The notes under the pieces: model-generated | Told to the model about the DNA's origin: nothing | What the model saw: the letters and a program-made list of their open reading frames with translations, nothing else | Database searches by the model: none | Shown here: positions 1 through 64,000 of the stretch, one piece after another | Numbering within the stretch: the first letter of the stretch is position 1 | Layout: each line of letters starts with the position of its first letter | From: an uncultured Candidatus Saccharibacteria bacterium | GTDB taxonomy: Bacteria > Patescibacteriota > Saccharimonadia > Saccharimonadales > Saccharimonadaceae | Direction: 5' to 3' | NCBI GenBank assembly: GCA_948477625.1 | Contig: CAOLNK010000001.1 | Location: 63,946 to 127,945, forward strand | DNA: 64,000 bases | Made by a program: the position numbers and the translations under genes

Positions 1-45
1 TGGTCGAAGACACTATCCATGTTAAAGGTATTCCTACGCTAATTT

Positions 46-600
46 ATGACGGAAAGAAACATAATGGGCTTTATCAGTAAACTTATTATTTTTCCCTTCA
101 AACTCGCCAAGTGGCTCATTCTTTGGGCGTTCGTCACTTTTGTCCTAGTTGCACTTTTCTCTACGCCAGTTGAGGGGCTTTCTGAACGCCAGCAGGGTGT
201 AATTTCGCAAAACTGTTCCACTATCCAGCAATCCCTTAGCCAGCTGCAAAAAATCGATTCACGCACGCGTACCTATCTTGGCACCACATACGAGACAATT
301 GCTAATCGTTTTATCATCCCGCTCAACCTGCGCTTAGTCAAGAACAACCGCCCCACTTTTTCCGAAATTCAAGCTGAGTTTACCTTGGAACAGACTAAGT
401 TCCGTGAAGCCTACACTGATTACATGCGTGAACTCGAAGCGCTTATCGTCACTGATTGCAAAAATTCTCCCGAAGAGTTCTACCAAAAGCTAGTAACCAC
501 GCGCAAAAAACGTGCCACTCTGCGTGCCACTACTGAACGTCTATCTGACTTATCCGGTCAGCAGTACGCCGCTGTTCTAGAATTGAGGGATAAATTATGA
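46..600 (+). CDS. hypothetical membrane-anchored protein
   Basis: 184-aa ORF with an N-terminal hydrophobic helix (LILWAFVTFVLVALF) and a helical remainder. Its stop overlaps the next start (ATGA). No family recognised. Confidence 0.5.
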   Translation: MTERNIMGFISKLIIFPFKLAKWLILWAFVTFVLVALFSTPVEGLSERQQGVISQNCSTIQQSLSQLQKIDSRTRTYLGTTYETIANRFIIPLNLRLVKNNRPTFSEIQAEFTLEQTKFREAYTDYMRELEALIVTDCKNSPEEFYQKLVTTRKKRATLRATTERLSDLSGQQYAAVLELRDKL

Positions 601-989
601 GCACTACGCGTGGCGGCCGCAATCTAGCTATTCTTGGAGTTGGCTCAATTTTGCTCGCCATTATCACTACGTCGGTTAGCTTGGCTATGTATCGCATTTC
701 TGGCGATATTTATCTCGATCGCTCCCGCCCCGGCTATTTGCCCGACGAGAAGGAGGTTAAGGAAGACACTGACACCACTACCAACTTCACTTTCTCCGAT
801 AGCGGTACGCTTACAGCTGAAGATCTAGACGAATATCTCAATGCTCTCCATACCCTAGACACGCAGCTTAAGAACTTTGACGACCCATATTCTCCAACGC
901 CTCTATCTGATGAATCTCTTGGTATTCCTAGTGAATTTGCTGAAGAGCCTTCCGAACCGCTAGAGTTCCCCGAAGATTTCTCGTTCTAG
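597..989 (+). CDS. hypothetical membrane protein with acidic C-terminal tail
   Basis: 130-aa ORF translationally coupled to the previous ORF. It has a TM helix (LAILGVGSILLAIITTSVSLAM) and a D/E/P-rich tail. Confidence 0.5.
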   Translation: MSTTRGGRNLAILGVGSILLAIITTSVSLAMYRISGDIYLDRSRPGYLPDEKEVKEDTDTTTNFTFSDSGTLTAEDLDEYLNALHTLDTQLKNFDDPYSPTPLSDESLGIPSEFAEEPSEPLEFPEDFSF

Positions 990-1069
990 ACACTACAGAT
1001 AGCGCCTATTGCGAGGCTTACCTCTATACTAGCACAGATTTAGCATTTTGTCAAGCGTTAGTGTAATCA

Positions 1070-2395
1070 CTAACGCACTTCTTCGCTTGCACTTCGTGGC
1101 GCATGCACTAGTCGCGTAGCTGCTGACTCTTGATTACCAGGGAAGACTAGTTTTCGAATCCACGCATCCGCTGGCCCTGCCGACATCAGCAACACCAAGT
1201 ATCCTTTCTTATGCCAATCCAGCAATTTCTGCGCCAGTTCATCATTTAGTTCGGCTGCCTCGGCTATTTTTTTGTTCTCTAGTTTTGCCACAAACTGTGT
1301 CGGCTTCAAAATCTCCAACTTTGGGTTCTCCCGCGTCAAGAAAGTTGGCACCCAGTATAGTTTCGTTAATCCTTGAAACACTGGCGCATACTCTTCTAAT
1401 AACTCTACCTGACGGCTGTTCTGATGTGGCTCATATACTGCTACTACACCTTTTAGCCCCCGGCGCTCAGCTTCTTCAATTGCAATCTCTACCGTGGCTG
1501 CCACCTCCTCAGGATGATGAGCGTAATCTGAATAATATCCTTCTGACACTTGCTCAAATCGCCGTCCCACACCAGGGAATTCATTCATCATCTGCAACAA
1601 TTTGCGCCGTTGTAATGCCGAAATCTTCATCAAACCTTTGGGCTTTGGCATAATCCGTTGAATCACATCCAGTGCCAGTGTAGCATCATAGCGCCGCGCC
1701 TCTCCCGCCAGCGTCAGGCCCGAATCAATCTCGTCGCCGTGTATCACGGTTTCACTTTGAGCCTCGAACTGCGTAAATGCCTGTCGATACTCCTCCATTG
1801 TCGGATAGATATCTGGATGATCATACGATACTGTCGGAATCACTGCCAACCACGGATGAAACGCCAAGAAATTGCGGTCATATTCGTCCGCCTCATATAC
1901 AAAATACTGCGACTTCGGATCGTAATGACCAGCCTCAGCAAACGGCAAAGTTGTCCCAATGATATAAGACAACGGAATCCCTAATTGCTGCGCCATCCAG
2001 ACAATCATTGCCGTGGTTGTAGTCTTACCATGTGTGCCTGCTACAGCAATCAATTTTAGTTTTAACTTCTTCAACAAATAGTTTAGTAGTTCATCGCGTT
2101 TAGAAATTTTCAGCTTTAGTTTTTTTGCCATTAAGAGCTCCGGATGGTCAGCCGGCAAAGCCGAAGTATACACAAACCAGTCTACCCCGTCGTTTTTTAC
2201 TCGCGCTTTCAAAAACTCGCCGTCTTGATTGCCTAAGCAAAGCTGAATCCCATGGTTCACTAGCTCATTCGTTACCGCACCACCGGCCAAATCTGAACCA
2301 AACACTGTCATGCCCGCCCCTTGCGCCATCAACGCCAGTGGCCCCATACCTGTACCGGAAATTCCCGATATATAAATCTTCAGTGGCTTACTCAT
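1070..2395 (-). CDS. murC: Mur ligase family protein, UDP-N-acetylmuramate--L-alanine ligase-like (MurC/Mpl type)
   Basis: Contains a Rossmann-like N-terminus (ISGISGTGMGPLALMAQGAGMTVFGSDL), a P-loop (GTHGKTTTT) and DYAHHPEE. The start is set at MSKPLKIY because the upstream MCYNKP is translated promoter sequence. Confidence 0.75.
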   Translation of the reverse strand: MSKPLKIYISGISGTGMGPLALMAQGAGMTVFGSDLAGGAVTNELVNHGIQLCLGNQDGEFLKARVKNDGVDWFVYTSALPADHPELLMAKKLKLKISKRDELLNYLLKKLKLKLIAVAGTHGKTTTTAMIVWMAQQLGIPLSYIIGTTLPFAEAGHYDPKSQYFVYEADEYDRNFLAFHPWLAVIPTVSYDHPDIYPTMEEYRQAFTQFEAQSETVIHGDEIDSGLTLAGEARRYDATLALDVIQRIMPKPKGLMKISALQRRKLLQMMNEFPGVGRRFEQVSEGYYSDYAHHPEEVAATVEIAIEEAERRGLKGVVAVYEPHQNSRQVELLEEYAPVFQGLTKLYWVPTFLTRENPKLEILKPTQFVAKLENKKIAEAAELNDELAQKLLDWHKKGYLVLLMSAGPADAWIRKLVFPGNQESAATRLVHAPRSASEEVR

Positions 2396-2401
2396 GGGTT
2401 T

Positions 2402-2410
2402 ATTATAGCA
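2402..2410 (-). promoter_or_regulatory. extended -10 promoter TGCTATAAT, 6 nt from the murC-like start (leaderless)
   Basis: The plus strand reads attatagca. The spacing to the ATG is 6 nt. Confidence 0.6.
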
Positions 2411-2518
2411 CAAGAACTGTGCTCATAACGAGGAGTCTGAGCAAAAACGCGCTTGCGCAGTTTTCCGAAGCGGTGAAGTTATTTCTGGACCGAAGGTCTA
2501 TGATATAATGGTTGTAAT

Positions 2519-3223
2519 ATGGGTGGTAAAAAATCAAATCACGTTCGCCGGTTGTTGCGTAGTTTTGGTGCCGTGCAAAACTGGCAGTTACTTTTGATTC
2601 TCATTCCGCTTCTTTTTGTCACTGCTACTCTGCTCCGTCTCGACCATCTACGCATGGCGGAACTTCGTGATGCTGTGATTTCGGCCGACAACCTTGGCGA
2701 TGATGCGCTCCTGCAGGAGAAATTACAAGCCCTGCAGGAGTTTACGTTCAAGCATGTTGTGGTTAACATCGTCGAACGCAATGGTACCCAAAACCTCACT
2801 TTTGGCACTGGCCCGTTTTATTTGGAAGGACAGTATCTCCGTGCCGCCAATGAGGCTATTGCTGAAGCTGAAAGCCAACTGGCCAATGATAGTAATCCTA
2901 ACGGTAACATCTATGCTGCAGTTTCGGCGATCTGTCGTCCACTCGCTCTCGCCAACGGCTGGGCTTGGAATAGTCCCGGCTATCTCAATTGTTGGACCAG
3001 CGAGCTTGATAAGTACCCCGCCGCCGAGGAACTTAACTCTCAGCTCACCGCTAACGTACCCTCCACCGAACTCTTCCGCTATGATTATGCTTCACCTATC
3101 TGGGCACCCTCATGGGCTGGCTGGGCTATCCTCGCTTGTATCATTATCCTCGCAATTATCATCATTCGTCTCGTTATCTGGTGCGTTTTGCATATATTCC
3201 TCTTATTCTTAGGCAAAAACTAA
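2519..3223 (+). CDS. hypothetical membrane protein (N- and C-terminal TM helices)
   Basis: 234-aa ORF with a TATAAT box just upstream (tatgatataatggttgtaatATG). TM segments are LLLILIPLLFVTATLL and ILACIIILAIIIIRLVIW. Confidence 0.5.
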   Translation: MGGKKSNHVRRLLRSFGAVQNWQLLLILIPLLFVTATLLRLDHLRMAELRDAVISADNLGDDALLQEKLQALQEFTFKHVVVNIVERNGTQNLTFGTGPFYLEGQYLRAANEAIAEAESQLANDSNPNGNIYAAVSAICRPLALANGWAWNSPGYLNCWTSELDKYPAAEELNSQLTANVPSTELFRYDYASPIWAPSWAGWAILACIIILAIIIIRLVIWCVLHIFLLFLGKN

Positions 3224-3290
3224 AAACACCTCTTGACGCTCCCTAAAACTTAGCATAATATAGAGATATAATAACTTAAGGAGGGACCTC

Positions 3291-3500
3291 ATGGCCTACG
3301 AACATACTAACAGTAAAGGCGTTACCTACTACCTGCACAAGAAAGAAGTTACTTTGCGTGGTGGCAAACCACAGACTATTTATTTCTTTACCAAGACTGC
3401 TGAAGGTAGCAAGGGCACCCCATGTGACTTGCCGGCTGACCGTGAAGTTAACGAGAACCCACGCAACGGTTTCTTGACTTTGAAGAAAAAAGCTGCTTAA
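3291..3500 (+). CDS. small hypothetical protein (69 aa, basic)
   Basis: A strong SD (AAGGAGGG) lies 6 nt upstream of the ATG, and a clean terminator follows. Confidence 0.55.
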   Translation: MAYEHTNSKGVTYYLHKKEVTLRGGKPQTIYFFTKTAEGSKGTPCDLPADREVNENPRNGFLTLKKKAA

Positions 3501-3532
3501 AGTAAGCACGCACTAGAATATATTTAGGTACG

Positions 3533-3569
3533 AATCCCCACCCCTGGATTTGCAGGGGTGGGGATTTTG
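3533..3569 (+). terminator. rho-independent terminator
   Basis: aatccccacccctg / caggggtggggatt stem followed by a T run. Confidence 0.75.
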
Positions 3570-3834
3570 TTGGAATTATATCATTATCACATCTAGCACG
3601 AATTCAAATTTTTACCAACCACAAGCATGATAATTTCTAAATTTTATCATATCACTTATGTTTGCTAAAATCTTGCGGAGTATGTTAGCCTAAAAACAGA
3701 CAATGGTAAATTGGCATTTTTAGCAGTGACATCTGGGGGAAGGAGGTTACTATAGTAGTAATACTTTGGCGTTTACGTTTTGAAGCTACGCTCAATCCAA
3801 AAGTACGAGTTAGCTTTATCAAAAAGAAACGGAA

Positions 3835-3973
3835 CAAAAAAGTTGTCGACCATAAAAAACGGCCGACAACGCTAACTGGTTAATCTCATTCTCGCACAAA
3901 CAAGGGGCTGTGTCAACCCTTGCTATTGTCTTTTTATATTCATTTAGCCCTAGTGAATTTCAACATTTCCCCA
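3835..3973 (-). ncRNA. candidate small RNA (promoter-to-terminator unit without an ORF)
   Basis: On the minus strand, a GTTATAAT -10 box lies at 3980-3987, an internal hairpin is caagggttgacacagccccttg, and a hairpin at 3842-3870 is followed by a U run. Only 7-8 codon ORFs fit inside. This is purely a signal-based call. Confidence 0.2.
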
Positions 3974-3989
3974 AAAACCATTATAACTA

Positions 3990-4018
3990 TTGACAAAATT
4001 AAGAATGTGTGCTACAAT
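3990..4018 (+). promoter_or_regulatory. consensus sigma70-type promoter P1 (TTGACA-17-TGcTACAAT)
   Basis: TTGACA at 3990-3995 and TACAAT at 4013-4018, with TG at -15/-14. It drives a ~230-nt structured leader before the 4255 start. Confidence 0.65.
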
Positions 4019-4254
4019 GGAAGTATGTGTAGGTTAAATTTCGCACACCGGTATTGGATTTCAACAGTGGCCAATTTTGGCCTCGGTTTGCCATGCAATA
4101 CGGAATGTGCGGGAATTAGCCTAATTTAATCTCATAAATCGTTTATCTAGAAAAAGTCCCGGAAACCTCTTGGACGGGATTTCTCTAGCCGCAGATTCTA
4201 AAAGCGGCTAAGTATTAGTACATTAAAAATTTGTTCTCTCAAGGAGGAAAGTTT

Positions 4255-4659
4255 ATGGAGAATGCAAGAGTGATTTTTGAGCCAGGCGCTCATCTAAACA
4301 CTAAAGAAAAAGCTTTACTTGATTGGCTTGCGGACAATTTCAACGACTATATTACTGTTTTAGCTGAAAGCCCGCAAGAGGGAATTAATATGCCAGACAT
4401 TTTCTGTAGTGGTCGACGGGTCGAACTCAAGACCACGTCAGGTAATCTCACTACGCTTGATACTTTGCTGCGCAAAGCGGCCAAACAAGCGCGTGGTGAA
4501 TGCGCCATTGTAAACTTGGTGCAAGTTTCATATTCGTTTCAGGAAGCATGCGAAGTTACACTTAAACGCATAAAGCGTAGTAACCTGAGCGAAGTTTATT
4601 TGCTCATAGATGGTGTTGCCAAGGCACACTTAGTTCAGAACAAGGAGGAAACTGTATGA
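4255..4659 (+). CDS. orphan PD-(D/E)xK nuclease-fold protein resembling CdiA C-terminal (tRNase/DNase) toxin domains
   Basis: The motif pattern is E(K)ALLDWL...MPD-x9-ELK...KAAKQA. An AAGGAGG SD lies 7 nt before ATG 4255. There is no delivery domain. Confidence 0.45.
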   Translation: MENARVIFEPGAHLNTKEKALLDWLADNFNDYITVLAESPQEGINMPDIFCSGRRVELKTTSGNLTTLDTLLRKAAKQARGECAIVNLVQVSYSFQEACEVTLKRIKRSNLSEVYLLIDGVAKAHLVQNKEETV

Positions 4660-5828
4660 AAAATCAAATTACCATCGCAAAACATAACCTCAAGCTCGTC
4701 ATGCTCGAATCGGCATTGACGGCAGCTCTGTTATCAATGTCAATCATGACGCCATTTTTCTATTCGATTGGACTCAGCCAGCTCCAGATTTCACAGACGC
4801 AAGTGATTTTCACTGTAGTGATGGTGTTTCTTAATCTCCCTACAGGTTGGCTCGCCGACCGCTTTAGTCGCAAATGGGCTAATGTGATTGGTGATTTTGG
4901 CGTGGCGCTGACTTTTATCGCTTATGCTATGTCACAAAATTTCTTGATGGTTGTCGTTTGTGAGTGCTCTCTAGGTTTCTTTATGGCACTGAGCCAAGGA
5001 GTTGACCAGAGTTTGCTGCGGCACTTCTGTCAGAAAATTAACCCTAGCGAAGATTTCTTCCGTCAGAAAACCGCTCGGCTGAACTGTTGGCATTATGTAG
5101 TAATGCTGGTTTTAGTTTGGCTAGGCGGTCCGATTGGCGCGATTAGTCTCCGCTTGGCGGTTGCGCTCTCTGGCGTTCCATATATTATTGGCGGCATTGC
5201 TAGCCTTATGGTAGCCGATGATAGTAAAAAATTGGTTACCGACAAAAATCCATTCCGCGACATGCTACGAATCGTTGTGAGTAGCTTTCGTAATCAACCC
5301 CTGCGTCTACGTATTTTTACCTATGCTATTGGCCGGGAAATGACGCACGCTGTGATTTGGGTTTTTACACCACTTTTAATTATGGCGGGTGTTCCTCTGG
5401 CGATTGTATCAACCGCTTGGGCACTTAACGCCATGGCAAGCCTACTCGGTGCTCGATTGGCCACTAAATTTGGCTTCAAGCTCAAGGATTGGCAAATCTT
5501 TGCTCTGCCCTTAGCGATAATGGCGGTCAGCATGAGTATCATTGGTATACACCTGAACATTATTACCATTTGGTTCTATTTGTTAATGGGTGTTGTGCAA
5601 GGTTGGACTGGCGCCACATTGATTTCGTTAGTACAGCACTATACGTGCCCCGAAGAACAAACGTCCGTGATCTCTTTAACCAGTATCGTTGGGCGTTTAG
5701 TTTACATCCCCACTAGCTTATTGGTTGGTTGGGTTGGTGACTGGCAATTAGCACGCACCCCTTTGGTGGTCTTGCTGTGCTTTGCCCCAGTTGGGCTATT
5801 CCTGACTTTCCATCTTGCGAGAGAATAG
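4656..5828 (+). CDS. MFS transporter
   Basis: 390 aa with about 11-12 hydrophobic helices and an MFS loop motif (GWLADRFSRKW). The start overlaps the upstream stop (ATGA). Confidence 0.8.
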   Translation: MKNQITIAKHNLKLVMLESALTAALLSMSIMTPFFYSIGLSQLQISQTQVIFTVVMVFLNLPTGWLADRFSRKWANVIGDFGVALTFIAYAMSQNFLMVVVCECSLGFFMALSQGVDQSLLRHFCQKINPSEDFFRQKTARLNCWHYVVMLVLVWLGGPIGAISLRLAVALSGVPYIIGGIASLMVADDSKKLVTDKNPFRDMLRIVVSSFRNQPLRLRIFTYAIGREMTHAVIWVFTPLLIMAGVPLAIVSTAWALNAMASLLGARLATKFGFKLKDWQIFALPLAIMAVSMSIIGIHLNIITIWFYLLMGVVQGWTGATLISLVQHYTCPEEQTSVISLTSIVGRLVYIPTSLLVGWVGDWQLARTPLVVLLCFAPVGLFLTFHLARE

Positions 5829-5835
5829 CTCTGAC

Positions 5836-5861
5836 CCCACAAGTTATTATTGTGGGGTTTT
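5836..5861. terminator. bidirectional terminator hairpin
   Basis: ccccacaa / ttgtgggg stem, with A and T runs on either side. Confidence 0.6.
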
Positions 5862-5870
5862 CATTTCTCT

Positions 5871-6326
5871 AAAAGATCGGCACCGAACCGCGGCGTACCA
5901 AAGGCAGCGGAGGGAGAAACCGTTGTAGCGGTTATTCGGGCCATTCGACGGGTTCACACCAGTAGCATTAAAGTTGAGGTTGTAAGCGCTAGGCGTAGCC
6001 ACGCCGTCATACCGCGTACTAGAGCCACGCGACGACCACCAGTAGCCGTTGATGCCAGCGTTCCAAGACTTACCATCGTTAGGATTGAGGTTCCCGCTGC
6101 GCACGTTACCCCTCACAGTTTCATCAAATAGCCCCGAAGACAAATTCCATGCCATCGCAAAGCGAAAGCAGGTCTAGAAGTTCATTTTATTGATGACAAC
6201 CGTGGTTGCCAGGTGACAAACCTCAGCATATCTCTTGCGATACTGTAGAGGGGAACTTCACGATCTTTTCTGGAGAACCGCCGGCGAGCGGAGGAGTGAG
6301 CTCAAGCTGCCTTTGGTGCCCGTGGA
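5871..6326 (-). repeat. lectin-like cassette copy A (FISUMP/DUF1566-like C-terminal coding segment plus conserved flanks)
   Basis: The core at 5901-6104 encodes VRSG..GYWWSSR..AYNLNF..GFSLRCL. The flanks are shared with copy E: AAAAGATCG at 5871 and CGATCTTTT at 6261, plus a 68-nt block at 6259-6326. There is no SD or convincing start. Confidence 0.7.
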
Positions 6327-6351
6327 TATATGTCCATGTTATAATAATAAC

Positions 6352-6729
6352 ATGGATAAAAGAGTTACTGTTTCGAGTAAAAATGTAAAACTGATTTATG
6401 CTAACCGAATATGCTGTTTCGATAATGAGCAAACAGATATCAAGATTGAGCTCACCAACAAAAAAGAAGATGAGCTAAGGTTAAGTTTTTATTTTAAATA
6501 TTCTAATAGCTCAGAGCCTAAAGTTGACATTCATCCCAATACTAAAGCTGGTATCGACATTAAGCTTACAAACTTCAATAACCCTCTTGGTATGGGACTA
6601 AAAAGACCAATATTAATTGGTAAACTAGACGCAAAGAGTGTGTTCATGCTATTCAATATTTACAAGAACGATGATTCTAACCCTATTCTGGATTTAAGTC
6701 TATATATGGAGAGCTCAAATGTCGGGTAA
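6352..6729 (+). CDS. hypothetical protein (AT-rich cassette gene 1)
   Basis: 125 aa starting at MDKRV, 6 nt after a TATAAT box (leaderless). The segment is visibly AT-rich compared with its neighbours. Confidence 0.5.
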   Translation: MDKRVTVSSKNVKLIYANRICCFDNEQTDIKIELTNKKEDELRLSFYFKYSNSSEPKVDIHPNTKAGIDIKLTNFNNPLGMGLKRPILIGKLDAKSVFMLFNIYKNDDSNPILDLSLYMESSNVG

Positions 6730-7105
6730 AGGTTTCAATACTGACATACAACAAATCAAAACAGACGAAATTTGCGACAATCTGAATGAGAAAATCATTG
6801 CTATTACTGAATCAAAAGCGAGATTAGTCTATCAAAAGTATACCGGTATCCCCACAGCAGGCGCAATGCTATCGGATTTTGGCCTTCTTGTTGCTTTTGC
6901 TACACCTCTCATAACATCCGATTTTAATGGTATCCTGGGGTTTTCACCAGAGGTTTTAAAAGCCTGTTTTATAGTTGCATCGATAGTGTTTGCTTGTAAA
7001 TTTATCGGGTCTACCTTTCGCTATATAACGAAAGGTAGACGAATGAATGAAGAAAGTTTTCTGAAAGAGTTAAAGGGCCAGACAGAAGAGAAAAAGTTAT
7101 CGTAA
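6719..7105 (+). CDS. hypothetical membrane protein (AT-rich cassette gene 2)
   Basis: 128 aa, overlapping gene 1 by 11 nt. It has two hydrophobic helices (FGLLVAFATPLI and CFIVASIVFACKFIG). Confidence 0.5.
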   Translation: MSGKGFNTDIQQIKTDEICDNLNEKIIAITESKARLVYQKYTGIPTAGAMLSDFGLLVAFATPLITSDFNGILGFSPEVLKACFIVASIVFACKFIGSTFRYITKGRRMNEESFLKELKGQTEEKKLS

Positions 7106-7179
7106 AGCTTCGTAATTGGGTTTCAGTGGCGACTTCGCAAAAAAATAACACCACAAAGGTGTTATCGACTATCATTGCC

Positions 7180-7268
7180 TGGTGCACCTGACTAGACTCG
7201 AACTAGCACAGCTTAAAATCGCCACTACCACCTCAAGGTAGCGTGTCTACCAATTCCACCACAGGTGC
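7180..7268 (-). tRNA. tRNA-Leu (anticodon GAG), class II long variable arm, CCA encoded
   Basis: Manual cloverleaf: acceptor GCACCTG/CAGGTGC, anticodon loop TTGAGGT, T-loop TTCGAGT. Confidence 0.9.
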
Positions 7269-7448
7269 AAAGGCAAACAATGATACACTTATTATAGCAA
7301 AAATCCCAAAATCCACAAGTCCTATCTATGTGTTGTAAAAATTACAATAATTTTACCATAAAAGTCTTGCAAAAACCATAAACATCATGTATTATAGAGT
7401 CACAAAAGTCATGTATAAACATAAAAATTTAAAACAGGAAAACACACA

Positions 7449-8084
7449 ATGGAAAAAACTATCCAGAAGTTACTGGTCTTGACCGGTATTTTCATTGGCG
7501 CAGCCGTTGCGCTCACTCCACTTACTACTTACGCCGATTCGTCTAGTTGTCGTCCAACTGGCGCGCCGGCTGACCCAGATGAAGTTATCGATGTCAATAC
7601 TGCAGATTACGCCGAAAATGGCAACCAGAATAATACTAATGTCTGCGTCTATGTCGACACCGTTCTTTCACTCGATGCCGCTAATGGTGGTGACAAAATT
7701 ACAATGTATCCCGACATGGTACGTACCGGTCAATTCAACGTCCAGGTGCGTAGTGCTATGCCCTACACTATCTCTCTGAGCGCCGAGGAACCTGAGCTCA
7801 AAGAAGTCACCACCGAAAGCTACTTCATTCCTGCTCGTAGTGAAATTGCTGCCGGCAAGGTGGGTTGGGGAATTCGCAAGGCCAGCCAAACCGAAGGCTA
7901 CACCGCCGTTGCCACTGTACCACAAGTCTTCTTCGACAGTACTACCGATGACAATGGTACCGGTACGGACGTTGCAGATCTTTCCACTTGGCACGCTTTT
8001 GAAATCGGTGTCTCTGTAACCGACAAAGTCCCACAGGGAACTTACGCTACGGAAGTGACAGTTACTGCCGCAGTCAAAGAATAA
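7449..8084 (+). CDS. secreted surface protein, WxL/CscB-C-like (paralog family of 51086 and 52811)
   Basis: It has a signal peptide ending TTYA|DSS, a central WG motif and a C-terminal GTYATEVTVTAAV beta-strand motif. It lies next to a DUF916-like gene. Confidence 0.5.
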   Translation: MEKTIQKLLVLTGIFIGAAVALTPLTTYADSSSCRPTGAPADPDEVIDVNTADYAENGNQNNTNVCVYVDTVLSLDAANGGDKITMYPDMVRTGQFNVQVRSAMPYTISLSAEEPELKEVTTESYFIPARSEIAAGKVGWGIRKASQTEGYTAVATVPQVFFDSTTDDNGTGTDVADLSTWHAFEIGVSVTDKVPQGTYATEVTVTAAVKE

Positions 8085-8103
8085 GTGCTATAATAAGCAT
8101 ATA

Positions 8104-9054
8104 ATGCTTAAGAAAACTGCTAAAATTTTATCCATTCTGTTTTTCGCCATGACTTTCTCTCTTGGCCAGATATCGCCTGCCTCGGCGCTTGAGGCTGGCG
8201 ATATTGTCATTCAAATCAAACCCGCCGACCAAGAGATTGACCTTGCCCCGGGCAAGGTGGTGCGTAGCTCAATCACTGTGCAGAATGTGGGTCGCCTGCC
8301 TTTTACCTTCACAGTTTCCGCCAAACCGTACCAGGTCACCAACGAGAATTACGACCCTGATTTCGTTACCGAAAGCTCTTATACTAAGCTTCATAATTGG
8401 ATTACTTTTTCCCAAGATACTTTCCAGTTAGAGCCAGGTGCCTCACAGGATGTAGTTTTCACTATCACCGTGCCTGATGGTGTTCCTGGCGGCGGACAAT
8501 ACGCCGCTATCATCGCCGAAACCCGTGATAGCATGTCTGAAGATGCTAATGTGCGCATTATTAGCCAGTTAGCTTCGCTGATTTACGCGCACGTCGAGGG
8601 CGAAGAACATGTTGGTGGTGTCCTGATGAGCCACAGCCTGCCATCATTTTTGTTTGGCTCACCTTTTACTGCGCGCGTGACAGTCAAAAATGATGGCAAT
8701 GTTGACTTCCGCCTCACTCACAAGCTCAATATTCGCGATTTCTTCACCAATCGCGAGGTTCTCACCGAGACTTCAGTCGACGAGAATGGCAAGTTCCTTG
8801 CTAATGCCACTCCGATGATTTTGCCCGAAACTCAGCGTAGTAGTACTATCACTTGGGATGGCGCTCCGCAACTGGGCGTATTTAAAGTCACCCAGACTAT
8901 CTCCTTCCTTGACCAAACTTACACTTTCGATCAAGTTGTCATTCTGTGCCCAATTTGGCTGGCTGGTGCTGTTGCCTTCTTTGTCTTGCTGATTATCCTT
9001 TGGGTGATTTTGCGCCTATGCGGTCGCAAGCGCCGTCGCCCCCAAGTAATCTAA
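8104..9054 (+). CDS. cell-surface protein, DUF916/DUF3324 (CscA)-like with C-terminal TM anchor
   Basis: It has a signal peptide, two Ig-like halves (VVRSSITVQNVGRLPFTF and VTVKNDGNVDF), and a C-terminal TM followed by an RKRRR tail. Confidence 0.55.
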   Translation: MLKKTAKILSILFFAMTFSLGQISPASALEAGDIVIQIKPADQEIDLAPGKVVRSSITVQNVGRLPFTFTVSAKPYQVTNENYDPDFVTESSYTKLHNWITFSQDTFQLEPGASQDVVFTITVPDGVPGGGQYAAIIAETRDSMSEDANVRIISQLASLIYAHVEGEEHVGGVLMSHSLPSFLFGSPFTARVTVKNDGNVDFRLTHKLNIRDFFTNREVLTETSVDENGKFLANATPMILPETQRSSTITWDGAPQLGVFKVTQTISFLDQTYTFDQVVILCPIWLAGAVAFFVLLIILWVILRLCGRKRRRPQVI

Positions 9055-9082
9055 CGCAAAAAATAGCCTCACGGCTATTTGG

Positions 9083-9158
9083 TGGTGCGGGCGGTTGGGT
9101 TCGAACCAACGACCAAGCGGTTATGAGCCGCCTGCTCTAACCCCTGAGCTACGCCCGC
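9083..9158 (-). tRNA. tRNA-Met (anticodon CAT; elongator-type or Ile2 not distinguishable)
   Basis: Cloverleaf: acceptor GCGGGCG/CGCCCGC, anticodon loop CTCATAA, CCA encoded. G1-C72 argues against an initiator. Confidence 0.85.
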
Positions 9159-9345
9159 GTCCGAGAGAAGAGTGATGCTTGCATCAGCTTTTCCGAGGGC
9201 GCGAAGTAGTGGAGCTAAGCTCCGCTACGCCCGCATATGAACTATATTATATCATAGGTCCCTATTGCATAAATACCTTTTTCGCAAGGTCTAAGACTCG
9301 GGCTAGCGCCCAGGAGCGGCCCCAAGGAAAAGTGTATTCATGCGA
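9159..9345. repeat. intergenic palindromic repeat modules (shared with typA and tatD internal segments)
   Basis: A hairpin module at 9161-9205 resembles 17851-17893. A 41-nt GC-rich core at 9286-9326 matches 15271-15311 at about 35/41 positions. An 11-nt copy of the tRNA-Met 5' end lies at 9224-9234. Confidence 0.5.
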
Positions 9346-9371
9346 CAAGATTACTATGTTATAATATAACC

Positions 9372-9812
9372 ATGAGTGGGATAAGAGCTCGCGCACGCAA
9401 AACGCAGTATTGGCTTAAGCACGACCTGCTGGTTTTTGATAACGTTGTTTTGATTATTGCTTTTATCTTTTGTCTGATTTGGACTTGGGGGTCAATCTCT
9501 TCCATGTCGCGCAACTGGAATTTGGCTCAGGAGCTCATGAACCGTCGCCGTGAAAAGGCTCTACTTGAACTGGAAGTAGAAACACTTGAGCTAGAAAATG
9601 AGTATTATCTGTCTGCAGAATATCAAGAACTGGCCGCGCGTAAGTACCAAGGCAAGATGCTCGCTGGCGAAACTATGGTCTATCTCCCAGCCAATTCTGA
9701 CCGCGCTAAGCACAAACATGATACTGATGCCACATCTACCACAGTCGTCAATACCGAAGAAATGAGTAATCTTGCTCAGTGGATGGCCTTCCTTTTTGGG
9801 ATTAAATTGTAA
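9372..9812 (+). CDS. septum formation initiator (FtsB/DivIC-like) protein
   Basis: It has a single TM, a coiled coil (LELEVETLELENEYY) and the family-typical motif EYQELAARKYQGKMLAGETMVYL. The promoter is leaderless (TATAAT). Confidence 0.6.
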   Translation: MSGIRARARKTQYWLKHDLLVFDNVVLIIAFIFCLIWTWGSISSMSRNWNLAQELMNRRREKALLELEVETLELENEYYLSAEYQELAARKYQGKMLAGETMVYLPANSDRAKHKHDTDATSTTVVNTEEMSNLAQWMAFLFGIKL

Positions 9813-9933
9813 GGCTGGTTATATTTTGTAACTACAGATAGTACCCTTCGCAGGGATTATACTATAATTGTAGCACAGATAGGCATAAAAGTCAAGAGTT
9901 TTTGAAAGATTGGACTTATGGTAAAATATAACC

Positions 9934-10767
9934 ATGAGCGAATCGCAGGCGAATCACTTGAGCAAGAGGGAAAAATGCAAATCCAAAAAAGGCTTCACGT
10001 TTATCGAGGTCAGCATTTTCTTAGCAATCACCGGATTGTTACTGATAGGAGTTTTGGGTGGCACTTATTCCAATATTGCCCGCCAGCGCTATAACGATTC
10101 TGTGCGTTCTTTTGCTGAGTATTTCCGCCAGATTTACGCCGAAGTCATTAGCCCAGAAACTTTTGGCTCAGGCAACTCTAATGAATCAGCCATCTATGGC
10201 AAGGTGATTGTTTTTGGCTTAGAATCGCCTGATGATAGCGAGAATAAAGATCAAGATAATACTGTATATTCTGCCACTTTGGTTGGCGACGTGCATGTGC
10301 CTAATCATTCCAGTGGCTTCATTGACGAGCTAGGTCAGGTTAATGCGCGCCTATTCTGTGGTAATCCTAATGACGAAGATGAGGCCTCTAGTACATTGTC
10401 TACTTATACTCCACTTTGGGGCGCCAAGATCCACAATACCGAAGAAAAGCCCTTCCGTGGCACCATGATTATCTCTCGTTCGCCTACTTCTGGCACCGTT
10501 CATACTGCTTTCACGACGGAGCAATTCAATATCAAAGAGCATTGTACGCCCGATGACCAAAGCGCCAGTAGTCTCTTCCATACTGCCATCACCGAGACTC
10601 CACAGATTTTCTCGGCTAATCCATCCGAAAACGTTGATTTTTGTCTAGAATCCGAGAACAGCAACATCATCCGCGATATTCGTTTGCACCTTGGTGTGGA
10701 GGGTCGCAACACGTCATCGGTTAACATTGTGCCTGATGATCCGGAGGAATCAAAATGTCAACGCTAA
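9934..10767 (+). CDS. type IV pilin-like (prepilin-type N-terminal cleavage/methylation domain) protein
   Basis: KKG|FTFIEVSIFLAITGLLLIGVLG prepilin signature. Confidence 0.75.
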   Translation: MSESQANHLSKREKCKSKKGFTFIEVSIFLAITGLLLIGVLGGTYSNIARQRYNDSVRSFAEYFRQIYAEVISPETFGSGNSNESAIYGKVIVFGLESPDDSENKDQDNTVYSATLVGDVHVPNHSSGFIDELGQVNARLFCGNPNDEDEASSTLSTYTPLWGAKIHNTEEKPFRGTMIISRSPTSGTVHTAFTTEQFNIKEHCTPDDQSASSLFHTAITETPQIFSANPSENVDFCLESENSNIIRDIRLHLGVEGRNTSSVNIVPDDPEESKCQR

Positions 10768-11624
10768 AGTTAAATTACGCCTCCGCCAAACGCGGCGATA
10801 CTATCATTGAAGTCATGTTTGCTATCGCGGTATTCTGTTTAGTGGCAGTCTTGTCAATTACCATGATGAACCTTGGCGTCAATTCGGCTGAGAACGCTCT
10901 CGAAGTCGTCACGGCGCGCAACGAGCTCAACGCTCAGGCCGAAGCTCTGCGTTTTATCCATAGCTCGTATGTCTCCGAAAAAACTCTACCCTCACTGAGC
11001 GACCCTGCCTACAAACCGGGCGAGAAATATCAACAATATGAGTTGCTCTGGAATACGATTATCGAAAATGCCATTACTCCAGCCGAGGCCAAAGAAAGCG
11101 GCTTATTAGATTTGGCCGACACTATTAATAGCAATGACGATAGCGCGCAGGTTGCTGGCTGCGAGCGTGTTTACGAAGCTACCAACACTGGCACCATGCT
11201 CAGTCGCAACCACGCCTTTATTCTTAACACGCGCAACTTGAGCAGTCTTGACGCCAGTGGCCACGCCGATGTGAGTGTTTCTTATATCAGCGCCCGCGAA
11301 AATCCCGAATTCTTTAGTGCGGCACCATTGAACGCGCGTATCCTCTTCACTACTGCGGCGCGTTTTGACCAAATCAAAAACAACGGTGCTATATTTGATA
11401 GCGAAACCGACGAGAACTCCTCCGAAAAATTTACCGATGGTGCGCCCATCTATCGCTACGTCGCTCAGGCCGAAGGTATTTGGGTGATTGCGGTCACCGA
11501 TGGCAATGCCGACCCTCAATATTACGATTTCTACATCGAATCTTGCTGGTATGGTCCTAATACTACTTCGCCAACCGCACTCGACACTGTAATTCGCTTG
11601 TATAATCCGGAGAAGGTAAAATGA
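10755..11624 (+). CDS. pseudopilin/minor pilin-like protein
   Basis: Atypical prepilin N-terminus KRGDTIIEVMFAIAVFCLVAVL. The ORF overlaps its upstream and downstream pilin genes. Confidence 0.6.
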   Translation: MSTLKLNYASAKRGDTIIEVMFAIAVFCLVAVLSITMMNLGVNSAENALEVVTARNELNAQAEALRFIHSSYVSEKTLPSLSDPAYKPGEKYQQYELLWNTIIENAITPAEAKESGLLDLADTINSNDDSAQVAGCERVYEATNTGTMLSRNHAFILNTRNLSSLDASGHADVSVSYISARENPEFFSAAPLNARILFTTAARFDQIKNNGAIFDSETDENSSEKFTDGAPIYRYVAQAEGIWVIAVTDGNADPQYYDFYIESCWYGPNTTSPTALDTVIRLYNPEKVK

Positions 11625-12553
11625 AACTACAAAAACTCACCACTAAATCCAAAAAAGGCTTCACTATGGTTGAGCTCTCCATTACACTCGCCTTTATTGG
11701 CGTACTTTTGATTACGATAGCCATTATCACCACTAATATTGTCTCGATTTACCAAAAGGGCACCACCATCAAAGCTGTCAACAGTGTGGGGCGTGGCCTG
11801 ATTGACGAGCTAACTTCCGCTATTAATAGTGCCCCGTCGGTCGACACCACTAGCCTATGCAACAGCCTCGCACCCAACAATATCGATGCCTGCGTCAAAG
11901 ATCACGCTTTTTCTTATATTTTCCATGCTAGTCAAAACGAAGAAACTGGTGAGCAATATAATGGTATCTTTTGTACTGGTTACTATTCTTATATTTGGAA
12001 TACTTATTATAGCGCGACCGCTGAACAGAGCCACTCGCTTAAGCTGCGCTATCTCAATACTGACGGCGATGTAGTTACAACCGATGCTCCTCGATTGATG
12101 CGAATAGAAGATCGTAACTATCGCGTTTGTTCGGCCGTGATGGATTCTAGTGGAAATTACAAATCCAACTTCACCTCCAATATGACTATCGACATCACTA
12201 CATTGGCCCATTCCACATCCGACACACCATTGCCTAATCCTACCAAGACACCAACCGAAGGTATGCTCAATGAGTTTGATCTCGACCTGATGCTTTACGA
12301 ATTCACCGTTTTCCCGATCAGTCAAGACTCTGTCACTTTGCGCACGTACATGTCTGGCACCTTCATTCTAGCGACTTTGCGTGGCGACATTGATATTATG
12401 CGTAGTGGCGATTACTGCTCACTTGGCACCCAGTTTGAAGACAAGAACGGCAATATGGTGGGCGATACTAGTTCGCTCAATAATCTCGGTTCCGAATTTA
12501 ATTACTGTGCTATCAATAAATTTAATTTCGCCGCACGCACGGCAGGAGTATAA
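11621..12553 (+). CDS. type IV pilin-like protein
   Basis: KKG|FTMVELSITLAFIGVLLITIAI prepilin signature, with a 4-nt overlap with the previous gene. Confidence 0.75.
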   Translation: MKLQKLTTKSKKGFTMVELSITLAFIGVLLITIAIITTNIVSIYQKGTTIKAVNSVGRGLIDELTSAINSAPSVDTTSLCNSLAPNNIDACVKDHAFSYIFHASQNEETGEQYNGIFCTGYYSYIWNTYYSATAEQSHSLKLRYLNTDGDVVTTDAPRLMRIEDRNYRVCSAVMDSSGNYKSNFTSNMTIDITTLAHSTSDTPLPNPTKTPTEGMLNEFDLDLMLYEFTVFPISQDSVTLRTYMSGTFILATLRGDIDIMRSGDYCSLGTQFEDKNGNMVGDTSSLNNLGSEFNYCAINKFNFAARTAGV

Positions 12554-12560
12554 TATAGAT

Positions 12561-13778
12561 ATGAAACATAACCCTTATAGTTCCACCAAAAAAGGCGCCG
12601 CCTCACTCTATGTCGTGATTTTTGCCACCATTCTCTTTGGTGTCATCACGCTCAGCTTCATCCGGATCATCTTGTCCGAATCCAGCCAAAGCAGCAATGA
12701 CGACCTCTCGCAATCCGCTTACGACTCTGCTCTCGCTGGCGTCGAAGATGCCAAAATCGCCGTCAATCGTTATTATCAATGTCTGAGCAACGGTGGCACT
12801 CCCAATTCTTGTGGCTTTGATACACTATTCGATACACAATTCGGCGGCGACTGCGACGATTTCAAGCTCAAAGGCTATCTCGGTTATGATTACGAAGGCG
12901 AAGTCTTAATCCAAGAAAGTAACAGTAGTGCCTCTAGCAATAGCAATAATTCCGACCAAGCCTACACCTGCGTTATTCTCTCTAATGTAGTTTCGGATTA
13001 TCGCTCTACTTTAACTTCCGATACTCGCACGCGCGTCGTTCCGCTAGGCATCGGTGCTACTGATTTGGCCAAAGTGAAATCCGTCGAGTTCCGCTGGTAT
13101 TCCGAGATTAACGGCACTGAATTTAAGAACCTCGACCACAACGGTGCCTTAGCTGAAGCTAACCAGTCTACGACGCCGCCCACAATCTCGCTTACATTGC
13201 TCAAAACTTCAGCTACTTTCAACCTCGACAATTTCAATACTAGCGACAGTGGTGATTATAGCACTATGGTGCTCTTGCCGACTGCATCTGGTGGCGCCAA
13301 TACTCTCAGTCGCAACCAAGTTATTGCCGCCGGAAAATCCAATAAAACCAACGATAGCGGTGTCCCAGTCGCCAACACACCTTTCCAGATTAATTGCACC
13401 CATAATGAATTCGCTTGTAGTGTTACTCTCGACCTTTCTGGTGAACCATCCTTCTTTGAGGCTGGTGGCAATGCTATGCTTGTAGTCTCCTTACCATACG
13501 GCGATATTGTGACCGATTTTGCTGTCACCCTCCGTGACGCCAGTGGTAATATTATCCCATTTGAAAACGTCCAAATTAGCGTTGATTCTACTGGCCGCGG
13601 TAACCAACTCTTGCGCCGTGTTGAATCTCGCCTCGACCCAGCCGACATCTTCTTCCCGTATCCCCAATATGAGGTTGAACTTAGTGGCACCGACGAGGAA
13701 AGTCTCCTCAAGTACTTCTGGATTACCGCGAACTGCTGGACTGATCTTGGTACTTGTGCCAATAACGGTCGTCTATAA
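12561..13778 (+). CDS. PilX-N-like minor pilin / pilus tip-associated protein
   Basis: The start is set at MKHNPY. The N-terminus KKGAASLYVVIFATILFGVITLSF resembles the PilX N-terminal domain. It is the last gene of the pilin operon. Confidence 0.5.
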   Translation: MKHNPYSSTKKGAASLYVVIFATILFGVITLSFIRIILSESSQSSNDDLSQSAYDSALAGVEDAKIAVNRYYQCLSNGGTPNSCGFDTLFDTQFGGDCDDFKLKGYLGYDYEGEVLIQESNSSASSNSNNSDQAYTCVILSNVVSDYRSTLTSDTRTRVVPLGIGATDLAKVKSVEFRWYSEINGTEFKNLDHNGALAEANQSTTPPTISLTLLKTSATFNLDNFNTSDSGDYSTMVLLPTASGGANTLSRNQVIAAGKSNKTNDSGVPVANTPFQINCTHNEFACSVTLDLSGEPSFFEAGGNAMLVVSLPYGDIVTDFAVTLRDASGNIIPFENVQISVDSTGRGNQLLRRVESRLDPADIFFPYPQYEVELSGTDEESLLKYFWITANCWTDLGTCANNGRL

Positions 13779-13817
13779 CAAAATATGCTACAATAGTGAG
13801 AGTAATAAAGGAGTAAT

Positions 13818-14366
13818 ATGGTTAAAGAATTAGACCAATCAAGCAAGACTTGGAAAAACCTTGAGGCTGCCTTTGCTGGTGAATCTCAAGCTTCCATCAA
13901 ATACGGTTATTTCTCCTCCCGCGCCAAAAAAGATGGCTACGAGCAAATTTCCGCAATCTTTGACGAAACTTCCCACAACGAGCGCGAACATGCCAAAATG
14001 TGGTACAAATTCTTGCATGGTGGTGAAGTTGCCAACACTGCTACCAATCTCGAAGAAGCAGCTAAGGGCGAGAATTATGAGTGGACTACTATGTACGAAG
14101 ATTTCGCCAAGACTGCTCGCGAGGAGGGCTACGACGAAATTGCCGTTAAATTTGAGCAAGTTGCTGCCATTGAGAAGACCCACGAAGAACGCTATCTCAA
14201 ATTGCACAATGAAGTAGAACATGATGTCGTCTTCAAGAGTGATGAGGTCACCATCTGGAAGTGCCGCAACTGTGGCTACGTCTTCACTGGTGAAGAAGCC
14301 CCAGAGGTCTGCCCAGTTTGTGCGCACCCCAAGGCTTTCTTTGAGCGCCTAGCTGAGAATTACTAA
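13818..14366 (+). CDS. rbr: rubrerythrin
   Basis: It has a ferritin-like diiron domain (E..H motifs, NEREHAKMW) plus a C-terminal rubredoxin CxxC...CxxC (CRNCGY..CPVCAHP). Confidence 0.9.
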
Positions 14367-14394
14367 TATTTTCCAAAAGAGTCGGGGTTTAACC

Positions 14395-14423
14395 TTGACT
14401 TTTTTGATGAGGTGTGCTACAAT
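14395..14423 (+). promoter_or_regulatory. promoter of typA (TTGACT-17-TGcTACAAT)
   Basis: The -35 box is at 14395-14400 and the -10 box at 14418-14423. The leader is about 85 nt. Confidence 0.6.
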
Positions 14424-14512
14424 AAATATAAGTAAGCTCTGCTTGCCTAGTTTTTGAAGTGTCTAGCGCAAGAAGAACTCCAAATATTAGCCAAAATTAA
14501 AGAGAAAATCTT

Positions 14513-16393
14513 ATGACTCAAAACATTCGCAACATCGCAATTATTGCTCACGTCGACCACGGCAAAACTACGCTTGTGGACGGCTTGCTCAAGCAGTCGC
14601 GCACTTTTCGTGACAATCAGGCCGAAATGTCGCAAACCTTGATTATGGACTCCATGGATCAGGAGCACGAGCGGGGAATCACCATTACTGCCAAGCAAAC
14701 CTCAGTTTATTATAACGATTACAAAATCAACATTATCGACACTCCAGGCCACGCCGACTTTTCCGGTGAGGTGGAGCGCACACTCAATATGGCGGACGGT
14801 GTTCTCTTAGTGGTGGATGCCCAGGAAGGCCCAATGCCACAGACTAAGTTTGTCCTGCAAAAGGCACTCAGTCTCAAGCTTAAGCCGGTGGTGATTATCA
14901 ACAAAATTGACAAACCTGCTGCTCGCATCGACGAAGTGGAAAGCGAAATCGCCGACCTCTTCCTCGAGCTCGCCAGCGACGAGAGCCAGCTGAACTATCC
15001 GATTTATTATGCGATTGCTCGCGATGGCAAGGCCGGCAAGACTACTGATCTCGATGATGATTTGCACGTAATTTTTGAGTCCATTATTAATGATATTCCA
15101 GCACCAAAGATTGATGAGGATGCCTCTAAGGGTGCTCAGCTCTTAGTGGCGGCGCTCGCGGCGGACAACTACCTCGGCAAATACGCTATTGGCAAGATCT
15201 TCCGTGGCAAGCTCAAGAAGGGCGAAACTGTATCGGTCATACATCAACTGACAACGAATGAGTCTTCTGAAGGGTCTGAGACTCGGGCAAGCGCCCCGGA
15301 GCGGCCCGAAGAAGACTCGATCGTTATCACTAAGGCAAAAATTGATAAGATTTTTGTCTACAAGGGCTTAGGTAAGGAAGAAGTGCCCGAAGCCACCGCT
15401 GGCGACATCGTGGCTGTGTCTGGTATTGCTCGGGCTAACATCGGCGACACGATTGCTACCGGTGAGACTCCCGAGGCTTTGCCCACGATTGAACTTGAGC
15501 CGCCCACACTGAGTATCTATATTGGGCCAAACACCTCTCCGCTCAAGGGGCAAGAGGGCGAGTTTACTACTTCGCGCCAGATTGCCGAGCGCCTCGAGCG
15601 CGAATTGGAAACCAACATCGCTCTCAAAATTGTGCTTGATGGTTTGGGCTACAAAGTTTCTGGCCGCGGTGAGTTACATCTTTCGGTTTTGATTGAGACG
15701 ATGCGTCGCGAGGGCTACGAGCTTGAAACCGGCCGTCCCGAGGTAGTCTATAAGGAGGTTGACGGCGTCAAACAAGAGCCGGTGGAAGAGCTGACAATCG
15801 AAGTCGAGCCGGAATTTGTCGGCGCGGTCAGCCAGGAACTCGGTATTCGCAAAGCGGAGCTCAAGAGCCAGGAGATGACCAGCACTGGCGCCACCCGCTT
15901 TGTTTATGAAATTACTACTGCCGCCTTGATTGGTTTGCGTAACAATTTGCTCACCGCCACCAAAGGTACGGCGATTATGTCCACTTTGCCGAACGGCTAT
16001 CGTCCAGTGGAAGGGAAGTATAAGCCCGAACGTAATGGCGCTTTGATCGCCTTCGAGCCGGGCACCAGCACGGCCTATGCGCTTGATGCTGCTCAGGCGC
16101 GTGGTATTCTCTTTATCCCGCCTGGTGTGCCGGTGTATCAAGGTATGATTGTTGGTCTCAGCAACAAGAAAGATGACCTCGATATCAATGTTTGTAAGGA
16201 AAAGCAGCTCACCAACATGCGCACTCATGCTAGCGACGGTGCCATTCAGTTGACGCCCTATACGCAGTATTCGCTGGAGCAGTGCATCGACTTCTTGCTG
16301 GACGATGAACTTCTCGAAGTCACGCCCAAATCTCTCCGTTTACGCAAGCGTCAGCTTGATCCGGTCAAGCGTAAGCGTGAAGCTAGAGCATAG
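14513..16393 (+). CDS. typA: translational GTPase TypA/BipA (with about 24-aa extra segment)
   Basis: G1 motif AHVDHGKTT plus DTPGHADF and NKID. It is colinear with BipA throughout, except for the extra segment [23 protein letters not shown]. Confidence 0.95.
15260..15318. repeat. GC-rich palindromic module inserted in frame in typA
   Basis: The outer stem is GAGTCTTC/GAAGACTC. The 41-nt core at 15271-15311 is near-identical to intergenic 9286-9326. Confidence 0.55.
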
Positions 16394-16454
16394 AGTAAAT
16401 AATCCTCTCTGAAGGGGATTATTTTGCGCATCTCATCAAAAAGCATTAATACTA

Positions 16455-16483
16455 TTGACAAAATACACAATCCGTGCTACAAT
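16455..16483 (+). promoter_or_regulatory. consensus promoter P2 (TTGACA-17-TGcTACAAT)
   Basis: Nearly identical to P1, P3 and P4, including the downstream GGAAGTAT. It is followed by a ~115-nt hairpin-rich leader. Confidence 0.65.
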
Positions 16484-16612
16484 GGAAGTATAAGGCCGTA
16501 GTATACATACTACGGAGCCACAAGTTTTTTTATCAAAACCTAGTGGCTCTTATGAGCCTTAGGTAGATTAAAAGCTTGTGGTGTGAATATATTTATGAAG
16601 GAGGGTCATATT

Positions 16613-16969
16613 ATGACAGTTTTAGTTTTTGTAGTGGTTTTTATCATCGTTTGTATTTTCGGGCACAATTGTCTGGCTTTGTTATATAAGCAGAAAGAAG
16701 ACATTAAATCCGGAAAAATTGGCATGATGGATGGTAATACTCCATTAATTTGGGCCGGGGTTCTGTTCTTGTATCCGTGCGCTGCCGCCATGATAACGTG
16801 CAAAATCTGTGGGATGGGGTTCAATTCCGACAGAGGTATTATCGCGACTTCTGTATTCTATATGTTGTACAGTTTTGTTGTCTTGGTGCCATGGGTGCTT
16901 TTTAAACCGGCTTGTTTCCATGTACTTAAATACGTGGAAGCTTGTTTCTGGAAAAATAACAAAAATTAG
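16613..16969 (+). CDS. small hypothetical membrane protein (118 aa, 3-4 TM, Cys-rich)
   Basis: The start is at MTVLV, 8 nt after a GAAGGAGGG SD. A terminator follows. Confidence 0.55.
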   Translation: MTVLVFVVVFIIVCIFGHNCLALLYKQKEDIKSGKIGMMDGNTPLIWAGVLFLYPCAAAMITCKICGMGFNSDRGIIATSVFYMLYSFVVLVPWVLFKPACFHVLKYVEACFWKNNKN

Positions 16970-16995
16970 TTACATTGTGTAAACACCACAAAGCA

Positions 16996-17025
16996 AAAAC
17001 CGCCCAGCACCATCGGGCGGTTTTT
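16996..17025. terminator. bidirectional rho-independent terminator
   Basis: aaaaaccgccc...gggcggttttt. Confidence 0.75.
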
Positions 17026-17044
17026 CAAATGTTACTCATCCTCT

Positions 17045-17286
17045 CCACTCTACATGTCTAATACAGTACTAAGGCAGCGGAGGGGGAAACCGAGGTAGCG
17101 CTCGTACGGGCCATTCGACGTGTACACTGTGGAGGCATCGAAGCCGAGGCTGTAACCGCTAGGGATAGCAGAGCCATCATAGCGAGTAGATGACGCCCGC
17201 GACGACCACCCGTAGCCGTTGATGCCAGAGCCCCTGAAGGTAGCACCACTAACACCAGGCAGACTCATGAGCCCGCTGCGCACGAA
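17045..17286 (-). repeat. lectin-like cassette copy B
   Basis: It encodes VRSG..GINGYGWSSR..GFPLRCLSTVLDM*. The 48-nt 3' flank matches copies C and D with one mismatch, and the 5' junction is TTCGTGCGCAGCGGG. Confidence 0.7.
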
Positions 17287-17312
17287 GTAAAGAAACGAGT
17301 TCTGTTCGGGAT

Positions 17313-17339
17313 AAAAGTTGATAGTTACTATCAACTTTT
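17313..17339. promoter_or_regulatory. operator-like perfect palindrome 1 (AAAAGTTGATAG-tta-CTATCAACTTTT)
   Basis: 12-bp arms with a 3-nt centre. It overlaps a TTGATA-17-TATACT promoter-like signal pointing toward copy C. Confidence 0.45.
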
Positions 17340-17370
17340 ATATACTACTCGCCCCCGTTACTATATTCGT

Positions 17371-17395
17371 AAACTTGATAGTAGCTATCAAGTTT
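17371..17395. promoter_or_regulatory. operator-like perfect palindrome 2 (AAACTTGATAG-tag-CTATCAAGTTT)
   Basis: 11-bp arms with the same TTGATAG/CTATCAA core as palindrome 1. The two centres are 57 bp apart. Confidence 0.45.
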
Positions 17396-17400
17396 ACTGT

Positions 17401-17624
17401 TTCGTGCGCAGCGGGCACGTCTATCCAGTTAATACTGCTGGTACTTTCAGGGGCGCTGGCGGCATCTACTGGTCATCGCGAGCTGCTACCTACACCTCGT
17501 CCACTTCGGCTACGGCTTATTATCTGCAAGTTGAGTCGTCTGCTATCAAACCGTCCCACTCCAGCCATCGTTACACCGGTTTCCCCCTCCGCTGCCTTAG
17601 TACTGTATTAGATATGTAGAGTGG
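17401..17624 (+). repeat. lectin-like cassette copy C (identical to D)
   Basis: It encodes (V/M)RSGHVYPVNTAGTFRGAGGIYWSSR...GFPLRCLSTVLDM*. Its 224 nt equal the reverse complement of 28391-28614, checked by eye. Confidence 0.8.
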
Positions 17625-17639
17625 TATAATGTATATACT

Positions 17640-18587
17640 ATGCTAATCGATACACACTGTCATTTACACGACCCCGAATGGTTTACGCCCGAGCAATCGG
17701 AGTTGTTTTTGCAGGAAGCACGCGAAAACGGCGTGCAAAAGATTATCTGTATTGGCACCAATCCGCAGGATTCTTGGGATGCTCGCGACTACGCTAATGC
17801 GCATAATGACGTTTATTGGACTTACGGCATCCACCCCGAATTCTGTAGAAGCCCGAGAGAAGAAAATGTAGACATTTTCTTCCGAGGCGACGCCCAGAAT
17901 ATTGAGCAAAGCGAATTCGCCAGCCAGCCCGAAATGCTAGTGATGCCAGAATTATCGTCTTTTCGGGAATCTCCGGAGGTCAAGGTTACTGATGTTTGTC
18001 AAGAAAGATTAAAAGAGCGGTCAGCTGACCGCGAGGAACGAGAGCCCCGTAAAGACGGGCGCTCGAGTGGGTCTCTCAAGGCAAACGTTAGTAACCTTAA
18101 TAGCAGGTTGGTTGCCATCGGTGAAATCGGCCTCGACTACCATTACGACGGCTACGACCGCACCGCCCAAATTCGCCTTTTCGAGCAAATGCTTCAGCTT
18201 GCGCTCAACCTCAATCTTCCAGTTTCACTCCATATTCGTGAAGCCTTCAGTGACGCACTAGCCATTATCGATAATTTTCCGAAAACTCGTGGCGTGGTTC
18301 ACAGTTTCACTGGTTCTAAGCGCGACCTACGTCAAGCCTTAGAGCGTGGTTTTTACGTTGGTGTCAATGGTCTTTGTACCTACACCACTAACCCTTTACC
18401 CCCACTTGAAAAAATGGTCTTAGAAACCGATGCTCCCTTCTTGACTCCAATTCCGTTCCGTGGTACAATAAATAAACCAGGATATGTTAAAACTATTGCG
18501 ACATATCTCGCGGAAAAATTGGGTGTGGCAGAAGCAAACATAGTGGAGCAAACAACTCAAAATGCGAGAAACATTTTTCAAGTCTAA
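17640..18587 (+). CDS. tatD: TatD family metal-dependent hydrolase (with about 66-aa extra segment)
   Basis: N-terminal DTHCHL motif, plus GIHPE, AIGEIGLDY, HSF and ETDAP. A palindrome-rich extra segment is encoded at about 17850-18105. Confidence 0.85.
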   Translation: MLIDTHCHLHDPEWFTPEQSELFLQEARENGVQKIICIGTNPQDSWDARDYANAHNDVYWTYGIHPEFCRSPREENVDIFFRGDAQNIEQSEFASQPEMLVMPELSSFRESPEVKVTDVCQERLKERSADREEREPRKDGRSSGSLKANVSNLNSRLVAIGEIGLDYHYDGYDRTAQIRLFEQMLQLALNLNLPVSLHIREAFSDALAIIDNFPKTRGVVHSFTGSKRDLRQALERGFYVGVNGLCTYTTNPLPPLEKMVLETDAPFLTPIPFRGTINKPGYVKTIATYLAEKLGVAEANIVEQTTQNARNIFQV

Positions 18588-18686
18588 TCAAACCAGTATG
18601 AGCCGGGCTGAGGCCTACAATTTTTGCACTCCGGCTTCGGTGGAAGTTTATCGTGAGCTGATGGGCGTTGCTCAGGAGATCGAAAC

Positions 18687-19571
18687 ATGCCGTGCGTCAG
18701 TCTAGGTTCACGCAAAATTTACAAGGCCAAAATCATGAAATCCGGCGAAGGCTCAGTCAAGGCCACTGCGCCCGTTTGTGCGGCTGATTTATCGGCTATT
18801 AGTCAAGAAACTGAGAATCTAGTCAATATTGCCACTATTGCTGAAGAGGTTTTGCAATCCGAACAAATCCTCTCTAATCCGCAAACTGTACCGATTACTT
18901 CAGCTGGCGTCAAAGCTCCCAAGCAGCCACTTTACTACAAAGTTCAGTCTAATATTCTACGCCCAGCCCGCGCTAAAGCTTTGCGTCGTGCTGTGGTCAA
19001 AGCAATCAATAGTCCTGCGCACAAGGCCTCCAAAAATACTCATCCCATAAAAACTGATACCCTGCAAGTACTGCTCGACGGCACCAAGGTGCAAATTCGC
19101 GCACATCGGGCACCAGTTTCTCGCGTTGGTCAGAAAATCATCGATACTCCCGCCACCAAGACTCAAAAAACTCCGCGTCACTTCAAAAAGGCCCAAAAAC
19201 TTGCTCAGCGAGCGTCGGAAAGAGTCACTATCACCGCCCGTCAAATGCGCCGTCGTCCCAGTCGTGCTGAGCTTATCAATGCCGAGTCCAAACTTGGCAG
19301 CACCATTTTTGGTCCTGTGCCCACCGGTCATCGTCGCGAATTCTTCCATGACCGTGAGAATGTCTGGATTTGGCACGAAGACTGGCTCGATCACGAACAT
19401 CATGCACGCCAGCTCACCGTGCGCTACGAGGTTCGTCCCTCCGGTGTTTATAAAAAGATTTCCGCTGGCAAATATATCCAGCTCAAGGGCGCCGAGCTCG
19501 ACAACTTCCGCCAAGCCACCAAAGTTTATCTGCATATTATCAAGCAAAAACTCTACGCTCACGCAAAATAA
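18687..19571 (+). CDS. hypothetical basic protein
   Basis: 294-aa ORF with an uncertain start (an internal M at 18735 is possible). It is K/R-rich, and its C-terminal third is better structured. No family recognised. Confidence 0.4.
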   Translation: MPCVSLGSRKIYKAKIMKSGEGSVKATAPVCAADLSAISQETENLVNIATIAEEVLQSEQILSNPQTVPITSAGVKAPKQPLYYKVQSNILRPARAKALRRAVVKAINSPAHKASKNTHPIKTDTLQVLLDGTKVQIRAHRAPVSRVGQKIIDTPATKTQKTPRHFKKAQKLAQRASERVTITARQMRRRPSRAELINAESKLGSTIFGPVPTGHRREFFHDRENVWIWHEDWLDHEHHARQLTVRYEVRPSGVYKKISAGKYIQLKGAELDNFRQATKVYLHIIKQKLYAHAK

Positions 19572-19586
19572 AGTATAATTAGAGTT

Positions 19587-20783
19587 ATGATTTATCTAGA
19601 TCACGCCGCCGCTACTCCAGTTAGCGACAAGGCCCTGGCCGCTATGCAACCGTATTTTACAGAGGAATTTTTCAATCCCTCCGCACCATATCTTCCAGCC
19701 AAGCGCGTGCGCGAGGCTTACGAATCCGCCAAAGACCAAATCGCCCATTGTATTGGCGCAAAAGGTGTCGACCTCGTCATCACGGCGGGTGCCACCGAAT
19801 CGATCAATTTAGCCTTTACTGCGCGTCGTGGCAAATCTCTTGTGCTTGCCACCGAACATACTGCTGTCCTAGAAGCGGCAAAAACTGGAGATTATGACTT
19901 AATCTTGGTTGACAAAACTGGCTTAATTCAGCTTGATGACCTGAGCCAAAAACTCACCGACGAGGTCGACTTCATCTCAATTTCGCTCGCCAATAATGAG
20001 CTTGGTACGATTCAACCTTTAGCGGACATTGCTGAGATGATTCGTCAAACCCGTCAAGACCGGCTCGCGCGGGGAATCACTACGCCACTTTATTTTCATT
20101 CCGACGCTTCACAAGCCCTTAATCTCATGGATATTAGTGTGGCGCGCCTTGGGGTAGATTTGCTCACGCTCAACGCCGCTAAGTGTGGCGGTCCCAAAGG
20201 TGTTGGTGCGCTCTATCTCGCACATGGTGTCAAAATCTCGCCGCTTGCTGTGGGCGGCGGGCAAGAGCGTGGCCTGCGTTCGGGTACCGAAAATGTCCCG
20301 GGAGTAATTGGTTTTGCCACGGCCGCATCCGATGCTAAAACACACATCTCCTATCATCGCAAGCAATACCAAGAAATGGCCAAAGTTCTTCGTCAAGAAC
20401 TCGCACGTACCCCCATTGTAGCACAAGATATTGAAAAAGTCAAGCATAATCTTAATTTAGAAATATCACAACCACTTTTCCTTGGTAATCCTAAACACCA
20501 GTTGGCGAATTTTGTGCCGGTGTGTCTTCCGGGCATTGATGCCGAGCGTCTGATTTATAAGTTTGAGCAAGAGGGGATTTTAGTCTCCACCGGTGCCGCC
20601 TGTGCCGCAAACAAGGGAAGCAAATCACACGTTTTGGCTGCTATTGGTTTGAGCGATACTGAAATTTCCGGGTCGCTCCGCATCTCTCTCGGTAGCACCA
20701 ACAACCTCGGCCAAATCAAACAGGCTGCACAGATCATTGTCCGTATCGTAGTAGAAGAATATCTCCGGAGTGCGCATGCCTAA
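19587..20783 (+). CDS. cysteine desulfurase (NifS/IscS family, PLP-dependent)
   Basis: MIYLDHAATTP-like N-terminus, TAGATESINL, a PLP-lysine region (LNAAKCGGPKGVGALY) and RSGTEN. It is adjacent to mnmA. Confidence 0.85.
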   Translation: MIYLDHAAATPVSDKALAAMQPYFTEEFFNPSAPYLPAKRVREAYESAKDQIAHCIGAKGVDLVITAGATESINLAFTARRGKSLVLATEHTAVLEAAKTGDYDLILVDKTGLIQLDDLSQKLTDEVDFISISLANNELGTIQPLADIAEMIRQTRQDRLARGITTPLYFHSDASQALNLMDISVARLGVDLLTLNAAKCGGPKGVGALYLAHGVKISPLAVGGGQERGLRSGTENVPGVIGFATAASDAKTHISYHRKQYQEMAKVLRQELARTPIVAQDIEKVKHNLNLEISQPLFLGNPKHQLANFVPVCLPGIDAERLIYKFEQEGILVSTGAACAANKGSKSHVLAAIGLSDTEISGSLRISLGSTNNLGQIKQAAQIIVRIVVEEYLRSAHA

Positions 20784-21804
20784 AGTCTACCTCGGTATGT
20801 CTGGTGGCGTGGACTCGTCGGTTTCGGCCGTTCTCCTCAAGGAGCAGGGCTACGACGTCACTGGTGTCTATATGAAAAACTGGTCCAAAGACCTCCCCGG
20901 TATGAAATGCCCCTGGGCGGAAGACCTGGCCGATGCTAAGCGCGTGGCGGTGCAACTCGACCTTGATTTTGAAGTTTGGGATTTTGAGGCTGATTACAAA
21001 CAAAAAGTGGTTGATTATATGCTGGCCGAGTTCCAAAAAGGTCGCACGCCCAACCCCGATATTATGTGTAACGAGCAAATCAAGTTCAAACTTTTTTACG
21101 ACCGTGCTCTCCAAAACGGCGCTGACTTTATCGCGACTGGGCATTATGCTCGTACCGACGGCCAAAATCTCCTGCGTGCCGTGGACGAGAATAAGGATCA
21201 GACCTATTTTCTCTATCGCATGAGCAACGCTGCCACTGCCAAAACTATTTTCCCTGTGGGTGGCATGACTAAGCCCGAGGTAAAAGCGCTTGCAGCCGAG
21301 AAAGGCCTCGACGTCGCCACCAAAAAAGAGTCTATGGGAGTTTGTTTTGTGGGCGAAGTTGGTATGAAAGATTTTCTCAAAGAATTTCTAGACACTCATC
21401 CCGGCGAAATTCGCGATGTTGAAACTAATAAAATCCTAGGCTATCACGACGGTGCGATTTTCTACACTATTGGTCAGCGCCACGGTCTCTATCTGGGTGG
21501 CGGATTACCCTATTATGTGGTGAAAAAAGACCTTGCTCAGAATATCGTCTACGTTTCACGCAATCTTAACGACGCTAACCTCTGGAGCGACCGTCTGCAG
21601 CTGGAAAATATTCATCTTCGCACTAATCTTCCCGCTTCTGGCCAAGTCCAAGTGCGCCCGCGCCATCGCGCCCCACTAGTACCAGCAAAGTTGGAAGGCG
21701 AGGTTTTGATATTCGCCACCCCCATCAAGCGCCCTGCCGCTGGCCAATCTGCCGTTTTCTACGACGGCGAAGTCTGCCTGGGTGGCGGCATCATCGCTGA
21801 TTAG
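20776..21804 (+). CDS. mnmA: tRNA 2-thiouridine(34) synthase MnmA
   Basis: PP-loop (GMSGGVDSS), plus NPDIMCN and ATGHYAR. It overlaps the desulfurase gene's 3' end. Confidence 0.9.
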   Translation: MPKVYLGMSGGVDSSVSAVLLKEQGYDVTGVYMKNWSKDLPGMKCPWAEDLADAKRVAVQLDLDFEVWDFEADYKQKVVDYMLAEFQKGRTPNPDIMCNEQIKFKLFYDRALQNGADFIATGHYARTDGQNLLRAVDENKDQTYFLYRMSNAATAKTIFPVGGMTKPEVKALAAEKGLDVATKKESMGVCFVGEVGMKDFLKEFLDTHPGEIRDVETNKILGYHDGAIFYTIGQRHGLYLGGGLPYYVVKKDLAQNIVYVSRNLNDANLWSDRLQLENIHLRTNLPASGQVQVRPRHRAPLVPAKLEGEVLIFATPIKRPAAGQSAVFYDGEVCLGGGIIAD

Positions 21805-21827
21805 TTATCTGTGGTATAATATATTCT

Positions 21828-23726
21828 ATGAATGCAAACGAAATCCGCCAAAAATTTTTAGATTTTCAAGTTAAACACGGACATAAAGTTATCCCGCCTG
21901 CACCACTCGTGCTCGAAAATGACCCCACTACCCTCTTTACTGGTTCTGGCATGCAACCGTTATTGCCATATTTGCTCGGCCAGCCGCACCCCGAAGGTAC
22001 TCGCCTTACAGATAGCCAGCCATCTATGCGCTTGCAGGATATCGAAGACGTTGGTGACCCGCGCCATACTACAGTGTTTGAGATGCTGGGCAACTGGTCT
22101 TTGGGCGATTATTTCAAAAAGGAACAAATCGAGAATTATTTCGAGTTTCTTACCAAAGAAATTGGCCTCGACCCCGAGCGGATTTACGTCACTTGTTTTA
22201 TTGGCAACGAGAAATACGGCATCCCCAAAGATACCGAAGCTGCAGCAATCTGGCAAGAAGTTTTTGCGAAAGCTGGCGTCGAGGCTAAAATTGCCGAAAT
22301 CGGCTCCGCTAAAGTCGGCGACAAACGGGGAATTAAGCCCGGTGAGCGGATTTTCTTCTACGATGACAAAGAGAACTGGTGGAGCCGAGGCGGTGGCATT
22401 GAAACTACTCCTTTGGGCGATCCTTGCGGTCCTGATTCCGAAGTTTTCTATGACTTTGGTGAGGATAAGCAGGACGTGGAAAAATATGGCCAAGCTCACC
22501 CAGCTTCGGATGGTGCGCGGTTTATGGAAATTGGCAACCAAGTCTTTATGCAGTACAAACGCAACGAAGATGGTACCTTCTCTGAACTTGAGCACAAGAA
22601 TGTCGACTTTGGTGGTGGTTTGGAGCGTCTAGCAGCCGCAGCTATAGGTAGTTTTGACGTATTCAAGATTTCTTTAATGGCGCCAATTATTGCCAAACTT
22701 GAAGAAATTTCGCACAAAAGTTATGATACTAATACTGACGAAATGCGTATCATTGCCGACCACTTGCGTGGGGCTTATCTCTTAGCCGCCCAAGGTTTGC
22801 AACCTAGCAACAAGGCTCAAGGTTATGCTTTGCGTCGTTTGGTGCGTCGCGCTGTATTGAGAGCTCTCGACCTTGGCATCGGTCAAGAATTTCTTGCGCA
22901 AATCATCCCAGTGATTGCCGAAAATTACACCGAACTGTCTGATGATATCTTGCCAAACCGTGCTCAAGTGTTGGATGTGCTCACCAAAGAGGAAGTCGCT
23001 TTCCGCAAAACCATCAACAAGGGCGTCAAAGAATTGCAAAAAATGGCCCAAGCCGACACCACGATTGACGGTCAAGAATTGTTTAAATTGCAAGATACCT
23101 ACGGTTTCCCACTCGAGCTCAGCGTAGAAGAAGTTTACAAAATGGGCTTGAATTTGTCTAAAAACTATCAAGATGAGTTTGAGGCAGCATTGAATGAACA
23201 GCGCGAGCGCAGCAAGACCGCCTCCAAAGGCATGTTCAAAGGTGGCCTCTCCGATACGTCCGACCAAACCGTTAAATACCATACTGCTTGCCATCTCTTG
23301 CTAGCGGCTCTGCAGCAAGAAATTGACCCAAGCATTGAACAAAAGGGAAGCAACCTCACTCCGGAGCGTCTACGTTTTGACTTCAACATCGATCATAAGC
23401 TGACTCCTGAGGAATTAGCCAAAGTCGAGGCACGTGTTAATCAGTGGATTGAAGCTGATTTACCCGTAATCTTTGCTGAATACGACAAAGATTACGCCTT
23501 TGATGCGCTCCACGCGCACGGTAGTTTTCGCGACCGTTATCCAGATCGTGTTACGGTATATACTATTGGTGAGGGTGATACACCGGAAAATATCCAAAAT
23601 CCAGTTTCGATTGAAATTTGTGGCGGCCCGCACGTTACGCATACCGATGAGCTCGGTAAATTTAAGATTACCAAAGAAGAATCCTCCAGCGCCGGCGTCC
23701 GCCGCATCAAAGCGATATTGGAATAA
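21828..23726 (+). CDS. alaS: alanine--tRNA ligase (short form, no C-Ala domain)
   Basis: Class II AlaRS N-terminal motifs (FTGSGMQP and MLGNWSLGDYFK) and an editing-domain HxxxH...CGGPHV. At 632 aa it is shorter than the usual ~870 aa. Confidence 0.9.
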   Translation: MNANEIRQKFLDFQVKHGHKVIPPAPLVLENDPTTLFTGSGMQPLLPYLLGQPHPEGTRLTDSQPSMRLQDIEDVGDPRHTTVFEMLGNWSLGDYFKKEQIENYFEFLTKEIGLDPERIYVTCFIGNEKYGIPKDTEAAAIWQEVFAKAGVEAKIAEIGSAKVGDKRGIKPGERIFFYDDKENWWSRGGGIETTPLGDPCGPDSEVFYDFGEDKQDVEKYGQAHPASDGARFMEIGNQVFMQYKRNEDGTFSELEHKNVDFGGGLERLAAAAIGSFDVFKISLMAPIIAKLEEISHKSYDTNTDEMRIIADHLRGAYLLAAQGLQPSNKAQGYALRRLVRRAVLRALDLGIGQEFLAQIIPVIAENYTELSDDILPNRAQVLDVLTKEEVAFRKTINKGVKELQKMAQADTTIDGQELFKLQDTYGFPLELSVEEVYKMGLNLSKNYQDEFEAALNEQRERSKTASKGMFKGGLSDTSDQTVKYHTACHLLLAALQQEIDPSIEQKGSNLTPERLRFDFNIDHKLTPEELAKVEARVNQWIEADLPVIFAEYDKDYAFDALHAHGSFRDRYPDRVTVYTIGEGDTPENIQNPVSIEICGGPHVTHTDELGKFKITKEESSSAGVRRIKAILE

Positions 23727-23794
23727 TCCCATCAAAAAAGCAGGAGGCTTGACGATTTAGGGTTTTAGCGTTAGAATGGGAATATAAATTTGGA

Positions 23795-23884
23795 TTAGTT
23801 GTCCTTAGTCTTGTGGCTGAGGACAACTTTTACTTTAGATAATTCAGATAACTGAACATCCAAAGACAAAGCAATCTTCTTCAT
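23795..23884 (-). CDS. 29-codon ORF with strong SD; resembles an RHH/CopG N-terminus (possible antitoxin remnant)
   Basis: TAAGGAGAGG lies 5 nt before the ATG. The peptide is MKKIALSLDVQLSELSKVKVVLSHKTKDN, and the ORF ends inside a terminator hairpin. Confidence 0.2.
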   Translation of the reverse strand: MKKIALSLDVQLSELSKVKVVLSHKTKDN

Positions 23885-24026
23885 GCTCACCTCTCCTTAC
23901 TCTTAAAACTACTATTGGTATCGACCAAAAGTTACGTCTAGCCCCTGCCTACATCTATCCTATCATATTTGTTGTAAAAAGTACAACACTTTATCTCGTG
24001 TGCAAGGAGGAAAAGCGCTAATATTA

Positions 24027-24055
24027 TTGACAAAAAGCATAATCCGTGCTAAAAT
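24027..24055 (+). promoter_or_regulatory. consensus promoter P3 (TTGACA-17-TGcTAAAAT)
   Basis: The sequence class is shared with P1, P2 and P4. It drives a ~240-nt hairpin-rich leader. Confidence 0.6.
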
Positions 24056-24299
24056 GGAAGTATGGCATGAAGAATTATGTCATCGTATAACTAAAGTTTG
24101 ATTAGATCGCCATTTTACTGGTACCAGTATTTTTATGCTCACGAGACATAAAAATACCCCGACTTTAGTGTTTAATAACCTACTCAAGCGGCTTTGCCCT
24201 CCGTTTTTACTAAACAGTGTGGATCACCAGTTTAGCGAAAATAGAGGGCAAAGTTCAACAAAATTTGCCCAAAAATACACATCCCAAGGAGGAAATAAA

Positions 24300-24989
24300 A
24301 TGGGTAAATTTACCAATCTTGAGATTCACACCGAACCGGAAACTACGCTTTTCCCACAGGAAGTAAATGCTATCCTATCCGTAATTAATCAGGTGCTGGT
24401 AAGCCTTAGCGACCACTATCCTGTACGGGGAACGTTTATTTTGGACGGGCAGAAAACGGGCGAAGAAGCAAGATGTATCCTGCGCTTCGATTTAGAGGAC
24501 GGACCGGCGCCTTATACTATTGAGGCTACTAAGGACACCTCATCAGATGAATTGGCAGAAAGGGCGATTAACAGTGTTTTGTCTTGGCCGGAAAAATGGA
24601 CACCGTATCCGTATACCACCGAAGACGAGCAGGCCGGCCAATTTTCCAGCAAGGTGTATCGGCGGTCGGAGTTAAGAGTATTAGTCTTAAATACCACGCA
24701 CGGGCGCTTTCTGGCCAGTTGCTACATTGCCTTTTCTGAAGATACGCAAAACAAAAATATCGCTGTACTTAGTGCCGTAGCGGAAGTGCTTGCCCAGATG
24801 GGAAAAGAGGACGAAGGCTTGCAACAGTCAGTTCATCAACTCCGCAATTACTTTACTCCGGTCGATAAAGAGATTTCAACCCTGATTAATCGTCTATTTG
24901 ATGAGTGTAGTATACCGGAGCTGAGAGCATGGCGCGACTGGCATGAACCGGCAAACACGTCCGGCGATTTGACCTTATTTTTTGAGTAG
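24300..24989 (+). CDS. hypothetical cytoplasmic protein (229 aa)
   Basis: The start is chosen at MGKFTNLE, 7 nt after AAGGAGG. The in-frame upstream ATG at 24135 lacks an SD. No family recognised. Confidence 0.5.
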   Translation: MGKFTNLEIHTEPETTLFPQEVNAILSVINQVLVSLSDHYPVRGTFILDGQKTGEEARCILRFDLEDGPAPYTIEATKDTSSDELAERAINSVLSWPEKWTPYPYTTEDEQAGQFSSKVYRRSELRVLVLNTTHGRFLASCYIAFSEDTQNKNIAVLSAVAEVLAQMGKEDEGLQQSVHQLRNYFTPVDKEISTLINRLFDECSIPELRAWRDWHEPANTSGDLTLFFE

Positions 24990-24997
24990 GTATCGTA

Positions 24998-25030
24998 AAC
25001 TGTTCAGCCGTGAGGTTGAGCAGTTTTTTT
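24998..25030. terminator. terminator between convergent genes
   Basis: aactgttca / tgagcagtt stem followed by T7. It overlaps the stop of the minus-strand MFS gene. Confidence 0.55.
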
Positions 25031-26279
25031 ATTCGTCCGCTAGGCGCTCATCATAGCGCATTCGTGAAGCCGAATGGCGCACACTTCGGCGATGATGCCG
25101 CAGATGTACCAAATAGAATGCCACTCCAATCTGCACTACTGTAATAATCGACGACGCGCCCAGAATAAAACCAATCCCAAAATCATACATTACTCCGCAG
25201 AGCAACATACCCATCGCTTCGCCCGCAAAACTCATCACATGCTTAATTGTGCTGTAGCTCAGCTGATGTCGATTGTCTACCAGGTTGATATAACAGCCAT
25301 CAGTCACATCCTCGTAGGCGGTCGAAATCAGAATTGACCACGTAAATGCAATCATCGAAATGAACGGGTCTTCCGCCACAATTGCGATAATATATGCCAG
25401 CAGGCGAATGCCAAATTTGAGAGTTAGTGTAAGATAATCATTCTTGGGTGTAAAATATTTCAGCGCCAGCACGCCCACCACATCCGAGAGGATTCCCACA
25501 ATCAGCAGATAATTCGTGGCCGTCCCAGCCGAAAACTCCAAGTAATTTGTGAGCACCAGCATTTTTAACCCTAGCGCTGCCGCAAATGACATCGCCGCAA
25601 GAAACGCATAAATCATGTAGCAAACCTGCAACTTACTCTTGAGCACATATTTCAAAATCGAATCGTTCCGTGGCGTCTCTTTTTCGGTTGGCTTCACTTT
25701 GAAGCTCGACATCGTGAGGACGGCCAGACTTAGAAAAATTACTGAAATTACCAGACAGGCATTATAATCAATCAGGCTACCGAACACCGTTTGCCCTAGC
25801 ATCACGCCACCCACCAGCACACCTATGTCGCGAAACCAATATTCCACCAACTTGCGCTTGCTATAGATTTCGTTATTTTTAATTACAACCGTGATTAATG
25901 GGTAGACACTCGCCACAATTAGATAACTTGTAATTACATCCACTACTGTGCAGATACTCATCGCCCAAAAATTTACACTGGCGTCTAGCCCGCGCAAGAC
26001 CAGCAAATCTACCAATTTTATCCCGAGAACGATGGTCATAAAGGCCTTGAGGTGGCGCATTTTCAGGCGATACCCCACAAAAATCACGCCCACTACACTC
26101 AGCATCAAGCCAACACTAGTCATGATACTTACGTCCGCGGCGGTAAAACCATTGTCCTGCAACCAAAGTTGGCGAAAATTCTCCCACAGCCCCACTGAGG
26201 TACTAAAAAACGCCAACATCGCCAGAATCTTGCGCTCTAGCATGGTTTTCTTGGATGGACGCCGACTGGTTTTCTTCAT
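25029..26279 (-). CDS. MFS-type transporter
   Basis: 416 aa with about 12 hydrophobic helices and a basic N-terminal segment. Confidence 0.7.
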   Translation of the reverse strand: MKKTSRRPSKKTMLERKILAMLAFFSTSVGLWENFRQLWLQDNGFTAADVSIMTSVGLMLSVVGVIFVGYRLKMRHLKAFMTIVLGIKLVDLLVLRGLDASVNFWAMSICTVVDVITSYLIVASVYPLITVVIKNNEIYSKRKLVEYWFRDIGVLVGGVMLGQTVFGSLIDYNACLVISVIFLSLAVLTMSSFKVKPTEKETPRNDSILKYVLKSKLQVCYMIYAFLAAMSFAAALGLKMLVLTNYLEFSAGTATNYLLIVGILSDVVGVLALKYFTPKNDYLTLTLKFGIRLLAYIIAIVAEDPFISMIAFTWSILISTAYEDVTDGCYINLVDNRHQLSYSTIKHVMSFAGEAMGMLLCGVMYDFGIGFILGASSIITVVQIGVAFYLVHLRHHRRSVRHSASRMRYDERLADE

Positions 26280-26416
26280 ATTTCTTCAAAAATGTTTGTT
26301 TGAATGACCTTTTGCCACCATTTTAGCATAAAAGTTATGGTTGTAACAGGTTTTTTATACAACAAAAACTCCCCAGTCCGCCATCTTTCGATTTTGAACT
26401 GGGGTTTCTTGCCTGC

Positions 26417-27139
26417 TTATCTTTCCGGTGCTTCCTGTATACCCAGTGTAAATATCCAGAACCGTAAATCGGGATAGCACTCCAGCTCCCTCAGATTATA
26501 CCAGATCTGGTCTTTCTCCCAGAGCGTATTCAGGGTGTGCTGAATATGTCTGAAAAGGCAGGAGCAAAAGAAAGTATCCTGCCACTCTCTGGCGCCACTG
26601 AAAGTAATCCGGATTTCACCAGTAGTTCGCCGGACGTCCTGTTTGCTCTTATCACCGTTACAAGAATCATCAGTGTAGTCGGTCAGCAGGATATCATACG
26701 GTATCCGAATGCCACCATACCAGTGAGTAATGCCACAGTCCTTCAGCTTTTCCCAGATAACATCCAAAAAATCAGGCAGACATTCCATCTCGTCAAGCTC
26801 CTCCAGTAACGATTTCGTTATCTCATTATCGACACCTTTCGGGTTGATATTCTGCAAAGCGTCACGGATATCGTCAATGCTGGCGGTCCCAGTTGCATTG
26901 ATGCTGGGGCATATCTTCAGCATCTGCATTTTAACAGGAGCAAAAGACCCTCCACCTTTGTTGCTCTCGATGTCCAGCTGATAATAGGGTTTGTGTTCCT
27001 TGTCCCGCTGAAACTCTATGCAGCAGCGCCAGCCGTTCGGCAGATTTTCACGATAATCACACACCAGTTTTTCAATACCGCGCATAATCTTCGCATTCAA
27101 CTCCGGGGTACACTGAGATACGTAATTGTTTACTTTCAT
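26417..27139 (-). CDS. hypothetical Cys-rich cytoplasmic protein (240 aa)
   Basis: An AGGAGGAAAC SD lies upstream of the ATG at 27139. It contains 12 Cys, with no signal peptide or TM. No family recognised. Confidence 0.5.
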   Translation of the reverse strand: MKVNNYVSQCTPELNAKIMRGIEKLVCDYRENLPNGWRCCIEFQRDKEHKPYYQLDIESNKGGGSFAPVKMQMLKICPSINATGTASIDDIRDALQNINPKGVDNEITKSLLEELDEMECLPDFLDVIWEKLKDCGITHWYGGIRIPYDILLTDYTDDSCNGDKSKQDVRRTTGEIRITFSGAREWQDTFFCSCLFRHIQHTLNTLWEKDQIWYNLRELECYPDLRFWIFTLGIQEAPER

Positions 27140-27170
27140 TTTTTGTTTCCTCCTAAAGAAAAATCTCTAC

Positions 27171-27294
27171 GGTTCACCGTAGGATATAAGCCCACCATTT
27201 ACATAGCATGCAAAAATAGGCTTATATCCTACGGTTCACCGTAGGATATAAGCCCACCATTTACATAGCATGCAAAAATAGGCTTATATCCTAC
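27171..27294. repeat. two perfect tandem 62-bp repeats, each a 14-bp-stem hairpin, in the leader of gene 26417-27139
   Basis: The unit is ggttcaccGTAGGATATAAGCC-26nt-GGCTTATATCCTAC, present twice (27171-27232 and 27233-27294). Confidence 0.9.
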
Positions 27295-27380
27295 GACGAC
27301 TTATAAGATTCTAAGGAAAAAACGTCATTCAAGTAGGCCTTCAAGGTGCTTGATAGGGAATCTCTATACCCTATAACCTC

Positions 27381-27409
27381 ATTATAGCACACATAATTAA
27401 AAAAGTCAA
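27381..27409 (-). promoter_or_regulatory. consensus promoter (TTGACT-17-TGcTATAAT) for gene 26417-27139
   Basis: The reverse complement reads ttgacttttttaattatgtgtgctataat. It gives a ~235-nt leader that contains the tandem repeats. Confidence 0.6.
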
Positions 27410-27535
27410 TAGTAGTATAGTAAAATCTTGATAATTAGCAAAAAATATGATAAGCTAATAAGTATGAGCTGGTGGGTGTTACCTTAAAATTTGGCTAAAA
27501 TCCACCGCAAAAATCTAAGAAGGGTGGTGTAAACC

Positions 27536-28342
27536 ATGAAAAATGTTATGGACTATGGCAAAGCGAGAGGTATGACGCTTGTCGGGAAGTATTTACCCAA
27601 ACTCAACCCATTCCAAAGTATAGACTTAATCGGAACAATGGAAGAATGGGGGCAAGTACGCTACAAGTATGGGGACACTATGATACATCGCATCGATTAC
27701 CCAATTGGCCATGCGCAGGTTAAGCAAAATGCAGTTCAAGGTACGAACGGCTTTGCGGAGAGTATTCCGGAGCTGATTTCTGCTGTACGCAAACAGGGAA
27801 ATTCCGGAGTTGTGCTTATTGCGCAGCCTACCCATCCGTCTCCACCACGTTATCTCTATTTGGGAGGGTTTAATATTCTATTTTGTTTAGGCAGTCATGT
27901 GGTAATTGAGCTTGTTGGTAAAGCCTTTGACGGGCATGAGCTGACACAAGGACTGGGCTATCACGAACAGTACTGTCTGAATTGGGATGACATTCCGTTT
28001 GTAATGTCCAGGAATAATTTGGTACGGCGTGCGACCTCAATGAAATGGATAACAGTCAATGAATATCAGATTCAACGTCATAATAGAATACAGTTTTTGG
28101 CCGAATCTTGTCATTATCCGTTGGGGGAGGTGGAGTCAAATGTGCCAGAGATATTACCCTTATTAGACGACTCTGCTCTGAGGCTATTGTTGGATGATAT
28201 TGTGGTTGAACTGCGCGGGAAGAGAGTTTTGCTGGAATATGACAAAATGAGACTGTTTGGTGTGCAGGGAAACGTCGTGGAGCATAATGGTCAAATTGAA
28301 ATTCAGCCTTGGGAGATTTTTTGCCCCGAACGCTGGTCGTAA
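27536..28342 (+). CDS. hypothetical protein (268 aa)
   Basis: ORF with a GAAGGGTGG SD-like sequence upstream. It is divergent from 26417-27139. No confident family assignment. Confidence 0.5.
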   Translation: MKNVMDYGKARGMTLVGKYLPKLNPFQSIDLIGTMEEWGQVRYKYGDTMIHRIDYPIGHAQVKQNAVQGTNGFAESIPELISAVRKQGNSGVVLIAQPTHPSPPRYLYLGGFNILFCLGSHVVIELVGKAFDGHELTQGLGYHEQYCLNWDDIPFVMSRNNLVRRATSMKWITVNEYQIQRHNRIQFLAESCHYPLGEVESNVPEILPLLDDSALRLLLDDIVVELRGKRVLLEYDKMRLFGVQGNVVEHNGQIEIQPWEIFCPERWS

Positions 28343-28352
28343 TTTCAGTATT

Positions 28353-28391
28353 GAAAGGATTCGCTATTTTATATTACAGCGAATCCTTTTC
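28353..28391. terminator. bidirectional terminator
   Basis: gaaaggattcgct / agcgaatcctttt stem. Confidence 0.7.
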
Positions 28392-28614
28392 CACTCTACA
28401 TATCTAATACAGTACTAAGGCAGCGGAGGGGGAAACCGGTGTAACGATGGCTGGAGTGGGACGGTTTGATAGCAGACGACTCAACTTGCAGATAATAAGC
28501 CGTAGCCGAAGTGGACGAGGTGTAGGTAGCAGCTCGCGATGACCAGTAGATGCCGCCAGCGCCCCTGAAAGTACCAGCAGTATTAACTGGATAGACGTGC
28601 CCGCTGCGCACGAA
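28391..28614 (-). repeat. lectin-like cassette copy D (identical to C, inverted)
   Basis: It is the exact reverse complement of 17401-17624. It lies 58 nt downstream of the DUF2726-like gene on the same strand. Confidence 0.8.
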
Positions 28615-28672
28615 GTATGGCAGGGAAGTTTAGCCTGTATCGAGATGAAAACGTTGCAGGAAATAGCTATAC

Positions 28673-29188
28673 TTATGATTTTGAATTGATTATATTTGCA
28701 AAAGCATCAACGATTTCTTGTTTTGTTATGCGTTCCGGTGAACGTAACTTTACTAACGGTATATTAGCGCCATTGAAGATTCTTTCTATTTCTGCATCCC
28801 TACTTATTCTATCGTTTGAATCATGTGTAGCGTCATCAAGCTCTACAGCACATAATACACTTAAATCTCGTCGTTTCAATAATACATAGTCAACTGACTT
28901 GCCATTTATATGGTAAAAGGCGCTTTTCCAATTCTGACCCTTCACTCTATGGTCCAGCAGTGATGATAAATGTACTTGAGGTACTATATAGCACTTATCA
29001 TCAAAAATATTACACAATGTTTCAAAGAATTTCTCTTCGCATTTGGTCATGATGTGCCTCTTTGAATAATATTTGTAAACTGGCTTACTAACCCTCTGCG
29101 ACGGGTTGCTTTTTATTCTCACTACCAGTACTAGCGCAAGAAACAAAAACAATGCTACTACTAAAATTATTTCCATTATTTCCTCCAT
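28673..29188 (-). CDS. DUF2726-like (PD-(D/E)xK nuclease-related) membrane-anchored protein
   Basis: N-terminal TM, then E..F...L, VDYVL and AVELDD..H..R..RD, which is typical of DUF2726. The gene is AT-rich. Confidence 0.6.
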   Translation of the reverse strand: MEEIMEIILVVALFLFLALVLVVRIKSNPSQRVSKPVYKYYSKRHIMTKCEEKFFETLCNIFDDKCYIVPQVHLSSLLDHRVKGQNWKSAFYHINGKSVDYVLLKRRDLSVLCAVELDDATHDSNDRISRDAEIERIFNGANIPLVKLRSPERITKQEIVDAFANIINSKS

Positions 29189-29266
29189 ACTACTTCACGC
29201 AAAAACACCATGCACACTAGGACTTTTTATATCACTCAAACAAGGCTTATTCATATCAAAATCTTG

Positions 29267-29342
29267 TGGTCAGGGTGATCGGATTTGAACCGACGACCTC
29301 GCAGTCCCGAACCGCGCGCGCTACCAACTGCGCCACACCCTG
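29267..29342 (-). tRNA. tRNA-Pro (anticodon CGG)
   Basis: Cloverleaf: acceptor CAGGGTG/CACCCTG (C1-G72), anticodon loop TTCGGGA, CCA encoded. Confidence 0.9.
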
Positions 29343-29405
29343 CCAAAACCGTACTGGATTATCTATATTTTACCACAAAACCCCGCCCGTGCTATAATAA
29401 TATCC

Positions 29406-30212
29406 ATGAACAAACGAACGGGAATTATTATAGCAATTATTATTTTAGTCTTTGGTGGGTTGATTGGAATTTCGATTTTCCAACATCAACAAGAGTCACA
29501 AGCGTCTGAAACCGAAGAAGAAATTGAGCTAGAAACTAGTGCTTATGGCATAACTATTCCTACTCTTGCCGCAATCGAATCGTTAACTGGCACTATTGAC
29601 TATAGCAAATATGACGTCGCTAGTATTGTTCCGTCCAATGAATTTTCCGGCAATTTTTCGGAAAATATGAAGGGTAACCCCAAGGCACATGTGGTGCTGT
29701 ATGAATACGCCGACTATCAGTGTGAGCACTGCGCCGCGATGAACCCATATCTCAATGCTATTCTCGAAGAATATGGCGACCAAGTAGCTCTAGTGTTTCG
29801 CACCTATATTATGCCATATCATACTCACGGCGTAATTACTGCCGCCGCCGCCAATGCCGCCGCTTTGCAAGGCTACTGGGCAGAGTTCAAGGATATTGTC
29901 TTTGCCAATCAAAATGAATGGTTCTATGCCAAAGAGTCCGAAATGCTTGACTATCTCGACAAATACTTTACGGCTGCTAGTGGTGGTAAGGGTGACCTCA
30001 AGCAGTTCCACCAAGATATGCAAAGCGAAGCCGTCAAGCAAAAAATCGCTTTTGATATGGGAATCTCCGACAAAGCCGATTTGAAATGGACACCATCAGT
30101 GTACGTGGAAGATAAATTCATGAACCAAAAAGAAATCGGCGGCACCTATGACGATTTCTTACAAGCAATCCGCGACGAAATTGACGCACGTCTCAGCAAA
30201 ACTGCTAAGTAA
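29406..30212 (+). CDS. DsbA-family thiol:disulfide oxidoreductase, membrane-anchored
   Basis: N-terminal TM and a thioredoxin-fold CxxC (YADYQCEHCAAMNP). The promoter is a leaderless TGCTATAAT. Confidence 0.75.
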   Translation: MNKRTGIIIAIIILVFGGLIGISIFQHQQESQASETEEEIELETSAYGITIPTLAAIESLTGTIDYSKYDVASIVPSNEFSGNFSENMKGNPKAHVVLYEYADYQCEHCAAMNPYLNAILEEYGDQVALVFRTYIMPYHTHGVITAAAANAAALQGYWAEFKDIVFANQNEWFYAKESEMLDYLDKYFTAASGGKGDLKQFHQDMQSEAVKQKIAFDMGISDKADLKWTPSVYVEDKFMNQKEIGGTYDDFLQAIRDEIDARLSKTAK

Positions 30213-30238
30213 CACCTCTAGTGCATCAGGCCACCCCG

Positions 30239-30247
30239 TGCTATAAT
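30239..30247 (+). promoter_or_regulatory. extended -10 promoter TGCTATAAT, 6 nt from the uvrD start (leaderless)
   Basis: gtgctataatgagggaATG. Confidence 0.6.
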
Positions 30248-30253
30248 GAGGGA

Positions 30254-32464
30254 ATGGATGCAATTCTAGGAGGTTTAAACCCAGCCCAGCGCGAGGCGGT
30301 CGAAACTTTGACTGGCCCAGTGTTGGTTTTGGCTGGTGCGGGCTCTGGCAAGACTAAGGTTCTCACCCACCGCATTGCCAACTTGATTGCACGCGGTACG
30401 CGCCCTGACCAAATTTTAGCTGTTACTTTTACCAACAAGGCCGCTACCGAAATGCGCCGTCGCCTCTGGGGGCTGCTCGAGCGCCAGCGTGAAGATGTGG
30501 TTGGTCGCCAAGATTTGCAAGATAATTACGTGCTCAAATTTAGCCAAGCCGCTGGAGTAGCGCCGTCGCCAAATGCAGATGTACCTCGAAACTTCATGCC
30601 CTATATGGGAACTTTTCACGGGATTTGTGTGCGACTTTTGCGCATCGAGCACGAAGCTGCTGGGATTGCACGGAATTTTACGATTTATGATTCAGATGAT
30701 CAACTTACCTTGATTCGCCGTTTGCTCCGCGAGATGAAACTTACCAAAGACAAAAGTTTCACTGCCAAAATGATACACGCCCAGATTTCGCACTGGCAGA
30801 CCATCGGCATGACGCCGGCCGAAGCGCGCAAGGAGGCCTTTTACCCTAATCAAAAGCAAACCGCCGAAGTTTTTGCACGCTATAACGAGGAAAAACGTGC
30901 CGCAGACGCGCTGGATTTTGATGACCTTTTGATTAAAACCGCCAATCTATTGCAAACCAATACTGAAGTCCGTCAAAAATGGCAACGCAAATTCCGCCAT
31001 ATTCTGATCGATGAGTATCAGGACACTAACGCCGTGCAATACCGCTTGATTAAATATCTCGTGAATGAGGAGCGCAATATTTGCGTGGTGGGTGATGATT
31101 GGCAGTCGATTTACTCTTGGCGTGGTGCCGATTTTACCAACATTCTCAATTTCGAACGCGATTTTCCGGGCGCTAAGGTGGTGAAACTTGAGCAAAATTA
31201 TCGTAGTACAGGCAACATTCTGGCCGCTTCACAGCAGATCATCAATCAAAATAAAACCCGCACCAGCAAAACCCTCTTCACCGAATCTGGCAAGGGTAGC
31301 CCAATCACGGTTGAAGGTCTCATGGATGAGGCAGGCGAAGCCAATTATGTTGCGCGCCAAATTATGCGTATAAAGACCCCTGGCCGTCAGTATAGTGATT
31401 TTGCTATTCTCTATCGCACTAACGCTCAATCGTATGCTTTTGAAAAAGCCTTCATGGCTCTACGCATCCCATATAAAATCATCGGTGGCGTGCGTTTCTA
31501 CGACCGTAAAGAGGTGAAAGACGTGCTTGCTATTCTTAAACTCCTAGTGAACCCGCGCGACCGCGTGAGCCTAGAACGTATTGCTAAGAACGTCTTGCCT
31601 GGCGTGGGTGCTTCATCGGTAGAGAAGGTCTTTAGCTTCTTCGATGCCAATCCCAAGATGACCCTGCGCGAGGCGGCTGATGTTCTGAGTGCGCGCGCCA
31701 AAGTTTCTTTGCTTCGTGTAGCGAATTTTATTGAACAATATCAAGAACGTATCCAAGAAACCGACCTTACCGAAGTGTTCGGTGCAGCCGGAGCTGAAAT
31801 TATGGCTGGGGCCACAGCTCTAGTTTCGCCGGAAGAAATCGTCGAACAAGCCGTCAAATACTTTGATTTTGCTCATCTGGTACACAGCGAAACTCCCGAA
31901 GGTTCCGAGCGTATGCAAAACTTGGAAGTACTCGCCAGTAACGCTAGTGCTTATGCCTCGATTGACGAATTCTTGGCCGACGCCGCCCTGCTCAGTTCAG
32001 CTGACGAAAGCACCGATAAAAACTCCGTTTCACTGATGACCCTACATGCTGCCAAAGGGCTAGAGTTCCCAGTAGTTTTCATTGTTGGGCTTGAGGAGGG
32101 ACTTTTCCCCAGTAGTCGAGCCGGCGAATCTGAGGAAGACTTGGAAGAGGAACGTCGCTTGGCCTACGTCGGTATGACTCGTGCCATGAAAGACCTCTTC
32201 CTTACCTTCGCTAGCTCGCGCTACGCTTTTGGTGGACGCAACTATAACGCCCCCTCGCAATTTTTACTCGAACTTGGCTATAATCCTTATGGTTCGGGCG
32301 GTTTTGGTGAATCTGGTGCTTTTGATGTAGAGATTAGTAATGTCGATGCTGGTGCGCCCGGGATCTTCGGCGGCGACCCAGACGGGGAATTTAGTGACTT
32401 CAGTAGTGATTTAAGCTCAGATTTTGACCCATTCCCAGACGACGTCCCGGTATTTGAGGGCTGA
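30254..32464 (+). CDS. uvrD: ATP-dependent DNA helicase UvrD/PcrA
   Basis: LNPAQREAV, a Walker A (AGAGSGKT), DEYQDTN, QNYRS and a VGMTRA-type motif. The C-terminal tail is acidic. Confidence 0.9.
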   Translation: MDAILGGLNPAQREAVETLTGPVLVLAGAGSGKTKVLTHRIANLIARGTRPDQILAVTFTNKAATEMRRRLWGLLERQREDVVGRQDLQDNYVLKFSQAAGVAPSPNADVPRNFMPYMGTFHGICVRLLRIEHEAAGIARNFTIYDSDDQLTLIRRLLREMKLTKDKSFTAKMIHAQISHWQTIGMTPAEARKEAFYPNQKQTAEVFARYNEEKRAADALDFDDLLIKTANLLQTNTEVRQKWQRKFRHILIDEYQDTNAVQYRLIKYLVNEERNICVVGDDWQSIYSWRGADFTNILNFERDFPGAKVVKLEQNYRSTGNILAASQQIINQNKTRTSKTLFTESGKGSPITVEGLMDEAGEANYVARQIMRIKTPGRQYSDFAILYRTNAQSYAFEKAFMALRIPYKIIGGVRFYDRKEVKDVLAILKLLVNPRDRVSLERIAKNVLPGVGASSVEKVFSFFDANPKMTLREAADVLSARAKVSLLRVANFIEQYQERIQETDLTEVFGAAGAEIMAGATALVSPEEIVEQAVKYFDFAHLVHSETPEGSERMQNLEVLASNASAYASIDEFLADAALLSSADESTDKNSVSLMTLHAAKGLEFPVVFIVGLEEGLFPSSRAGESEEDLEEERRLAYVGMTRAMKDLFLTFASSRYAFGGRNYNAPSQFLLELGYNPYGSGGFGESGAFDVEISNVDAGAPGIFGGDPDGEFSDFSSDLSSDFDPFPDDVPVFEG

Positions 32465-32534
32465 TGCGGGAAAGGTCTGTTATAAGCATAAGACTATTGA
32501 CAATTTGGCTTATCTTTGCTATAATAGGGGTGCA

Positions 32535-33608
32535 ATGATTAAATTGCAATCAAGAATCAGAGATTTTTGCTGCTTAGTACTGATTGGGCTAATTGGCATA
32601 TTTTTGGCGTTTAGCTGTTTTTTGCGGCCAGGCGCAGCTTTTGCCGATGATGAAACCTCTGACGATACGATGCATTTTGTCACAATCTACGATGATGGCG
32701 CTGAATTGACAGTAAAAACCGCCGCTCCCACTGTAAAAGATGTTTTGGAGCGTGCTGAAATCAGTATCAACGATGCGGATTTGGTGGAGCCTGCGCTGGA
32801 TTCTGTAATTACTAGCGATGATTACAATATCAATATCCATCGCGCCCGCCCGGCGCTGGTGATTGACGGCATGAACCGGCGATATGTGATGACGGCTAGT
32901 TTTGACCCCAAAACTATTGTGCGCGAAGCTGGTTTGACAGTCTATGATGGAGACGAGATTATAATTGACGTTAATCGTAGTTTTCTAGAAGCTGGTGCAG
33001 TTTCAACCTACCGTGTAGAACGCAACGGCGGGCGTACGTTGACAATTGAGGAGAGTATCCCCTATGCCACCGAAACGCGTTATGATTATAACTTAGCCAA
33101 GGGCGAGCGTCAGTTAGAACAACCAGGAGAGGATGGTCGTCGTCTCAGTATCTATGAAGTAAAATTTGAGAACAATGTGGAAGTCTCGCGCGAGCTGATT
33201 TCTGAAGAAACGGTGCTGGAACCGGTGCCAGAGATTATTGTCGTGGGCGCCAAAGCTACTATCCCACCAGAGCGGGCACAGTGTGCTAATTGGGCACGCG
33301 AAGCTGGCGTGGCTGAAGAAGATTTGCAAGTGGCACTAGATTTGATTTACCACGAATCAGGCTGTCGCTATAATGCCAAGAACTCTAGCTCCGGCGCCTA
33401 TGGTATTCCACAGGCTTTGCCAGGTAACAAAATGGCCACCAAGGGTGACGACTGGGAAACAAATCCGGTAACACAAATTCGCTGGATGATTGATTATGTG
33501 AATGGACGTTATGGTGGTTGGCAACAAGCAATGAATTTCTGGCGGTGCTTGGGTACTTGTAGTTCCAAGAATGGCACTGTCAACAACAAGGCGTCTTATT
33601 GGTACTAA
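32535..33608 (+). CDS. secreted cell-wall protein: DUF348 - G5 - lytic transglycosylase-like domain
   Basis: Signal anchor, a DUF348-like segment (TVKDVLERAEISI), G5-like strands, and a C-terminal HESGC..SSGAYGIPQALP (SLT-like E-S...GxxQ). Confidence 0.7.
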   Translation: MIKLQSRIRDFCCLVLIGLIGIFLAFSCFLRPGAAFADDETSDDTMHFVTIYDDGAELTVKTAAPTVKDVLERAEISINDADLVEPALDSVITSDDYNINIHRARPALVIDGMNRRYVMTASFDPKTIVREAGLTVYDGDEIIIDVNRSFLEAGAVSTYRVERNGGRTLTIEESIPYATETRYDYNLAKGERQLEQPGEDGRRLSIYEVKFENNVEVSRELISEETVLEPVPEIIVVGAKATIPPERAQCANWAREAGVAEEDLQVALDLIYHESGCRYNAKNSSSGAYGIPQALPGNKMATKGDDWETNPVTQIRWMIDYVNGRYGGWQQAMNFWRCLGTCSSKNGTVNNKASYWY

Positions 33609-33611
33609 ACC

Positions 33612-34385
33612 ATGAAAAACAATAAGTCTCTCGGGCAACATTGGCTGAAAAATCGGGGAATTTTGGATGAGATTGCTGATTTGGCGAGCGTTGGCTTGGA
33701 TAAGGATACGCTTTGCGTGGAAATTGGCCCAGGGCTGGGGACACTAACTTCGAGCCTTTTGCGCCGGTTTTCGCAGGTGATCGCAGTGGAGTATGACGAG
33801 AAATTGGCGGAGAATTTGCTTAAATCTTTTCCGGGCAAAAATTTGCAAGTTGTGCATGGCGATATCTTGCAGACTGATTTAGCCGAATTAGCAAAAGATA
33901 AACCCTATGTAGCAGTAGGGAACATTCCGTATTATATTACCTCACCGATTGTGCGTATGTTGATTGCTGTGACGCCCCTACCAGAGCGGATTGTACTTTT
34001 GATGCAAAAGGAAGTAGCGCAGCGCATTGCGGCCGAGCCGGGGGATCATAGCCTGTTGTCGCTCTATGTGCAGAATCAGGCTGAAGTTGAACTTGGACCG
34101 GTGGTGAAGGCTGAGGAGTTTACCCCACCACCAAAAGTTGATAGTCAGGTGATTGCCCTGACGCCGTTAAAAGAGGCACAAATTTCGGCAGCAGCGCTCA
34201 TGCTGGCTAGTCGAGGTTTTTCTAACCCGCGTAAAAAACTTAGTGCTAATTTGGCTAATGCTGAGTGCACAAAAGCGGATTGGGAAAACATTTTACAACA
34301 GTGTAGGATCAATCCGGCTGCACGGGCGCAAGATTTGGACTTGTGGGATTGGCAAGAATTAAACGATTTTATGAAAAAGACTTGA
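33612..34385 (+). CDS. rsmA: 16S rRNA (adenine1518/1519-N6)-dimethyltransferase RsmA/KsgA
   Basis: LGQHWL, a SAM motif (VEIGPGLGTLT) and NIPYYITSPI. Confidence 0.9.
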   Translation: MKNNKSLGQHWLKNRGILDEIADLASVGLDKDTLCVEIGPGLGTLTSSLLRRFSQVIAVEYDEKLAENLLKSFPGKNLQVVHGDILQTDLAELAKDKPYVAVGNIPYYITSPIVRMLIAVTPLPERIVLLMQKEVAQRIAAEPGDHSLLSLYVQNQAEVELGPVVKAEEFTPPPKVDSQVIALTPLKEAQISAAALMLASRGFSNPRKKLSANLANAECTKADWENILQQCRINPAARAQDLDLWDWQELNDFMKKT

Positions 34386-34472
34386 TAAAATCAAGCATAA
34401 GCGCTAAAATAATAACAAACTGTATATTAAATTAACATAACGCACAGGAAACACGCAAAAAGGGAGGCAAAA

Positions 34473-35531
34473 ATGAACCCTGAAGACAACAATCTAAATC
34501 CAAATCCGGGCACACCAGGGGCCGGGATGACTAATGAGCCACTTGGAGCCGGTGGTTTGACGATGGCTGATGGTTTAGCCTCAGCTCAAGATAATTTAAC
34601 GTCAGCTGGTCTAGCGGCCAGCACCGGTGAAGGCGTCATGGATTTGAACCAACTTGGGGCTACTGCTCCTGAAGCCGTAATGACTCCACCGATTGATGAG
34701 CCTTTGATTCCAGCCGCACCCGTGCCAGGATCAATTGGTAGCGTGACTTCCGTGCCACCAGTAAATACCGATCCGATGGCTGGTGCGATGCCGACTGAGT
34801 CGACAGTGACTGCTGGTGCTGTACCTGTGGCGGAGCCTGCTCCAGCTCCATACAATCCCTTTGCGCAAACTACAACGGCGGCTCATACCGCCCCAGCTCC
34901 AGAGCCAACTGCGGCTGGCATAACGCCAAACCCGACCTTTCAGCCTGCTGTGCCGCCAAAGGCTAAGATGAAACTAAGCCCTTTGATGCTTGCTCTTTGT
35001 GCTGTTTCAGGTATCCTGCTGATTGCTACGATTGTGCTTGCTGTGTTGTTGGTCAATGCAAACAACAATCCTAAGATTGTTTACGTCCCTCAAACTCCAA
35101 ACGAAGAATCTAACGCTCGTATTGAAATGCTGACTTGCTCGCGTGAAAGCGATTTTGCTGGCTATGCTGGTACAGAAGAACCAGCGATGGGCTCCGAGAC
35201 AATCACTGCTAGCTATACCAACAACGAACTTCGCGCTGTGACTATGGAATATGCAATGCGTTTTGCCGATGAAGGCGCAGCTAGCGTTGCTCAGGCCAAC
35301 TTTGTTGCTGAACAGGCCGAATTGCTTTCTAGCATTAGTAATTCCTTCGCTGTTGATTATGATTTGAATGGCAGCAATCTTGATATCACGATTGCTTCTG
35401 GGCGTGATGCTTTTGCCGAAACCGACGCCTCTACTTTGATGTATGGTTTGGGCAATGGTAATTCTTCCGTGTCACTAGACTCAGTGCGTAATTTATACGA
35501 AAGCGCTGGGTTTATCTGCTCAGTTGAATAA
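34473..35531 (+). CDS. hypothetical membrane protein with Pro/Ala-rich N-terminal region
   Basis: About 165 aa of low-complexity P/A/T, one TM (LMLALCAVSGILLIATIVLAVLLV), and a ~150-aa extracytoplasmic domain. Confidence 0.5.
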   Translation: MNPEDNNLNPNPGTPGAGMTNEPLGAGGLTMADGLASAQDNLTSAGLAASTGEGVMDLNQLGATAPEAVMTPPIDEPLIPAAPVPGSIGSVTSVPPVNTDPMAGAMPTESTVTAGAVPVAEPAPAPYNPFAQTTTAAHTAPAPEPTAAGITPNPTFQPAVPPKAKMKLSPLMLALCAVSGILLIATIVLAVLLVNANNNPKIVYVPQTPNEESNARIEMLTCSRESDFAGYAGTEEPAMGSETITASYTNNELRAVTMEYAMRFADEGAASVAQANFVAEQAELLSSISNSFAVDYDLNGSNLDITIASGRDAFAETDASTLMYGLGNGNSSVSLDSVRNLYESAGFICSVE

Positions 35532-35570
35532 GTAATCTCAAAACAGGCTATTCCGGTAGCCTGTTTTTTG

Positions 35571-35579
35571 TGCTATAAT
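35571..35579 (+). promoter_or_regulatory. extended -10 promoter TGCTATAAT, 9 nt from the metG start
   Basis: ttgtgctataattacattattATG. Confidence 0.6.
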
Positions 35580-35588
35580 TACATTATT

Positions 35589-37010
35589 ATGTCAAAAGTT
35601 TATATTTGTACCGCAATCCCTTACGTCAATGGCAATCCTCATATCGGGCACGCTATGGACTATCTTTTGTCAGATGCTTATGCGCGGTTTCGCCGTAACT
35701 TGGGTGATGAAGTGCGTTTTCAGGTTGGTACAGATGAACATGGTAACAAAGTTTATAGTACAGCTCAAAAAAACGGCCTACCAGTTGAAGAATATGCAAC
35801 GCAGAATTCGCATAAGTTCCAAGATTTCATACAAAAGCTCAATATTAGTTATACTGACATAATTCGCACAACTGATCCTGAGCACGTGCGCCGTTGTCAA
35901 GAAATTTGGCAAAAGTTGTCGCCCCATATCTATTCGGCAGAATACGATGGTTGGTATTGTGAGGGTTGTGAACGGTTTATTACGCAAAAGGAATATGAAG
36001 AAACAGGCGGTAATTGCCCGGACCACCAGAAGCCCTATGAGCGTTTGACCGAGAAGAACTACTATCTCCGCATCTCTGATTTTAGAGACGAAATTCGCGC
36101 TCAGATTGAAAGTGATCAGATGAAGATTTTGCCAGAGTTCCGCAAGCAAGAAATGTTACATTTATTGGAAGATACACTCGATATTTCCATTTCTCGCCCT
36201 AAGAAACAGCTGAGTTGGGGCGTACCCGTACCTGGTGATGATTCGCAAGTAATGTACGTCTGGGTGGACGCTTTATCAAACTATATCACGGTTCTAGGCT
36301 ACCCCGACCAAGATATCTCTGATTTTTGGCCTGCCACCGCACAATTTGTGGGTAAAGATATTTTGCGCTTTCATGCTATCACCTGGCCAGCAATTTTACT
36401 AGGTCTTGGTTTACCACTTCCGCAAAACTTGGTTTCACACGGGCATGTTCTTAGTAACGGTCAAAAAATGAGCAAGAGTCTAGGTAACGTGATTGACCCG
36501 ATAGAAGTCGTAGAACGTCATGGGCTTGAGGCCTTTCGTTATTATTTTTCACGTCATATCGATAATTTCATTGATTCAGATTTTACCTGGGAGAAATATG
36601 ACGAAGCCTATAACAATGAGCTCGCTAACGACCTAGGGAACCTTGTGCAGCGCTTAGCTACGCTCTGCTCCAAGAACTCTGTTTCTGGCGTTTCAGACGG
36701 GCGGGGTGAGCTTGCTCCGGAATATATGACCCTGATGGATAAGTTCGAGTTCGCTAAGGCATTTGATTATGTCTGGACGCAAGTCCGAGAGTTGAATAAA
36801 GATATTGATCAAACTAAACCATGGGAGCTAGTTAAAAAGGGTGAAACGGATAAAGCACAACAGGTGTTGCGTGAGCTCGTCGTAAAAATAATGCAGACGG
36901 CTCAACTACTGGAGCCATTTTTGCCAGGCACTTCCGCTCAAATCTATCAAATCTTTGGCAATACTGGTATTATCCAGCGTCCAGAGACACCACTATTTCC
37001 TAAGGCTTAG
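35589..37010 (+). CDS. metG: methionine--tRNA ligase (short form)
   Basis: HIGH motif (NGNPHIGH), KMSKS, and a CxxC...CPDH knuckle. Confidence 0.9.
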   Translation: MSKVYICTAIPYVNGNPHIGHAMDYLLSDAYARFRRNLGDEVRFQVGTDEHGNKVYSTAQKNGLPVEEYATQNSHKFQDFIQKLNISYTDIIRTTDPEHVRRCQEIWQKLSPHIYSAEYDGWYCEGCERFITQKEYEETGGNCPDHQKPYERLTEKNYYLRISDFRDEIRAQIESDQMKILPEFRKQEMLHLLEDTLDISISRPKKQLSWGVPVPGDDSQVMYVWVDALSNYITVLGYPDQDISDFWPATAQFVGKDILRFHAITWPAILLGLGLPLPQNLVSHGHVLSNGQKMSKSLGNVIDPIEVVERHGLEAFRYYFSRHIDNFIDSDFTWEKYDEAYNNELANDLGNLVQRLATLCSKNSVSGVSDGRGELAPEYMTLMDKFEFAKAFDYVWTQVRELNKDIDQTKPWELVKKGETDKAQQVLRELVVKIMQTAQLLEPFLPGTSAQIYQIFGNTGIIQRPETPLFPKA

Positions 37011-38962
37011 TTTTCTTTAGCCCAATAGCGTTCGCCGCTCAATATATCATAGTTCACTAATTCGTAAGCGCGCATTATGTCATTATCTACCGGAGATTTG
37101 CTCTCAAGATAAGTGCGTGCTAAAATCGGCTCCACTGCGCACACTTCATCCAAAAGATACATCAACGTTGGTTTTTTAACGTCTAGTAAATTATAGAGTG
37201 CATTTACCAAACAATTAGGTGTGGTGGTTGGCAAGTCGACATTGCCAGTCTTAATTTCCAGCCCTTGCTTAGCATATTGCTGTTTAATCTCCTTCTCGGT
37301 GTATAGCTCATTCTCCAAATCAAAATTATCATAAATAAAATATGGAGTTATGTGTGCTAAATCAGTATCAACTTTGTCTGGCGAAGTCATATAAGCTCCA
37401 AGAATACCAGCCGCATGGTCTCCAAACCATAGAACCACAGTTTTTTCATTTAGCTTATCTAATTCTTTGATAAAATCGCCCAAGTACTTATCCGCATTGT
37501 GTAGGCTTTGAAAACTATGTTCTAGAGCTTCATTGGGAAATTCTCCCGTAATCTTGTAATCTAATTGCGTGTACCCTGCAGTGTCATATGGCGTATGATT
37601 CTGCATAGTTGAAGCACCAATCAGTTGCGGCTCATCAGAATTCTCCAAAATGTCCAAAATTTGTTGATAAATCGAACTATCGCTAAGATAGCCTTGACCA
37701 TTTTCTAATTCATCATAATCCAGCTTATAAATATCAATAAATTTCTCAAAACCGAGTTTTGGATAAACAATGTTACGCTTATAAACACTTCCATCAAAAC
37801 CATGAATCGCAAGAGTTCTGAAGTCGTTATCCAAAGCCCAACTTGCTACACTATCTAAAGCTGGTAACTTCGGAACGGTATTAATGTATTGCATGCTATT
37901 TGCCCAGTAATTCGACAACCCAGTGAACATTTCGAATTCAACGTTGGCCGTACCGCCACCGTATTCTGGAGAATACATATACCCACTGGGATACTTTTCA
38001 AACAGTTTACGGAGATTAGGTAACGGATCCCCACCTGTATGGGGATAATGTTTTGCTAAAACTTCAGGGTCGTAAAAAGTTTCATCCAGAACGATGATAA
38101 TATTGTCCGCCACATCGCCAATATCCTTACGTGTAGTATCGGATTCTTTTGTAGCAGTGTACTTCTCATAAATCTCTTTTATACGAAGCTCATTATAATC
38201 ATCGGGCTGCTCCATCTCGAGCCCACCGAGGTTATAGAGAAAGCCAATCAAAAAACCATTCTTCTGGTAATTTCCAGCTTGATTCCAACTAATGAAGTCG
38301 GTGTCCATTATTTTTACATATTGATCGCCAGTCTGCTTGTGGTGCACAATAAAACTCGTTGTCATCATCAGCGCAACCGCTGAAAGCAGAGCAAACGTAG
38401 TACGTGGGATAATTGACCATCGTTGCCACCGCGGCATACCAACCGTATCGCGGCCGATATGCTTACGCGCATAGTATTCTAGCATTCCGCTACCAACTAA
38501 AATGAAAATTACACCTAGTACTAGCCGTCCGATTCCCCAAACATCAACAAATCCCGCCACCTCACCTAGGTTACTAGCCATTTGAAAATCTTCTGGTAGG
38601 AGTGGGGCTTGCCTGGCTTTATACTTCTCCATGTTTATGTATGTTATGATGCTAATAATTGCAAAAGTTAGACCGGTGCCAAAGAACGTACACCAACAAA
38701 GGGAGACTATAAAACTCAAAATCAAAAATAAGAGCATGCAACTATACCAAAAAACCAATGGGTTTGATAGTATCCACTCCCATGTTGCATCAATATCGTT
38801 CATACGATGGCGCACCTCAATAAACCATGCAAATAGTACAGAAATAGCCATTAAAAAAACAACCGACAGCAGAACTCTTAGGCATCCTGGCATAGTATGA
38901 CGTTTGCTGATGTGCGATTTTGAAGAATCTGCATCTATTTGTTTGGGTATGTTCTTAGCCAT
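37007..38962 (-). CDS. LTA synthase family (sulfatase-domain) membrane protein
   Basis: Five N-terminal TMs plus a sulfatase-like domain (IIVLDETF, MQNHTPY, WFGDHA). The start is at MAKNIPK, 6 nt after TGCTATAAT. Its stop overlaps the metG stop (convergent). Confidence 0.75.
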   Translation of the reverse strand: MAKNIPKQIDADSSKSHISKRHTMPGCLRVLLSVVFLMAISVLFAWFIEVRHRMNDIDATWEWILSNPLVFWYSCMLLFLILSFIVSLCWCTFFGTGLTFAIISIITYINMEKYKARQAPLLPEDFQMASNLGEVAGFVDVWGIGRLVLGVIFILVGSGMLEYYARKHIGRDTVGMPRWQRWSIIPRTTFALLSAVALMMTTSFIVHHKQTGDQYVKIMDTDFISWNQAGNYQKNGFLIGFLYNLGGLEMEQPDDYNELRIKEIYEKYTATKESDTTRKDIGDVADNIIIVLDETFYDPEVLAKHYPHTGGDPLPNLRKLFEKYPSGYMYSPEYGGGTANVEFEMFTGLSNYWANSMQYINTVPKLPALDSVASWALDNDFRTLAIHGFDGSVYKRNIVYPKLGFEKFIDIYKLDYDELENGQGYLSDSSIYQQILDILENSDEPQLIGASTMQNHTPYDTAGYTQLDYKITGEFPNEALEHSFQSLHNADKYLGDFIKELDKLNEKTVVLWFGDHAAGILGAYMTSPDKVDTDLAHITPYFIYDNFDLENELYTEKEIKQQYAKQGLEIKTGNVDLPTTTPNCLVNALYNLLDVKKPTLMYLLDEVCAVEPILARTYLESKSPVDNDIMRAYELVNYDILSGERYWAKEN

Positions 38963-39038
38963 AAGACTATTATAGCATATCTTCGCTACAAAAAGTGATA
39001 CCTCCTCGGAGGTATCACCTAAGCTAATCTGGTTAGCC

Positions 39039-39944
39039 TTATTTATCGCAGACGCAGTCATCTTCGCAAAGATAACCACCGGCCGAAAGTTTAGTTGCAA
39101 CATCAGCAATGTAGAAGCCAATCACGCCACCAACCATTGGAAAGACCACGTAAGCCGCCAAGGCAAGGCCGGCCATACCGAGCAACTCACCGATACCGTC
39201 AGCAGTAGTTGGCAAAATTTGATACATCAAAGCTGCAGCTGGGTTAAAAATGAAGCTATCAGCAAGACCGAAGTAACCATTAGCAATGATTGTAGCAACA
39301 ACAATAACAAGCGTCATGGCACCAGCGATTGCAAAAGCAAAAGTTAACGGGTTCTTGCGGACGTAGCGCAAAGTCCGGGCGAAACAGAACGCAATAATAA
39401 CTGCGCCGAGGAGCTCAACCAGAGCCACGACCCAGAAAGTTTCACCGGTAACCTCTTCCATCATTGGCAATTCACCAACCGTGCCGCTGCTGAGGCGAAA
39501 AGCGTTGATAATAATCAATCCAATCCAGGCACCAAGTACTTGTGCCAAGATATACAAAACGCCACGAATAGCAGACATGCGACGAGTAGCCATCATGCCA
39601 ACCGTAATGATTGGGTTAAGGTTAGCGCCGGACAAACCAGCCATCATAACATACACCGCAACTACGGCGAAAATTAGATAAAGTGGTTGCGCCAAGCCCA
39701 AAGTGAGCAGGAGCATCACAATCATCATAGTACCGAGCAACTCAGCAATCAGAGCGCCCCAAATCCGTGGTGACTTAAAAATAGTTAATATATTTTCGTT
39801 CTTGTCGCACTTGCGAGCGAAGAAGCCCTTGAGAGAAGGCTCGGCGCTGGCTGTCTGGACTGCTGGCGTAGCGAGAGCTTCTTTCTTGGCCTCTGGTTTG
39901 GTAGAAGGCTTCTTTGCTACCTTCTTTGGCTTTTGGTTTGCCAT
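39039..39944 (-). CDS. MIP/aquaporin-family channel with Lys-rich N-terminal extension
   Basis: Two NPA-type boxes (NLNPII and FNPAAA) and six TMs. An AAGGAGG SD lies before MANQKPKK. Confidence 0.8.
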   Translation of the reverse strand: MANQKPKKVAKKPSTKPEAKKEALATPAVQTASAEPSLKGFFARKCDKNENILTIFKSPRIWGALIAELLGTMMIVMLLLTLGLAQPLYLIFAVVAVYVMMAGLSGANLNPIITVGMMATRRMSAIRGVLYILAQVLGAWIGLIIINAFRLSSGTVGELPMMEEVTGETFWVVALVELLGAVIIAFCFARTLRYVRKNPLTFAFAIAGAMTLVIVVATIIANGYFGLADSFIFNPAAALMYQILPTTADGIGELLGMAGLALAAYVVFPMVGGVIGFYIADVATKLSAGGYLCEDDCVCDK

Positions 39945-40040
39945 TTTTACCTCCTTAGATAATATTGACCTCATTGTAACACATATATGCTACAATTGTA
40001 AGCATGAAGTTAAACATAAGAGATAATTAAAGGATGTTGT

Positions 40041-40268
40041 ATGGGCATTATGGTGTCAAAAGATTTGGAAAATAATTCAGAATTAAATCGTCGTATTAGT
40101 TCGGACTTGCGCGCTCGTACACAGGCTATAGAACGACGCAGTGATCCAGACTTTGAAGAAGATTCGGCCTACATTGAAGATACAAAGAAAACAGGCAAAT
40201 TTACTTGGGTTTGGATTGTCCTGATTGTTTTGGCGGTGATTTCTCTAATTAGTATCTTGTTCCTCTAG
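40041..40268 (+). CDS. small hypothetical membrane protein (75 aa)
   Basis: C-terminal TM (FTWVWIVLIVLAVISLISILFL). The gene is directly upstream of pheS. Confidence 0.4.
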   Translation: MGIMVSKDLENNSELNRRISSDLRARTQAIERRSDPDFEEDSAYIEDTKKTGKFTWVWIVLIVLAVISLISILFL

Positions 40269-40286
40269 GTGTGCTATAATATATAC

Positions 40287-41234
40287 ATGTCAGAATTAGA
40301 GAAATTGCGAGCTGAACTCAAACAGCTAAATTCGGAGTACACCAAAATCAAAACTTTACCACCAGAAGAACGGGGTGAATTTGGTCGTACGATGAACCAG
40401 AAAAAACAAACACTTTTGGCAAAAATTGCTCAAGCTGAATCCGAAGCAGAAAGCGCGGACGTCGAATCACTGGATATTTCTGCTCCCGCAGCACCCAATC
40501 AACCTATACCAGTAGTTAAGCGGGGGACTAAGCACCCCCTAATGATTGAGCTTGATCGTGTAACCCAAGTTTATTCTGATATGGGTTTTGACGTGATGGA
40601 ATCGCGACAGTTGGATGATGAATATCACATGTTTGACAGTCTCAACTTTCCCGCAGGGCATCCTGCTCGTGATGGTTACGATACTTTTCGTACTGCCGAG
40701 GGTTTTATTCCACCGGCACATACTTCTACAATGCAACATCGCGCACTCAAAAAATACAAGTCTAAATTGAAAAACGGCGGGCAAATTGCTGTAGTAATTC
40801 CAGGCCGGGTTTTTCGTAACGAAGACGTTGACGCCACCCATGAACATACATTTTATCAGTGCGAAGGCGTTTTTGTCTCTAAAGATGCTACTATGGGACA
40901 AATGTTCGGCGTACTCAAACATTTCTTTGAGGCATATTATGGACAACAGCTCAAAATTAAAACCCAGCCTGGCTACTTCCCATTTACTGAACCATCGGCC
41001 GAGCTTTTGATTGAAAAGCCTGCTAGCCTGGGTGGCAAAGGTGGCGATTGGTTAGAAATGTTGGGTTGCGGCATGATTCACCCGAACGTACTCAAAATGG
41101 CTGGTATTGACTCTGCCAAATATCACGGTTTTGCATGGGGCGGCGGTATCGACCGTCTAGCTATGCTTAAATATGGTTTGAATGACGTCCGCTATTTTGA
41201 ATCTGGTAAACTTGATTTCTTGGAGGAATTTTAA
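40287..41234 (+). CDS. pheS: phenylalanine--tRNA ligase alpha subunit
   Basis: Class II motifs (FPAGHPARD, RNEDVDATH, GFAWGGGIDRLAM). TGCTATAAT lies 6 nt upstream. Confidence 0.95.
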   Translation: MSELEKLRAELKQLNSEYTKIKTLPPEERGEFGRTMNQKKQTLLAKIAQAESEAESADVESLDISAPAAPNQPIPVVKRGTKHPLMIELDRVTQVYSDMGFDVMESRQLDDEYHMFDSLNFPAGHPARDGYDTFRTAEGFIPPAHTSTMQHRALKKYKSKLKNGGQIAVVIPGRVFRNEDVDATHEHTFYQCEGVFVSKDATMGQMFGVLKHFFEAYYGQQLKIKTQPGYFPFTEPSAELLIEKPASLGGKGGDWLEMLGCGMIHPNVLKMAGIDSAKYHGFAWGGGIDRLAMLKYGLNDVRYFESGKLDFLEEF

Positions 41235-43681
41235 TGCGAATTTCATTGAATGCAATTAAATCTTACGTGCAGATTCCGGAATCGGTTTCTAATCAAGAGC
41301 TAATTGAACTAATTGGCTCGCGCCTGGTAGAAATCGAGGAAGTAATTAACCTTGAACCACAATACCGTGGCTGTTATGTTGTAAAAGTAGTAGCCTGTGA
41401 GCCAATTCCTGACACTCATCTTAGCTTATGTCAAATTGACGCTGGCGCCCATAATGCGGAATTTAACCAGCTGGAAAACGGCTTGATTCAAGTTGTGTGT
41501 GGTGCACCGAATGTCCATGCCGGGATGCTGGCAGTGTGGATTACGCCCGGAGCAATTGTGCCTTCAACTCATGGCAATGAAAATTTCAAGCTAAGTGTGC
41601 GCAAACTGCGCGGTTATGAGTCGAACGGCATGCTCTCTGGCGCTGACGAACTGGGTTTTGATACCGAACACAAGTCTATTGCCGAAATCGATCCAAAAAT
41701 GGCTCAGCCAGGTGACGCTCTTGCCGATGTCTTTGACTTAAATGACGTTATCTTAGATGTTGAAAATAAGTCTCTCACACATCGCCCAGACTGTTTTGGT
41801 TTGGTTGGTTTTGCGCGCGAGATTGCTGGAATTTTAGGTATCGACTTTCAGGAGCCACCAGTTTTTGCTAATTTGCAGACTATCAAAGTTGCCAGCAGTG
41901 AGCAAGTCGAGCTGGATGTAGAGATTACTGACGCCGAACTCTGCCCGCGCTATTCCTGCGCGGTGTTTGATATACCAAAGAACGCGCCAAGCAAATATCT
42001 CACTCCTACCGCGGTTTTCTTGGCTAAAGCTGGCATGCGTGCGATTGATCCAATGGTCGACCTTACTAATGTCCTAATGCTCAAAACCGGCCAACCTTTG
42101 CATGCGTTTGATTATGATAAGTTAGTCGGCGTTGGCAATAGCAAAACTCCCAAAATTATCGTGCGTGCTGCCGAAGAAGGTGAACAGTTGCAACTACTTG
42201 ATGGCAAAACCATCGCTTGCACTCCCGATGATATTTTAATCACGTCTAACAATGTTCCGGTCGCTTTGGCTGGCGCCATGGGCGGTAAAAATACTGAAAT
42301 CGACCCAAGTACTGCACGTGTTGTGCTTGAAAGTGCCACTTTTTCGCTGTATCGCTTACGTAAGACGCAAATGGCGCACGGGATTTTCTCCGAAGCTATC
42401 ACTCGCTTCACCAAAGGTCAGCCCGCCGCTGCGACCTTACCAGTTTTGGCTGAAGCAGTACATCAGCTAGAAGTAGAGCCGCTCGCTGTGGCGGATGAAT
42501 ATCCCGGCAAAACTCCAGAAAATGTTATAAAAATTACAACAGAACAAATCAACCAACTTCTAGGTACGAGTTATGACGAAAAAACTATTTGTCAAAGTCT
42601 TACTAATGTCGGTTTTGTAGTAAAGCCCGGTGCCGCACTACAGGTTACTGTGCCAGCTTGGCGCACCGACATCCATCTTCCAGAAGATATCATTGAGGAA
42701 GTAGGGCGCCTGCTTGGCTACGACAATATCCCACTCACCTTGCCCACTAAGCCTTTCTTGGAGCCTGAAGTGGATGCCATGGTTCAGTTTAAACATGAGC
42801 TTCGTGAAATCCTCTCTGGTCGTCTTTGTATGAATGAACTGTTGACTTATTCGTTTGTGCATCGTGATTTGTTGACCAAAGCTGGTAAAGACCCCGAAGA
42901 TTGTTATCAGATTGTCAATTCGATTTCACCAGACTTGCAGTGCTTCCGTTCCGAGATTGTCCCCAGCCTGCTTGATAAAGTTCGCGAAAATCTCAAAGCT
43001 GGGCACAAAGGTTTTACGCTTTACGAAATGAACCAAGTTGCGCGCAAAAGTAGTGGGTTGACCGAAGAAGGTACGCCAATCACCAAGACACATCTTGGTA
43101 TTGTGTCTACGTCAGATTTCTATGCCCTCAAAGCTCAGGTTCTTGCGATGTTCAATGAGCTCAAAATCCCCGTAGAATATACCGCGCTTTCCAAAGAAAC
43201 TGCCACGCATCACCCTTATCTCGAACCTAAGCGCTCCGCTGAACTCTTTCTGGGTGGTCAAAATATCGGCGCTTTCGGTGAAGTGCGTACGCACGTGCTT
43301 CGTCAGTTTAAGCTTGATCCGGTCATTTCGGCCCTGGAGCTTAGCTTGGAGAAACTTGCTACTGCTCCACGTACTTTGCAAGCGCAGGTGCAGCTATCTA
43401 GGTTCCCATCGGTTGAGCGCGACCTTACGCTCAAAGTAGCCAGCGACGCTCCTTTTGGTCGGGTTGCTAAGTTGTTGGACGAGAGTCTTAGCCAACAAGG
43501 TTTATATTTTACGGTGACACCAGTTTCAATTTATCAGGCAAAAAGTAGTCAGGATACCAAGAATCTTTCCTTTCATATCAAATTCTCCAGCCCCGCACAA
43601 ACTTTGAACGCTGCCGAAATCTCTGCTATAATGGATAAAATTACTCAAGACGTGACATCAATTGGTGCGACGATTGTATAA
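41234..43681 (+). CDS. pheT: phenylalanine--tRNA ligase beta subunit
   Basis: tRNA-binding, B3/4 and B5 domain order, with VCGAPNV and ENKSLTHRPDCFG. It is coupled to the pheS stop (TAATG). Confidence 0.95.
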   Translation: MRISLNAIKSYVQIPESVSNQELIELIGSRLVEIEEVINLEPQYRGCYVVKVVACEPIPDTHLSLCQIDAGAHNAEFNQLENGLIQVVCGAPNVHAGMLAVWITPGAIVPSTHGNENFKLSVRKLRGYESNGMLSGADELGFDTEHKSIAEIDPKMAQPGDALADVFDLNDVILDVENKSLTHRPDCFGLVGFAREIAGILGIDFQEPPVFANLQTIKVASSEQVELDVEITDAELCPRYSCAVFDIPKNAPSKYLTPTAVFLAKAGMRAIDPMVDLTNVLMLKTGQPLHAFDYDKLVGVGNSKTPKIIVRAAEEGEQLQLLDGKTIACTPDDILITSNNVPVALAGAMGGKNTEIDPSTARVVLESATFSLYRLRKTQMAHGIFSEAITRFTKGQPAAATLPVLAEAVHQLEVEPLAVADEYPGKTPENVIKITTEQINQLLGTSYDEKTICQSLTNVGFVVKPGAALQVTVPAWRTDIHLPEDIIEEVGRLLGYDNIPLTLPTKPFLEPEVDAMVQFKHELREILSGRLCMNELLTYSFVHRDLLTKAGKDPEDCYQIVNSISPDLQCFRSEIVPSLLDKVRENLKAGHKGFTLYEMNQVARKSSGLTEEGTPITKTHLGIVSTSDFYALKAQVLAMFNELKIPVEYTALSKETATHHPYLEPKRSAELFLGGQNIGAFGEVRTHVLRQFKLDPVISALELSLEKLATAPRTLQAQVQLSRFPSVERDLTLKVASDAPFGRVAKLLDESLSQQGLYFTVTPVSIYQAKSSQDTKNLSFHIKFSSPAQTLNAAEISAIMDKITQDVTSIGATIV

Positions 43682-43690
43682 AGGAGGAAA

Positions 43691-44386
43691 ATGGACGAAA
43701 AATCTCTCAAGACTAGCCTATGGCAGCGAATTGCCATCTTGGCGGCGGCTGTAATTCTGATTGGTGGTACTTTGCTAACTTATGTTGCTGTGGTGCTTAA
43801 TAATCCAAGCGGAGACGACACTGAGGCGTTGATTAACCAACTTTCCGAAGAATACACTGCCAAAGGTCAAGAGATTGCGGCCCGCGGCGCGGCACTTTCG
43901 CCTAAGTATTTTGACGATTTTGTTGGCTATAAATCTCAGGTCAAGGCCTATAATTCTGCCAACGCCAATGCTGCAGGACTTGAGATTAAAGACTTAAAGA
44001 CTGGCGCCGGCAAGGAGCTCGGTGACGGCGACACAGACTACATGGCGTATTATATTGGCTGGTGTGCTGATGGTAGTATTTTTAGTTCATCTTTCAACGA
44101 CAATGATAGTCCCACTAGCCTGGCTGCGCCGATGGTTGGCAGTAGTAGTATGATTGAGGGGTGGCTACAAGGTATCGTGGGTATGAAGCTCGGTGGCGTA
44201 CGCCAGCTGACGATTTCCGGTGAATTGGCTTATGCCGACACTCAAGAGATTTGTGGTGGCTATAATTCGCCGCTCAAGTTTATTGTTTGGGCTTTGGAGC
44301 CAGATGCAGAGCTTGTCCAGCTAAATCAAGAGCGATCAATGATAGATATGCAGATTTATTACGCCCTGTACGGCGGAGCGATGTAA
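43691..44386 (+). CDS. membrane-anchored FKBP-type peptidyl-prolyl cis-trans isomerase
   Basis: N-terminal TM, plus the FKBP core (YYIGWCADGSIFSSSF...IEGWLQGIVGMKLGGVRQLTISGELAY). Confidence 0.8.
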   Translation: MDEKSLKTSLWQRIAILAAAVILIGGTLLTYVAVVLNNPSGDDTEALINQLSEEYTAKGQEIAARGAALSPKYFDDFVGYKSQVKAYNSANANAAGLEIKDLKTGAGKELGDGDTDYMAYYIGWCADGSIFSSSFNDNDSPTSLAAPMVGSSSMIEGWLQGIVGMKLGGVRQLTISGELAYADTQEICGGYNSPLKFIVWALEPDAELVQLNQERSMIDMQIYYALYGGAM

Positions 44387-44387
44387 C

Positions 44388-45386
44388 ATGACTGACGTTG
44401 TGATTGTTGGCGGTGGTCCAGCTGCTCTCACAGCGGCACTATATCTAGCGCGAGCCGGACGCTCAGTCAAAGTCTTTGAACGTCGCGCTTTTGGTGGGGA
44501 ATTAAATCAAACCGCTAAGATTGCAAACTACCCAGGTTATGAAGGCAGTGGGGCTAAACTCGCCGAAAAATTTCGCAAGCAAGCTGAAGCCGCCGGTGCT
44601 GATTTATCCTATGGTGAATGCACCAAGATTGAGTTACTGGACAATAAAGTCGCAGCCAGCACTGCGACGGCGACGCGCACTGATGACAATGGTTCTAAGA
44701 GTGTAAAAGGTACTAACGGGTTTGAGCTTACCATAGATGGCGAGTCGGTCCGCGCGCGTGCGGTGCTCGTCGCCACCGGCTCTGAGCCCAAAACGCTCGG
44801 TTTCGAAATTACGCCACCAGTATCGTATTGCGCACTTTGTGATGGCGACTTCGCTAAAGGCAAGCGCGTCGCCGTGTTGGGCGGCGGCAACGCCGCCGCC
44901 CAGGAGGCGCTCTATCTCGCGCCCCTCGTGCACAGCATCGACCTTATTACTCACTCCGCCCTCAAGGCCGATGCTGTGCTCCAGCGCGAGCTAGAGCGCC
45001 AGTCAAATATTACTATCCGCGAGCATCTCGAGCCCGTGCGAGAGCTGCTCGATACTTATGATTACGTTTTTGTTTTTATTGGTAAGCAACCATCCGCCGA
45101 GTTTCTCCAAGATCTTACCGTGCGGACTTTAGTTAACAAGAAAATGAAATTACTTGATTTAGAAATCACCAAAGAGCTTGATCTACTCGACGATGATGGT
45201 TTCATTGTGACTGGTCGTACTAAGCACGGCAACAACAAGCATTGCAATACGCATGAAACTGCTATTCCAGGCCTTTTTGCCGCTGGCGATGTGCGTTCGG
45301 GGATGCTCCGCCAAGTGGTTACCGCTGCCGGTGACGGTGCCGCCGCGGCCACCGAAATCAACGAATTCCTCCGCCAAAACAGCTAA
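44388..45386 (+). CDS. trxB: thioredoxin-disulfide reductase-like flavoprotein (lacks canonical NADPH HRRxxxR motif)
   Basis: FAD motif (VVIVGGGPAALTAALY), redox CALCDG, GGGNAAAQEA and GLFAAGDV. The position of HRRDxFRA reads THSALKAD. Confidence 0.75.
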   Translation: MTDVVIVGGGPAALTAALYLARAGRSVKVFERRAFGGELNQTAKIANYPGYEGSGAKLAEKFRKQAEAAGADLSYGECTKIELLDNKVAASTATATRTDDNGSKSVKGTNGFELTIDGESVRARAVLVATGSEPKTLGFEITPPVSYCALCDGDFAKGKRVAVLGGGNAAAQEALYLAPLVHSIDLITHSALKADAVLQRELERQSNITIREHLEPVRELLDTYDYVFVFIGKQPSAEFLQDLTVRTLVNKKMKLLDLEITKELDLLDDDGFIVTGRTKHGNNKHCNTHETAIPGLFAAGDVRSGMLRQVVTAAGDGAAAATEINEFLRQNS

Positions 45387-45463
45387 AAGCAATCAAAACT
45401 ACCCAAAAATAGCCACTTCATCTCCAAAACGCTTGCTAAAGCTCTGGAATAAGCATAAAGATA

Positions 45464-45492
45464 TTGACAAAACTGAATATCTGTGATACAAT
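45464..45492 (+). promoter_or_regulatory. consensus promoter P4 (TTGACA-17-TGaTACAAT)
   Basis: Same class as P1-P3. The ~120-nt leader has alternative hairpins. Confidence 0.6.
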
Positions 45493-45618
45493 GGAGGTAT
45501 AAGGCATAATTCGCGCCTTATCGTAACCGCAAAACTACAGTAATTGCGGCAGTTTTGCAAATTAAAAAGGTACTACCTAAAAACGTTTCAAAAAATGTAC
45601 AATAAGGGGGTAAATAGT

Positions 45619-46125
45619 ATGTTAATGTACGTATTGTCTTTAGTTCTTTGTGCTCTGTTCGGAGCACTGGCAGCCGTATATGTCGGCTACCGTCATCAGT
45701 ATACAAAGAGCGGTGATGAAGTATGGTATGACGTGAGTACTGCTTTTATTGTTGTCGCAATCTGCGTGATTGCCTGTTTTGGTCCACTTGATGAATTGCC
45801 GTTGGACGGACAGTCCGTCTCGGGCGACATATTCATCGTGAGCGTCATAACGGTGATGATATGGTATCAGAAATTTTTGATACACTGTGCCATATGGGGC
45901 GAAAATTTGCGGTATCCGCCTTCTGTGCGTAAGCGTCTTCGTCGTGAACGTAAAACAAAAAAGCAGGTCATCACGACTAAGGCAATCGCTCGCGCTATCC
46001 GCATAGCAAGGGCGCAAGAGGAGGCTGAGAATTATGAGAATGAGCTGGAAAGGGTATCCTTTTTGGTCGACGGTCTTGAGTTGATAATTTTGAAAGCTGA
46101 AGATGACATCGATAAAACAGCCTAA
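45619..46125 (+). CDS. hypothetical membrane protein (168 aa; 3 TM plus basic/coiled C-terminus)
   Basis: The start is at MLMYVLS, 9 nt after AAGGGGG. Confidence 0.55.
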   Translation: MLMYVLSLVLCALFGALAAVYVGYRHQYTKSGDEVWYDVSTAFIVVAICVIACFGPLDELPLDGQSVSGDIFIVSVITVMIWYQKFLIHCAIWGENLRYPPSVRKRLRRERKTKKQVITTKAIARAIRIARAQEEAENYENELERVSFLVDGLELIILKAEDDIDKTA

Positions 46126-46239
46126 GGTAGTATTACAGATTATGCTCGCCGCGCAACATGGCGGGCTTTTCTGCGCCCATACGATAAGGTTTTATATGAT
46201 AGCGTTCGCAGGGTTACATGAGCATGCTATAATGGTGAC

Positions 46240-47697
46240 ATGCGGGAGAGTTTTTATTTTTACGATTTAGAAACCTCAGGGCTGAATCCGCGCAATGACC
46301 GAATCATGCAATTTGCTGGTCAGCGCACCGACGCGGATTTTAACCCGATTGGCGAGCCAGCTAATATTTTGGTGGAGCTCCCCGACGATACTTTGCCTAG
46401 CCCAGGTGCCATTATGGTGACAGGCATCACGCCGCAGGCCACGCGTCAGGACGGTATGAGCGAGCGTGAATTCTGCCAATTCTTTATCAACGAAGTGGCT
46501 ACCCCTGGCACGACGATTATGGGGTATAATTCGGTGCGATTTGACGATGAATTTATTCGCGCGACCTTGTGGCGCAATTTTTATGATGCCTATGAGTGGC
46601 AATGGAAAGACGGCCGCAGTCGCTGGGACATGCTAGACGTAGTGCGACTCACTCGTGCGCTCCGGCCAGAGGGAATTGAGTGGCCGGTAACGCCCGAAGG
46701 TAAAGCCACCAACCGTCTAGAGCTCCTCACTAAGCTTAATGGGATTTCGCATGAGCACGCTCACGACGCCTTGGCGGATGTAGTGGCACTAATTGAAGTG
46801 ACCAGATTAGTGAAACAGAAGCAGCCTCAGCTTTTTGATTTTCTCTATAATCTGCGCAACAAGCGTGCCGTGCAACGCCTGGTGAACTTACAAAACCCGC
46901 AACCTTTTGTCTATGCCTCGGGGCGCTATTCTTCAAAATTTGACAAAACTACCGTAGCCTACCCACTAGCAGCGGCCAAGAATGACAACGTCTTAGTTTA
47001 TGATTTGCGCTATAATTTGGACGAAGTTTTGCAAGCCGAGCAGGGCGGCACTTATATCGAGAAATACGGTAGCCACTGGCAAAAAGCTAATCCTAAGAAG
47101 GTTAAAATCGACTTTTCGCCAATTGTCAAAACTCTGCAATATAACCACTGTCCGGCGGTGGCGCCACTAGGGGTGCTAGAAAAAGACGACGGCTGGGCTA
47201 AAATCCAGCTCAGTAAAGAGCAAATTGAGCAAAATCTCAAGAGTTTGCAGACGCATCCAGAATTTACTGAGCGCGTGCAAAAAATCATTGGCGAGCGGCC
47301 CGAGTTCCCGCCAGCGGTGGATCCAGAGTCGGCACTTTACGATGGGTTTATGGATGACCGCGACCGCAAGCTCTGTGAAGTGGTGCGGAATAATGGCGCG
47401 AAAGATTTGGCGAATTTTCATCCTCCGTTCTCGGATGAACGATTGCCAGATTTGCTTTTGCATTACAAAGCTAAGAATTATCCTGAGAGCCTAGCCGCCG
47501 ACGAAGTGGAACAGTGGGAGAAATACCGTATCGCACGTCTTGGCCGTCAGGCACCCAAGTTTATGGCTGAGCTCACTAATATCCAAAAAGACCTCGCTGC
47601 GGACAAACCTTGGGCCGGTAAGTCGGTAGAAGATTGTGCCTACTTGGTAGAAGAACTGATGCTTTGGTATGAGAGCTTGCAACCTGGCGATTATTGA
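46240..47697 (+). CDS. sbcB: exodeoxyribonuclease I
   Basis: DEDDh exonuclease motifs (YDLETSG, GYNSVRFDDEF, HDALADV) and colinearity with ExoI. TGCTATAAT lies 6 nt upstream. Confidence 0.85.
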   Translation: MRESFYFYDLETSGLNPRNDRIMQFAGQRTDADFNPIGEPANILVELPDDTLPSPGAIMVTGITPQATRQDGMSEREFCQFFINEVATPGTTIMGYNSVRFDDEFIRATLWRNFYDAYEWQWKDGRSRWDMLDVVRLTRALRPEGIEWPVTPEGKATNRLELLTKLNGISHEHAHDALADVVALIEVTRLVKQKQPQLFDFLYNLRNKRAVQRLVNLQNPQPFVYASGRYSSKFDKTTVAYPLAAAKNDNVLVYDLRYNLDEVLQAEQGGTYIEKYGSHWQKANPKKVKIDFSPIVKTLQYNHCPAVAPLGVLEKDDGWAKIQLSKEQIEQNLKSLQTHPEFTERVQKIIGERPEFPPAVDPESALYDGFMDDRDRKLCEVVRNNGAKDLANFHPPFSDERLPDLLLHYKAKNYPESLAADEVEQWEKYRIARLGRQAPKFMAELTNIQKDLAADKPWAGKSVEDCAYLVEELMLWYESLQPGDY

Positions 47698-47731
47698 TAA
47701 AACTTATATTTTGCTATATAATATATAGTCA

Positions 47732-50614
47732 ATGAACGACAACTATATCAAAGTCCGCGGTGCGCGGCAGCATAACTTGAAAGACCTTGACGTTAATATT
47801 CCACGCGATAAATTGGTGGTGATTACAGGGCTTTCCGGCTCGGGCAAGTCGAGCTTAGCTTTTGATACCATCTATGCTGAAGGTCAGCGCCGCTATGTGG
47901 AAAGTTTGTCGAGCTATGCCCGTATGTTTCTTGGTGTGATGGATAAGCCAGATGTGGATAGCATTTCTGGTCTTAGCCCGGCAATCTCAATTGATCAGAA
48001 ATCTACCAGTCGCAATCCTCGCTCCACCGTAGCCACTGTGACCGAAGTCTATGATTATTTGCGTCTGCTGTTTGCGCGTGTGGGTGTGCCACATTGTCCG
48101 ATTTGCCACCGTGAGGTTTCGCGTCGCAGTGTGGAAGATATCGTGAACGAAGTAATGAAGCTTCCACTTGGGAGCAAACTCATGCTCCTTGCGCCGATTG
48201 TCAGTCAGAAAAAGGGTAGCTTCATGCATGTTTCTGAACAATATCAGGCCAAAGGTTTCTCGCGCGTGCGCGTAGATGGAATTGTCTATGCGCTGGACGA
48301 ATTTCCCGAGCTCAACAAGAATGATCGTCACGACATCGAAATCGTGGTTGACCGGTTTATTCTTTCGCCCGATTTGCTCAGCCGAATTTCGAGCTCTATC
48401 GAACAAGCGCTGGAGCTAGGGCAGGGAATTATCAAGTTGCTCAAGATTAATGACAACGCTACTACTGTGGAAGGCAAGGCAATTAGCGAAGATAATAGTG
48501 AGATCCTGACCTATTCTCAACGCTACGCTTGCGAACTCCACCCCGATGAACTTATCCCTGAGCTGGAACCGCGTTTATTCTCCTTCAATGCTCCGCAAGG
48601 TGCTTGTCCGACTTGTACTGGTCTAGGCACGCGTATGGAAATTGACCCAACCTTAGTACTCAATCCCAACCTTACCATCGCTGAGGGCGGCATCCGTCCT
48701 TTTAACCGCATCACTCAGGAATCTTGGTGGCTCAAGCGCCTCACCGCCGTGGGTGAAAAGCATGGCTTCTCAGTGCATGTGCCGATTCGTGACCTTTCTG
48801 AGGATGCTATCCAAAAGATTCTTTACGGTACTGGTGACGAAAAATACAAAGTTGCTGTGGGTGGTCATGGCAAATGGGGCGACGGTGCTACCTATCAGAG
48901 CACCTATGAAGGCGTGATTCCTACCCTGGAACGCCGCCACCGCGAATCTGAATCTGAGTTTATCAAAAAAGACATTGAGCGCTTTATGCGGGTACACGAG
49001 TGTCAAACCTGTCATGGCGCTCGTCTCAAGCCAGCTGTCCTTGCTGTGACCGTGCATGACCTCAGTATTGTGGACATGTGTAATCTCGATGTGGATGCCA
49101 CACTCGAAGTTTTGAACGGTGACCTTAAGTTTTCTGAAAGCGAATCTGTGATTGCTGGCCCAATTCTCAAGGAAATCCGCGAGCGGGTGAAGTTTATGCA
49201 GGATGTAGGCTTGGGCTATCTTGAACTGGGCCGCGCCGCCAATACACTCTCTGGTGGCGAGGCGCAACGCATCCGTCTGGCTACCCAAATCGGCTCTGGT
49301 CTTCAAGGGGTTCTCTATGTGTTGGATGAGCCAAGTATTGGTCTGCACCAGCGTGATAACGATAAGCTAATTTCTACTCTCAAGCACTTGCGTGACCTCA
49401 AAAACACCGTGCTCGTAGTGGAACACGATGAAGACACTATGCGCGAGTCAGATTATATTATTGATATTGGCCCTGGGGCCGGTAAAAATGGTGGTCGCCT
49501 GATGGCCGCCGGCACTCCAGACGAGGTAGCCAAGGATGATAATTCACTCACCGGTAAATATCTTTCTGGTAAGCTTACTATTCCTGTACCTAAGAAGCGT
49601 CGTACTCCTAAAAAGGACCAAGAGTTGGTGGTAGTTGGCGCTCGTGAGAACAACCTGAAGAATATTGATGTGCACTTTCCACTTGGTGTGATGACGGTAG
49701 TTTCTGGAGTTTCTGGCAGTGGTAAGTCCACGCTTGTGAATGATATTCTGGCTAATGAGCTTTTGGCCCGCCTCCATCGTGCACAGACCGTCCCTGGCGC
49801 GCACGACAAAATTGAGGGGATTGAATATCTTGATAAGACTATCGTGATTGATCAGTCACCAATTGGCCGCACTCCGCGCTCCAACGCTGCCACTTATACC
49901 GGTGTCTTCAACCAAATTCGTGGGCTTTTCGCCAAACAGCCTGAGGCTGAACTTCGCGGCTACAAGGCTGGACGCTTCAGTTTTAATGTCAAGGGTGGTC
50001 GCTGTGAAACTTGCCAGGGTGATGGTGTGAACAAAATCGAAATGCATTTCTTGCCCGATGTCTACGTAACTTGTCCAACTTGCCATGGCAAACGCTATAA
50101 CCGCGAGGCACTTGAGGTCAAATATAAGGGCAAAGACATTGCTGAAGTCCTCGACATGACAATTGACGAGGCGGTGGAATTCTTTGAGAATATCCCAACT
50201 ATTACACCTAAACTCAAGACTATCCAAGAGGTGGGCTTAGGCTACATCAAGTTGGGTCAGCCCGCCACTACCTTTTCTGGTGGCGAGGCACAACGCATCA
50301 AGCTTGCCACCGAACTTTCGCGTCGTAGCACCGGCAAGACGCTCTATATCTTGGATGAGCCTACTACCGGTCTACATACCGATGATGTCAAACGCTTACT
50401 TAGTATTCTTGGCAAGCTAGTGGACGGCGGCAACTCTATGATTATCATTGAGCATAACCTCCACGTAATTAAGTGTGCCGACTGGATTATTGATATGGGC
50501 CCCGAGGGGGGCTTGCATGGTGGGCAAGTAGTAGCGGAGGGTACGCCCGAGCAGCTGGCTAAGCGCTCTGATACACCAACCGGGAAGTATCTCAAGGAGA
50601 TTTTGGGGATATAA
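47732..50614 (+). CDS. uvrA: excinuclease ABC subunit A
   Basis: Two ABC modules (GLSGSGKSS and GVSGSGKST), zinc-finger CxxC pairs and LSGGEAQR twice. Confidence 0.95.
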
Positions 50615-50685
50615 AACCGTAAACGTGGGTTGCTGACCCACGTTTACGCTAATCGCGCCCCTATTATTTTTTAGGCAAACCTAGG

Positions 50686-51015
50686 TCACTGACCCATGTT
50701 TGTTGTCTGATCGATTATTTCCACCTTACGCTCAATAAAATCAATTGCCGTCTGTAATTCCTTTAATTTCTCCCACATCTGACGCTTTTTGGCTTCCAAA
50801 ATCGCTTTGCGTTCTGGCAAAGTTGTGGCGCCACCACGGTTTAAGCAGTACAGAGTCCGCAACAGCTCAAGCTGTTCAGCATCTAACACTCGGTACTTAT
50901 TACGCTGGCGTTTAATCCCACGTATTGTCCCTCTTTTTAAAATTTTACGAACGACATTTCTCGAAGCCCCCAAAATCTCACATGCCTGCGCTACTGTATA
51001 AGTCTCATTATTCAT
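50686..51015 (-). CDS. MerR/excisionase-type HTH DNA-binding protein
   Basis: N-terminal HTH (YTVAQACEILGASRNVVRKILKRGTI) and a coiled-coil C-terminus. The promoter is a leaderless TATAAT. It is adjacent to the inversion locus. Confidence 0.6.
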   Translation of the reverse strand: MNNETYTVAQACEILGASRNVVRKILKRGTIRGIKRQRNKYRVLDAEQLELLRTLYCLNRGGATTLPERKAILEAKKRQMWEKLKELQTAIDFIERKVEIIDQTTNMGQ

Positions 51016-51035
51016 AACTTTATTATATCATTAAG

Positions 51036-51067
51036 AATCCCCCACTCCTGCGAGAGAATGGGGGATT
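51036..51067 (-). terminator. terminator of surface-protein variant 1
   Basis: aatccccca / tgggggatt stem. The loop tctcgcagg is homologous to the variant-2 terminator, with compensatory stem changes. Confidence 0.6.
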
Positions 51068-51085
51068 AAAATTACCAGTTTTAGG

Positions 51086-51676
51086 TTATTTTACGGTCGC
51101 GGTGAAAACCACAGTACCCTTGTAAGTACCCTGTTGCTGAGTGCTATTGGCGGACGCGCCAAAGTTAACGGTCGTTACGTCTTCCATCTCTGCGTCGCCA
51201 GCAGCAGCGGTATGCGCATGAATCTCCTCCGGTGCGCCAGTCACAGCAGTCCAGGCGCCGTAGCCACCCTCGGCTTCGGCATTGGCTAAACGGTAACCCC
51301 AAGCGGAAGTACCACCAGCAATGTTGGCGCTTGAAGAAATGGTATCGCCATTTTCATTCGTCAAGACACCATTACCCTCTGCATTGGCGGTTAGAGCCTT
51401 GATTGTCAAGCCGTAACCAACTTCCGAGTTTGAACTTACGGTGACTTTGAGGTCCTTGGTGGTAGAGACGTTGTTTAAAGTCATCTCTTCTAGATCAACT
51501 TTGCCATCAGTGGCATCGGTTGAGATAGAGATGGCACCACCAACCTCAACTTGAACGTCCGCGCTTGCGCTCTGGCTGTATGGTTCATCCGCAGCATACG
51601 AACTCAGTGGCAATGCAGCAACACCAAGACCGGCCACTACGCCCAAGACAGCGATAGCTTTTGACATTTTGGACAT
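51086..51676 (-). CDS. secreted surface protein variant 1 (WxL/CscB-C-like family)
   Basis: 196 aa. The first 47 codons are identical to 52811-53431. It has a signal peptide (...LSSYA|ADE) and a C-terminal GTYKGTVVFTATVK. Confidence 0.6.
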   Translation of the reverse strand: MSKMSKAIAVLGVVAGLGVAALPLSSYAADEPYSQSASADVQVEVGGAISISTDATDGKVDLEEMTLNNVSTTKDLKVTVSSNSEVGYGLTIKALTANAEGNGVLTNENGDTISSSANIAGGTSAWGYRLANAEAEGGYGAWTAVTGAPEEIHAHTAAAGDAEMEDVTTVNFGASANSTQQQGTYKGTVVFTATVK

Positions 51677-51742
51677 AAATTTCTCCTTTATTTTTTCTAT
51701 TTTTGCTTATTTATTTTATGACCTTTGTAATTGTTATTATAT
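51534..51742. repeat. left arm of perfect 209-bp inverted repeat (IR-L)
   Basis: It is the reverse complement of 52745-52953, compared base by base. It contains the TATAAT box, the leader, the SD and codons 1-47 of variant 1. Confidence 0.9.
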
Positions 51743-51782
51743 TGAAGGGTTACTAATAATATACGGTGGGAGAAGGAGCTAT

Positions 51783-52673
51783 ATGCAATATAAACTTGAA
51801 CAGGTCGTACCCAAGCGGAAGGAGGTTTATCGTCAAGTCTACAGATATTATGACTACTGCGAACATGTGCGCAGTATGAGCCAGGTTACCTTAACTAGCA
51901 AAATCTATACCATTAACAACTTCTTGCGTACCCTTAAAATTGGTCGCCTAGAAGATATTACCGATCAGATGGTTTATGGTTGGCTTGGCGCTCAACGAGC
52001 ACGCGGCAATACTGGACGTTCTATCAATGACCGCTTAGCGCATGTTAAAGCAATGCTACGCTGGCAACAAGAGATGAATGTTACTATACCCAACCTACAT
52101 TTGGCGTTGCTAACCAAAATGAATGAAGAACCACCGCGTAAAGTGTATTTTACTCGAGCCGATATTGGTATAGTTCTAACCCAGGCTAACGAAATCGAAT
52201 GGTTGTTGATTCGCCTGGCATTTGATTGTGGGCTTCGTATTGGTGAATTACAAAGATTACGTCTGGAACATCTCAATCATGATAGGCTGATGATTATTGG
52301 TAAGGGGAATAAACGTCGCTATGTTTATCTGTGCGAAGAGGTAAAAAACAGACTCCAGCAGTGGCTGGACAATAATTATATAAAGGATTACTTTTGGCCC
52401 AGTCCAGTCAATCTCCACACACCTCTCAATAGTTGTACGCTTCGGAGTTATATGAAACGTGCTTTTGCTCGTTCGGGGTATTATGACTTCTGCCCGCATG
52501 ACTTGCGCCACTCTTACGCAACGGACTTAAAATTCCTAGGTATACCCACTCGCCAAATTCAGGCTGGTCTTGGCCACGCTACCGAAGCAGTGACCGAACG
52601 CTATCTGAGCGACTTAGAGGGTTTTGATCTACGCCAAATTTACCAAATCAAATACGCCACTCCTTTAACTTAG
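51783..52673 (+). CDS. tyrosine site-specific recombinase (XerC/D-integrase family)
   Basis: GLRIGEL (Arg I), HDLRHSYAT (H-x-x-R) and LGHATEAVTERYL (catalytic Tyr region). The start is at MQYKLEQ after a GGAG SD. Confidence 0.85.
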   Translation: MQYKLEQVVPKRKEVYRQVYRYYDYCEHVRSMSQVTLTSKIYTINNFLRTLKIGRLEDITDQMVYGWLGAQRARGNTGRSINDRLAHVKAMLRWQQEMNVTIPNLHLALLTKMNEEPPRKVYFTRADIGIVLTQANEIEWLLIRLAFDCGLRIGELQRLRLEHLNHDRLMIIGKGNKRRYVYLCEEVKNRLQQWLDNNYIKDYFWPSPVNLHTPLNSCTLRSYMKRAFARSGYYDFCPHDLRHSYATDLKFLGIPTRQIQAGLGHATEAVTERYLSDLEGFDLRQIYQIKYATPLT

Positions 52674-52722
52674 CCTGTGGAAAACTCTACACTAAATCAT
52701 GAATTTCGCACAGAAAAGTCTA

Positions 52723-52751
52723 TTGACTTAAGCATAACCGTCCTATATAAT
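52723..52751 (+). promoter_or_regulatory. promoter of variant 2: -35 TTGACT in the unique core, -10 TATAAT inside IR-R
   Basis: The spacer is exactly 17 nt. The equivalent -35 position next to IR-L reads GTATAT. Confidence 0.6.
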
Positions 52752-52953
52752 AACAATTACAAAGGTCATAAAATAAATAAGCAAAAATAGAAAAAATAAA
52801 GGAGAAATTTATGTCCAAAATGTCAAAAGCTATCGCTGTCTTGGGCGTAGTGGCCGGTCTTGGTGTTGCTGCATTGCCACTGAGTTCGTATGCTGCGGAT
52901 GAACCATACAGCCAGAGCGCAAGCGCGGACGTTCAAGTTGAGGTTGGTGGTGC
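52745..52953. repeat. right arm of perfect 209-bp inverted repeat (IR-R)
   Basis: See IR-L. Confidence 0.9.
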
Positions 52954-53431
52954 GATTTCCATTGAAGTCGATAACGGTGCAACTGAACCGGATGCGGTTA
53001 AGAACCTAGTTGACCTCGGTCAAATCAAGCTTAACGGTGACATCGTAAGCAAAGGCCTCAAAGTTACTGTCAAAACCAACGCTGGTGTACAGGATGATGT
53101 GGCTTATAGCTTGACTATGACTACTGAAACCGCCAACAACGCTCTTATCAACGAGAACGGTGTTGAATTACCTGCCGGTGTACCAACACAAGGTACTTCA
53201 GCTTGGGGTTATGCTCTTGGTTCTAGCTTGACTGATACCACTGCTGATATTACTGGCTGGGCTGCTGTCCCTGCTAAGGGTTCAATTCCTGCTGAACTCA
53301 AAGCTAGCGGCAATGTTCCTTCCGCTAGCCACAGCGAAGACACTTTTGTGAACTTCGGTGCTACGGCTTCCAACAACCAGAAGGAAGGTGTCTACAAGGG
53401 TACTGTAGTCTTCACTGCAACCGTTCAATAA
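52811..53431 (+). CDS. secreted surface protein variant 2 (WxL/CscB-C-like family)
   Basis: 206 aa. It has the same N-terminus as variant 1, a divergent central part, and a C-terminal GVYKGTVVFTATVQ. Confidence 0.6.
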   Translation: MSKMSKAIAVLGVVAGLGVAALPLSSYAADEPYSQSASADVQVEVGGAISIEVDNGATEPDAVKNLVDLGQIKLNGDIVSKGLKVTVKTNAGVQDDVAYSLTMTTETANNALINENGVELPAGVPTQGTSAWGYALGSSLTDTTADITGWAAVPAKGSIPAELKASGNVPSASHSEDTFVNFGATASNNQKEGVYKGTVVFTATVQ

Positions 53432-53450
53432 TCTAATCTCTAGATTTCTA

Positions 53451-53481
53451 AATCCCGTCCTCTCGCAGGGGCGGGATTTTT
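53451..53481 (+). terminator. rho-independent terminator of variant 2
   Basis: aatcccgtcc-tctcgcagg-ggcgggattttt. Confidence 0.7.
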
Positions 53482-53543
53482 CTTGTGCTTTGCCTTGATT
53501 TCTAAACTTATGTGCTATATAATGGAGGGAAATAAGGAGGTTA

Positions 53544-54473
53544 ATGAAAATTTTTCAACAATTGAAGTATGTTTTGGCTGTTGTTTTCGCATCTGCGGCA
53601 ATGGCATTATGTGGTGCTAGTAGCGTCAGTGCAGCCGATGTCCCTGATTATCGTCTGCAGATTTCTCCCGCCAAAGAGGATATTGGCGATTTGAAACCTG
53701 GAGAGACCTACACCGGTGTCTTCAAGGTACAAAACACGGGTGCCAAAGATTTTAATTTTAAAGTCAGCGTCACGCCATATTCGGTAGCTGATCAATATTA
53801 CTCCACTAATGAAGAGTCCAACCAATATACTGATATTGTCGAGTGGGTCAAGTTCTCTCAGACTTCTGGTCATGTTGACCCAAATGGTGAAGTTGAAATT
53901 ACCTACACCGTGACTGTTCCGGCTGATGTTCCAGCCGGTGGGCAGTATGCCCTGCTAACAGCTGAGTTAGTGAATGAGTCTGGTAGCACAGATGGTTCCG
54001 GTCTCACTACGATTAACCGTGTTGGCATGATTCTATATTCCAACGTTCAAGGTAACACTCGCAAGACTGCTTCCGTTATCGAAAACAAGGTCCCAAGCTT
54101 CCTCTTAAACCCTCCTGTCCAGGCTACTTCAATTGTCGAGAACACCGGTAACACCCACACCAACGCCAAGTACGTTTTGCAAGTTTATCCATTGTTTGGT
54201 GATGAAGAAGTCTATACTAACGAAGAAAATCCAACCACATTGACCATTCTTCCCGAAACTCAGCGCTTCAATACTATTACTTGGCCTAATGCGCCACACC
54301 TAGGCATTTTCCGTGTCAAACAAACAGTGACTATATTTGATAAAGTATCCGTTACCGAAAAAGTTGTTTTCCTCTGCCCGATTTGGTTCCTCTTCATTAT
54401 TATCGCACTCATCTTCTGTGCTATCTTCTGGATCGTCACTCGTATCCGCGCTCGCCGGCAAGACCGCAGATAA
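53544..54473 (+). CDS. cell-surface protein, DUF916/DUF3324 (CscA)-like, C-terminal TM anchor
   Basis: Signal peptide, YRLQISPAKEDIGDLKPGETYTGVFKVQNTG, a second Ig-like half, and a TM followed by an RARRQDRR tail. It is a paralog of 8104 and 54505. Confidence 0.55.
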   Translation: MKIFQQLKYVLAVVFASAAMALCGASSVSAADVPDYRLQISPAKEDIGDLKPGETYTGVFKVQNTGAKDFNFKVSVTPYSVADQYYSTNEESNQYTDIVEWVKFSQTSGHVDPNGEVEITYTVTVPADVPAGGQYALLTAELVNESGSTDGSGLTTINRVGMILYSNVQGNTRKTASVIENKVPSFLLNPPVQATSIVENTGNTHTNAKYVLQVYPLFGDEEVYTNEENPTTLTILPETQRFNTITWPNAPHLGIFRVKQTVTIFDKVSVTEKVVFLCPIWFLFIIIALIFCAIFWIVTRIRARRQDRR

Positions 54474-54504
54474 TCATTAAAATGGAGCTAGGAGGCTATA
54501 TAAA

Positions 54505-55491
54505 ATGAAAAGGTTTGTAAACATTATCCTTGCCACAGTCATGATGGTGGCCGGCGCTACCATGTTGCCACAGGCAGTTCATGCTGAAGACGAGAAAGCG
54601 GAATACAATCTACAAATTTCGCCAACCGCCGTTACTGTCACTTTGATGGGTGGTGATGTTCTAGAAGGGACTGCTAGCAAATGTCCAAAAGATGTCGACG
54701 GCGGCTGTGTTATGGAAGTCAAAAATATCGGCACTAAAGGATTGCGCTATCGTGTCTACGCTTCACCATATGTAGTAAAGGGCGAGAACTACGACCTCGA
54801 CTTCTCCGAGGAGGCCTCCACTTCTTATACCCAAATCTCTCGTTGGATTACGATTCTTGGCGAAGATGGTGGCTATGCCAAAGAAGCCGAGTTTGCCATT
54901 GAGCCAGGCGAAACCCAGACTATTCATTACCGCATTGATGTACCAGAAGATGTTCCCGGTGGTGCACAATACGCTGTGATTTGGGCTCAGACTATAGGTA
55001 CTACTACAACTAGTACCGGCGTGCAGGCTATTGCGCAGGCTGGCATGGTAGTTTCCGGTCGTACGATTGGCGACACGCAACAGACCTCTGACGTATATGA
55101 GTATGGCTTTGACCGCTTCGCTCTTAGTGGTCCACTCAAGGCTCAGGCAACCATCAAGAACACCGGTAACACTGACTTCGACGCCTACTATACCTACAAG
55201 GCTCGCACTATCTTTGGTAAGGAGATTTATACTGACCAGGGAACAATTGCTACTTTTCCAGATACAGAATATCATATTAACGTGAACTGGGAGAACCCAC
55301 CACTTTTAGGTATTTTCCAAGTAGAGTTCCGCGTGTCTGGCGCTGACACTGTCAAGACTGAGACTCACATTGTTGTGGTTATGCCAATTTTTGTGATAGT
55401 TTTGTTGATTTTATTGTTGACAGTTGCAATTGTCTGGATTATAATCATAATCAGAAAGCGCAAAGAGCGCAAAGCCCGCACCCTCGTGTAG
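54505..55491 (+). CDS. cell-surface protein, DUF916/DUF3324 (CscA)-like, C-terminal TM anchor
   Basis: Same architecture as 53544-54473: YNLQISPTAVTV..., VKNIGTKGL, and a TM followed by RKRKERKAR. Confidence 0.55.
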   Translation: MKRFVNIILATVMMVAGATMLPQAVHAEDEKAEYNLQISPTAVTVTLMGGDVLEGTASKCPKDVDGGCVMEVKNIGTKGLRYRVYASPYVVKGENYDLDFSEEASTSYTQISRWITILGEDGGYAKEAEFAIEPGETQTIHYRIDVPEDVPGGAQYAVIWAQTIGTTTTSTGVQAIAQAGMVVSGRTIGDTQQTSDVYEYGFDRFALSGPLKAQATIKNTGNTDFDAYYTYKARTIFGKEIYTDQGTIATFPDTEYHINVNWENPPLLGIFQVEFRVSGADTVKTETHIVVVMPIFVIVLLILLLTVAIVWIIIIIRKRKERKARTLV

Positions 55492-55594
55492 TGGAATTCA
55501 CGAGACGGGTAGCCGTGATACTGTTGCGAGCAGTATCCTGCGAGACGGCAGCTCTGCGAATTCAAACAAAAACTAAAAAGAAAGAGTGTAGAGT

Positions 55595-56548
55595 ATGCAA
55601 AAGACAAAGAAGCAACTTTTGGGCTTTGCTGGCTTAGCTGCAGTCGGTATTATGACTGCGGTGGCCTATGCTATGCCGGCCGCAGCGGCGGAAGATGTGC
55701 CACCTTCGGCAGATGGCGACGTGAACATTAGCGTCACTATCTTGCGCGGAAAGGCCACCGGCTACTTAATTAGCCCAGCTGACCAAAGTACCATCATGGG
55801 GAGTAGTGATATCACCTACGCCTATGAAGAAGTTAGTGCGGTAGAGGTAATTGTCGAACGTCTAACCAAAGATGGTTATGAAAAGGTTCTCGACAAGAAA
55901 TATGACAATTATGACCCAACCACCCACGGCACCAGTTCGGTCCCGATGAGCGAGATTGCTGGCTTCGGCGAATCAGAGTCAGACTACAAGGTGACCCTCA
56001 AGTTCTATGACGCCCAAGGTCAATATGCCAACGAAGATACCAGTACATTCAAATATCGCTTCATGAAGGCTGATATTGCAAAACAGCCAGCCTCTAACGG
56101 TGACCCAATTCTTAACGTCGAGATTAATGACGCCATTGATTCGGTCCGTGTTTATATTTATCGTGGCACTGAACCGCTTACCGATAAAGATGGCAATCAA
56201 GTCTTCGTTGACTTAACTCGCGACGATATCGATCCTGCCACGGGTAAAATCACCACTGTGCTGCCATTCGCAGATAATAATGCTAATGATGGCTCGTATG
56301 CGATCGTTGTTGAAGGTTATGAGGGAACGCCTAGCGAAGGTCGCTTGCTTTCGATGATTACGCTTGATGCAGACTACAAGCTTATCAAACCAACTGATCC
56401 TAATCTCCCTGAAACCCCACCAAACACTGGTTTTGTAATCGGTAATCTTAACATTTCCCGCGTTGACTACCTCATTACGGGTCTCATCGTGTTCGGCACA
56501 GTTGCCAGCTTCGCGCTCTATCTTGTTTATCGCAAGAGCCGCCGCTAA
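55595..56548 (+). CDS. secreted protein with LPXTG-like C-terminal sorting signal
   Basis: Signal peptide (AYAMPAAAA), then a C-terminal PPNTG, a hydrophobic stretch and RKSRR. Confidence 0.45.
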   Translation: MQKTKKQLLGFAGLAAVGIMTAVAYAMPAAAAEDVPPSADGDVNISVTILRGKATGYLISPADQSTIMGSSDITYAYEEVSAVEVIVERLTKDGYEKVLDKKYDNYDPTTHGTSSVPMSEIAGFGESESDYKVTLKFYDAQGQYANEDTSTFKYRFMKADIAKQPASNGDPILNVEINDAIDSVRVYIYRGTEPLTDKDGNQVFVDLTRDDIDPATGKITTVLPFADNNANDGSYAIVVEGYEGTPSEGRLLSMITLDADYKLIKPTDPNLPETPPNTGFVIGNLNISRVDYLITGLIVFGTVASFALYLVYRKSRR

Positions 56549-56671
56549 GCTATAATTCAACCAAACTACCGGTAGTGAGTGAATGCCGGTAGTTTTTGCT
56601 ATGTACATATATTGACATCATAGCAAGTTAGTGATAAAATAGCACAAAGTGGAGTGAATTTGGGAGAAAAT

Positions 56672-57349
56672 ATGCACATCAAACAACTTTTTGTTAATTT
56701 GGGAATGATTTTGGCGCTTGGCGCTCTATTTTTGTCTGTTCCGACCTTTGCTACGGGTGAAGAAGAGCCGGACTTGCCCAATCAAAGCGAAAATACTGAT
56801 GACGCTGACGAAACTGAAGATGAGGATGAAGGTGGCGCTGATGATACCGAGAATAATTCTTCTGACAACTCCTCCATTGGTGGTGGCCTAAATGCTGACG
56901 GTAACAACCATCCTGCCCCTAGTGAACCTTCTCAGCCAGATGTCCCCAGCGTTTCCAAACCTCTACCTCAGCCTGAAGACCCTGACACGGAAGGCCCTCA
57001 ATCTACACCTAGCACTCCTACCGCCAAACCTACGCTTCCTACAGCTACTCTCAAGCCCCAGGTACAACCCTCAAGGCCAAATATAACAGCCACTCCAGTA
57101 GCACCAACTCCTGAAATGGTCGACGATAAGGTGGCTTCAACCGTGCCAACTATTCCTGCCGCTCCTAATGACAATATTGCGCCCACAGACATCGAAACTC
57201 CGCTCACTGGTATCGCAGAAGACCAATCCACTCCAGCCAATCCTCTTGCTATCGTCCTTCTCATTTTAGCCGGCATCACAATTATTGCTGCTGGCATCAT
57301 CAGTACCCTGCTGAGTAAAGTTGCCCAGCGTAACCAATCCGCGATTTAG
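56672..57349 (+). CDS. acidic/Pro-rich secreted protein with LPXTG-like sorting signal
   Basis: The start is at MHIKQLF after a GGGAGA SD. It has a signal peptide, a D/E then P/T-rich linker, and TPLTG followed by a TM and a charged tail. Confidence 0.45.
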   Translation: MHIKQLFVNLGMILALGALFLSVPTFATGEEEPDLPNQSENTDDADETEDEDEGGADDTENNSSDNSSIGGGLNADGNNHPAPSEPSQPDVPSVSKPLPQPEDPDTEGPQSTPSTPTAKPTLPTATLKPQVQPSRPNITATPVAPTPEMVDDKVASTVPTIPAAPNDNIAPTDIETPLTGIAEDQSTPANPLAIVLLILAGITIIAAGIISTLLSKVAQRNQSAI

Positions 57350-57411
57350 TGTAAAGTTCTTCACATTTCTGCCATTCTGTGATATAATCAAAGAGCGTTT
57401 AGCTGGCAAAT

Positions 57412-57488
57412 GGGCTGTTAGCTCAGTTGGCTAGAGCGCGTCTTTGACGTAGACGAGGTCAGAGGTTCGAATCCTCTATGGCCCACCA
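57412..57488 (+). tRNA. tRNA-Val (anticodon GAC)
   Basis: Cloverleaf: acceptor GGGCTGT/ATGGCCC, anticodon loop TTGACGT, T-loop TTCGAAT, CCA encoded. Confidence 0.9.
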
Positions 57489-57509
57489 TACATCCATATT
57501 AGACAATTT

Positions 57510-57586
57510 GGGTCGGTAGCTCAGTTGGTTAGAGCACGGGCCTTTTAAGCCCGGTGTCGAGAGTTCGAGCCTCTCCCGACTCACCA
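57510..57586 (+). tRNA. tRNA-Lys (anticodon TTT)
   Basis: Cloverleaf: acceptor GGGTCGG/CCGACTC, anticodon loop CTTTTAA, CCA encoded. Confidence 0.9.
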
Positions 57587-57630
57587 AATTGATTTTTAGA
57601 GTCTAATAGGACAAATGTCAGCTCAACGTA

Positions 57631-57662
57631 AACAACTCCTGCCTGTGCAGGAGTTGTTTTTT
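57631..57662 (+). terminator. rho-independent terminator after the tRNA pair
   Basis: aacaactcctgc / gcaggagttgtt stem followed by a T run. Confidence 0.7.
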
Positions 57663-57664
57663 GC

Positions 57665-58112
57665 AAAAGATCGGCACCCACCGCGGATGTACAGAAGGCA
57701 GCGGAGGGGGAGACCGTTGTAGCGATCGTACGGACCATACGACGGGCGCGACTCAGTAGCATTAAACTCAAACCAGTAAGCCAAGGTAGACGAAGTCGGA
57801 GAGGTACGCGACGACCACTCGTAACCAATGTAGCCAGCGAGCCTAAAAGTACCAGCAGCGGTGGCCGGATGTACATACCCGCTGCGCACGAAGCATCCGT
57901 ACCGCGCACCTTCATCTGAGTTCGGGTGACAACTGATGACAAAATACCACAGTCATGGGTAAAGAGGCTTATTTGCAAGTATAATAACCATAATTATTAC
58001 TGTTCTATCCTCTCGTTTGCTCTCGCCAAACCTCAAGGCCAGCCTCACGATCTTTTTTCGGAAACCGCTGGTGGGCGGAGGAGTGAGCTCGGCTACCTTT
58101 GGTGTCCATGGA
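57665..58112 (-). repeat. lectin-like cassette copy E with A-type flanks
   Basis: The core at 57695-57892 encodes VRSGYVHP..GYEWSSR..GLPLRCL. AAAAGATCG lies at 57665 and CGATCTTTT at 58048, and the 67-nt block at 58046-58112 is about 82% identical to 6259-6326. Confidence 0.7.
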
Positions 58113-58157
58113 CGCTTATCCACAAAATCATTGTAACACGATGTTATAATATAGCTT

Positions 58158-58517
58158 ATGAACCGCGCTCAAACCGAAACCTTCATTCAGGAAAACTTTG
58201 CCGGAATCCTTCAGGATTACCCTTGGGAAGACACTCCAGATTATACAGTCTTCCGCCATGCCAATAATCGCAAATGGTTTGCCTTAATTGCCAATGCCAA
58301 ATATCAAACCCTTAGTCTTGATCAGTCGGGAAATGTTGATTTTATCAATCTCAAGTGCGACCCTGACTTGTTGGAAGATCTCTTGCAACAGCCTGCCATT
58401 TTGCCGGCCTACCATATGAACAAGCGTCATTGGCTCACTATTCCACTCGACAATTCCTGCCCTGCTAATCAAATCAAAAATTTGATTGATTTGAGTTATC
58501 GGCTGACTATGCTATAA
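58158..58517 (+). CDS. MmcQ/YjbR family DNA-binding protein
   Basis: YPWEDTPDYTVFRHANNRKWFALI...HMNKRHWLTIPLD pattern. The promoter is a leaderless TATAAT. Confidence 0.75.
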   Translation: MNRAQTETFIQENFAGILQDYPWEDTPDYTVFRHANNRKWFALIANAKYQTLSLDQSGNVDFINLKCDPDLLEDLLQQPAILPAYHMNKRHWLTIPLDNSCPANQIKNLIDLSYRLTML

Positions 58518-58528
58518 TAGATGAAGTT

Positions 58529-59371
58529 ATGGTAGAGAAAACTGCGAACAAGGCTACTAAGCCAGCCAAAAAACCTGTTAATTCGGCAAAATCCAAGACC
58601 ACAAGCAAGTCTGCTAAGACTTCGGCGTCAAAGAAAGCCAAATCAATTTCCGATTATAATGGTTATGATTACAAAAAAATCTTCTGGGAAGATGCCGATC
58701 GTAAATACGAGGATGCTGCCGATCGCATGGCAATTCGCCGTCTTTTGCCACGCCAGATGGATAATTTCGTCGATATCGCTGGCGGTTACGGTCGCCTCGC
58801 TAATGAATATCTCCCGCGCACCAAAGTCGCCACCTTGTTTGATTATTCCGAAACTGAGCTTGCCCAAGCCAAAGAAATCTACGGCAATCAACTCGAGACC
58901 AAATCCGGTGATATTTATAGCCTTCCATTCAAAGACAACACCTTTGACGCTTTACTGATGGTGCGTGCCACACATCACTTCAAAGATATGCAAAAAGTTA
59001 TGGATGAGCTATATCGCGTACTCAAGCCCGGTGGAGTTGCGGTAATTGAGGTTGCCAACAAAAAGACATTGCCGCGTATGTTCCGTTATTGGACAGGGAA
59101 GACCGATCAAAATCCATTTAGTCTTGAACCAATCCACCTCAAAGAAATTGACGCCGACGGTTTTTATAATTATCATCCTAAATACATTGAACAAATCTTC
59201 CATAATTCCGGTTTCCAGATTAGCGAAGTGCTCTCCGTTTCTAATTTCCGTAGTGCTCGCCTCAAGGCAATTTTTGGCAATAAATTCTTAATTAATCTCG
59301 AATCTGGCGCCCAAAAACTCCTTGCCTCTGTGCGCTTTGCGCCATCAATTTATTATAAATTGGTGAAGTAA
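58529..59371 (+). CDS. class I SAM-dependent methyltransferase with Lys-rich N-terminal tail
   Basis: Motif I-like VDIAGGYGRL, then LKPGGVAVIEV. The N-terminal 45 aa are K/A/S/T-rich. Confidence 0.7.
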   Translation: MVEKTANKATKPAKKPVNSAKSKTTSKSAKTSASKKAKSISDYNGYDYKKIFWEDADRKYEDAADRMAIRRLLPRQMDNFVDIAGGYGRLANEYLPRTKVATLFDYSETELAQAKEIYGNQLETKSGDIYSLPFKDNTFDALLMVRATHHFKDMQKVMDELYRVLKPGGVAVIEVANKKTLPRMFRYWTGKTDQNPFSLEPIHLKEIDADGFYNYHPKYIEQIFHNSGFQISEVLSVSNFRSARLKAIFGNKFLINLESGAQKLLASVRFAPSIYYKLVK

Positions 59372-59391
59372 GCAGAAATAGGCTTAAGTTA

Positions 59392-59420
59392 TTGACCTTT
59401 TGAACTAAGTATAGTATAAT
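59392..59420 (+). promoter_or_regulatory. consensus promoter (TTGACC-17-TATAAT)
   Basis: It drives a ~150-nt leader with a 13-bp hairpin (ttccaccctaaac/gtttagggtggaa) before the 59579 start. Confidence 0.55.
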
Positions 59421-59578
59421 TAAAAATAACTTAGAAAATTACGCTAAGTCAAGCACTTTTTGATAACAGAACTTCGATATTTCCACCCTAAACGCCTATC
59501 TCACTACTGGTAGTTGTTTAGGGTGGAAATAAAGTCTTCCCAAACCACAGTCTACTGGACTTTAAATGGAGGGAGTTT

Positions 59579-60049
59579 ATGAGGAGAACCAAAGTAGTAC
59601 TGCTTATGGCGATAGCGTTTGTAATGGGCGTGTTTTGCACTATAGCCGTAATGGACAGTCCGGCAAAGAAGGGACAGCCATCACAGAGCTCGACAGCTGG
59701 GATTATGATATCGGATGATTATCCGAACCCCTGTGTTGTCGAATTTGTAGCGACCAAACCTATCGCTCCTGCTTTCCGTGTCGCAAGAGGAGATCATCGT
59801 ACGGCGGATTATTATCTCCGTAACGATGAAAAACAGCAAGAATGGAACCCTCTTGATATTGATGTGGAGAGGACGTTTCGGCTCTTAGATGAAGTGTCTC
59901 GGGTTGAAGGCATAGAGGTTGGGGATATTAGCGCCCGGGAATACACGTTGCGCATTATTATCGCCGAAAGCCATATCGAGCGCAAAGATACAATTACCGC
60001 AGAAGTTTTAGAAATCCTCAAAAATTTCGAAGACGACACATGGTTGTAG
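59579..60049 (+). CDS. hypothetical signal-anchored protein (156 aa)
   Basis: A GGAGGGAG SD lies 5 nt upstream. It has an N-terminal TM (VVLLMAIAFVMGVFCTIAV), and a terminator follows. Confidence 0.5.
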   Translation: MRRTKVVLLMAIAFVMGVFCTIAVMDSPAKKGQPSQSSTAGIMISDDYPNPCVVEFVATKPIAPAFRVARGDHRTADYYLRNDEKQQEWNPLDIDVERTFRLLDEVSRVEGIEVGDISAREYTLRIIIAESHIERKDTITAEVLEILKNFEDDTWL

Positions 60050-60063
60050 TTCTGTTACCGAAA

Positions 60064-60106
60064 GCCTCGGTTATACATATTAACATGTATAACCGAGGCT
60101 ATATTT
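60064..60106. terminator. terminator hairpin
   Basis: gcctcggttatacat / atgtataaccgaggc (15-bp stem). Confidence 0.7.
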
Positions 60107-60123
60107 CTTGCTCTCGTCATTTC

Positions 60124-60198
60124 TGGCGGCCTCAGCTGGAATCGAACCAGCATTGTAGACTTAGAGGGTCTATGTCCTATCCGTTGAACGATGAGGCC
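60124..60198 (-). tRNA. tRNA-Arg (anticodon TCT)
   Basis: Cloverleaf: acceptor GGCCTCA/TGAGGCC, anticodon loop CCTCTAA, CCA encoded. Confidence 0.9.
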
Positions 60199-60288
60199 GT
60201 GGCCTAATTTTAGCACAAAAATGTCAAAAAAAGTATACCACCCCCATGGGTGGTATACTCCTATAACATATTTTTATAATTCTGTCAA

Positions 60289-60363
60289 TGGTGACCTCTG
60301 CGGGAATCGAACCCGCGTTGCCGGGATGAAAACCCGATGTACTAACCGTTATACTAAGAGGCC
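60289..60363 (-). tRNA. tRNA-Glu (anticodon TTC)
   Basis: Cloverleaf: acceptor GGCCTCT/AGAGGTC, anticodon loop TTTTCAT, CCA encoded. Confidence 0.9.
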
Positions 60364-60444
60364 GTAATTCTATTGTAACAAAAGTCGGGATTTTCGTCAA
60401 CTAGTTTCCGCGGTGGGCTACAGCTAAAGCTCTAGCCCAGGGTT

Positions 60445-61188
60445 CTATTTAGCTACACCAGGGAATTTATCAGCTAAATCGGTCGGCAAGAGAATTACAG
60501 TCTTCTGTGAGGGGTCGGTACTAATTTTCTCCAAAGTCTGTAAGGTGCGGATATTGATCCCGCCCGGAGTTTCTGCCAGCATGCGCGCCGCCTCAGCCAC
60601 GGCTGTCGCGGCGCTCTTCTCGCCCTCTGCTGAGATAATTGCTGCACGGCGTTCACGTTCCGCTTCGGCTTGCTTTGCCATGGCTCGCTTCATATCTGAA
60701 GGCAATTCAATATTTTGCAACTTTACGCTCTCAATATCAATCCCCCACTTATCAGTTTGTGTATCGACAATCTCCCGAATTTGTTGCGAAATCCTGTCGC
60801 GCTCCGAAAGTAGCTGATCGAGGTCAAAATTTCCCGTCACATCACGCAATGCCGTTTGTGCAAAAGTGCTAGTAGCATACCGATAATTCGTTGTTTCAAG
60901 CACTGCCTTCTGTGCATCAATCACGCGCGCATATACCACAGCGTCCACATTTACGGTCACATTATCTCGCGTAATCACTTCTTGCTTGGGGATATCCATT
61001 GGGGTCGTACGAACGTCTACCTTAATCATTTTGTCTATGTAGGGGATAATAACCCGAAAGCCTGGACTCAATGTGCGTGAATATTTACCCAACCGCAAAA
61101 TCACTCCCCGCTCGTACTGATTAATAATCCGCACACCAGGGATAATTACTAATAATACAATTACTAAAAGAAAAACAAGAATCGCCAT
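60445..61188 (-). CDS. SPFH/Band 7 (stomatin-like) membrane protein
   Basis: N-terminal TM, then VRIINQYERGVILRLGKY, ITRDNVTVNVDAVVY and a coiled AEAERERRAAI tail. Confidence 0.85.
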   Translation of the reverse strand: MAILVFLLVIVLLVIIPGVRIINQYERGVILRLGKYSRTLSPGFRVIIPYIDKMIKVDVRTTPMDIPKQEVITRDNVTVNVDAVVYARVIDAQKAVLETTNYRYATSTFAQTALRDVTGNFDLDQLLSERDRISQQIREIVDTQTDKWGIDIESVKLQNIELPSDMKRAMAKQAEAERERRAAIISAEGEKSAATAVAEAARMLAETPGGINIRTLQTLEKISTDPSQKTVILLPTDLADKFPGVAK

Positions 61189-61288
61189 GACTTAACTCCC
61201 AATTATTATGGATAAATTATACCACAAAAACCTAGCCGTCAAAAGCAGCTTACCTCAAGTTTATCATAAGCGTGATAAAATGTCAATA

Positions 61289-61759
61289 CTATTTTGGAAA
61301 ATCACCTTCTTCGCACTGCCAAGTATAGCTCACAGTATAATCACGCGGGCCATACGGCTCAGTTGGAAAGAATTTTGCACCAGTATTATTAGTGTCACAC
61401 CCAAGCCGTTCAAAATATTTGGCTGAACTAGCGTATTCGTCATTATTGTAGTGTAATAATTGTCGTAAATAAGTCGTCGGCACACCTATCTCATTATAAA
61501 CTTCTAAAACTTTCTTTGGATCACTATCTAAGTTTCCGAGAAGCCGCGGATAAAGATACTCGACATAATAGGCATTAGCAATTTTTTCTAACTCCGATTC
61601 GGCTTTTTCTTGCGGCGTCTTGAAGAATCCCGTACATAAAGCCAGCACAATCAACAAAGTTGAACAAATCACAATCCCTATTAGCGTCCATTCCGGCCAA
61701 CCCAAAACGTGCTTGGATTTATTTTTTTGAACCTTCTGTTTTGTTGTTTTTTTGCCCAT
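61289..61759 (-). CDS. hypothetical membrane-anchored protein (156 aa)
   Basis: Basic N-terminus, a single TM (WTLIGIVICSTLLIVLALCTGFF) and an extracytoplasmic domain. Confidence 0.5.
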   Translation of the reverse strand: MGKKTTKQKVQKNKSKHVLGWPEWTLIGIVICSTLLIVLALCTGFFKTPQEKAESELEKIANAYYVEYLYPRLLGNLDSDPKKVLEVYNEIGVPTTYLRQLLHYNNDEYASSAKYFERLGCDTNNTGAKFFPTEPYGPRDYTVSYTWQCEEGDFPK

Positions 61760-61838
61760 AAGACAATTTTACCATAAATATTATAAAACGAGAAGCTAGT
61801 CTAGTATCTTATCTGTTTCTATGGTAAAATATGAATAT

Positions 61839-63269
61839 ATGAGTAAACTATTTAAACGCACAAAAATCTTGGCTACGATTGGCCCAGCCGTCGATAGCGC
61901 TGAAAAAATCGAAGAAATTATCATGGCTGGAGTCAACGGCTGTCGCCTTAACTTCTCGCACGGGACTTATGAAAAAATGGACGAGTTTATTAGTTGGATT
62001 CGCCAAGCCGCCGAGAAAAAAGGTCGCGCCATTACAATTCTGCAGGATTTGCAGGGGCCAAAAATCCGCCTTGGGCAGATTCAAAACAATCATCACGATA
62101 TCGCCGAGGGCGATGAGATTATCCTTGATTATGCTATGAAGGAGCATGATGGTAGCCTAACTTTTCCAATTCAGTACAATTTGGCGGAGAAAGTCAAAGT
62201 AGGTGAGCCAATCTACATCTTTGATGGTAAAATTCGTACCCATGTCACTGAGATTCTTTCTGATACCGCCATCAAGCTGGTAGCCGAGAACTCTGGCTTT
62301 ATCATGAGCAATAAGGGCCTCAACTTGCCCGATACCGACTTTGGCGGCGACATCCTCACCCCCAAGGACTTAGCCGACATCGAATGGGGAATTAGTCGCG
62401 ATTTTGATTACGTAGCACTCTCGTTCGTGCAATGTGCTGATGATATCGAGCAATTGCGCTCATTGCTCCGTTCCAAAGGTTCTAGCGCCAAGATTATCGC
62501 CAAGATCGAAACCAAGAAAGCCGTTGAAGACGACGCATATCTTGAGAAAATTGTGGAAGCTAGCGACGCTATTATGGTAGCTCGCGGTGACATGGCCTAT
62601 GAAGCTGGTGCCGAAATCGTACCAATTGTTCAGCGCAAGTTGGTAAATTTCTGCCGCAAACACGCTAAGATCTGTATTGTGGCCACACAGACTATGGGTT
62701 CGATGGTAGATAGCCCTATTCCAACCCGTGCCGAAGTGAGCGATGTGGCAAATGCCGTCATCCAGGGCGCCGATGTGGTAATGCTTTCCGACGAAACTAC
62801 TAATGGTAAATATCCCCTCGAAACCGTCAAAGAGCTCAAAAAGATTATTCTCTATACCCAGAATCATTCCACAGTAGCGCCAATTCCTGAAGATCCTCAG
62901 GGTGACAATCCGAATTATGACGCATTGTCTGAAGCGGCTGCCAGTTTGGCTGAGCGCCTTGAAGCCGATGTGATCATCTGTCAGACCGCTTCTGGTGCCA
63001 CCGCTCGCGCTATGGCCTCGCAACGGCCAAATCTGCCCATTATTACTGTAACTGGTGATCAGCGCGTCGCTAACCAGCTGGCTCTAACCTACGCCAACTC
63101 CGCCTTTGTTCGTCCTTACTCAGTCAACTGCGGCGTCGACTTGGCGCGCGAACTCAAGGCTTCGGGCTATCTGCAACTTGCAGAAGGGCACGACCGCTTA
63201 CGCGTGGTCGTGGTTTCCGGCGACCGGGATGTCGCCGGAACCGACACTATCAAATTGCGTGAGATTTAG
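61839..63269 (+). CDS. pyk: pyruvate kinase
   Basis: RTKILATIGPA, NFSHG, MVARGDM and ATQTMGSM motifs. The start is at MSKLFK, 7 nt after TGGTAAAAT (leaderless). Confidence 0.9.
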   Translation: MSKLFKRTKILATIGPAVDSAEKIEEIIMAGVNGCRLNFSHGTYEKMDEFISWIRQAAEKKGRAITILQDLQGPKIRLGQIQNNHHDIAEGDEIILDYAMKEHDGSLTFPIQYNLAEKVKVGEPIYIFDGKIRTHVTEILSDTAIKLVAENSGFIMSNKGLNLPDTDFGGDILTPKDLADIEWGISRDFDYVALSFVQCADDIEQLRSLLRSKGSSAKIIAKIETKKAVEDDAYLEKIVEASDAIMVARGDMAYEAGAEIVPIVQRKLVNFCRKHAKICIVATQTMGSMVDSPIPTRAEVSDVANAVIQGADVVMLSDETTNGKYPLETVKELKKIILYTQNHSTVAPIPEDPQGDNPNYDALSEAAASLAERLEADVIICQTASGATARAMASQRPNLPIITVTGDQRVANQLALTYANSAFVRPYSVNCGVDLARELKASGYLQLAEGHDRLRVVVVSGDRDVAGTDTIKLREI

Positions 63270-63289
63270 CATTTACTATAAGGAGGGAA

Positions 63290-64000
63290 ATGTTTTCTAA
63301 GAAAACGGTTCGCGACGTTGACGTCGAGGATAAAATCATTTTGGTACGCACAGACTATAATGTGCCATTGGTGTCCATCGAGGCGGGCGAACTAGAGCGT
63401 GATCCGGTAGTGGTTAATCCAGCCGGCGACCAAAAGCAACAAATCGCCAGCGACCTGCGCATCCAGGCTAGTTTGCCTACTATCAAATATCTTTTGGAGC
63501 ACAAGGCGGCCAAGATTATCCTGATGTCACACCTCGGGCGTCCCGGCGGCCAGCGTGATAAAACGCTTTCTCTGCGTGTTGTAGCGGAAAAATTAGCTGA
63601 GCTTCTCCCTGGAGTTGCAGTGAACTTTGTCGATGAAGTTTCTGGCCCCGAAGTCGAAATGGCCGTGGAAGATTTACCCGATGGCGGTATTCTCTTGCTC
63701 GAAAATCTCCGTTTTTCTCCTGAAGAGGAGGCTAATTCCGAGGAATATGCCCGCGAAATTGTCGATTCTACTCATGCTGAGCTCTTTGTGCAAGACGGTT
63801 TTGCTGTAGTGCATCGCGCTCACGCTTCCACTGACGCCATTACCCACATTCTCCCCTCCGTTGCTGGTCTCTTGCTCGAGAAAGAAGTCAAAACCCTTAC
63901 CGAGGTCGCCGAAGCGCCGGAGCATCCTTTCGTAGTGATTATCGGTGGAGCGAAGGTTTCCGACAAGCAACCTCTGATTGATAAGTTTTTATCGATTGCG
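63290..64000 (+). CDS. pgk: phosphoglycerate kinase (5' part; runs off the window)
   Basis: A GGAGGG SD, then MFSKKTVRDVDV..ILVRTDYNVPL, LMSHLGRP, LLENLRF and IIGGAKVSDK. The frame is open to position 64000. Confidence 0.9.
   Translation, partial: MFSKKTVRDVDVEDKIILVRTDYNVPLVSIEAGELERDPVVVNPAGDQKQQIASDLRIQASLPTIKYLLEHKAAKIILMSHLGRPGGQRDKTLSLRVVAEKLAELLPGVAVNFVDEVSGPEVEMAVEDLPDGGILLLENLRFSPEEEANSEEYAREIVDSTHAELFVQDGFAVVHRAHASTDAITHILPSVAGLLLEKEVKTLTEVAEAPEHPFVVIIGGAKVSDKQPLIDKFLSIA

Follow-up and report, generated by a model that had tools for sequence, protein, structure and literature searches.

We have considered here why a stretch of 64,000 nucleotides of a Candidatus Saccharibacteria chromosome (the window) should carry five short cassettes that have conserved ends and variable interiors, that read as the last part of a lectin-like domain, and that lack usable starts. 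We propose, with a probability of roughly 0.88, that all five belong to a diversity-generating retroelement (DGR) carried on the chromosome of a Saccharibacteria lineage from the mouse gut. The copies themselves are real, as the earlier note had claimed. The 5' junction motif CGTGCGCAGCGGG and the 3' junction motif CCCTCCGCTGCCTT each occur five times in the window, always exactly, relative to chance expectations of 1.24 (allowing up to two mismatches) and 0.30 respectively, and five occurrences of the 3' motif were reached in none of 100 shuffles. The motifs pair one to one to define copies A (5901-6105, minus strand), B (17071-17284, minus), C (17403-17598, plus), D (28417-28612, minus), and E (57695-57890, minus). 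All five share the peptide pattern reported for them, reading in frame as VRSG...WSSR...G(F/L)xLRCL, and the lack of a convincing start and of other expression signals is equally clear: no copy has a usable start, and across a family of 173 units an SD-like motif precedes only one. A search for conserved sequence upstream of the 173 units found nothing shared beyond CTTC. The synonymous change noted in the interiors extends to the whole family, in which conserved residues vary most at the third codon position.

The five copies are not equivalent, however, and treating them as one family leaves two classes unseparated. Copies A and E have in common a structured block of ~230 nt upstream and a 3' GCCGCGG..GGTGCCGATCTTTT element, and where they carry this element B, C, and D end in AGTACTGTATTAGAYATGTAG. 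A and E are template-type units, that is, template-bearing non-coding RNA genes and not the silent coding cassettes that they had been taken for, and B, C, and D are orphan variable-repeat (VR) units.

Unit A (5833-6347, minus strand) is a complete stand-alone template-RNA gene, as determined by alignment, consensus fold, and covariation. It is ordered as a -10-like TATTAT/TATAAC box, a 5' hairpin, a scaffold, the template repeat (TR), a 3' scaffold, and a terminator hairpin, and the interval that first drew attention (5871-6326) falls within it. The RNA alignment includes unit A and 13 homologous units, giving 14 from at least six genomes. The 5' hairpin (ATGGACATATATCCAC, 6322-6337, minus) is conserved in position and varies in sequence, with the family form GTGGAyA..TCCAyGG. 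The 5' scaffold domain (6106-6321, minus) contains helices H1-H2 with the invariant GAGCTCACTCCTCCGC, AAAGATCGTGAAG at 6256-6268, a three-way junction formed by GAAGTTC/GAACTTC, and a hairpin that covaries around a CCACGG loop. Its fold has 40 pairs, with 94.1% of cells paired in the 14 units, and compensatory changes occur in 20 pairs, relative to 11.7 ± 1.8 in shuffles (none of 500 reached 20) and only four to eight in slid controls. Covariation is seen in six helices of the template RNA. The 3' scaffold (TGGTACGCCGCGGTTCGGTGCCGATCTTTT, 5871-5900, minus) is invariant in the 14 units and scores as terminator-like, and a 9-bp long-range helix between AAAGATCG upstream and CGATCTTT in the 3' scaffold encloses the TR. 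The 5' scaffold and the short 3' element pair (AAAGAUCG/CGAUCUUU) with the TR held between them. A further pairing, upstream GGCACC with downstream GGTGCC, was considered and rejected, as other units inspected by eye are neither complementary nor covarying there. The complementarity of GCAGCGG and CCGCTGC pointed out earlier is also real, and RNA pairing between them is predicted, but both cores are invariant and covariation therefore lends it no support. Rfam gave no match to unit A at E ≤ 1, and at the gathering threshold it returned tRNAs alone.

Copy A (5901-6105) is the TR of this unit, as indicated by its composition and by an adenine-only match to a VR of L125 described below. It contains 41 adenines and encodes 13 Asn, with AAC/AAT codons at positions that are variable across the family, a richness that is as expected of a DGR template repeat. 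Unit E (57634-58135, minus strand) is a second template-type RNA gene, with scaffold and covariation as in unit A. Its parts, all on the minus strand, are a -10-like TACAAT (58130-58135), a 5' hairpin (58106-58123), the scaffold (57891-58105), copy E, a 3' scaffold with a terminator-like 3' element (57665-57694), and a hairpin (57634-57655). Units A and E are predicted to yield RNAs of ~450-500 nt (6335 to 5871, and 58123 to 57665) ending in GAUCUUUU. Copy E has 26 adenines and has lost most of the template Asn codons when compared with the TR of L092 (HVNPTNTAGTFRNAGNI..HGPNNRYNG), and from its sequence it looks like a template that was itself rewritten. The sister strain L110, which is 98.8% identical overall, differs here by 14 substitutions in the 5' ~60 nt and by a 4-nt frameshifting insertion.

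The VR units have a different anatomy. Copy B (17045-17287, minus strand) consists of a 5' TTCGTGCGCAGCGG, a 180-nt interior, the A-free GGTTTCCCCCTCCGCTGCCTT, and a VR-specific tail, AGTACTGTATTAGACATGTAGAGTGG (17045-17070). Copy C (17401-17624, plus) lies head to head with B across a 113-nt spacer (17288-17400) with AT-rich hairpins at 17314-17338 and 17371-17395, and copy D (28391-28614, minus) is followed by a hairpin with a 12-bp stem; C and D do not differ at any of 224 nt, 17401-17624 matching the reverse complement of 28391-28614. None of B, C, and D has a start, an SD motif, or an upstream gene, and each has an invariant 21-nt tail at its 3' end. The A-free GGTTTCCCCCTCCGCTGCCTT is common to TR and VR, and AGTACTGTATTAGAYATGTAG follows it in VR units only. 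In 171 copies this tail shows no variation at any codon position, and although it would encode the peptide STVLDM*, its DNA is conserved without synonymous change; it behaves as a DNA signal. More broadly, entropy at every codon position is close to zero over the first 11 nt and the last ~35 nt of the VR units, and synonymous change is abundant in the interior. The reading frame is kept in 169 of the 173 units with no stops, and other frames are stop-free in 0-42 of the 169. An in-frame ATG is present in 21 of the 173, what lies upstream is unrelated from copy to copy, on which ground a spliced or intron-interrupted gene and a programmed frameshift were rejected, and the 5' truncation points differ among some copies. 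A head-to-head arrangement is the dominant layout of neighbouring pairs (58 of 76), many of them only 16-18 nt apart, and many other units are single. Each ~1-Mb genome contains dozens of dispersed intergenic copies; the template RNA genes, likewise dispersed, number at least 3-7 per genome, and the orphan targets 20-70 or more.

Pairs of templates and targets that differ only at adenines provide a direct view of the transfer. The TR of L013, the counterpart of copy A, differs from the RT-adjacent VR of L003 in the same genome at 11 of 41 A sites and at none of 159-162 non-A sites, with no gaps (p = 8e-9). Copy A differs from the gyrA-adjacent VR of L125 at 10 of 28 A sites and 0 of 123 non-A sites over the 3' 151 columns (p = 1e-8), and the 5' 60 columns of this VR derive from another template class, itself present in L125. 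In the four closest pairs pooled, 38% of A sites differ, compared with 2-7% of C, G, and T sites, and family-wide entropy at template-A positions is 1.62 and 1.53 (codon positions 1 and 2) compared with 0.89 and 0.79 elsewhere. Homology between TR and VR begins at CGTGCGCAGCGGG and stops at CTCCGCTGCCTTAGT, and the two junction motifs are its exact limits; among strains with flanks less than 1% different, the cassette is wholly replaced at one site with boundaries at exactly both motifs. Within the window B, C, and D form no adenine-only pair with A or E, non-A mismatches amounting to 35/162 and 44/160, and most of the 173 orphan units are 30-90 non-A mismatches or gap columns from every sampled template, and are therefore not recent adenine-only products of the sampled templates. 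Several independent samples carry the same B, C, and E, with no ongoing hypervariation visible at the consensus level, and only L110 among the samples compared differs, at E. B, C, and D may still be undergoing rewriting.

The reverse transcriptase (RT) was found in relatives (L003, L127, and the same species as L002), in a locus ordered def-fmt-DUF5663-accessory ORF-RT-CdiA_C-VR-gyrA-gyrB. It matches Pfam RVT_1 (E = 8.8e-10) with the motifs IGNLTSQ...YVDD, and its best PDB relative is 8ub7_A (E = 3.8e-22), with Drt2, retron, and group II RTs at ~5e-5. In L112, L113, and L116 the same scaffold RNA as in the window lies directly 3' of the RT and adjoins a full-length 606-aa target, which links the RT to the template RNAs. 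In the 64-kb window neither a YxDD scan nor tblastn searches with the L003 RT, gyrA, and the accessory ORF gave a match, and the def-fmt-DUF5663 synteny block of the RT was not found; we expect that the RT is encoded elsewhere in the window's own genome. Two RT loci, P0133 and P0129, were rejected as that genome's RT as they are from other species and no link to it could be made. The same two loci supplied the canonical layout and the full-length target. The accessory ORF, 339-340 aa long, extends over the beginning of the RT, with 70% conservation from L112 to L003, and no similarity to Avd was detected with Pfam, NCBIfam, or PDB.

The assignment of the cassettes to the 3' part of a FISUMP-type domain holds, through the full-length relative rather than through the cassettes. 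The 606-aa protein of L112 resembles FISUMP (TIGR02145) and Fib_succ_major (PF09603) members in its CPxxWxLP, WMTQNL, and ICPKNWHLP motifs, and matches both models, but below their curated cutoffs (E = 8e-6 and 26.6 bits relative to 41.65 for TIGR02145, and E = 0.048 and 14.4 bits relative to 33.9 for PF09603); a 152-aa homologue, P0291, has a precomputed PF09603 match. The proposed HMM search of the cassettes themselves came up empty, with no Pfam or NCBIfam model matching their peptides even at E ≤ 10.

We propose that the RT copies TR RNA into cDNA with misincorporation opposite adenines, and that the cDNA would then replace the matching stretch of a VR. The junction motifs never mutate because they are A-free or nearly so, and the VR-specific 21-nt tail is probably an IMH element that marks the recipient. 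The ancestral target would have been a surface protein with a signal peptide and, at its C-terminus, a FISUMP-like C-type-lectin-like domain that has the cassette as its last ~65 residues, and B, C, and D would be VR-type recipient sites from which the target gene body was lost, or in which it was never present. By whatever route, the VR unit would have multiplied in the clade to give dozens of dispersed orphan copies. Because VR units are dispersed repeats with identical ends, they also undergo homologous exchange, from which come cassettes of mosaic make-up, hybrids between TR and VR units, and inversions of chromosome segments, the C/D flip among them.

Such exchange is evident in the comparisons. 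Nucleotides 1-60 of the B interior are found exactly in L117-120, and nucleotides 75-180 (106 nt) with one mismatch in L121-123. In these sister strains the NusB/RNase III locus, which is not that of B, holds the matching cassettes, and B is thus a mosaic of cassettes found elsewhere. Hybrid units (L002 3872-4059, and P0240) have crossovers inside cassettes, and the RT/gyrA-adjacent site carries cassettes of different classes in different strains. The ~11.2-kb segment between the inverted identical units C and D (17401-28614) is present in both orientations in independent assemblies: L100, L102, and L104 share the window's arrangement, and L101, L103, and L106 join window positions 31375 to 28391 onto 17401 to 21587 at 100% identity. 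C and D thus appear to mediate an 11-kb inversion polymorphism.

Mosaicism of this kind raises the question of whether recombination is the main source of diversity. The cassettes of Neisseria pilE/pilS and Borrelia vlsE have no promoter, are truncated at the 5' end, keep their ends constant around interiors that vary, and undergo mosaic exchange between non-allelic copies, and the orphan units are similar in all of these respects. A reading in which they are silent donors converted into one expressed lectin-like adhesin, as the earlier note suggested, is helped by the absence of starts and SD motifs, the intact frames, the crossovers in the hybrid units, and the exchange of cassette classes beside gyrA. 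We nonetheless consider it unlikely. Among the 5.8 billion proteins searched there is no full-length protein of the clade with a cassette-type C-terminus; the cassette homologues retrieved (117 + 153) are no longer than 158 aa, and the clade's only full-length paralogue (414-416 aa, L079/L091) ends differently, in a sequence that is not of the cassette type. At the RT/gyrA site the window's clade has only a 5'-truncated ORF of ~120 aa, with orphan units elsewhere. The mosaic exchange that was predicted is therefore borne out by copy B, but the expressed recipient gene was not found, which by the earlier note's own reckoning weakens the donor-cassette model. Moreover, the template RNAs, the RT, and the differences confined to adenines show that a retroelement makes the variation, and this primary diversifier had been missed; A and E are RNA genes, and L110 tolerates the 4-nt frameshift in E. 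We also note that, unlike pilS and vls cassettes, these lie dispersed between housekeeping genes and give rise to inversions.

The DGR reading could nonetheless accommodate a role for exchange, and we tentatively entertain a two-tier system in which dispersed template RNAs feed the DGR and the promoter-less VR units are an archive of diversified lectin-domain ends. Homologous exchange would shuffle this archive among units and into the single RT/gyrA-adjacent expression site. If so, retroelement hypermutation and pilS-like recombination would be combined in a ~1-Mb episymbiont, with inversions as a by-product.

That the units are a MITE-like mobile element or pseudogene debris with no role in diversification is less plausible still, and we think it improbable. 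A head-to-head pair could be viewed as an element of ~500 bp whose termini are inverted repeats of 34 bp (CTAATACAGTACTAAGGCAGCGGAGGGGGAAACC...), as the invariant tails face outward, and such an origin would suit the dozens of intergenic copies, the prevalence of head-to-head pairs, and the variable 5' truncation points; it would also address copy multiplication, which the template RNAs leave unexplained because the tail is absent from them. However, the interior is in frame, stop-free, and varies with codon structure, the B/C pair has no flanking target-site duplication by eye, many units are single, perfect adenine-only relations to templates exist, and replacement at fixed sites is bounded by the internal motifs and not by the unit ends. 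Least probable of all is that the units are genes for small hypervariable proteins (65-125 aa) starting at a conserved GTG or nearby, since although the intact frames, the third-position excess at conserved residues (which implies protein-level constraint somewhere in their history), and the ORFs of 69-158 aa annotated by gene callers are in its favour, start signals are scarce, upstream sequences are unrelated, the cassette covers no more than the C-terminal part of such a lectin-like domain, an AlphaFold model of the longest form (a 121-aa MLPTAG-type ORF) is poor (pLDDT 44), in-frame templates can pass on frame and synonymous patterns with no selection on orphans, and the STVLDM* tail is conserved as DNA.

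The canonical DGR is that of Bordetella phage BPP-1, with the order avd-TR-brt and mtd as the target. The system described here is similar in its adenine-specific TR-to-VR transfer, in the location of the VR at the 3' end of a C-type-lectin-like domain, in an RT closest to 8ub7_A, and in having structured RNA around the template. It differs in having 3-7 separate template RNA genes that are scattered and far from the RT, with the main scaffold 5' of the TR, in an accessory protein of 339-340 aa that is not Avd-like by sequence, in 20-70 or more recipient sites mostly without a target gene body, in the lack of a hairpin as a general feature downstream of the VR, and in that some template-type units are themselves mutated (as in E), which canonical TRs are not. 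The canonical IMH comprises a GC-rich segment common to TR and VR and a 21-bp VR-specific element (PMC3240598), and the A-free common segment followed by a ~21-nt VR-specific element seen here is comparable, although not strictly GC-only. A duplex between TR-upstream and TR-downstream sequences has been described for 207 DGRs (10.1101/2023.10.23.563531), and the upstream/downstream helix has the same topology. In Treponema denticola, Stenotrophomonas, and CPR clade 2 DGRs, one RT serves several VRs, some of them distant, the targets are of the DUF1566/FISUMP/CLec type, and CPR are DGR-enriched (PMC5758913, PMC6642488, PMC8144416); the window shares with these its FISUMP-type target domain, CPR host, and several VRs. 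Published maxima are seven non-adjacent targets and eight targets in total, all within genes, and CPR DGRs are reported to be mostly single-target, unlike the tens of orphan sites, several template classes, and mosaic template use seen here.

The system bears on how DGRs are defined and found. DGRs are usually described as compact cassettes with one template beside the RT and few complete target genes, and to our knowledge they are the only natural form of targeted protein hypermutation in prokaryotes. What is new here is a template that is a family of independent structured RNA genes, and a recipient module (homology arms and a 21-nt tag) multiplied far beyond reported numbers without its own gene, in an organism with very little spare genome. 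It amounts to a natural dissection of the minimal needs of a DGR recipient, it supplies a covariation-supported RNA model for a CPR DGR with a non-Avd accessory protein, and it shows that DGR parts can act as dispersed repeats driving gene conversion and inversions. The units break Saccharibacteria short-read assemblies, annotation routinely mislabels them as small hypothetical proteins, and a DGR finder confined to the neighbourhood of an RT would miss them.

Hairpins are not enriched downstream of VRs, with a mean DNA MFE in the 70 nt after the tail of -5.62 relative to -5.74 for random genomic 70-mers; in the window they are strong at B and D, and there is none at C. The B/C pair was also considered as an invertible promoter switch and set aside, as the single promoter-like site in the spacer is weak and runs into a terminator-like hairpin, and as only 16-18 nt separate the units of many other pairs. 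Downstream of unit A, the hairpin CCCCACAA..TTGTGGGG (5835-5857) is terminator-like on the plus strand, and probably ends the convergent transporter gene at 4656-5828.

The five lectin-like cassettes in the window are of two kinds. A (5901-6105(-)) and E (57695-57890(-)) are template RNA genes of a diversity-generating retroelement (DGR), and B (17071-17284(-)), C (17403-17598(+)) and D (28417-28612(-)) are orphan recipient modules, units of the variable repeat (VR) type with no target gene body. That the copies and their conserved junctions are real and non-random, as the earlier note held, is borne out by the motif counts. The 5' motif CGTGCGCAGCGGG has five exact occurrences in the window against 1.24 expected at two or fewer mismatches, the 3' motif CCCTCCGCTGCCTT has five exact occurrences against 0.30 expected, and pairing them yields exactly the five reported copies, all five sharing the frame VRSG...WSSR...GFxLRCL. 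C and D do not differ over 224 nt. Alignment with flanks shows a ~70-nt block about 230 nt upstream and the 3' element ...GCCGCGG..GGTGCCGATCTTTT to be common to A and E, in place of which B, C and D continue as AGTACTGTATTAGAYATGTAG; the interval originally singled out (5871-6326) spans all of unit A, beyond the cassette alone. Copy A contains 41 adenines and the other copies 26-32. Among 5.8 billion proteins there are 117 homologues, all domain-free and 69-135 residues long, in which conservation is confined to (Y)FVRSG through LRCLSTVLD/GM* and the N-termini are unrelated. Their variation concentrates where copy A has Asn (AAC/AAT), which together with the adenine excess of copy A suggests a DGR template repeat (TR).

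Membership of the family in the DGRs is well supported. In locus L003 of a related genome, a 426-aa ORF carries IGNLTSQLLSNIF...YVDD and matches Pfam RVT_1; the best solved relative of this reverse transcriptase (RT) is 8ub7_A (E 3.8e-22), which we take to be the Bordetella phage bRT, with Drt2, retron and group II RTs at ~5e-5. The cassette ~1 kb from this RT aligns without gaps to an A-type unit of the same genome (L013), and 11 of 41 adenines differ and none of the 159 other bases (p 8e-9). Homology begins at the first base of CGTGCGCAGCGGG and ends at the last of CTCCGCTGCCTTAGT, so the junction motifs are the limits of TR/VR homology. A second VR, beside gyrA in L125, matches window copy A over its 3' 151 columns at 123 of 123 non-A positions and differs at 10 of 28 adenines (p 1e-8); its 5' 60 columns trace to a different template class, one that L125 also contains, the outcome expected of successive 3'-anchored homing from two templates. 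Before every RT, and overlapping its start by 8 nt, is an ORF of 332-340 aa (L003 552-1574; L112 8989-10008; L126 8989-10008; L127 9010-10008). The L112 and L003 versions are 70% identical, no similarity was found in Pfam, NCBIfam or PDB, and the ORF is a candidate non-Avd accessory protein. Small CdiA_C-like (PF18451) ORFs also lie directly beside cassettes, template units and RT at many loci, in every relative orientation (window 4231-4659(+), E 6.8e-5, below the PF18451 cutoff; L003 2859-3407(-); L112 12054-12350(-); L127 11429-11863(-); also L016, L030, L036, L039, L059, L060, L061, L063 and L068), and they may have a role in the system, perhaps as a nuclease.

Units A (5833-6347(-)) and E (57634-58135(-)) are among 14 units of this type, spread over six or more genomes, with a common layout of -10-like box, 5' hairpin, invariant core, variable helices, template and a 3' element that scores as terminator-like. 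RNAalifold predicts 69 pairs, 22 with compensatory changes. Of the scaffold's 40 pairs, 20 are compensatory, compared with 11.7 ± 1.8 in shuffles (0 of 500 reach 20) and 4-8 in slid controls, and 94.1% of its cells are paired. A predicted 9-bp helix, AAAGATCG/CGATCTTT, joins sequence upstream of the template to sequence downstream, like the duplex linking the two sides of the TR in many DGR RNAs (10.1101/2023.10.23.563531). No Rfam family matches the scaffold. Another Saccharibacteria species has this scaffold directly 3' of its RT gene, which ties the A/E-type RNA to the enzyme. In L110, from a sister strain that shares 98.8% identity with the window, a 4-nt CAAC insertion frameshifts cassette E and template-Asn codons within the cassette's 5' ~60 nt carry 14 substitutions, with only 2 nt different in the surrounding scaffold. 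E is thus not constrained as coding sequence, and it looks like a template that has itself been rewritten, whereas a canonical TR is not. Class-A template units start ~60-90 nt past a tRNA 3' end (..GTTCGAGTCTAGTCAGGTGCACCA) in three other genomes (L013, L026 and L064). In the window, tRNA-Leu (7180-7268) lies ~840 nt from unit A, with a DUF6864 ORF (6235-6729) and a 128-aa ORF (6719-7105) between them, and the intervening sequence may be an insertion.

The absence of expression signals proposed for the cassettes holds for the orphan units, in which an SD-like motif is present in 1 of 173, an in-frame ATG in 21 of 173, and only CTTC is conserved upstream. Lengths divisible by three, falling into 17 classes, are seen in 169 of 173, and stops are absent. 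Variation at non-A template positions is greatest in the third codon position (entropy 1.34 versus 0.89 and 0.79), and at template-A positions the first and second are hypervariable. The two ends of the unit, 11 nt on the 5' side and ~35 nt on the 3' side with the tail included, do not change at any codon position and so behave as cis-elements, matching the layout of the IMH, the element marking the recipient, as a shared segment plus a 21-bp VR-specific element (PMC3240598); we regard them as a putative IMH. Hairpins are not enriched 3' of the tail, and 58 of 76 neighbouring pairs are head to head. About 12 orphans are close to a sampled template and the others are 30-90 non-A mismatches or gap columns away; these derive either from unsampled or extinct template classes with recombination, or are under selection of their own.

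Inclusive detection gave 73 VR-type and 3 TR-type units in CAYXCA, 38 and 4 in CASXXK, 37 and 7 in CARYFM, 22 and 4 in CAMUBZ, and 3 and 2 in the window; the totals of at least 173 and at least 20 are lower bounds because 104-219 kb of each genome was covered. Published surveys (PMC5758913, PMC6642488 and PMC8144416 jointly) report maxima of eight targets in all and of seven non-adjacent ones, mostly a single target in CPR DGRs, and a TR beside the RT; some DGRs have 2-6 TRs and many VRs within repeat proteins, and recognisable domains are often absent from CPR targets. Here, in contrast, the templates are several and remote and the gene-less recipients number in the tens, and these features, with the non-Avd accessory protein, the rewritten templates and the repeat-mediated rearrangements, make up a new DGR architecture. 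The literature searched describes neither dispersed genes for template RNAs nor families of orphan VRs, and they may have been mentioned elsewhere.

A DGR explains the finding better than the earlier note's proposal of pilS/vls-like silent donors for an expressed adhesin, although gene conversion keeps a secondary part. In strains compared at the NusB/RNase III site, flanks differ by less than 1% between strains and the cassettes are wholly different, the swap being confined exactly to the interval between both junction motifs. The mosaicism that had been anticipated is seen in window B, which consists of 60 exact nt and 106 nt with one mismatch from two cassettes at this site. Against the donor model as a whole stand the identity of A and E as template RNA genes, the adenine-only TR/VR pairs, and the recipient itself: large protein searches for a full-length gene with a cassette-type C-terminus returned nothing longer than 158 aa, also when the RT-adjacent VR of the window's clade was used as an extended query. 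That VR lies in the order def-fmt-DUF5663-acc-RT-CdiA_C-VR-gyrA-gyrB, and its ORF is open back to ...ICPKGWMLPTAG... only, with no start upstream. Reciprocal hybrid units, expected from crossovers between TR and VR units, are both found, one with a template-type 5' scaffold and VR-type tail (L002 3872-4059(-)) and one with a target-type N-extension (..ICPRGWQLPTAG..) and template-type 3' tail (protein P0240).

The proposed FISUMP/lectin identity stands in part. Even at E<=10 the cassette peptides have no match in Pfam or NCBIfam. L112 has a canonical layout of 339-aa accessory ORF, RT, TR RNA and a 606-aa target with a signal/TM segment and the C-terminal end ...ICPKNWHLPISGTQYNGTSGSFYYLLNKYGL...PLSFVRSG...GHPIRCLAY*, and this target matches FISUMP models below threshold. 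Full-length FISUMP-like surface paralogues of 414-416 aa (L079 3263-4513(+); L091 2226-3470(-)) have a non-cassette C-terminus (..NAPLYFVGADY..VAVRCV*), and each has an orphan VR unit directly downstream, tail to tail. In the window, the adjacent ORFs 7449-8084(+) and 8104-9054(+) have the look of secreted or surface proteins, the latter with weak fn3_5 and WxL-interacting-domain matches; a resemblance by eye of 7449-8084(+) to the N-terminal domain of the 606-aa target was unsupported by tblastn at 1e-4.

Cassette repeats fragment and rearrange Saccharibacteria MAGs, and assemblies tend to stop or reorder there. Among independent mouse-gut assemblies that are otherwise 100% identical, L101, L103 and L106 join window sequence 31375->28391 to 17401->21587 via the C/D repeat at 100% identity, and L100, L102 and L104 keep the window order across 17401-28614. 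Either repeat-mediated inversion has made this ~11-kb segment polymorphic, or assemblies have repeatedly mis-joined at the 224-bp repeat, which can mislead short-read assemblers. A DUF2726 ORF (28673-29188(-)) directly upstream of D lies beside TatD in the three inverted contigs. Gene order also shifts at cassettes between L124 and L118 and between L113 and L112, and contigs end ~1.5 kb past the RT (L114, L115) or 131 nt before the VR (L127). With one genome scanned for each species, the matches listed include more than 97 stretches; almost all of them lie in MAGs of uncultured Saccharibacteria, where a genome carries dozens of copies. Exact-protein look-ups found window proteins identically in mouse-gut metagenomes. 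A complete template-type unit also occurs on a 2.7-kb contig labelled Sangeribacter sp. and binned in a Muribaculaceae MAG (L024); this contig probably belongs to Saccharibacteria and was wrongly assigned to the MAG of a mouse-gut Bacteroidota member.

Follow-up and report, generated by a model that had tools for sequence, protein, structure and literature searches.

The typA (bipA) gene of the 64-kb window (the whole stretch of DNA analysed here, with a GC content of about 46%) raises the question of what a GC-rich palindrome is doing in frame in an essential gene, and why nearly the same sequence is found again in noncoding DNA of the same window. The gene (14513–16393, + strand) was identified from its open reading frame and translation, and its 626-aa product matches solved BipA structures at an E-value of 1e-167; the Pfam domains GTP_EFTU, GTP_EFTU_D2, EFG_C and BipA_C are found in its orthologs. 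The relatives of this region identify it as part of a Saccharibacteria (TM7) genome of the G3/Candidatus Nanosyncoccus group, from animal guts.

The typA insertion and its intergenic counterpart

About 24 extra residues relative to BipA had been noticed in this protein in the initial annotation. Many of the 120 closest TypA proteins are 601–603 aa long and lack the segment, whereas the window protein, called in identical form on 26 contigs, and its nearest relatives are 626 aa long. With 602-aa orthologs (90–91% identical) as the reference, the difference is exactly 24 residues (codons 248–271), encoded by 72 nt (15254–15325, + strand) that constitute one complete copy of the element, in frame and without a stop codon. 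The loop between GKLKKGE.V.V and KIDKIF is 37 aa long in the window, as against 13 aa in empty-site orthologs. The empty junction of a 91% identical ortholog (L129) reads ...GAT ACA/ATT ACC..., and the filled one of the window ...CTG ACA(72 nt)ATC ACT..., the ends of the insert being uncertain by 1–3 nt. No target-site duplication is visible at this filled/empty junction (window versus L129), typA being the one site read at the nucleotide level. A mapping onto BipA had been proposed; by sequence alignment to structures 8EWH and 5A9V, window residues 245–273 stand in place of six BipA residues (242–247) flanked by conserved segments on both sides. The assignment of this position to domain II in the initial annotation agrees with the layout of BipA. 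Residues 246–269 form a coil between two strands in an AlphaFold model of TypA, but the model is poor (mean pLDDT 46), and the placement of the insert in a surface loop therefore rests on the alignment to BipA.

The DNA encoding the segment had been described as a 59-nt hairpin with an outer stem GAGTCTTCT/AGAAGACTC and an inner GGGC-AAGC-GCCC. Both of these parts are present and the hairpin is real, but it is longer than 59 nt: the minimum free energy fold runs from 15249 to 15329 on the + strand (TGA.AACGA.TGAGTCTTCT...AGAAGACTCG.TCGTT.TCA), at −40.3 kcal/mol and a z-score of −4.76 relative to shuffled sequences. It is also the whole 72-nt hairpin, rather than its core, that is inserted in typA as a complete unit and missing from close orthologs. 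A covariance model of the element matches 15252–15328 at 84.6 bits. Within it lies an asymmetric core of 29 nt (15276–15304, + strand; CTGAGA-CTC-GGGC-AAGC-GCCC-CG-GAG-CGG), the columns of which are invariant or nearly so across copies, with an apical stem-loop at 15282–15301 (+ strand; loop at 15289–15292).

This core recurs at 9291–9319, between a tRNA-fMet gene and the next gene. The similarity of a 41-nt core to intergenic positions 9286–9326, put at about 35/41 in the initial annotation, comes to 36/41 by our count; 32 of 35 positions are identical between 15273–15307 and 9288–9322, with 0 matches in 100 shuffles. Over the 64-kb window, the covariance model finds exactly two copies, the one in typA and an intergenic one at 9267–9343 (+ strand; 68.3 bits), the next match (15.6 bits) being a generic hairpin. 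The intergenic copy folds at −30 kcal/mol (z-score −2.5) and sits between a minus-strand tRNA-Met(CAT) gene (9083–9158; ARAGORN and Rfam), which we take to be an initiator tRNA from its 5' end CGCGGGCG, and an ORF at 9372–9812. It forms the centre of a larger imperfect palindrome (9243–9368), apparent from direct reading and from the fold, the outer arms of which each contain one outward-facing TGnTATAAT box: the reverse complement of 9246–9254 faces the tRNA gene, and 9357–9365 faces the ORF at 9372. A two-hexamer promoter scan around the intergenic copy found nothing, so the tentative reading of these boxes as promoters draws on their extended −10 motif. The same layout is seen upstream of a tRNA at another locus (L008). 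Around the intergenic copy, synteny is not conserved among the loci collected, which therefore offer no empty orthologous site for comparison.

A family with a near-invariant tip and freely varying arms

A search for copies beyond the window, which the initial annotation had suggested, revealed the core at many other loci, with several copies per related genome. A strict exact-pattern scan of one genome per species retrieved the core from 8 genomes, nearly all Saccharibacteria, and relaxed patterns yielded many more matches, with at least 119 loci in the last relaxed scan. In total, at least 159 distinct copies were collected, 157 of them with paired arms. Carriers are found in Saccharibacteria, Paceibacterota/Parcubacteria, Kaiserbacteria, Jorgensenbacteria, Peregrinibacteria, Peribacteria and Minisyncoccia, and cultured carriers outside Patescibacteria are Bifidobacterium hapali, B. 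aerophilum and Bifidobacterium sp. ESL0763. Pattern matches that lacked arms, in GC-rich Actinomycetota, Planctomycetota and Streptomyces, were regarded as fortuitous and left out. One 6.4-kb contig has three copies, three other sequences (L002, L034 and L035) have two each, and one 805-kb chromosome has at least five; the density in relatives, over 1.3 Mb around typA, is roughly one copy per 100–150 kb, with two in 64 kb for the window.

The most conserved part of the element is the tip, a core of 26–29 nt with the asymmetric and near-invariant consensus TAAGA-CTY-GGSC-NAGC-GSCC-CG-GAGCG, preceded by C or G. After TAAGA comes a stem of 7 bp (CTY-GGSC/GSCC-GAG), bulged at a CG and closed by an NAGC loop, and then CG. 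The tip is retained across classes in genomes with GC contents of 37% to 64%. The arms vary freely between copies and yet remain complementary, with a median of 27 and up to 63 paired positions per copy among the 157 armed copies. The arms of gut Saccharibacteria are recognizably related (..GGGTG-GCCGAAAYACCTYTTYC-GAA-GGGCC..tip..GGCCC-GA-GAARAGGTRTTCGG-ACAGGA-CCC..); those of other lineages are unrelated in sequence, often perfect, and 35–55 bp long. The palindrome often extends past the homologous part into locus-specific sequence.

The maintenance of pairing can be quantified on two independent sets of copies. In a model-aligned set of 46 copies (A3), 95.5% of cells are paired and there are 306 double-sided changes, versus 90±10 in shuffles and at most 79 with slid partners; in a set of 88 copies (A5), also model-aligned, the corresponding values are 95.8% and 707, versus 209±13 and at most 183. 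Double-sided changes are thus 3–4 times the control level, with about 96% of positions paired; these alignments were fitted to the model and are biased toward pairing, but a count made without alignment agrees. One apical pair is C-G in 49 copies, G-C in 39 and unpaired in none. On the strand of the element designated +, G.T wobbles outnumber A.C mismatches by 83 to 38 (p = 5e-5) and a T.G apical pair is seen in 76 of 87 copies, which indicates that this particular strand is the folded one. The + strand shows no bias relative to the local majority coding strand (26 to 27), which also served as a proxy for the replication strand and thus gives no replication-strand bias. Relative to the gene immediately upstream, the + strand is more often antisense than sense (29 to 12, p = 0.01). 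These strand relations are more compatible with single-stranded DNA than with a sense RNA as the folded form.

When the ORFs near 46 copies, and then those in 134 loci, were clustered in search of a protein family recurring beside the element, only housekeeping or syntenic genes were found. The absence of such a family suggests that the element is non-autonomous.

Copies within genes and variation at the TypA loop

About a quarter of the armed copies (40 of 157) lie within long ORFs that continue for at least 40 codons on each side. The hosts identified by Pfam or by plain reading are typA, gyrA, murB, ileS, cysS, ychF and mnmA, to which reading alone adds tsaD, prmC and, possibly, the N-terminus of tatD. 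Both orientations of the element occur inside genes, five of the six reading frames of the core are used, most commonly giving KTRASAPE or KTWPSGPE, and all intragenic copies, arms included, are in frame, stop-free and a multiple of three in length. As these copies were found by requiring an open frame, the other 107 were checked for interrupted genes. No gene split by a copy was found among these 107 non-spanning copies; the candidates proved to be tandem genes, of which the first reaches its stop ahead of the hairpin or within its outer arm and the second begins beyond it. At one locus (L196), an Obg-like gene takes its final residues and its stop codon from the element. An in-frame, stop-free pattern is what purifying selection on translated inserts predicts, and it argues against removal at the RNA level. 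The repeated occurrence of the element both in noncoding DNA and in frame in housekeeping genes lends support to the likeness to Rickettsia palindromic elements (RPEs) drawn in the initial annotation.

Many intergenic copies begin 8–17 nt past stop codons. After typA, the window has an ordinary terminator-like hairpin, the place of which is taken by a copy of the element in one relative (L035); the regions 3' of typA are too diverged between relatives to align. At two further loci, a copy is found shortly before a tRNA (L008) and before the 5' end of the 16S rRNA (L002).

The TypA loop itself is a hot spot, with lengths of 12 to 62 aa among relatives. Alignment of the orthologs, another of the checks proposed at the outset, brought out a presence/absence polymorphism and showed that relatives do not share the extra segment as a conserved protein feature: at this position, close orthologs may have the empty 13-aa loop, a copy of the element or a different insert. 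The loop of L048 contains a diverged 72-nt copy, those of L059 and L088 contain other hairpin-forming sequences, and those of L040, L046 and L056 contain a second palindromic family encoding GGSAE.ERRDP.T.GV.DA. In a rough neighbour-joining tree of TypA, carriers of the element fall into three clades interleaved with empty ones, so that either an old insert has repeatedly been lost and has decayed, or several insertions have occurred independently. Orthologous typA copies differ by coordinated changes in the two arms (ACAACGAAT/GATCGTTAT in the window, ATGGATAAT/ATTATCCAT in L130). Two strains that are 97.9% identical show 15 differences in one copy, concentrated in one arm and the core, where the rate is about seven times the background, and one of the two strains has a perfect palindrome. 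The core is flipped at the same site in typA (window versus L054) and in ileS (L005 versus L140), which fits inversion between the arms or repeated insertion into one permissive loop. Like the occurrence of both orientations inside genes, these differences within and between copies point to an element that acts as DNA rather than as RNA.

Origin of the element and its relation to known systems

We consider it probable that the typA segment is a copy of a small, non-autonomous palindromic repeat family of Patescibacteria (CPR) and a few Bifidobacterium. Translation of the element would then add 24 hydrophilic residues to TypA, tolerated because the loop is permissive, and copies breaking the frame would be purged by selection. 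The element itself would exist at the DNA level, with the + strand folding, and its arms may stay paired through selection for the hairpin, or because the two arms recombine or exchange sequence by intrastrand template switching, processes that could also extend the palindrome into its flanks and flip the core in place. Its mobility is likewise an inference from these patterns: new copies would be made by a trans-acting enzyme that recognizes the conserved tip, probably in single-stranded DNA, and that leaves no target-site duplication. The low copy number, both in the window and around typA in relatives, weighs against this explanation.

The most serious competitor, although we find it unlikely, overlaps with this explanation and holds that the hairpin is chiefly a signal useful to the host (a terminator, an mRNA-end or processing hairpin, or a site for factor binding or priming), kept by selection in Patescibacteria, with the intragenic copies as by-products. 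The near-invariance of the tip across classes and from 37% to 64% GC, the covarying apical stem, the many copies 8–17 nt past stop codons, where relatives have an ordinary terminator hairpin, the 29 to 12 orientation relative to the upstream gene (p = 0.01) and the copies found shortly before a tRNA and before the 5' end of a 16S rRNA all speak for such a signal. Moreover, a purely selfish repeat would not usually keep its core nearly identical across very distant lineages, which suggests that a conserved function or partner is involved, and a purely neutral mobile element does not predict the clustering after stop codons or the orientation bias. However, close relatives are polymorphic for the presence of the element, a quarter of the copies are within ORFs and in both orientations, the strand with the excess of wobbles is in most cases antisense to the upstream gene, the hairpins lack a following T-run, and there is no match to an Rfam family.

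The other possibilities carry far less weight. RtcB-type RNA ligases occur in bacteria. The insert might be cut out of the typA mRNA, in an intron-like or hairpin-triggered manner, and never reach the protein, given that animals have an inverted-repeat-dependent 'SOS splicing' (PMC12779559) with a trigger similar to these paired arms. Such excision would lift the need for constraints on frame and stop codons, and yet every intragenic copy is a multiple of three and stop-free in the frame of its host, variable arms included, no out-of-frame or stop-bearing copy interrupts a gene among the 107 others, and one copy provides the C-terminal tail and stop codon of a gene; removal from the mRNA is thus highly improbable, and the in-frame, stop-free copies and the lack of any split gene also tell against an intron or other RNA-level intervening sequence. 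It is just as hard to believe that TypA gained the 24 residues in this lineage as a functional extension, under selection on the protein, with an incidental likeness to 9291–9319. Several related species do retain the insert at exactly 72 nt, but the flanking residues, for which the arms code, show no conservation, even though the arms stay complementary, the same nucleotides also appear outside coding DNA and, read in different frames and in the opposite orientation, in unrelated proteins, and orthologs that are 90–91% identical do without the insert. Chance similarity or an assembly artefact, for which only the shortness of the shared core speaks, can practically be dismissed in view of the zero matches in shuffles, the identical protein on 26 contigs, the substitutions borne by orthologous copies in other species and the 159 copies in independent assemblies, cultured isolates among them.

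Beyond the repeat family itself, it is conceivable, although the balance tips somewhat against it, that the 26-nt tip is the recognition module of a conserved candidate enzyme acting on folded single strands, as part of either a mobile system or a domesticated signal. If so, the first option would imply a hairpin-based system common to all Patescibacteria and exchanged with Actinomycetota such as Bifidobacterium, and the second a structural signal that also colonizes essential genes; in either case, homogenization of the arms, outward growth of the palindrome (copying promoters) and flip-flop of the core would shape minimal genomes and their core proteins.

The genomes of Patescibacteria are among the smallest and most streamlined, and repeated selfish DNA in their essential genes is therefore unexpected. 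The element accounts for odd insertions in core proteins (TypA, GyrA, IleRS, CysRS, MurB, YchF and MnmA), which complicate annotation, alignment and structure prediction, and it provides a ready marker for strain-level typing by presence or absence. The near-identity of the tip over the superphylum points to an undiscovered protein partner or mechanism, and the presence of the element in cultured Bifidobacterium makes such a partner open to experiment even though most carriers cannot be grown.

Searches of the literature by topic and by sequence string found no paper on the element, and phage and plasmid collections contained no match to either core variant. Rfam 15 returned only tRNAs and rRNA for the window and eight further loci (L001–L008) at the gathering score, and only generic miRNA-precursor hairpin models, below their cut-offs, at an E-value threshold. 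By eye, the conserved nucleotides required for a K-turn, hammerhead, twister or bulge-helix-bulge are missing from the core.

Comparison with known classes of element gives partial likenesses. The ssoA single-strand origins of rolling-circle plasmids, characterized by an RSB and by CS-6 (TAGCGT) in a loop (PMC4598088), are likewise long, strand-specific single-stranded DNA hairpins with a short conserved loop motif; TAGCG is in the loop of about half of the present copies, and an arm of the Saccharibacteria subfamily has CCGAGAAAA, resembling the RSB GCCGAGAAAA. The likeness is weak, and membership fails on the loop (NAGC-G, with A, G, T or C as its first base) and on the position of the RSB, which is in the 5' arm of ssoA, whereas the RSB-like string is on the 3' arm and in one subfamily only; the present copies are also chromosomal, multi-copy and partly intragenic. 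Bacterial MITEs can lie within ORFs, as exemplified by the Correia elements of Neisseria, ERIC and the QMITEs of Coxiella (PMC5896051, PMC2229807, PMC10969869), and share with this family a small size, a lack of autonomy, the formation of hairpins and the capacity to contribute peptide segments or gene ends. However, a MITE is defined by terminal inverted repeats that are conserved, by target-site duplications and by a parent IS, whereas here only the central core is conserved, the arms and termini vary, no parent IS was found, no transposase-like family is found nearby, and the typA junction, the one site concerned, has no target-site duplication; the family is therefore not assigned to them.

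REP, BIME and REPIN sequences are mobilized by RAYT (Y1/HUH) transposases and include REP superfamilies tagged with GTAG or CGTC (PMC3733652, PMC3337134). The resemblance extends to a conserved tetranucleotide beside a GC-rich, imperfect, bulged hairpin (here TAAG, a tag different from GTAG and CGTC, 5' of the bulged 7-bp hairpin and inside a longer one), the lack of target duplication at the typA junction, an implied strand-specific folding and many copies just 3' of genes. REPs are, however, extragenic, species-specific in sequence and usually present in high copy number, and membership of the REP/REPIN–RAYT system is rejected on the grounds that 40 of the 157 copies of the present family are within long ORFs and that no gene recurs beside the copies.

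The closest known system in behaviour is that of the RPEs, which Ogata et al. are said to have described in 2000 as selfish palindromic repeats lying in frame inside protein-coding genes of Rickettsia. Both are short palindromic repeats found between genes and in frame in housekeeping genes of reduced-genome, host-dependent bacteria, with a hairpin kept by compensatory changes, insertion into loops that vary between orthologs and no known transposase. The RPE work of Ogata et al. (2000) is cited in two articles (PMC1779305, PMC10969869). The phylum is unrelated, and the likeness claimed here is one of behaviour, not of sequence. In contrast to RPEs, it is an asymmetric tip that is conserved in the present family, rather than the whole element or its ends; the core spans a whole superphylum plus Bifidobacterium, the arms run into locus-specific palindromes, and the core can be found flipped at the same site. 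What is new relative to these systems is how widely the family is distributed, the combination of an invariant tip with free, covarying arms, the set of essential genes that host it, and the evidence that arms are converted and cores inverted.

Boxes flanking the intergenic copy

The intergenic copy of the element lies within a larger palindrome (9243-9368), in which two extended -10 boxes, TGATATAAT and TGTTATAAT, flank it symmetrically, both pointing outward, and a matching layout is found upstream of a tRNA at a locus from another genome (L008, ~640-830). From the arrangement of these motifs, it looks as if the palindrome grew outward, thereby duplicating a putative promoter, and, given the putative promoter box, ORF 9372 would be nearly leaderless. 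A two-hexamer promoter scan around this copy provided no support for promoters. The adjacent leader on the minus strand, from the putative promoter to tRNA-Met (9159-9240), contains GCGGGCGTAGC, a partial repeat of the 5' end of that same tRNA, followed by a small hairpin (GGAGC-TTA-GCTCC).

Copies at gene ends and in an rRNA leader

In other genomes, the element is also found at gene boundaries. One copy (L196 4021-4122) provides the end of an Obg-like GTPase gene (...TAPGRLPKS*), its final residues as well as its TAG stop codon, and gatB begins directly beyond this copy. Another copy (L002 638-715) has the same orientation as the 16S rRNA gene and is located ~20-30 nt upstream of the mature 16S rRNA 5' end, and thus lies inside the rRNA leader.

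Other apparent palindromic inserts in coding sequences

The TatD DNase encoded in the window (17640-18584) has 315 aa, versus 257 aa for its ortholog in L129, a locus with an element-free typA, and the DNA encoding the ~60 additional residues (about 17838-18120) is crowded with inverted repeats: a perfect 11-bp pair (17859-17882), two interleaved pairs (17956-18098) and a 16-nt perfect palindrome (18016-18031). Judged from sequence, this insert resembles further in-frame palindromic insertions, of a family other than that of the typA element. In three relatives, the TypA loop that carries the element in the window is occupied by a second hairpin-forming family (L040 10715-10816, L046 10715-10900 and L056 2589-2753), encoding the peptide GGSAE.ERRDP.T.GV.DA.

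An enlarged core, and copies in Bifidobacterium

One copy has an enlarged core (L083 10071-10177), with ~30 additional bases within its 3' side that bear a second small hairpin with a GAGC loop, as though one tip were nested in another or the tip had been duplicated. The element core is also present in cultured strains of Bifidobacterium (B. hapali DSM 100202, Bifidobacterium sp. ESL0763 and B. aerophilum TRE17), in copies (L142 240-327, L147 7597-7682 and L241 1-84) that form a separate arm subfamily, GGGATAT...CGACCGT, around the common core. Its presence there may stem from exchange between Actinomycetota and Patescibacteria.

Follow-up and report, generated by a model that had tools for sequence, protein, structure and literature searches.

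A putative recombinase-bearing inversion switch between two pilin-like genes in a Saccharibacteria bacterium

Saccharibacteria and other CPR bacteria are epibionts that live attached to host bacteria, and the thin pili of CPR bacteria, which are thought to mediate host contact, were structurally identified only in 2026. To our knowledge, the ways in which these bacteria choose or change partners, and evade immunity in the gut or mouth, are largely unknown. The locus considered here lies in a 64,000-nucleotide stretch of DNA (the window) from an uncultured Candidatus Saccharibacteria bacterium, in which a recombinase gene separates two divergently oriented paralogous genes with identical 5' ends. 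The question it raises is whether this is a static duplication, or whether inversion of the central segment determines which of the two genes is expressed, as the initial annotation of the window had proposed.

Repeat arms, recombinase and split promoter

The features of the locus are collected in Table 1. Compared base by base, the two arms are exactly 209 bp long with zero mismatches, and a repeat search of the window extends the inverted repeat to 228 nt at 97% identity; at 209 bp a chance origin is excluded. Each arm carries a TATAAT box (52746-52751 in the right arm and, as its complement, 51736-51741 in the left), a leader, about 55 nt in length, whose Shine-Dalgarno sequence reads AAAGGAG, and 143 coding nucleotides (47 codons plus 2 nt) that belong to geneL on the left and to geneR on the right. 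The repeat boundary falls at or within the -10 hexamer. Just outside the outer edge of the repeat single mismatches are separated by two matches, at third codon positions only, with GCC ATC TCT in one gene standing against GCG ATT TCC in the other. The extent of the repeats, the content of both arms and the purely synonymous character of the first differences beyond them are therefore as the initial annotation had given them. The core alone recurs as contigs of about 1.0-1.1 kb in many public assemblies, and the locus accounts for these recurrent orphan contigs of gut metagenomes, a point of some relevance to assembly practice.

Table 1. Positions of the features of the locus within the window, with the basis or content of each
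Feature	Position	Strand	Description
Small HTH_17/excisionase-family protein	50686-51015	-	109 aa; 3' of geneL, same strand
Terminator-like hairpin after geneL	51038-51057	-	Homologous to hairpin after geneR
geneL, pilin variant L (predicted)	51086-51676	-	196 aa; ORF, family alignment, weak NF058581 match
Left arm	51534-51742	.	-10 box, leader, Shine-Dalgarno, signal peptide and 19 mature codons of geneL
Left counterpart of promoter	51736-51764	-	Repeat TATAAT; no -35 box (GTATAT / CGTATA)
Invertible core (putative)	51743-52744	.	1002 bp, unique sequence between arms
Xer-like tyrosine recombinase	51783-52676	+	296 aa plus stop codon (ATG 51783 to 52673); Pfam/NCBIfam, catalytic residues
Composite promoter (predicted)	52723-52751	+	TTGACT and 17-nt spacer in core, TATAAT in repeat; A-rich tract upstream
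Right arm	52745-52953	.	Mirror copy of left arm, by base-by-base check
geneR, pilin variant R (predicted)	52811-53431	+	206 aa; AF2 model and Foldseek
Intrinsic terminator after geneR	53450-53479	+	Hairpin prediction
Separate promoter of assembly genes	53495-53523	+	TTGATT-17-TATAAT
PamC/D-like, WxLIP-like chaperone-like protein p309	53544-54473	+	309 aa, two-domain, membrane-anchored; AF2, Foldseek
Second chaperone-like protein p328	54505-55491	+	328 aa, about 29% identity to p309, C-terminal TM helix
Secreted 317-aa protein	55595-56548	+	C-terminal TM anchor; ORF, synteny

The tyrosine recombinase reported for the core is intact. It matches Phage_integrase (PF00589; 1.8e-24, 86.9 bits against a cut-off of 27.1) and Phage_int_SAM_1 (3.8e-7), and with a PF00589 score above the gathering threshold and its catalytic residues present it qualifies as a member of the tyrosine recombinase superfamily. 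These residues (R152, K174, H239, R242, H265 and Y274) form an R-K-H-R-H-Y set that is invariant across 41 family members, and the recombinase belongs to a distinct clade. Judged by its sequence, the enzyme is Xer-like in both fold and sequence and not an orthologue of XerC or XerD, the dimer resolvases, for which it scores 105 bits against 335 (TIGR02224, XerC) and 77 against 330 (TIGR02225, XerD). A FimB/FimE-type invertase was likewise rejected (21.6 and 18.8 bits for PRK09870/09871, against cut-offs of 221 and 222), as was a serine invertase of the Hin/Gin type, since the enzyme is a tyrosine recombinase and those systems use a serine recombinase of the resolvase/invertase family. More distant recombinase relatives (L021-L024 and L026-L037, 37-45% identity) were not accepted as members of the switch group, being without flanking inverted repeats and without pilin genes. 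The -35 box of a candidate promoter for the recombinase gene itself sits inside the repeat, so that this promoter would be independent of core orientation.

At the inner end of the arms, 24 nt (ATAATAACAATTACAAAGGTCATA) show a conservation between species that the remaining leader lacks. This is consistent with a protein-binding site; inspection of these 24 nt by eye gave no convincing dyad symmetry of a Xer/Cre-type core site.

The repeat boundary also divides a predicted promoter. On the right, TTGACT (52723-52728) lies in the core 17 nt from the repeat-borne TATAAT, and no sequence between 50.6 and 53.7 kb scores higher as a sigma-70-like site than this pair (11 of 12 matches, without an extended TG). 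At the left core edge the best -35 candidate matches at 2 of 6 positions and is unusable, and the promoter scan found no further sigma-70-like site within the arm. The asymmetry that had been claimed, with a -35 box at the right edge only, is thus confirmed, and the locus has the structure expected of an inverton, namely perfect 209-bp arms and outward promoter elements at one edge of the core. The promoter consensus of Saccharibacteria was assumed here from sigma-70 rules. On that assumption geneR is predicted to be ON in the window orientation and geneL OFF or low, transcription being inferred. Some expression of geneL is possible even so, since the -10 box on the predicted OFF side has kept a perfect TATAAT in the window.

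Pilin-like products and neighbouring genes

The products of geneL and geneR are 53% identical overall and both carry YKGTVVFTATV at the C-terminus. In the family alignment the geneL protein comprises a signal peptide, a conserved N-terminal strand motif, a variable middle and a conserved C-terminal strand. The signal peptide ends in LPLSSYA, with A as the next residue, and there is no cysteine, so that the lipobox requirement for a lipoprotein is not met. Searches of Pfam, NCBIfam and PDB sequence profiles gave nothing significant for either protein, and their identity came only from structure prediction followed by Foldseek. The AF2 model of the geneR protein (pLDDT 85.6) has a truncated Ig-like pilin fold with one folded domain, residues 49-205, and its best Foldseek matches (CfaB, CsuA/B, FimG, FimA and PapA) are all chaperone-usher pilins, with E-values of 2e-4 to 1e-3, probability 1.0 and modest TM-scores (0.4-0.6). 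The geneL protein aligns with positions 3-145 of the 148 in the NF058581 model (CPR_Pam_pilin_C) at E 0.006, its 16.6 bits being far below the cut-off of 55, and the geneR protein does not match this model. On the strength of these predictions we model both products as single-domain, donor-strand-type pilin subunits rather than generic surface proteins; that they form filaments is inferred. The initial description of the pair as paralogous surface proteins is refined by the models, the Foldseek matches and the weak HMM match to donor-strand-type pilins of a Pam/WxL-like operon.

The genes that follow geneR support such an assignment. The AF2 model of p309 (pLDDT 85.8) consists of two beta-sandwich domains and a C-terminal TM helix (280-308), and Foldseek places WxLIP (9i1y, 2.6e-13) first, with CfaA, CsuC, PapD and FaeE at 1e-9 to 6e-8. 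The Pam pilus of Ca. Mycosynbacter amalyticus, which is specific to CPR/Saccharimonadia, is built of signal-peptide pilins with an Ig-like donor-strand fold, and its operon encodes two PapD-like chaperones with C-terminal TM helices and a TM-anchored terminator protein (bioRxiv 10.64898/2026.03.03.709456). As far as predicted structures allow, the present locus resembles that operon, in that two membrane-anchored chaperones, PapD/FimC-like and WxLIP-like, adjoin pilin genes with the Ig-like donor-strand fold. It differs in the pilins themselves. Those of Pam, PamA and PamB, are two-domain proteins of 39-55 kDa (bioRxiv 10.64898/2026.03.03.709456), whereas the products of geneL and geneR are single-domain proteins of about 17-18 kDa when mature, which fail the two-domain criterion and stay below the NF058581 cut-off. 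It is possible that the secreted 317-aa protein is a PamR-like pilus anchor, an inference only, which rests on its position and on comparison with the description of the pam operon.

On the other side of the locus, the MerR/excisionase-like HTH neighbour noted initially is indeed present, matching Pfam HTH_17 (8.7e-8) and TIGR01764 'excise' (29.3 bits against a cut-off of 28.8). It is possible that this protein acts as a directionality or regulatory factor. Its gene has homologues at only three of the related loci (L011, L014 and L020) and is missing elsewhere, and from its absence at several of them it follows that it is not an essential part. The homologous terminators that had been described were found as hairpins 3' of both pilin genes. 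An Rfam scan of 50.5-53.7 kb gave matches at chance level only.

Related loci, core orientation and alternative explanations

The Saccharibacteria origin of the window is confirmed: mouse-gut metagenomes and MAGs contain identical contigs, and the related loci lie in Saccharibacteria MAGs in 27 of 27 cases. The recombinases of homologous switch loci are 54-65% identical to that of the window, and every one of these loci keeps the recombinase in its core. At the recombinase-3' edge TTGAC followed by T, A or C, the 17-nt spacing to TATAAT and the upstream A-tract are found in all 10 of 10 homologous loci. The opposite edge has no -35 box in 11 of 11 (at most 3 of 6 positions match) and its -10 box reads CATAAT in 10 of 11. 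Within a genome the arms are identical between about -66 and about +86, where the signal peptide ends, yet the same codons differ at third positions between species. This indicates, at the level of sequence comparison, that the arms evolve in concert and that their identity is kept by recombination and not by selection on the DNA sequence, in agreement with the earlier claim that the 5' ends of the paralogs are being homogenised. One related locus (L014) has the recombinase and the -35 box outside, with both pilin genes between the two sites; as far as its sequence tells, this layout is topologically equivalent, one promoter half still facing one of two genes. Decayed repeats or an inactivated recombinase in relatives had been named in advance as grounds for refuting the switch; the relatives have intact arms, invariant catalytic residues and the same promoter asymmetry.

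Both core orientations occur among the assemblies. Between two congeneric loci of about 80% nucleotide identity (L016 and L017) the flanks are colinear, whereas the core from repeat to repeat has opposite orientations and the breaks fall at the repeats; the core of L018 is inverted too. Of the contigs that match the window at 100% identity, L001-L006 and L008 share its orientation, while in two metaSPAdes contigs (L007 and L009, 5.6x and 7.1x k-mer coverage) geneR is joined to the recombinase-5' edge. The comparison of orientations in relatives that had been suggested thus gave both states (L016 and L018 against L017 and others), in short-read assemblies only. The weight of this is limited: the repeats (148-209 bp) are longer than the assembler k-mers, paired-end contigs could be misjoined, and no reads were mapped. 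Logan/MEGAHIT contigs with the inverted junction (L010 and L056) were not counted as orientation evidence because the repeat exceeds k and the graph is the same for both orientations. A scan of JGI metagenomes with the promoter-junction sequence returned two core-only contigs of about 1.4 kb that do not inform on orientation.

In our judgement the locus is probably a self-contained inversion switch alternating two pilus-subunit variants. Recombination between the arms would flip the core, and the opposite pilin gene would then receive its promoter half, along with any transcription that runs on out of the recombinase gene. Each pilin gene would retain its own -10 box, 5' leader, ribosome-binding site and signal peptide within the inverted repeat, and the mobile half would consist of the A-rich upstream tract, the TTGACT -35 box and the 17-nt spacer, present at the 3' end of the recombinase only. 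The assembly genes (two chaperones and the TM-anchored protein) have their own promoter and would stay on, so that the cell would swap the exposed, variable body of the pilin and keep its secretion and polymerisation parts constant. Of the flip-flop in expression proposed initially, the asymmetry, the concerted arms, the catalytic residues and, in assemblies, the two orientations are now observed; inversion within one population, transcription decided by the -35 box and the requirement for the recombinase remain inferences.

It is the agent of inversion that is most open to another explanation. The recombinase probably catalyses the flip, and RecA-type recombination, for which there are 150-209 bp of homology, could contribute or take its place. 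Long perfect arms are typical of homologous recombination or gene conversion, and less so of a short site-specific site, so the role of the recombinase is unproven. It is conceivable, if unlikely, that the inversion is real and is driven by general homologous recombination (RecA), as in C. fetus sap. The recombinase would then be an integrase in decay, or one that has been domesticated, and would serve some other purpose, if it serves any. Long, perfect arms that evolve in concert are a gene-conversion signature, and the nearest recombinase relatives outside the switch clade adjoin tail-fibre-like, prophage-like genes, as would suit this explanation. It does not account well for the retention of a catalytically intact recombinase in the core of every homologous locus, or for the conservation of the inner 24 nt of the arms where other leader sequence is not conserved, and hsdS invertons provide a known case of tyrosine recombinases at work on long repeats (PMC7672463).

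Less likely still is that there is no functional switch, the locus being static and made up of a pilin gene duplicated in inverted orientation on either side of an inserted integrase gene, with both copies constitutive from repeat-borne promoters and the two orientations an artefact of assembly. The reliance on short-read assemblies over repeats longer than the k-mer leaves room for this, as does the intact left -10 box of the window. Against it, the -35 box, spacer and A-tract are confined to one edge in ten diverged loci, the other edge having none of these and a -10 box that is weakened; even synonymous sites do not differ between the arms; the layout of L014 keeps the logic of one promoter and two genes in a different topology; and the arm contains no other sigma-70-like site. 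That the switch mainly controls a target other than the pilins, through read-through into the chaperone operon in one orientation and the HTH gene in the other, each on the same strand as its pilin gene and open to a strong promoter reading across terminators, or through expression of the recombinase itself, is very improbable, given strong hairpins after both pilin genes, a separate promoter for the chaperone operon, the absence of the HTH gene from many related loci and the orientation-independent -35 box of the recombinase promoter.

Known inversion systems and biological meaning

By analogy, the logic of the proposed inversion switch is closest to that of Mycoplasma vpma/vsp (Xer1), Salmonella Hin and Campylobacter fetus sap. 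In C. fetus sap, the parallel drawn initially, the inverted segment is 6.2 kb long and contains transport genes, there is no dedicated recombinase, inversion is largely RecA-dependent and the promoter is unsplit. Both systems have a unique invertible promoter between opposed paralogs whose conserved 5' regions are the inverted repeats, but the core here is 1002 bp long, with the recombinase inside and a split promoter. The similarity in logic stands, with Mycoplasma and Salmonella at least equally close. The Salmonella H segment (fljBA) is inverted by Hin, a serine recombinase, which uses 26-bp hix sites and a Fis enhancer; the segment contains the promoter in full, and its inversion turns one operon plus a repressor ON or OFF. 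A segment of about 1 kb with its own recombinase gene and an outward promoter at one end is common to both, whereas our locus has a tyrosine recombinase, a split promoter and a direct alternation of two divergent genes. In E. coli, fimS is an element of 314 bp with 9-bp repeats, under ON/OFF control by FimB and FimE, which are encoded outside it. It shares with our locus a tyrosine recombinase and an invertible promoter element serving the major subunit of a donor-strand-exchange pilus, and differs from the A/B choice proposed here and in recombinase subfamily. In Moraxella bovis and M. lacunata, where the pili are type IV and Piv is a DEDD-type recombinase, inversion exchanges the variable 3' coding parts, while the promoter stays fixed and the 5' coding region constant; the Q/I inversion resembles our locus in alternating two pilin variants by DNA inversion.

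In M. agalactiae vpma and M. bovis vsp, paralogous genes share a common 5' UTR and signal-peptide region and a single promoter, and locus-encoded, Xer-like Xer1/Mbr recombinases invert DNA in the conserved 5' region, which places another gene behind the promoter (PMC2268961). These traits recur here: the 5' UTR and signal peptide are common to both genes, there is a single promoter, and the locus encodes its own Xer-like recombinase. Unlike in Mycoplasma, there are two genes only, and the recombinase is itself encoded within the DNA that would invert. The promoter is cut by the end of the repeat, so that the -35 box would travel with the core and leave the -10 box in place. Instead of lipoproteins the genes encode pilin-like proteins, which carry a type I signal peptide, and the bacterium belongs to the CPR.

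The initial annotation knew of no such system described for CPR bacteria or Saccharibacteria, and none was found here. A literature search on phase variation, invertons and tyrosine recombinases in Saccharibacteria and Patescibacteria found only in-silico hsdS invertons (PMC7672463) and no surface-gene switch, and the Pam study makes no mention of a recombinase, inversion or phase variation (bioRxiv 10.64898/2026.03.03.709456). We incline, by a small degree, to the wider interpretation that host-associated Saccharibacteria domesticated a prophage-type integrase, in some lineages with an excisionase-like partner. The outcome would be a flip-flop cassette of 1 kb in which recombination at the -10 box restores a promoter, so that two Pam/WxL-type pilin variants alternate, and this would be the first case of phase or antigenic variation in the CPR. 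The switch would mean that even very small genomes invest in programmed DNA rearrangement, and the compact promoter split over a recombination boundary may serve the design of synthetic switches. If the interpretation is true, a filament type implicated in contact with host bacteria could switch specificity for the host bacterium, or evade mammalian immunity or phages, and a simple, conserved two-pilin switch would offer a concrete and testable handle on partner choice.

A promoter divided between core and arms

The feature described is real and conserved, and the central result is the asymmetry of promoter elements between the two edges of the core. Base-by-base comparison bore out the initial annotation's claim of perfect inverted repeats (exactly 209 bp; a repeat finder stretches them to 228 nt at 97%), and each of these arms carries, as had been described, a TATAAT box and a leader (about 55 nt, with AAAGGAG), followed by the initial 143 coding nt of one of the two divergent pilin-like genes, geneL and geneR. 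The 1002-bp core does encode a tyrosine recombinase (Pfam Phage_integrase, 1.8e-24), in whose family the catalytic residues R152, K174, H239, R242, H265 and Y274 are invariant (41-sequence alignment). The proposed -35 box, TTGACT, was found at the right core edge, 17 nt from the TATAAT of the right arm, and none was found at the left edge; TTGACT/TATAAT is the top sigma-70-like site in the 3.1 kb scanned, with 11/12 matches.

Features of the switch locus and of compared loci (window coordinates unless a locus is named)
Feature	Coordinates	Strand	Product	Remarks
Second pilin gene, without recombinase	7449-8084		211 aa	
Chaperone gene paired with it	8104-9054		316 aa	
HTH_17/excisionase-family gene	50686-51015	minus	109 aa	adjoins geneL side
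TATAAT region of HTH gene	51016-51040	minus		
Homologous 3' ends/terminators	51041-51062 and 53454-53475			candidate whole-module inversion sites
geneL	51086-51676	minus	196 aa	
Arms	51534-51742 and 52745-52953			
Possible divergent recombinase promoter	51731-51760			TTGTTA-18-AATAAT
Recombinase gene	51783-52673		296 aa	
-35 box	52723-52728			
geneR	52811-53431	plus	206 aa	
p309	53544-54473			next gene after geneR
Pilin genes of L011	4273-4890, 6021-6593			
L014 locus	5001-8260			uvrA, recombinase, -35 box, site, pilin (+), HTH (-), pilin (-), site, p309

At the recombinase-3' edge, the core end carrying the -35 box, an A-tract is followed by TTGAC[T/A/C], a 17-nt spacer (consensus TAAGCATAACCGTCC) and TATAAT in 10/10 loci, while at the opposite, recombinase-5' edge the best -35 score is at most 3/6 in 11/11 and the -10 box reads CATAAT in 10 of the 11. 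The arm boundary is therefore placed within the -10 hexamer or right at its margin, and a promoter can be completed by one side of the core only. The arm's innermost 24 nt (ATAATAACAATTACAAAGGTCATA) are kept across species and the remaining leader is not. This block may be a region of recombinase binding or crossover, and it coincides in part with the predicted transcription start and with a possible divergent recombinase promoter.

The most likely mechanism is recombination from arm to arm, which would invert the core and so shift the A-tract, -35 box and spacer, and with them any read-through out of the recombinase gene, from one pilin gene to that on the opposite side. It cannot be excluded from sequence alone that inversion is RecA-driven and that the recombinase has no part in it.

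Arm evolution and core orientation in related loci

Ten loci (L011, the truncated L012, L014-L020 and L025) share the synteny uvrA - (HTH) - pilin gene - recombinase - pilin gene - p309 - p328 - p317, in which p309 and p328 are chaperone-like proteins and p317 is a TM-anchored secreted protein. Comparison of repeat identity found perfect or near-perfect arms of 148-169 bp in most of them. These start in the -10 region, about -66 counted from the ATG, and end at about +86, where the signal peptide stops; in the window the arms continue for a further 19 codons. On the sequences compared, it is ongoing recombination or gene conversion, and not selection on DNA sequence, that keeps the arms identical, because the third positions of signal-peptide codons vary between species and are identical between both arms within each genome. 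In the window, mismatches just beyond the arms are confined to third codon positions, the two proteins differ in the middle and have the C-terminal YKGTVVFTATV in common, and homologous terminator hairpins lie 3' of both genes, all as had been claimed; overall identity of the two proteins is 53%.

With every locus drawn with its recombinase on the plus strand, both core orientations are seen in the assemblies of related genomes: the recombinase is directed at the chaperone genes in the window, L011, L015, L017, L019, L020 and L025, and at uvrA in L016 and L018. Nucleotide identity between L016 and L017 is about 80%; their flanks are colinear, the core is reversed from repeat to repeat with breakpoints at the arms, and orthologous pilin genes hold the same positions relative to the flanks. 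Of the contigs that match the window at 100% identity, L001-L006 and L008 show its orientation, and in L007 and L009 (metaSPAdes) geneR is joined via the arm to the recombinase-5' edge. Both orientations share one de Bruijn graph because the arms are longer than assembler k-mers, and orientation evidence is informative only with paired-end resolution. Moderate weight was given to L007 (5.6x k-mer coverage), L009 (7.1x) and long MAG contigs; Logan and MEGAHIT contigs (L010, L056, L054 and others) were discounted since the arms exceed k-mer length.

Two loci depart from these layouts. In L014 the two sites enclose both pilin genes and the HTH gene, leaving the recombinase and the -35 box outside; this layout is topologically equivalent and still pairs a single promoter half with two genes, with the reservation that it comes from a single MAG in which misassembly is not excluded. 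In L011 the geneR orthologue (86% identity) is on the uvrA side and the geneL orthologue (68%) on the chaperone side, the reverse of the window although recombinase orientation is the same, which suggests that inversion of the whole module is possible too, perhaps via the homologous 3' coding ends and terminators. A rival reading is that the locus is a static duplication and the orientation differences are assembly artefacts. Against it stand the one-sided promoter and its conservation, the concerted evolution of the arms, the L014 topology and the catalytic residues, which are invariant. The same four points argue against the switch chiefly regulating neighbouring genes.

The HTH/excisionase-like neighbour gene, also confirmed, has a TATAAT only about 6 nt 5' of its ATG and no Shine-Dalgarno, and may be translated from an mRNA without a leader, or else depend on geneL transcription reading through the 51038-51057 hairpin. 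In some otherwise near-identical strains (L001 and L004, 4856-5233) it is called as 125 aa, and the alignment with the window's gene is broken by an insertion of about 38 nt into pieces 1-149 and 140-330.

Pilin-like products and their chaperones

More than 400 clusters make up the geneL/geneR family, which lacks any Pfam domain. An N-terminal strand motif (V-x-V-x-V...AISI) and a C-terminal strand (Y-x-G-T-V-V-F-T-A) are conserved across it, a tryptophan (SAWGY) is invariant, and the middle is variable; the constant strands would keep both variants fit for secretion and assembly. The signal peptide MSKMSKAIAVLGVVAGLGVAALPLSSYA (residues 1-28 of the family alignment A2) is almost invariant in more than 40 proteins otherwise only 32-60% identical, and because this is far above the conservation of an ordinary Sec signal peptide, it may be a dedicated sorting or processing signal. 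geneL matches NCBIfam CPR_Pam_pilin_C weakly, over its full length but sub-threshold. The AlphaFold2 model of geneR (pLDDT 85.6) has a beta-sandwich at residues 49-205, and its top PDB matches are all chaperone-usher pilins (CfaB, CsuA/B, FimG, FimA and PapA; E 2e-4 to 1e-3, TM-scores 0.4-0.6).

The model of p309 (pLDDT 85.8) comprises two beta-sandwich domains and a C-terminal TM helix. Its top structural match is the Enterococcus faecium WxL-interacting protein, WxLIP (PDB 9i1y, 2.6e-13; also 9i25; both released in 2026), followed by the fimbrial chaperones CfaA, CsuC, PapD and FaeE; p328 is its paralogue. A promoter of its own serves the chaperone operon, each pilin gene ends in its own terminator, and the machinery genes would remain on in either orientation. 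Elsewhere in the window is a second pilin and chaperone pair: the pilin resembles the others in its signal peptide (...AVALTPLTTYA), contains a GWG motif and ends in GTYATEVTVTAAV, and its partner shares 33% identity with p309 and likewise carries a C-terminal TM helix.

The locus layout matches the pam operon of Ca. Mycosynbacter amalyticus, which encodes donor-strand pilins, a TM-anchored terminator and two membrane-anchored PapD-like chaperones, PamC and PamD; the paper describing it says nothing of recombinases or phase variation (bioRxiv 10.64898/2026.03.03.709456). PamA and PamB differ, however, from the present pilins, which are single-domain, and we therefore name the locus Pam/WxL-like without claiming membership. 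The pilin-like proteins also have a conserved Trp and a Y-x-G-T-x-x-F/W-T-x motif reminiscent of WxL domains. It is possible that CPR Pam operons are homologous to the WxL clusters of Firmicutes.

Origin of the recombinase and relation to known switches

Contigs with an exactly identical recombinase come from mouse-gut metagenomes and MAGs, and all 27 true relatives in the 185,579 species-representative genomes searched lie in Saccharibacteria MAGs. The family is discrete, with about 90 clusters at 40-98% identity, then a gap, and below it generic XerD-like matches at 1e-14. The enzyme is Xer-like, yet falls under the equivalog cut-offs for XerC, XerD and FimB/E-type invertases. Relatives at 37-45% identity (L021-L024, L026-L037) have neither flanking repeats nor pilin genes and adjoin tail-fibre-like, prophage-like genes (e.g. 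MAATLPYPNMDFTPLDVLTAAEMDQMVAND...), a setting reminiscent of the integrase end in Saccharibacteria prophages or in other mobile elements. Such integrases would be the likely ancestors of the switch recombinase, which has the look of a domesticated integrase. In these relatives a conserved ORF (about 100 aa, MERNGNVNV...AAAKAQPEM) lies just upstream.

Family members that share about 53% identity or more with the window's enzyme are very often on contigs of 1.0-1.1 kb, the size expected of a core between long inverted repeats assembling alone, and two JGI contigs matching the promoter-junction pattern are of the same core-only kind. Dozens of recombinase homologues occur on such orphan contigs in public assemblies (including L013, L064 and L065).

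In Salmonella Hin, a segment of about 1 kb holds the recombinase and an outward-facing promoter, and the packaging here is the same; C. fetus sap has the same layout between two divergent genes. The switch logic is that of Mycoplasma vpma/vsp with Xer1, which combines a conserved 5' UTR and signal peptide, a single promoter and a locus-encoded Xer-like recombinase (PMC2268961). The present locus differs in its promoter split at the -10, the tyrosine recombinase inside the element, its pilin targets and its CPR host. Literature searches found no prior description of such a switch, the sole related report being of in-silico hsdS invertons in Saccharibacteria (PMC7672463). The orphan-contig signature of a repeat-flanked core recurs and could be used to find further such switches, and the switch itself offers a testable route into surface variation, and possibly host switching, of epibiotic CPR bacteria.
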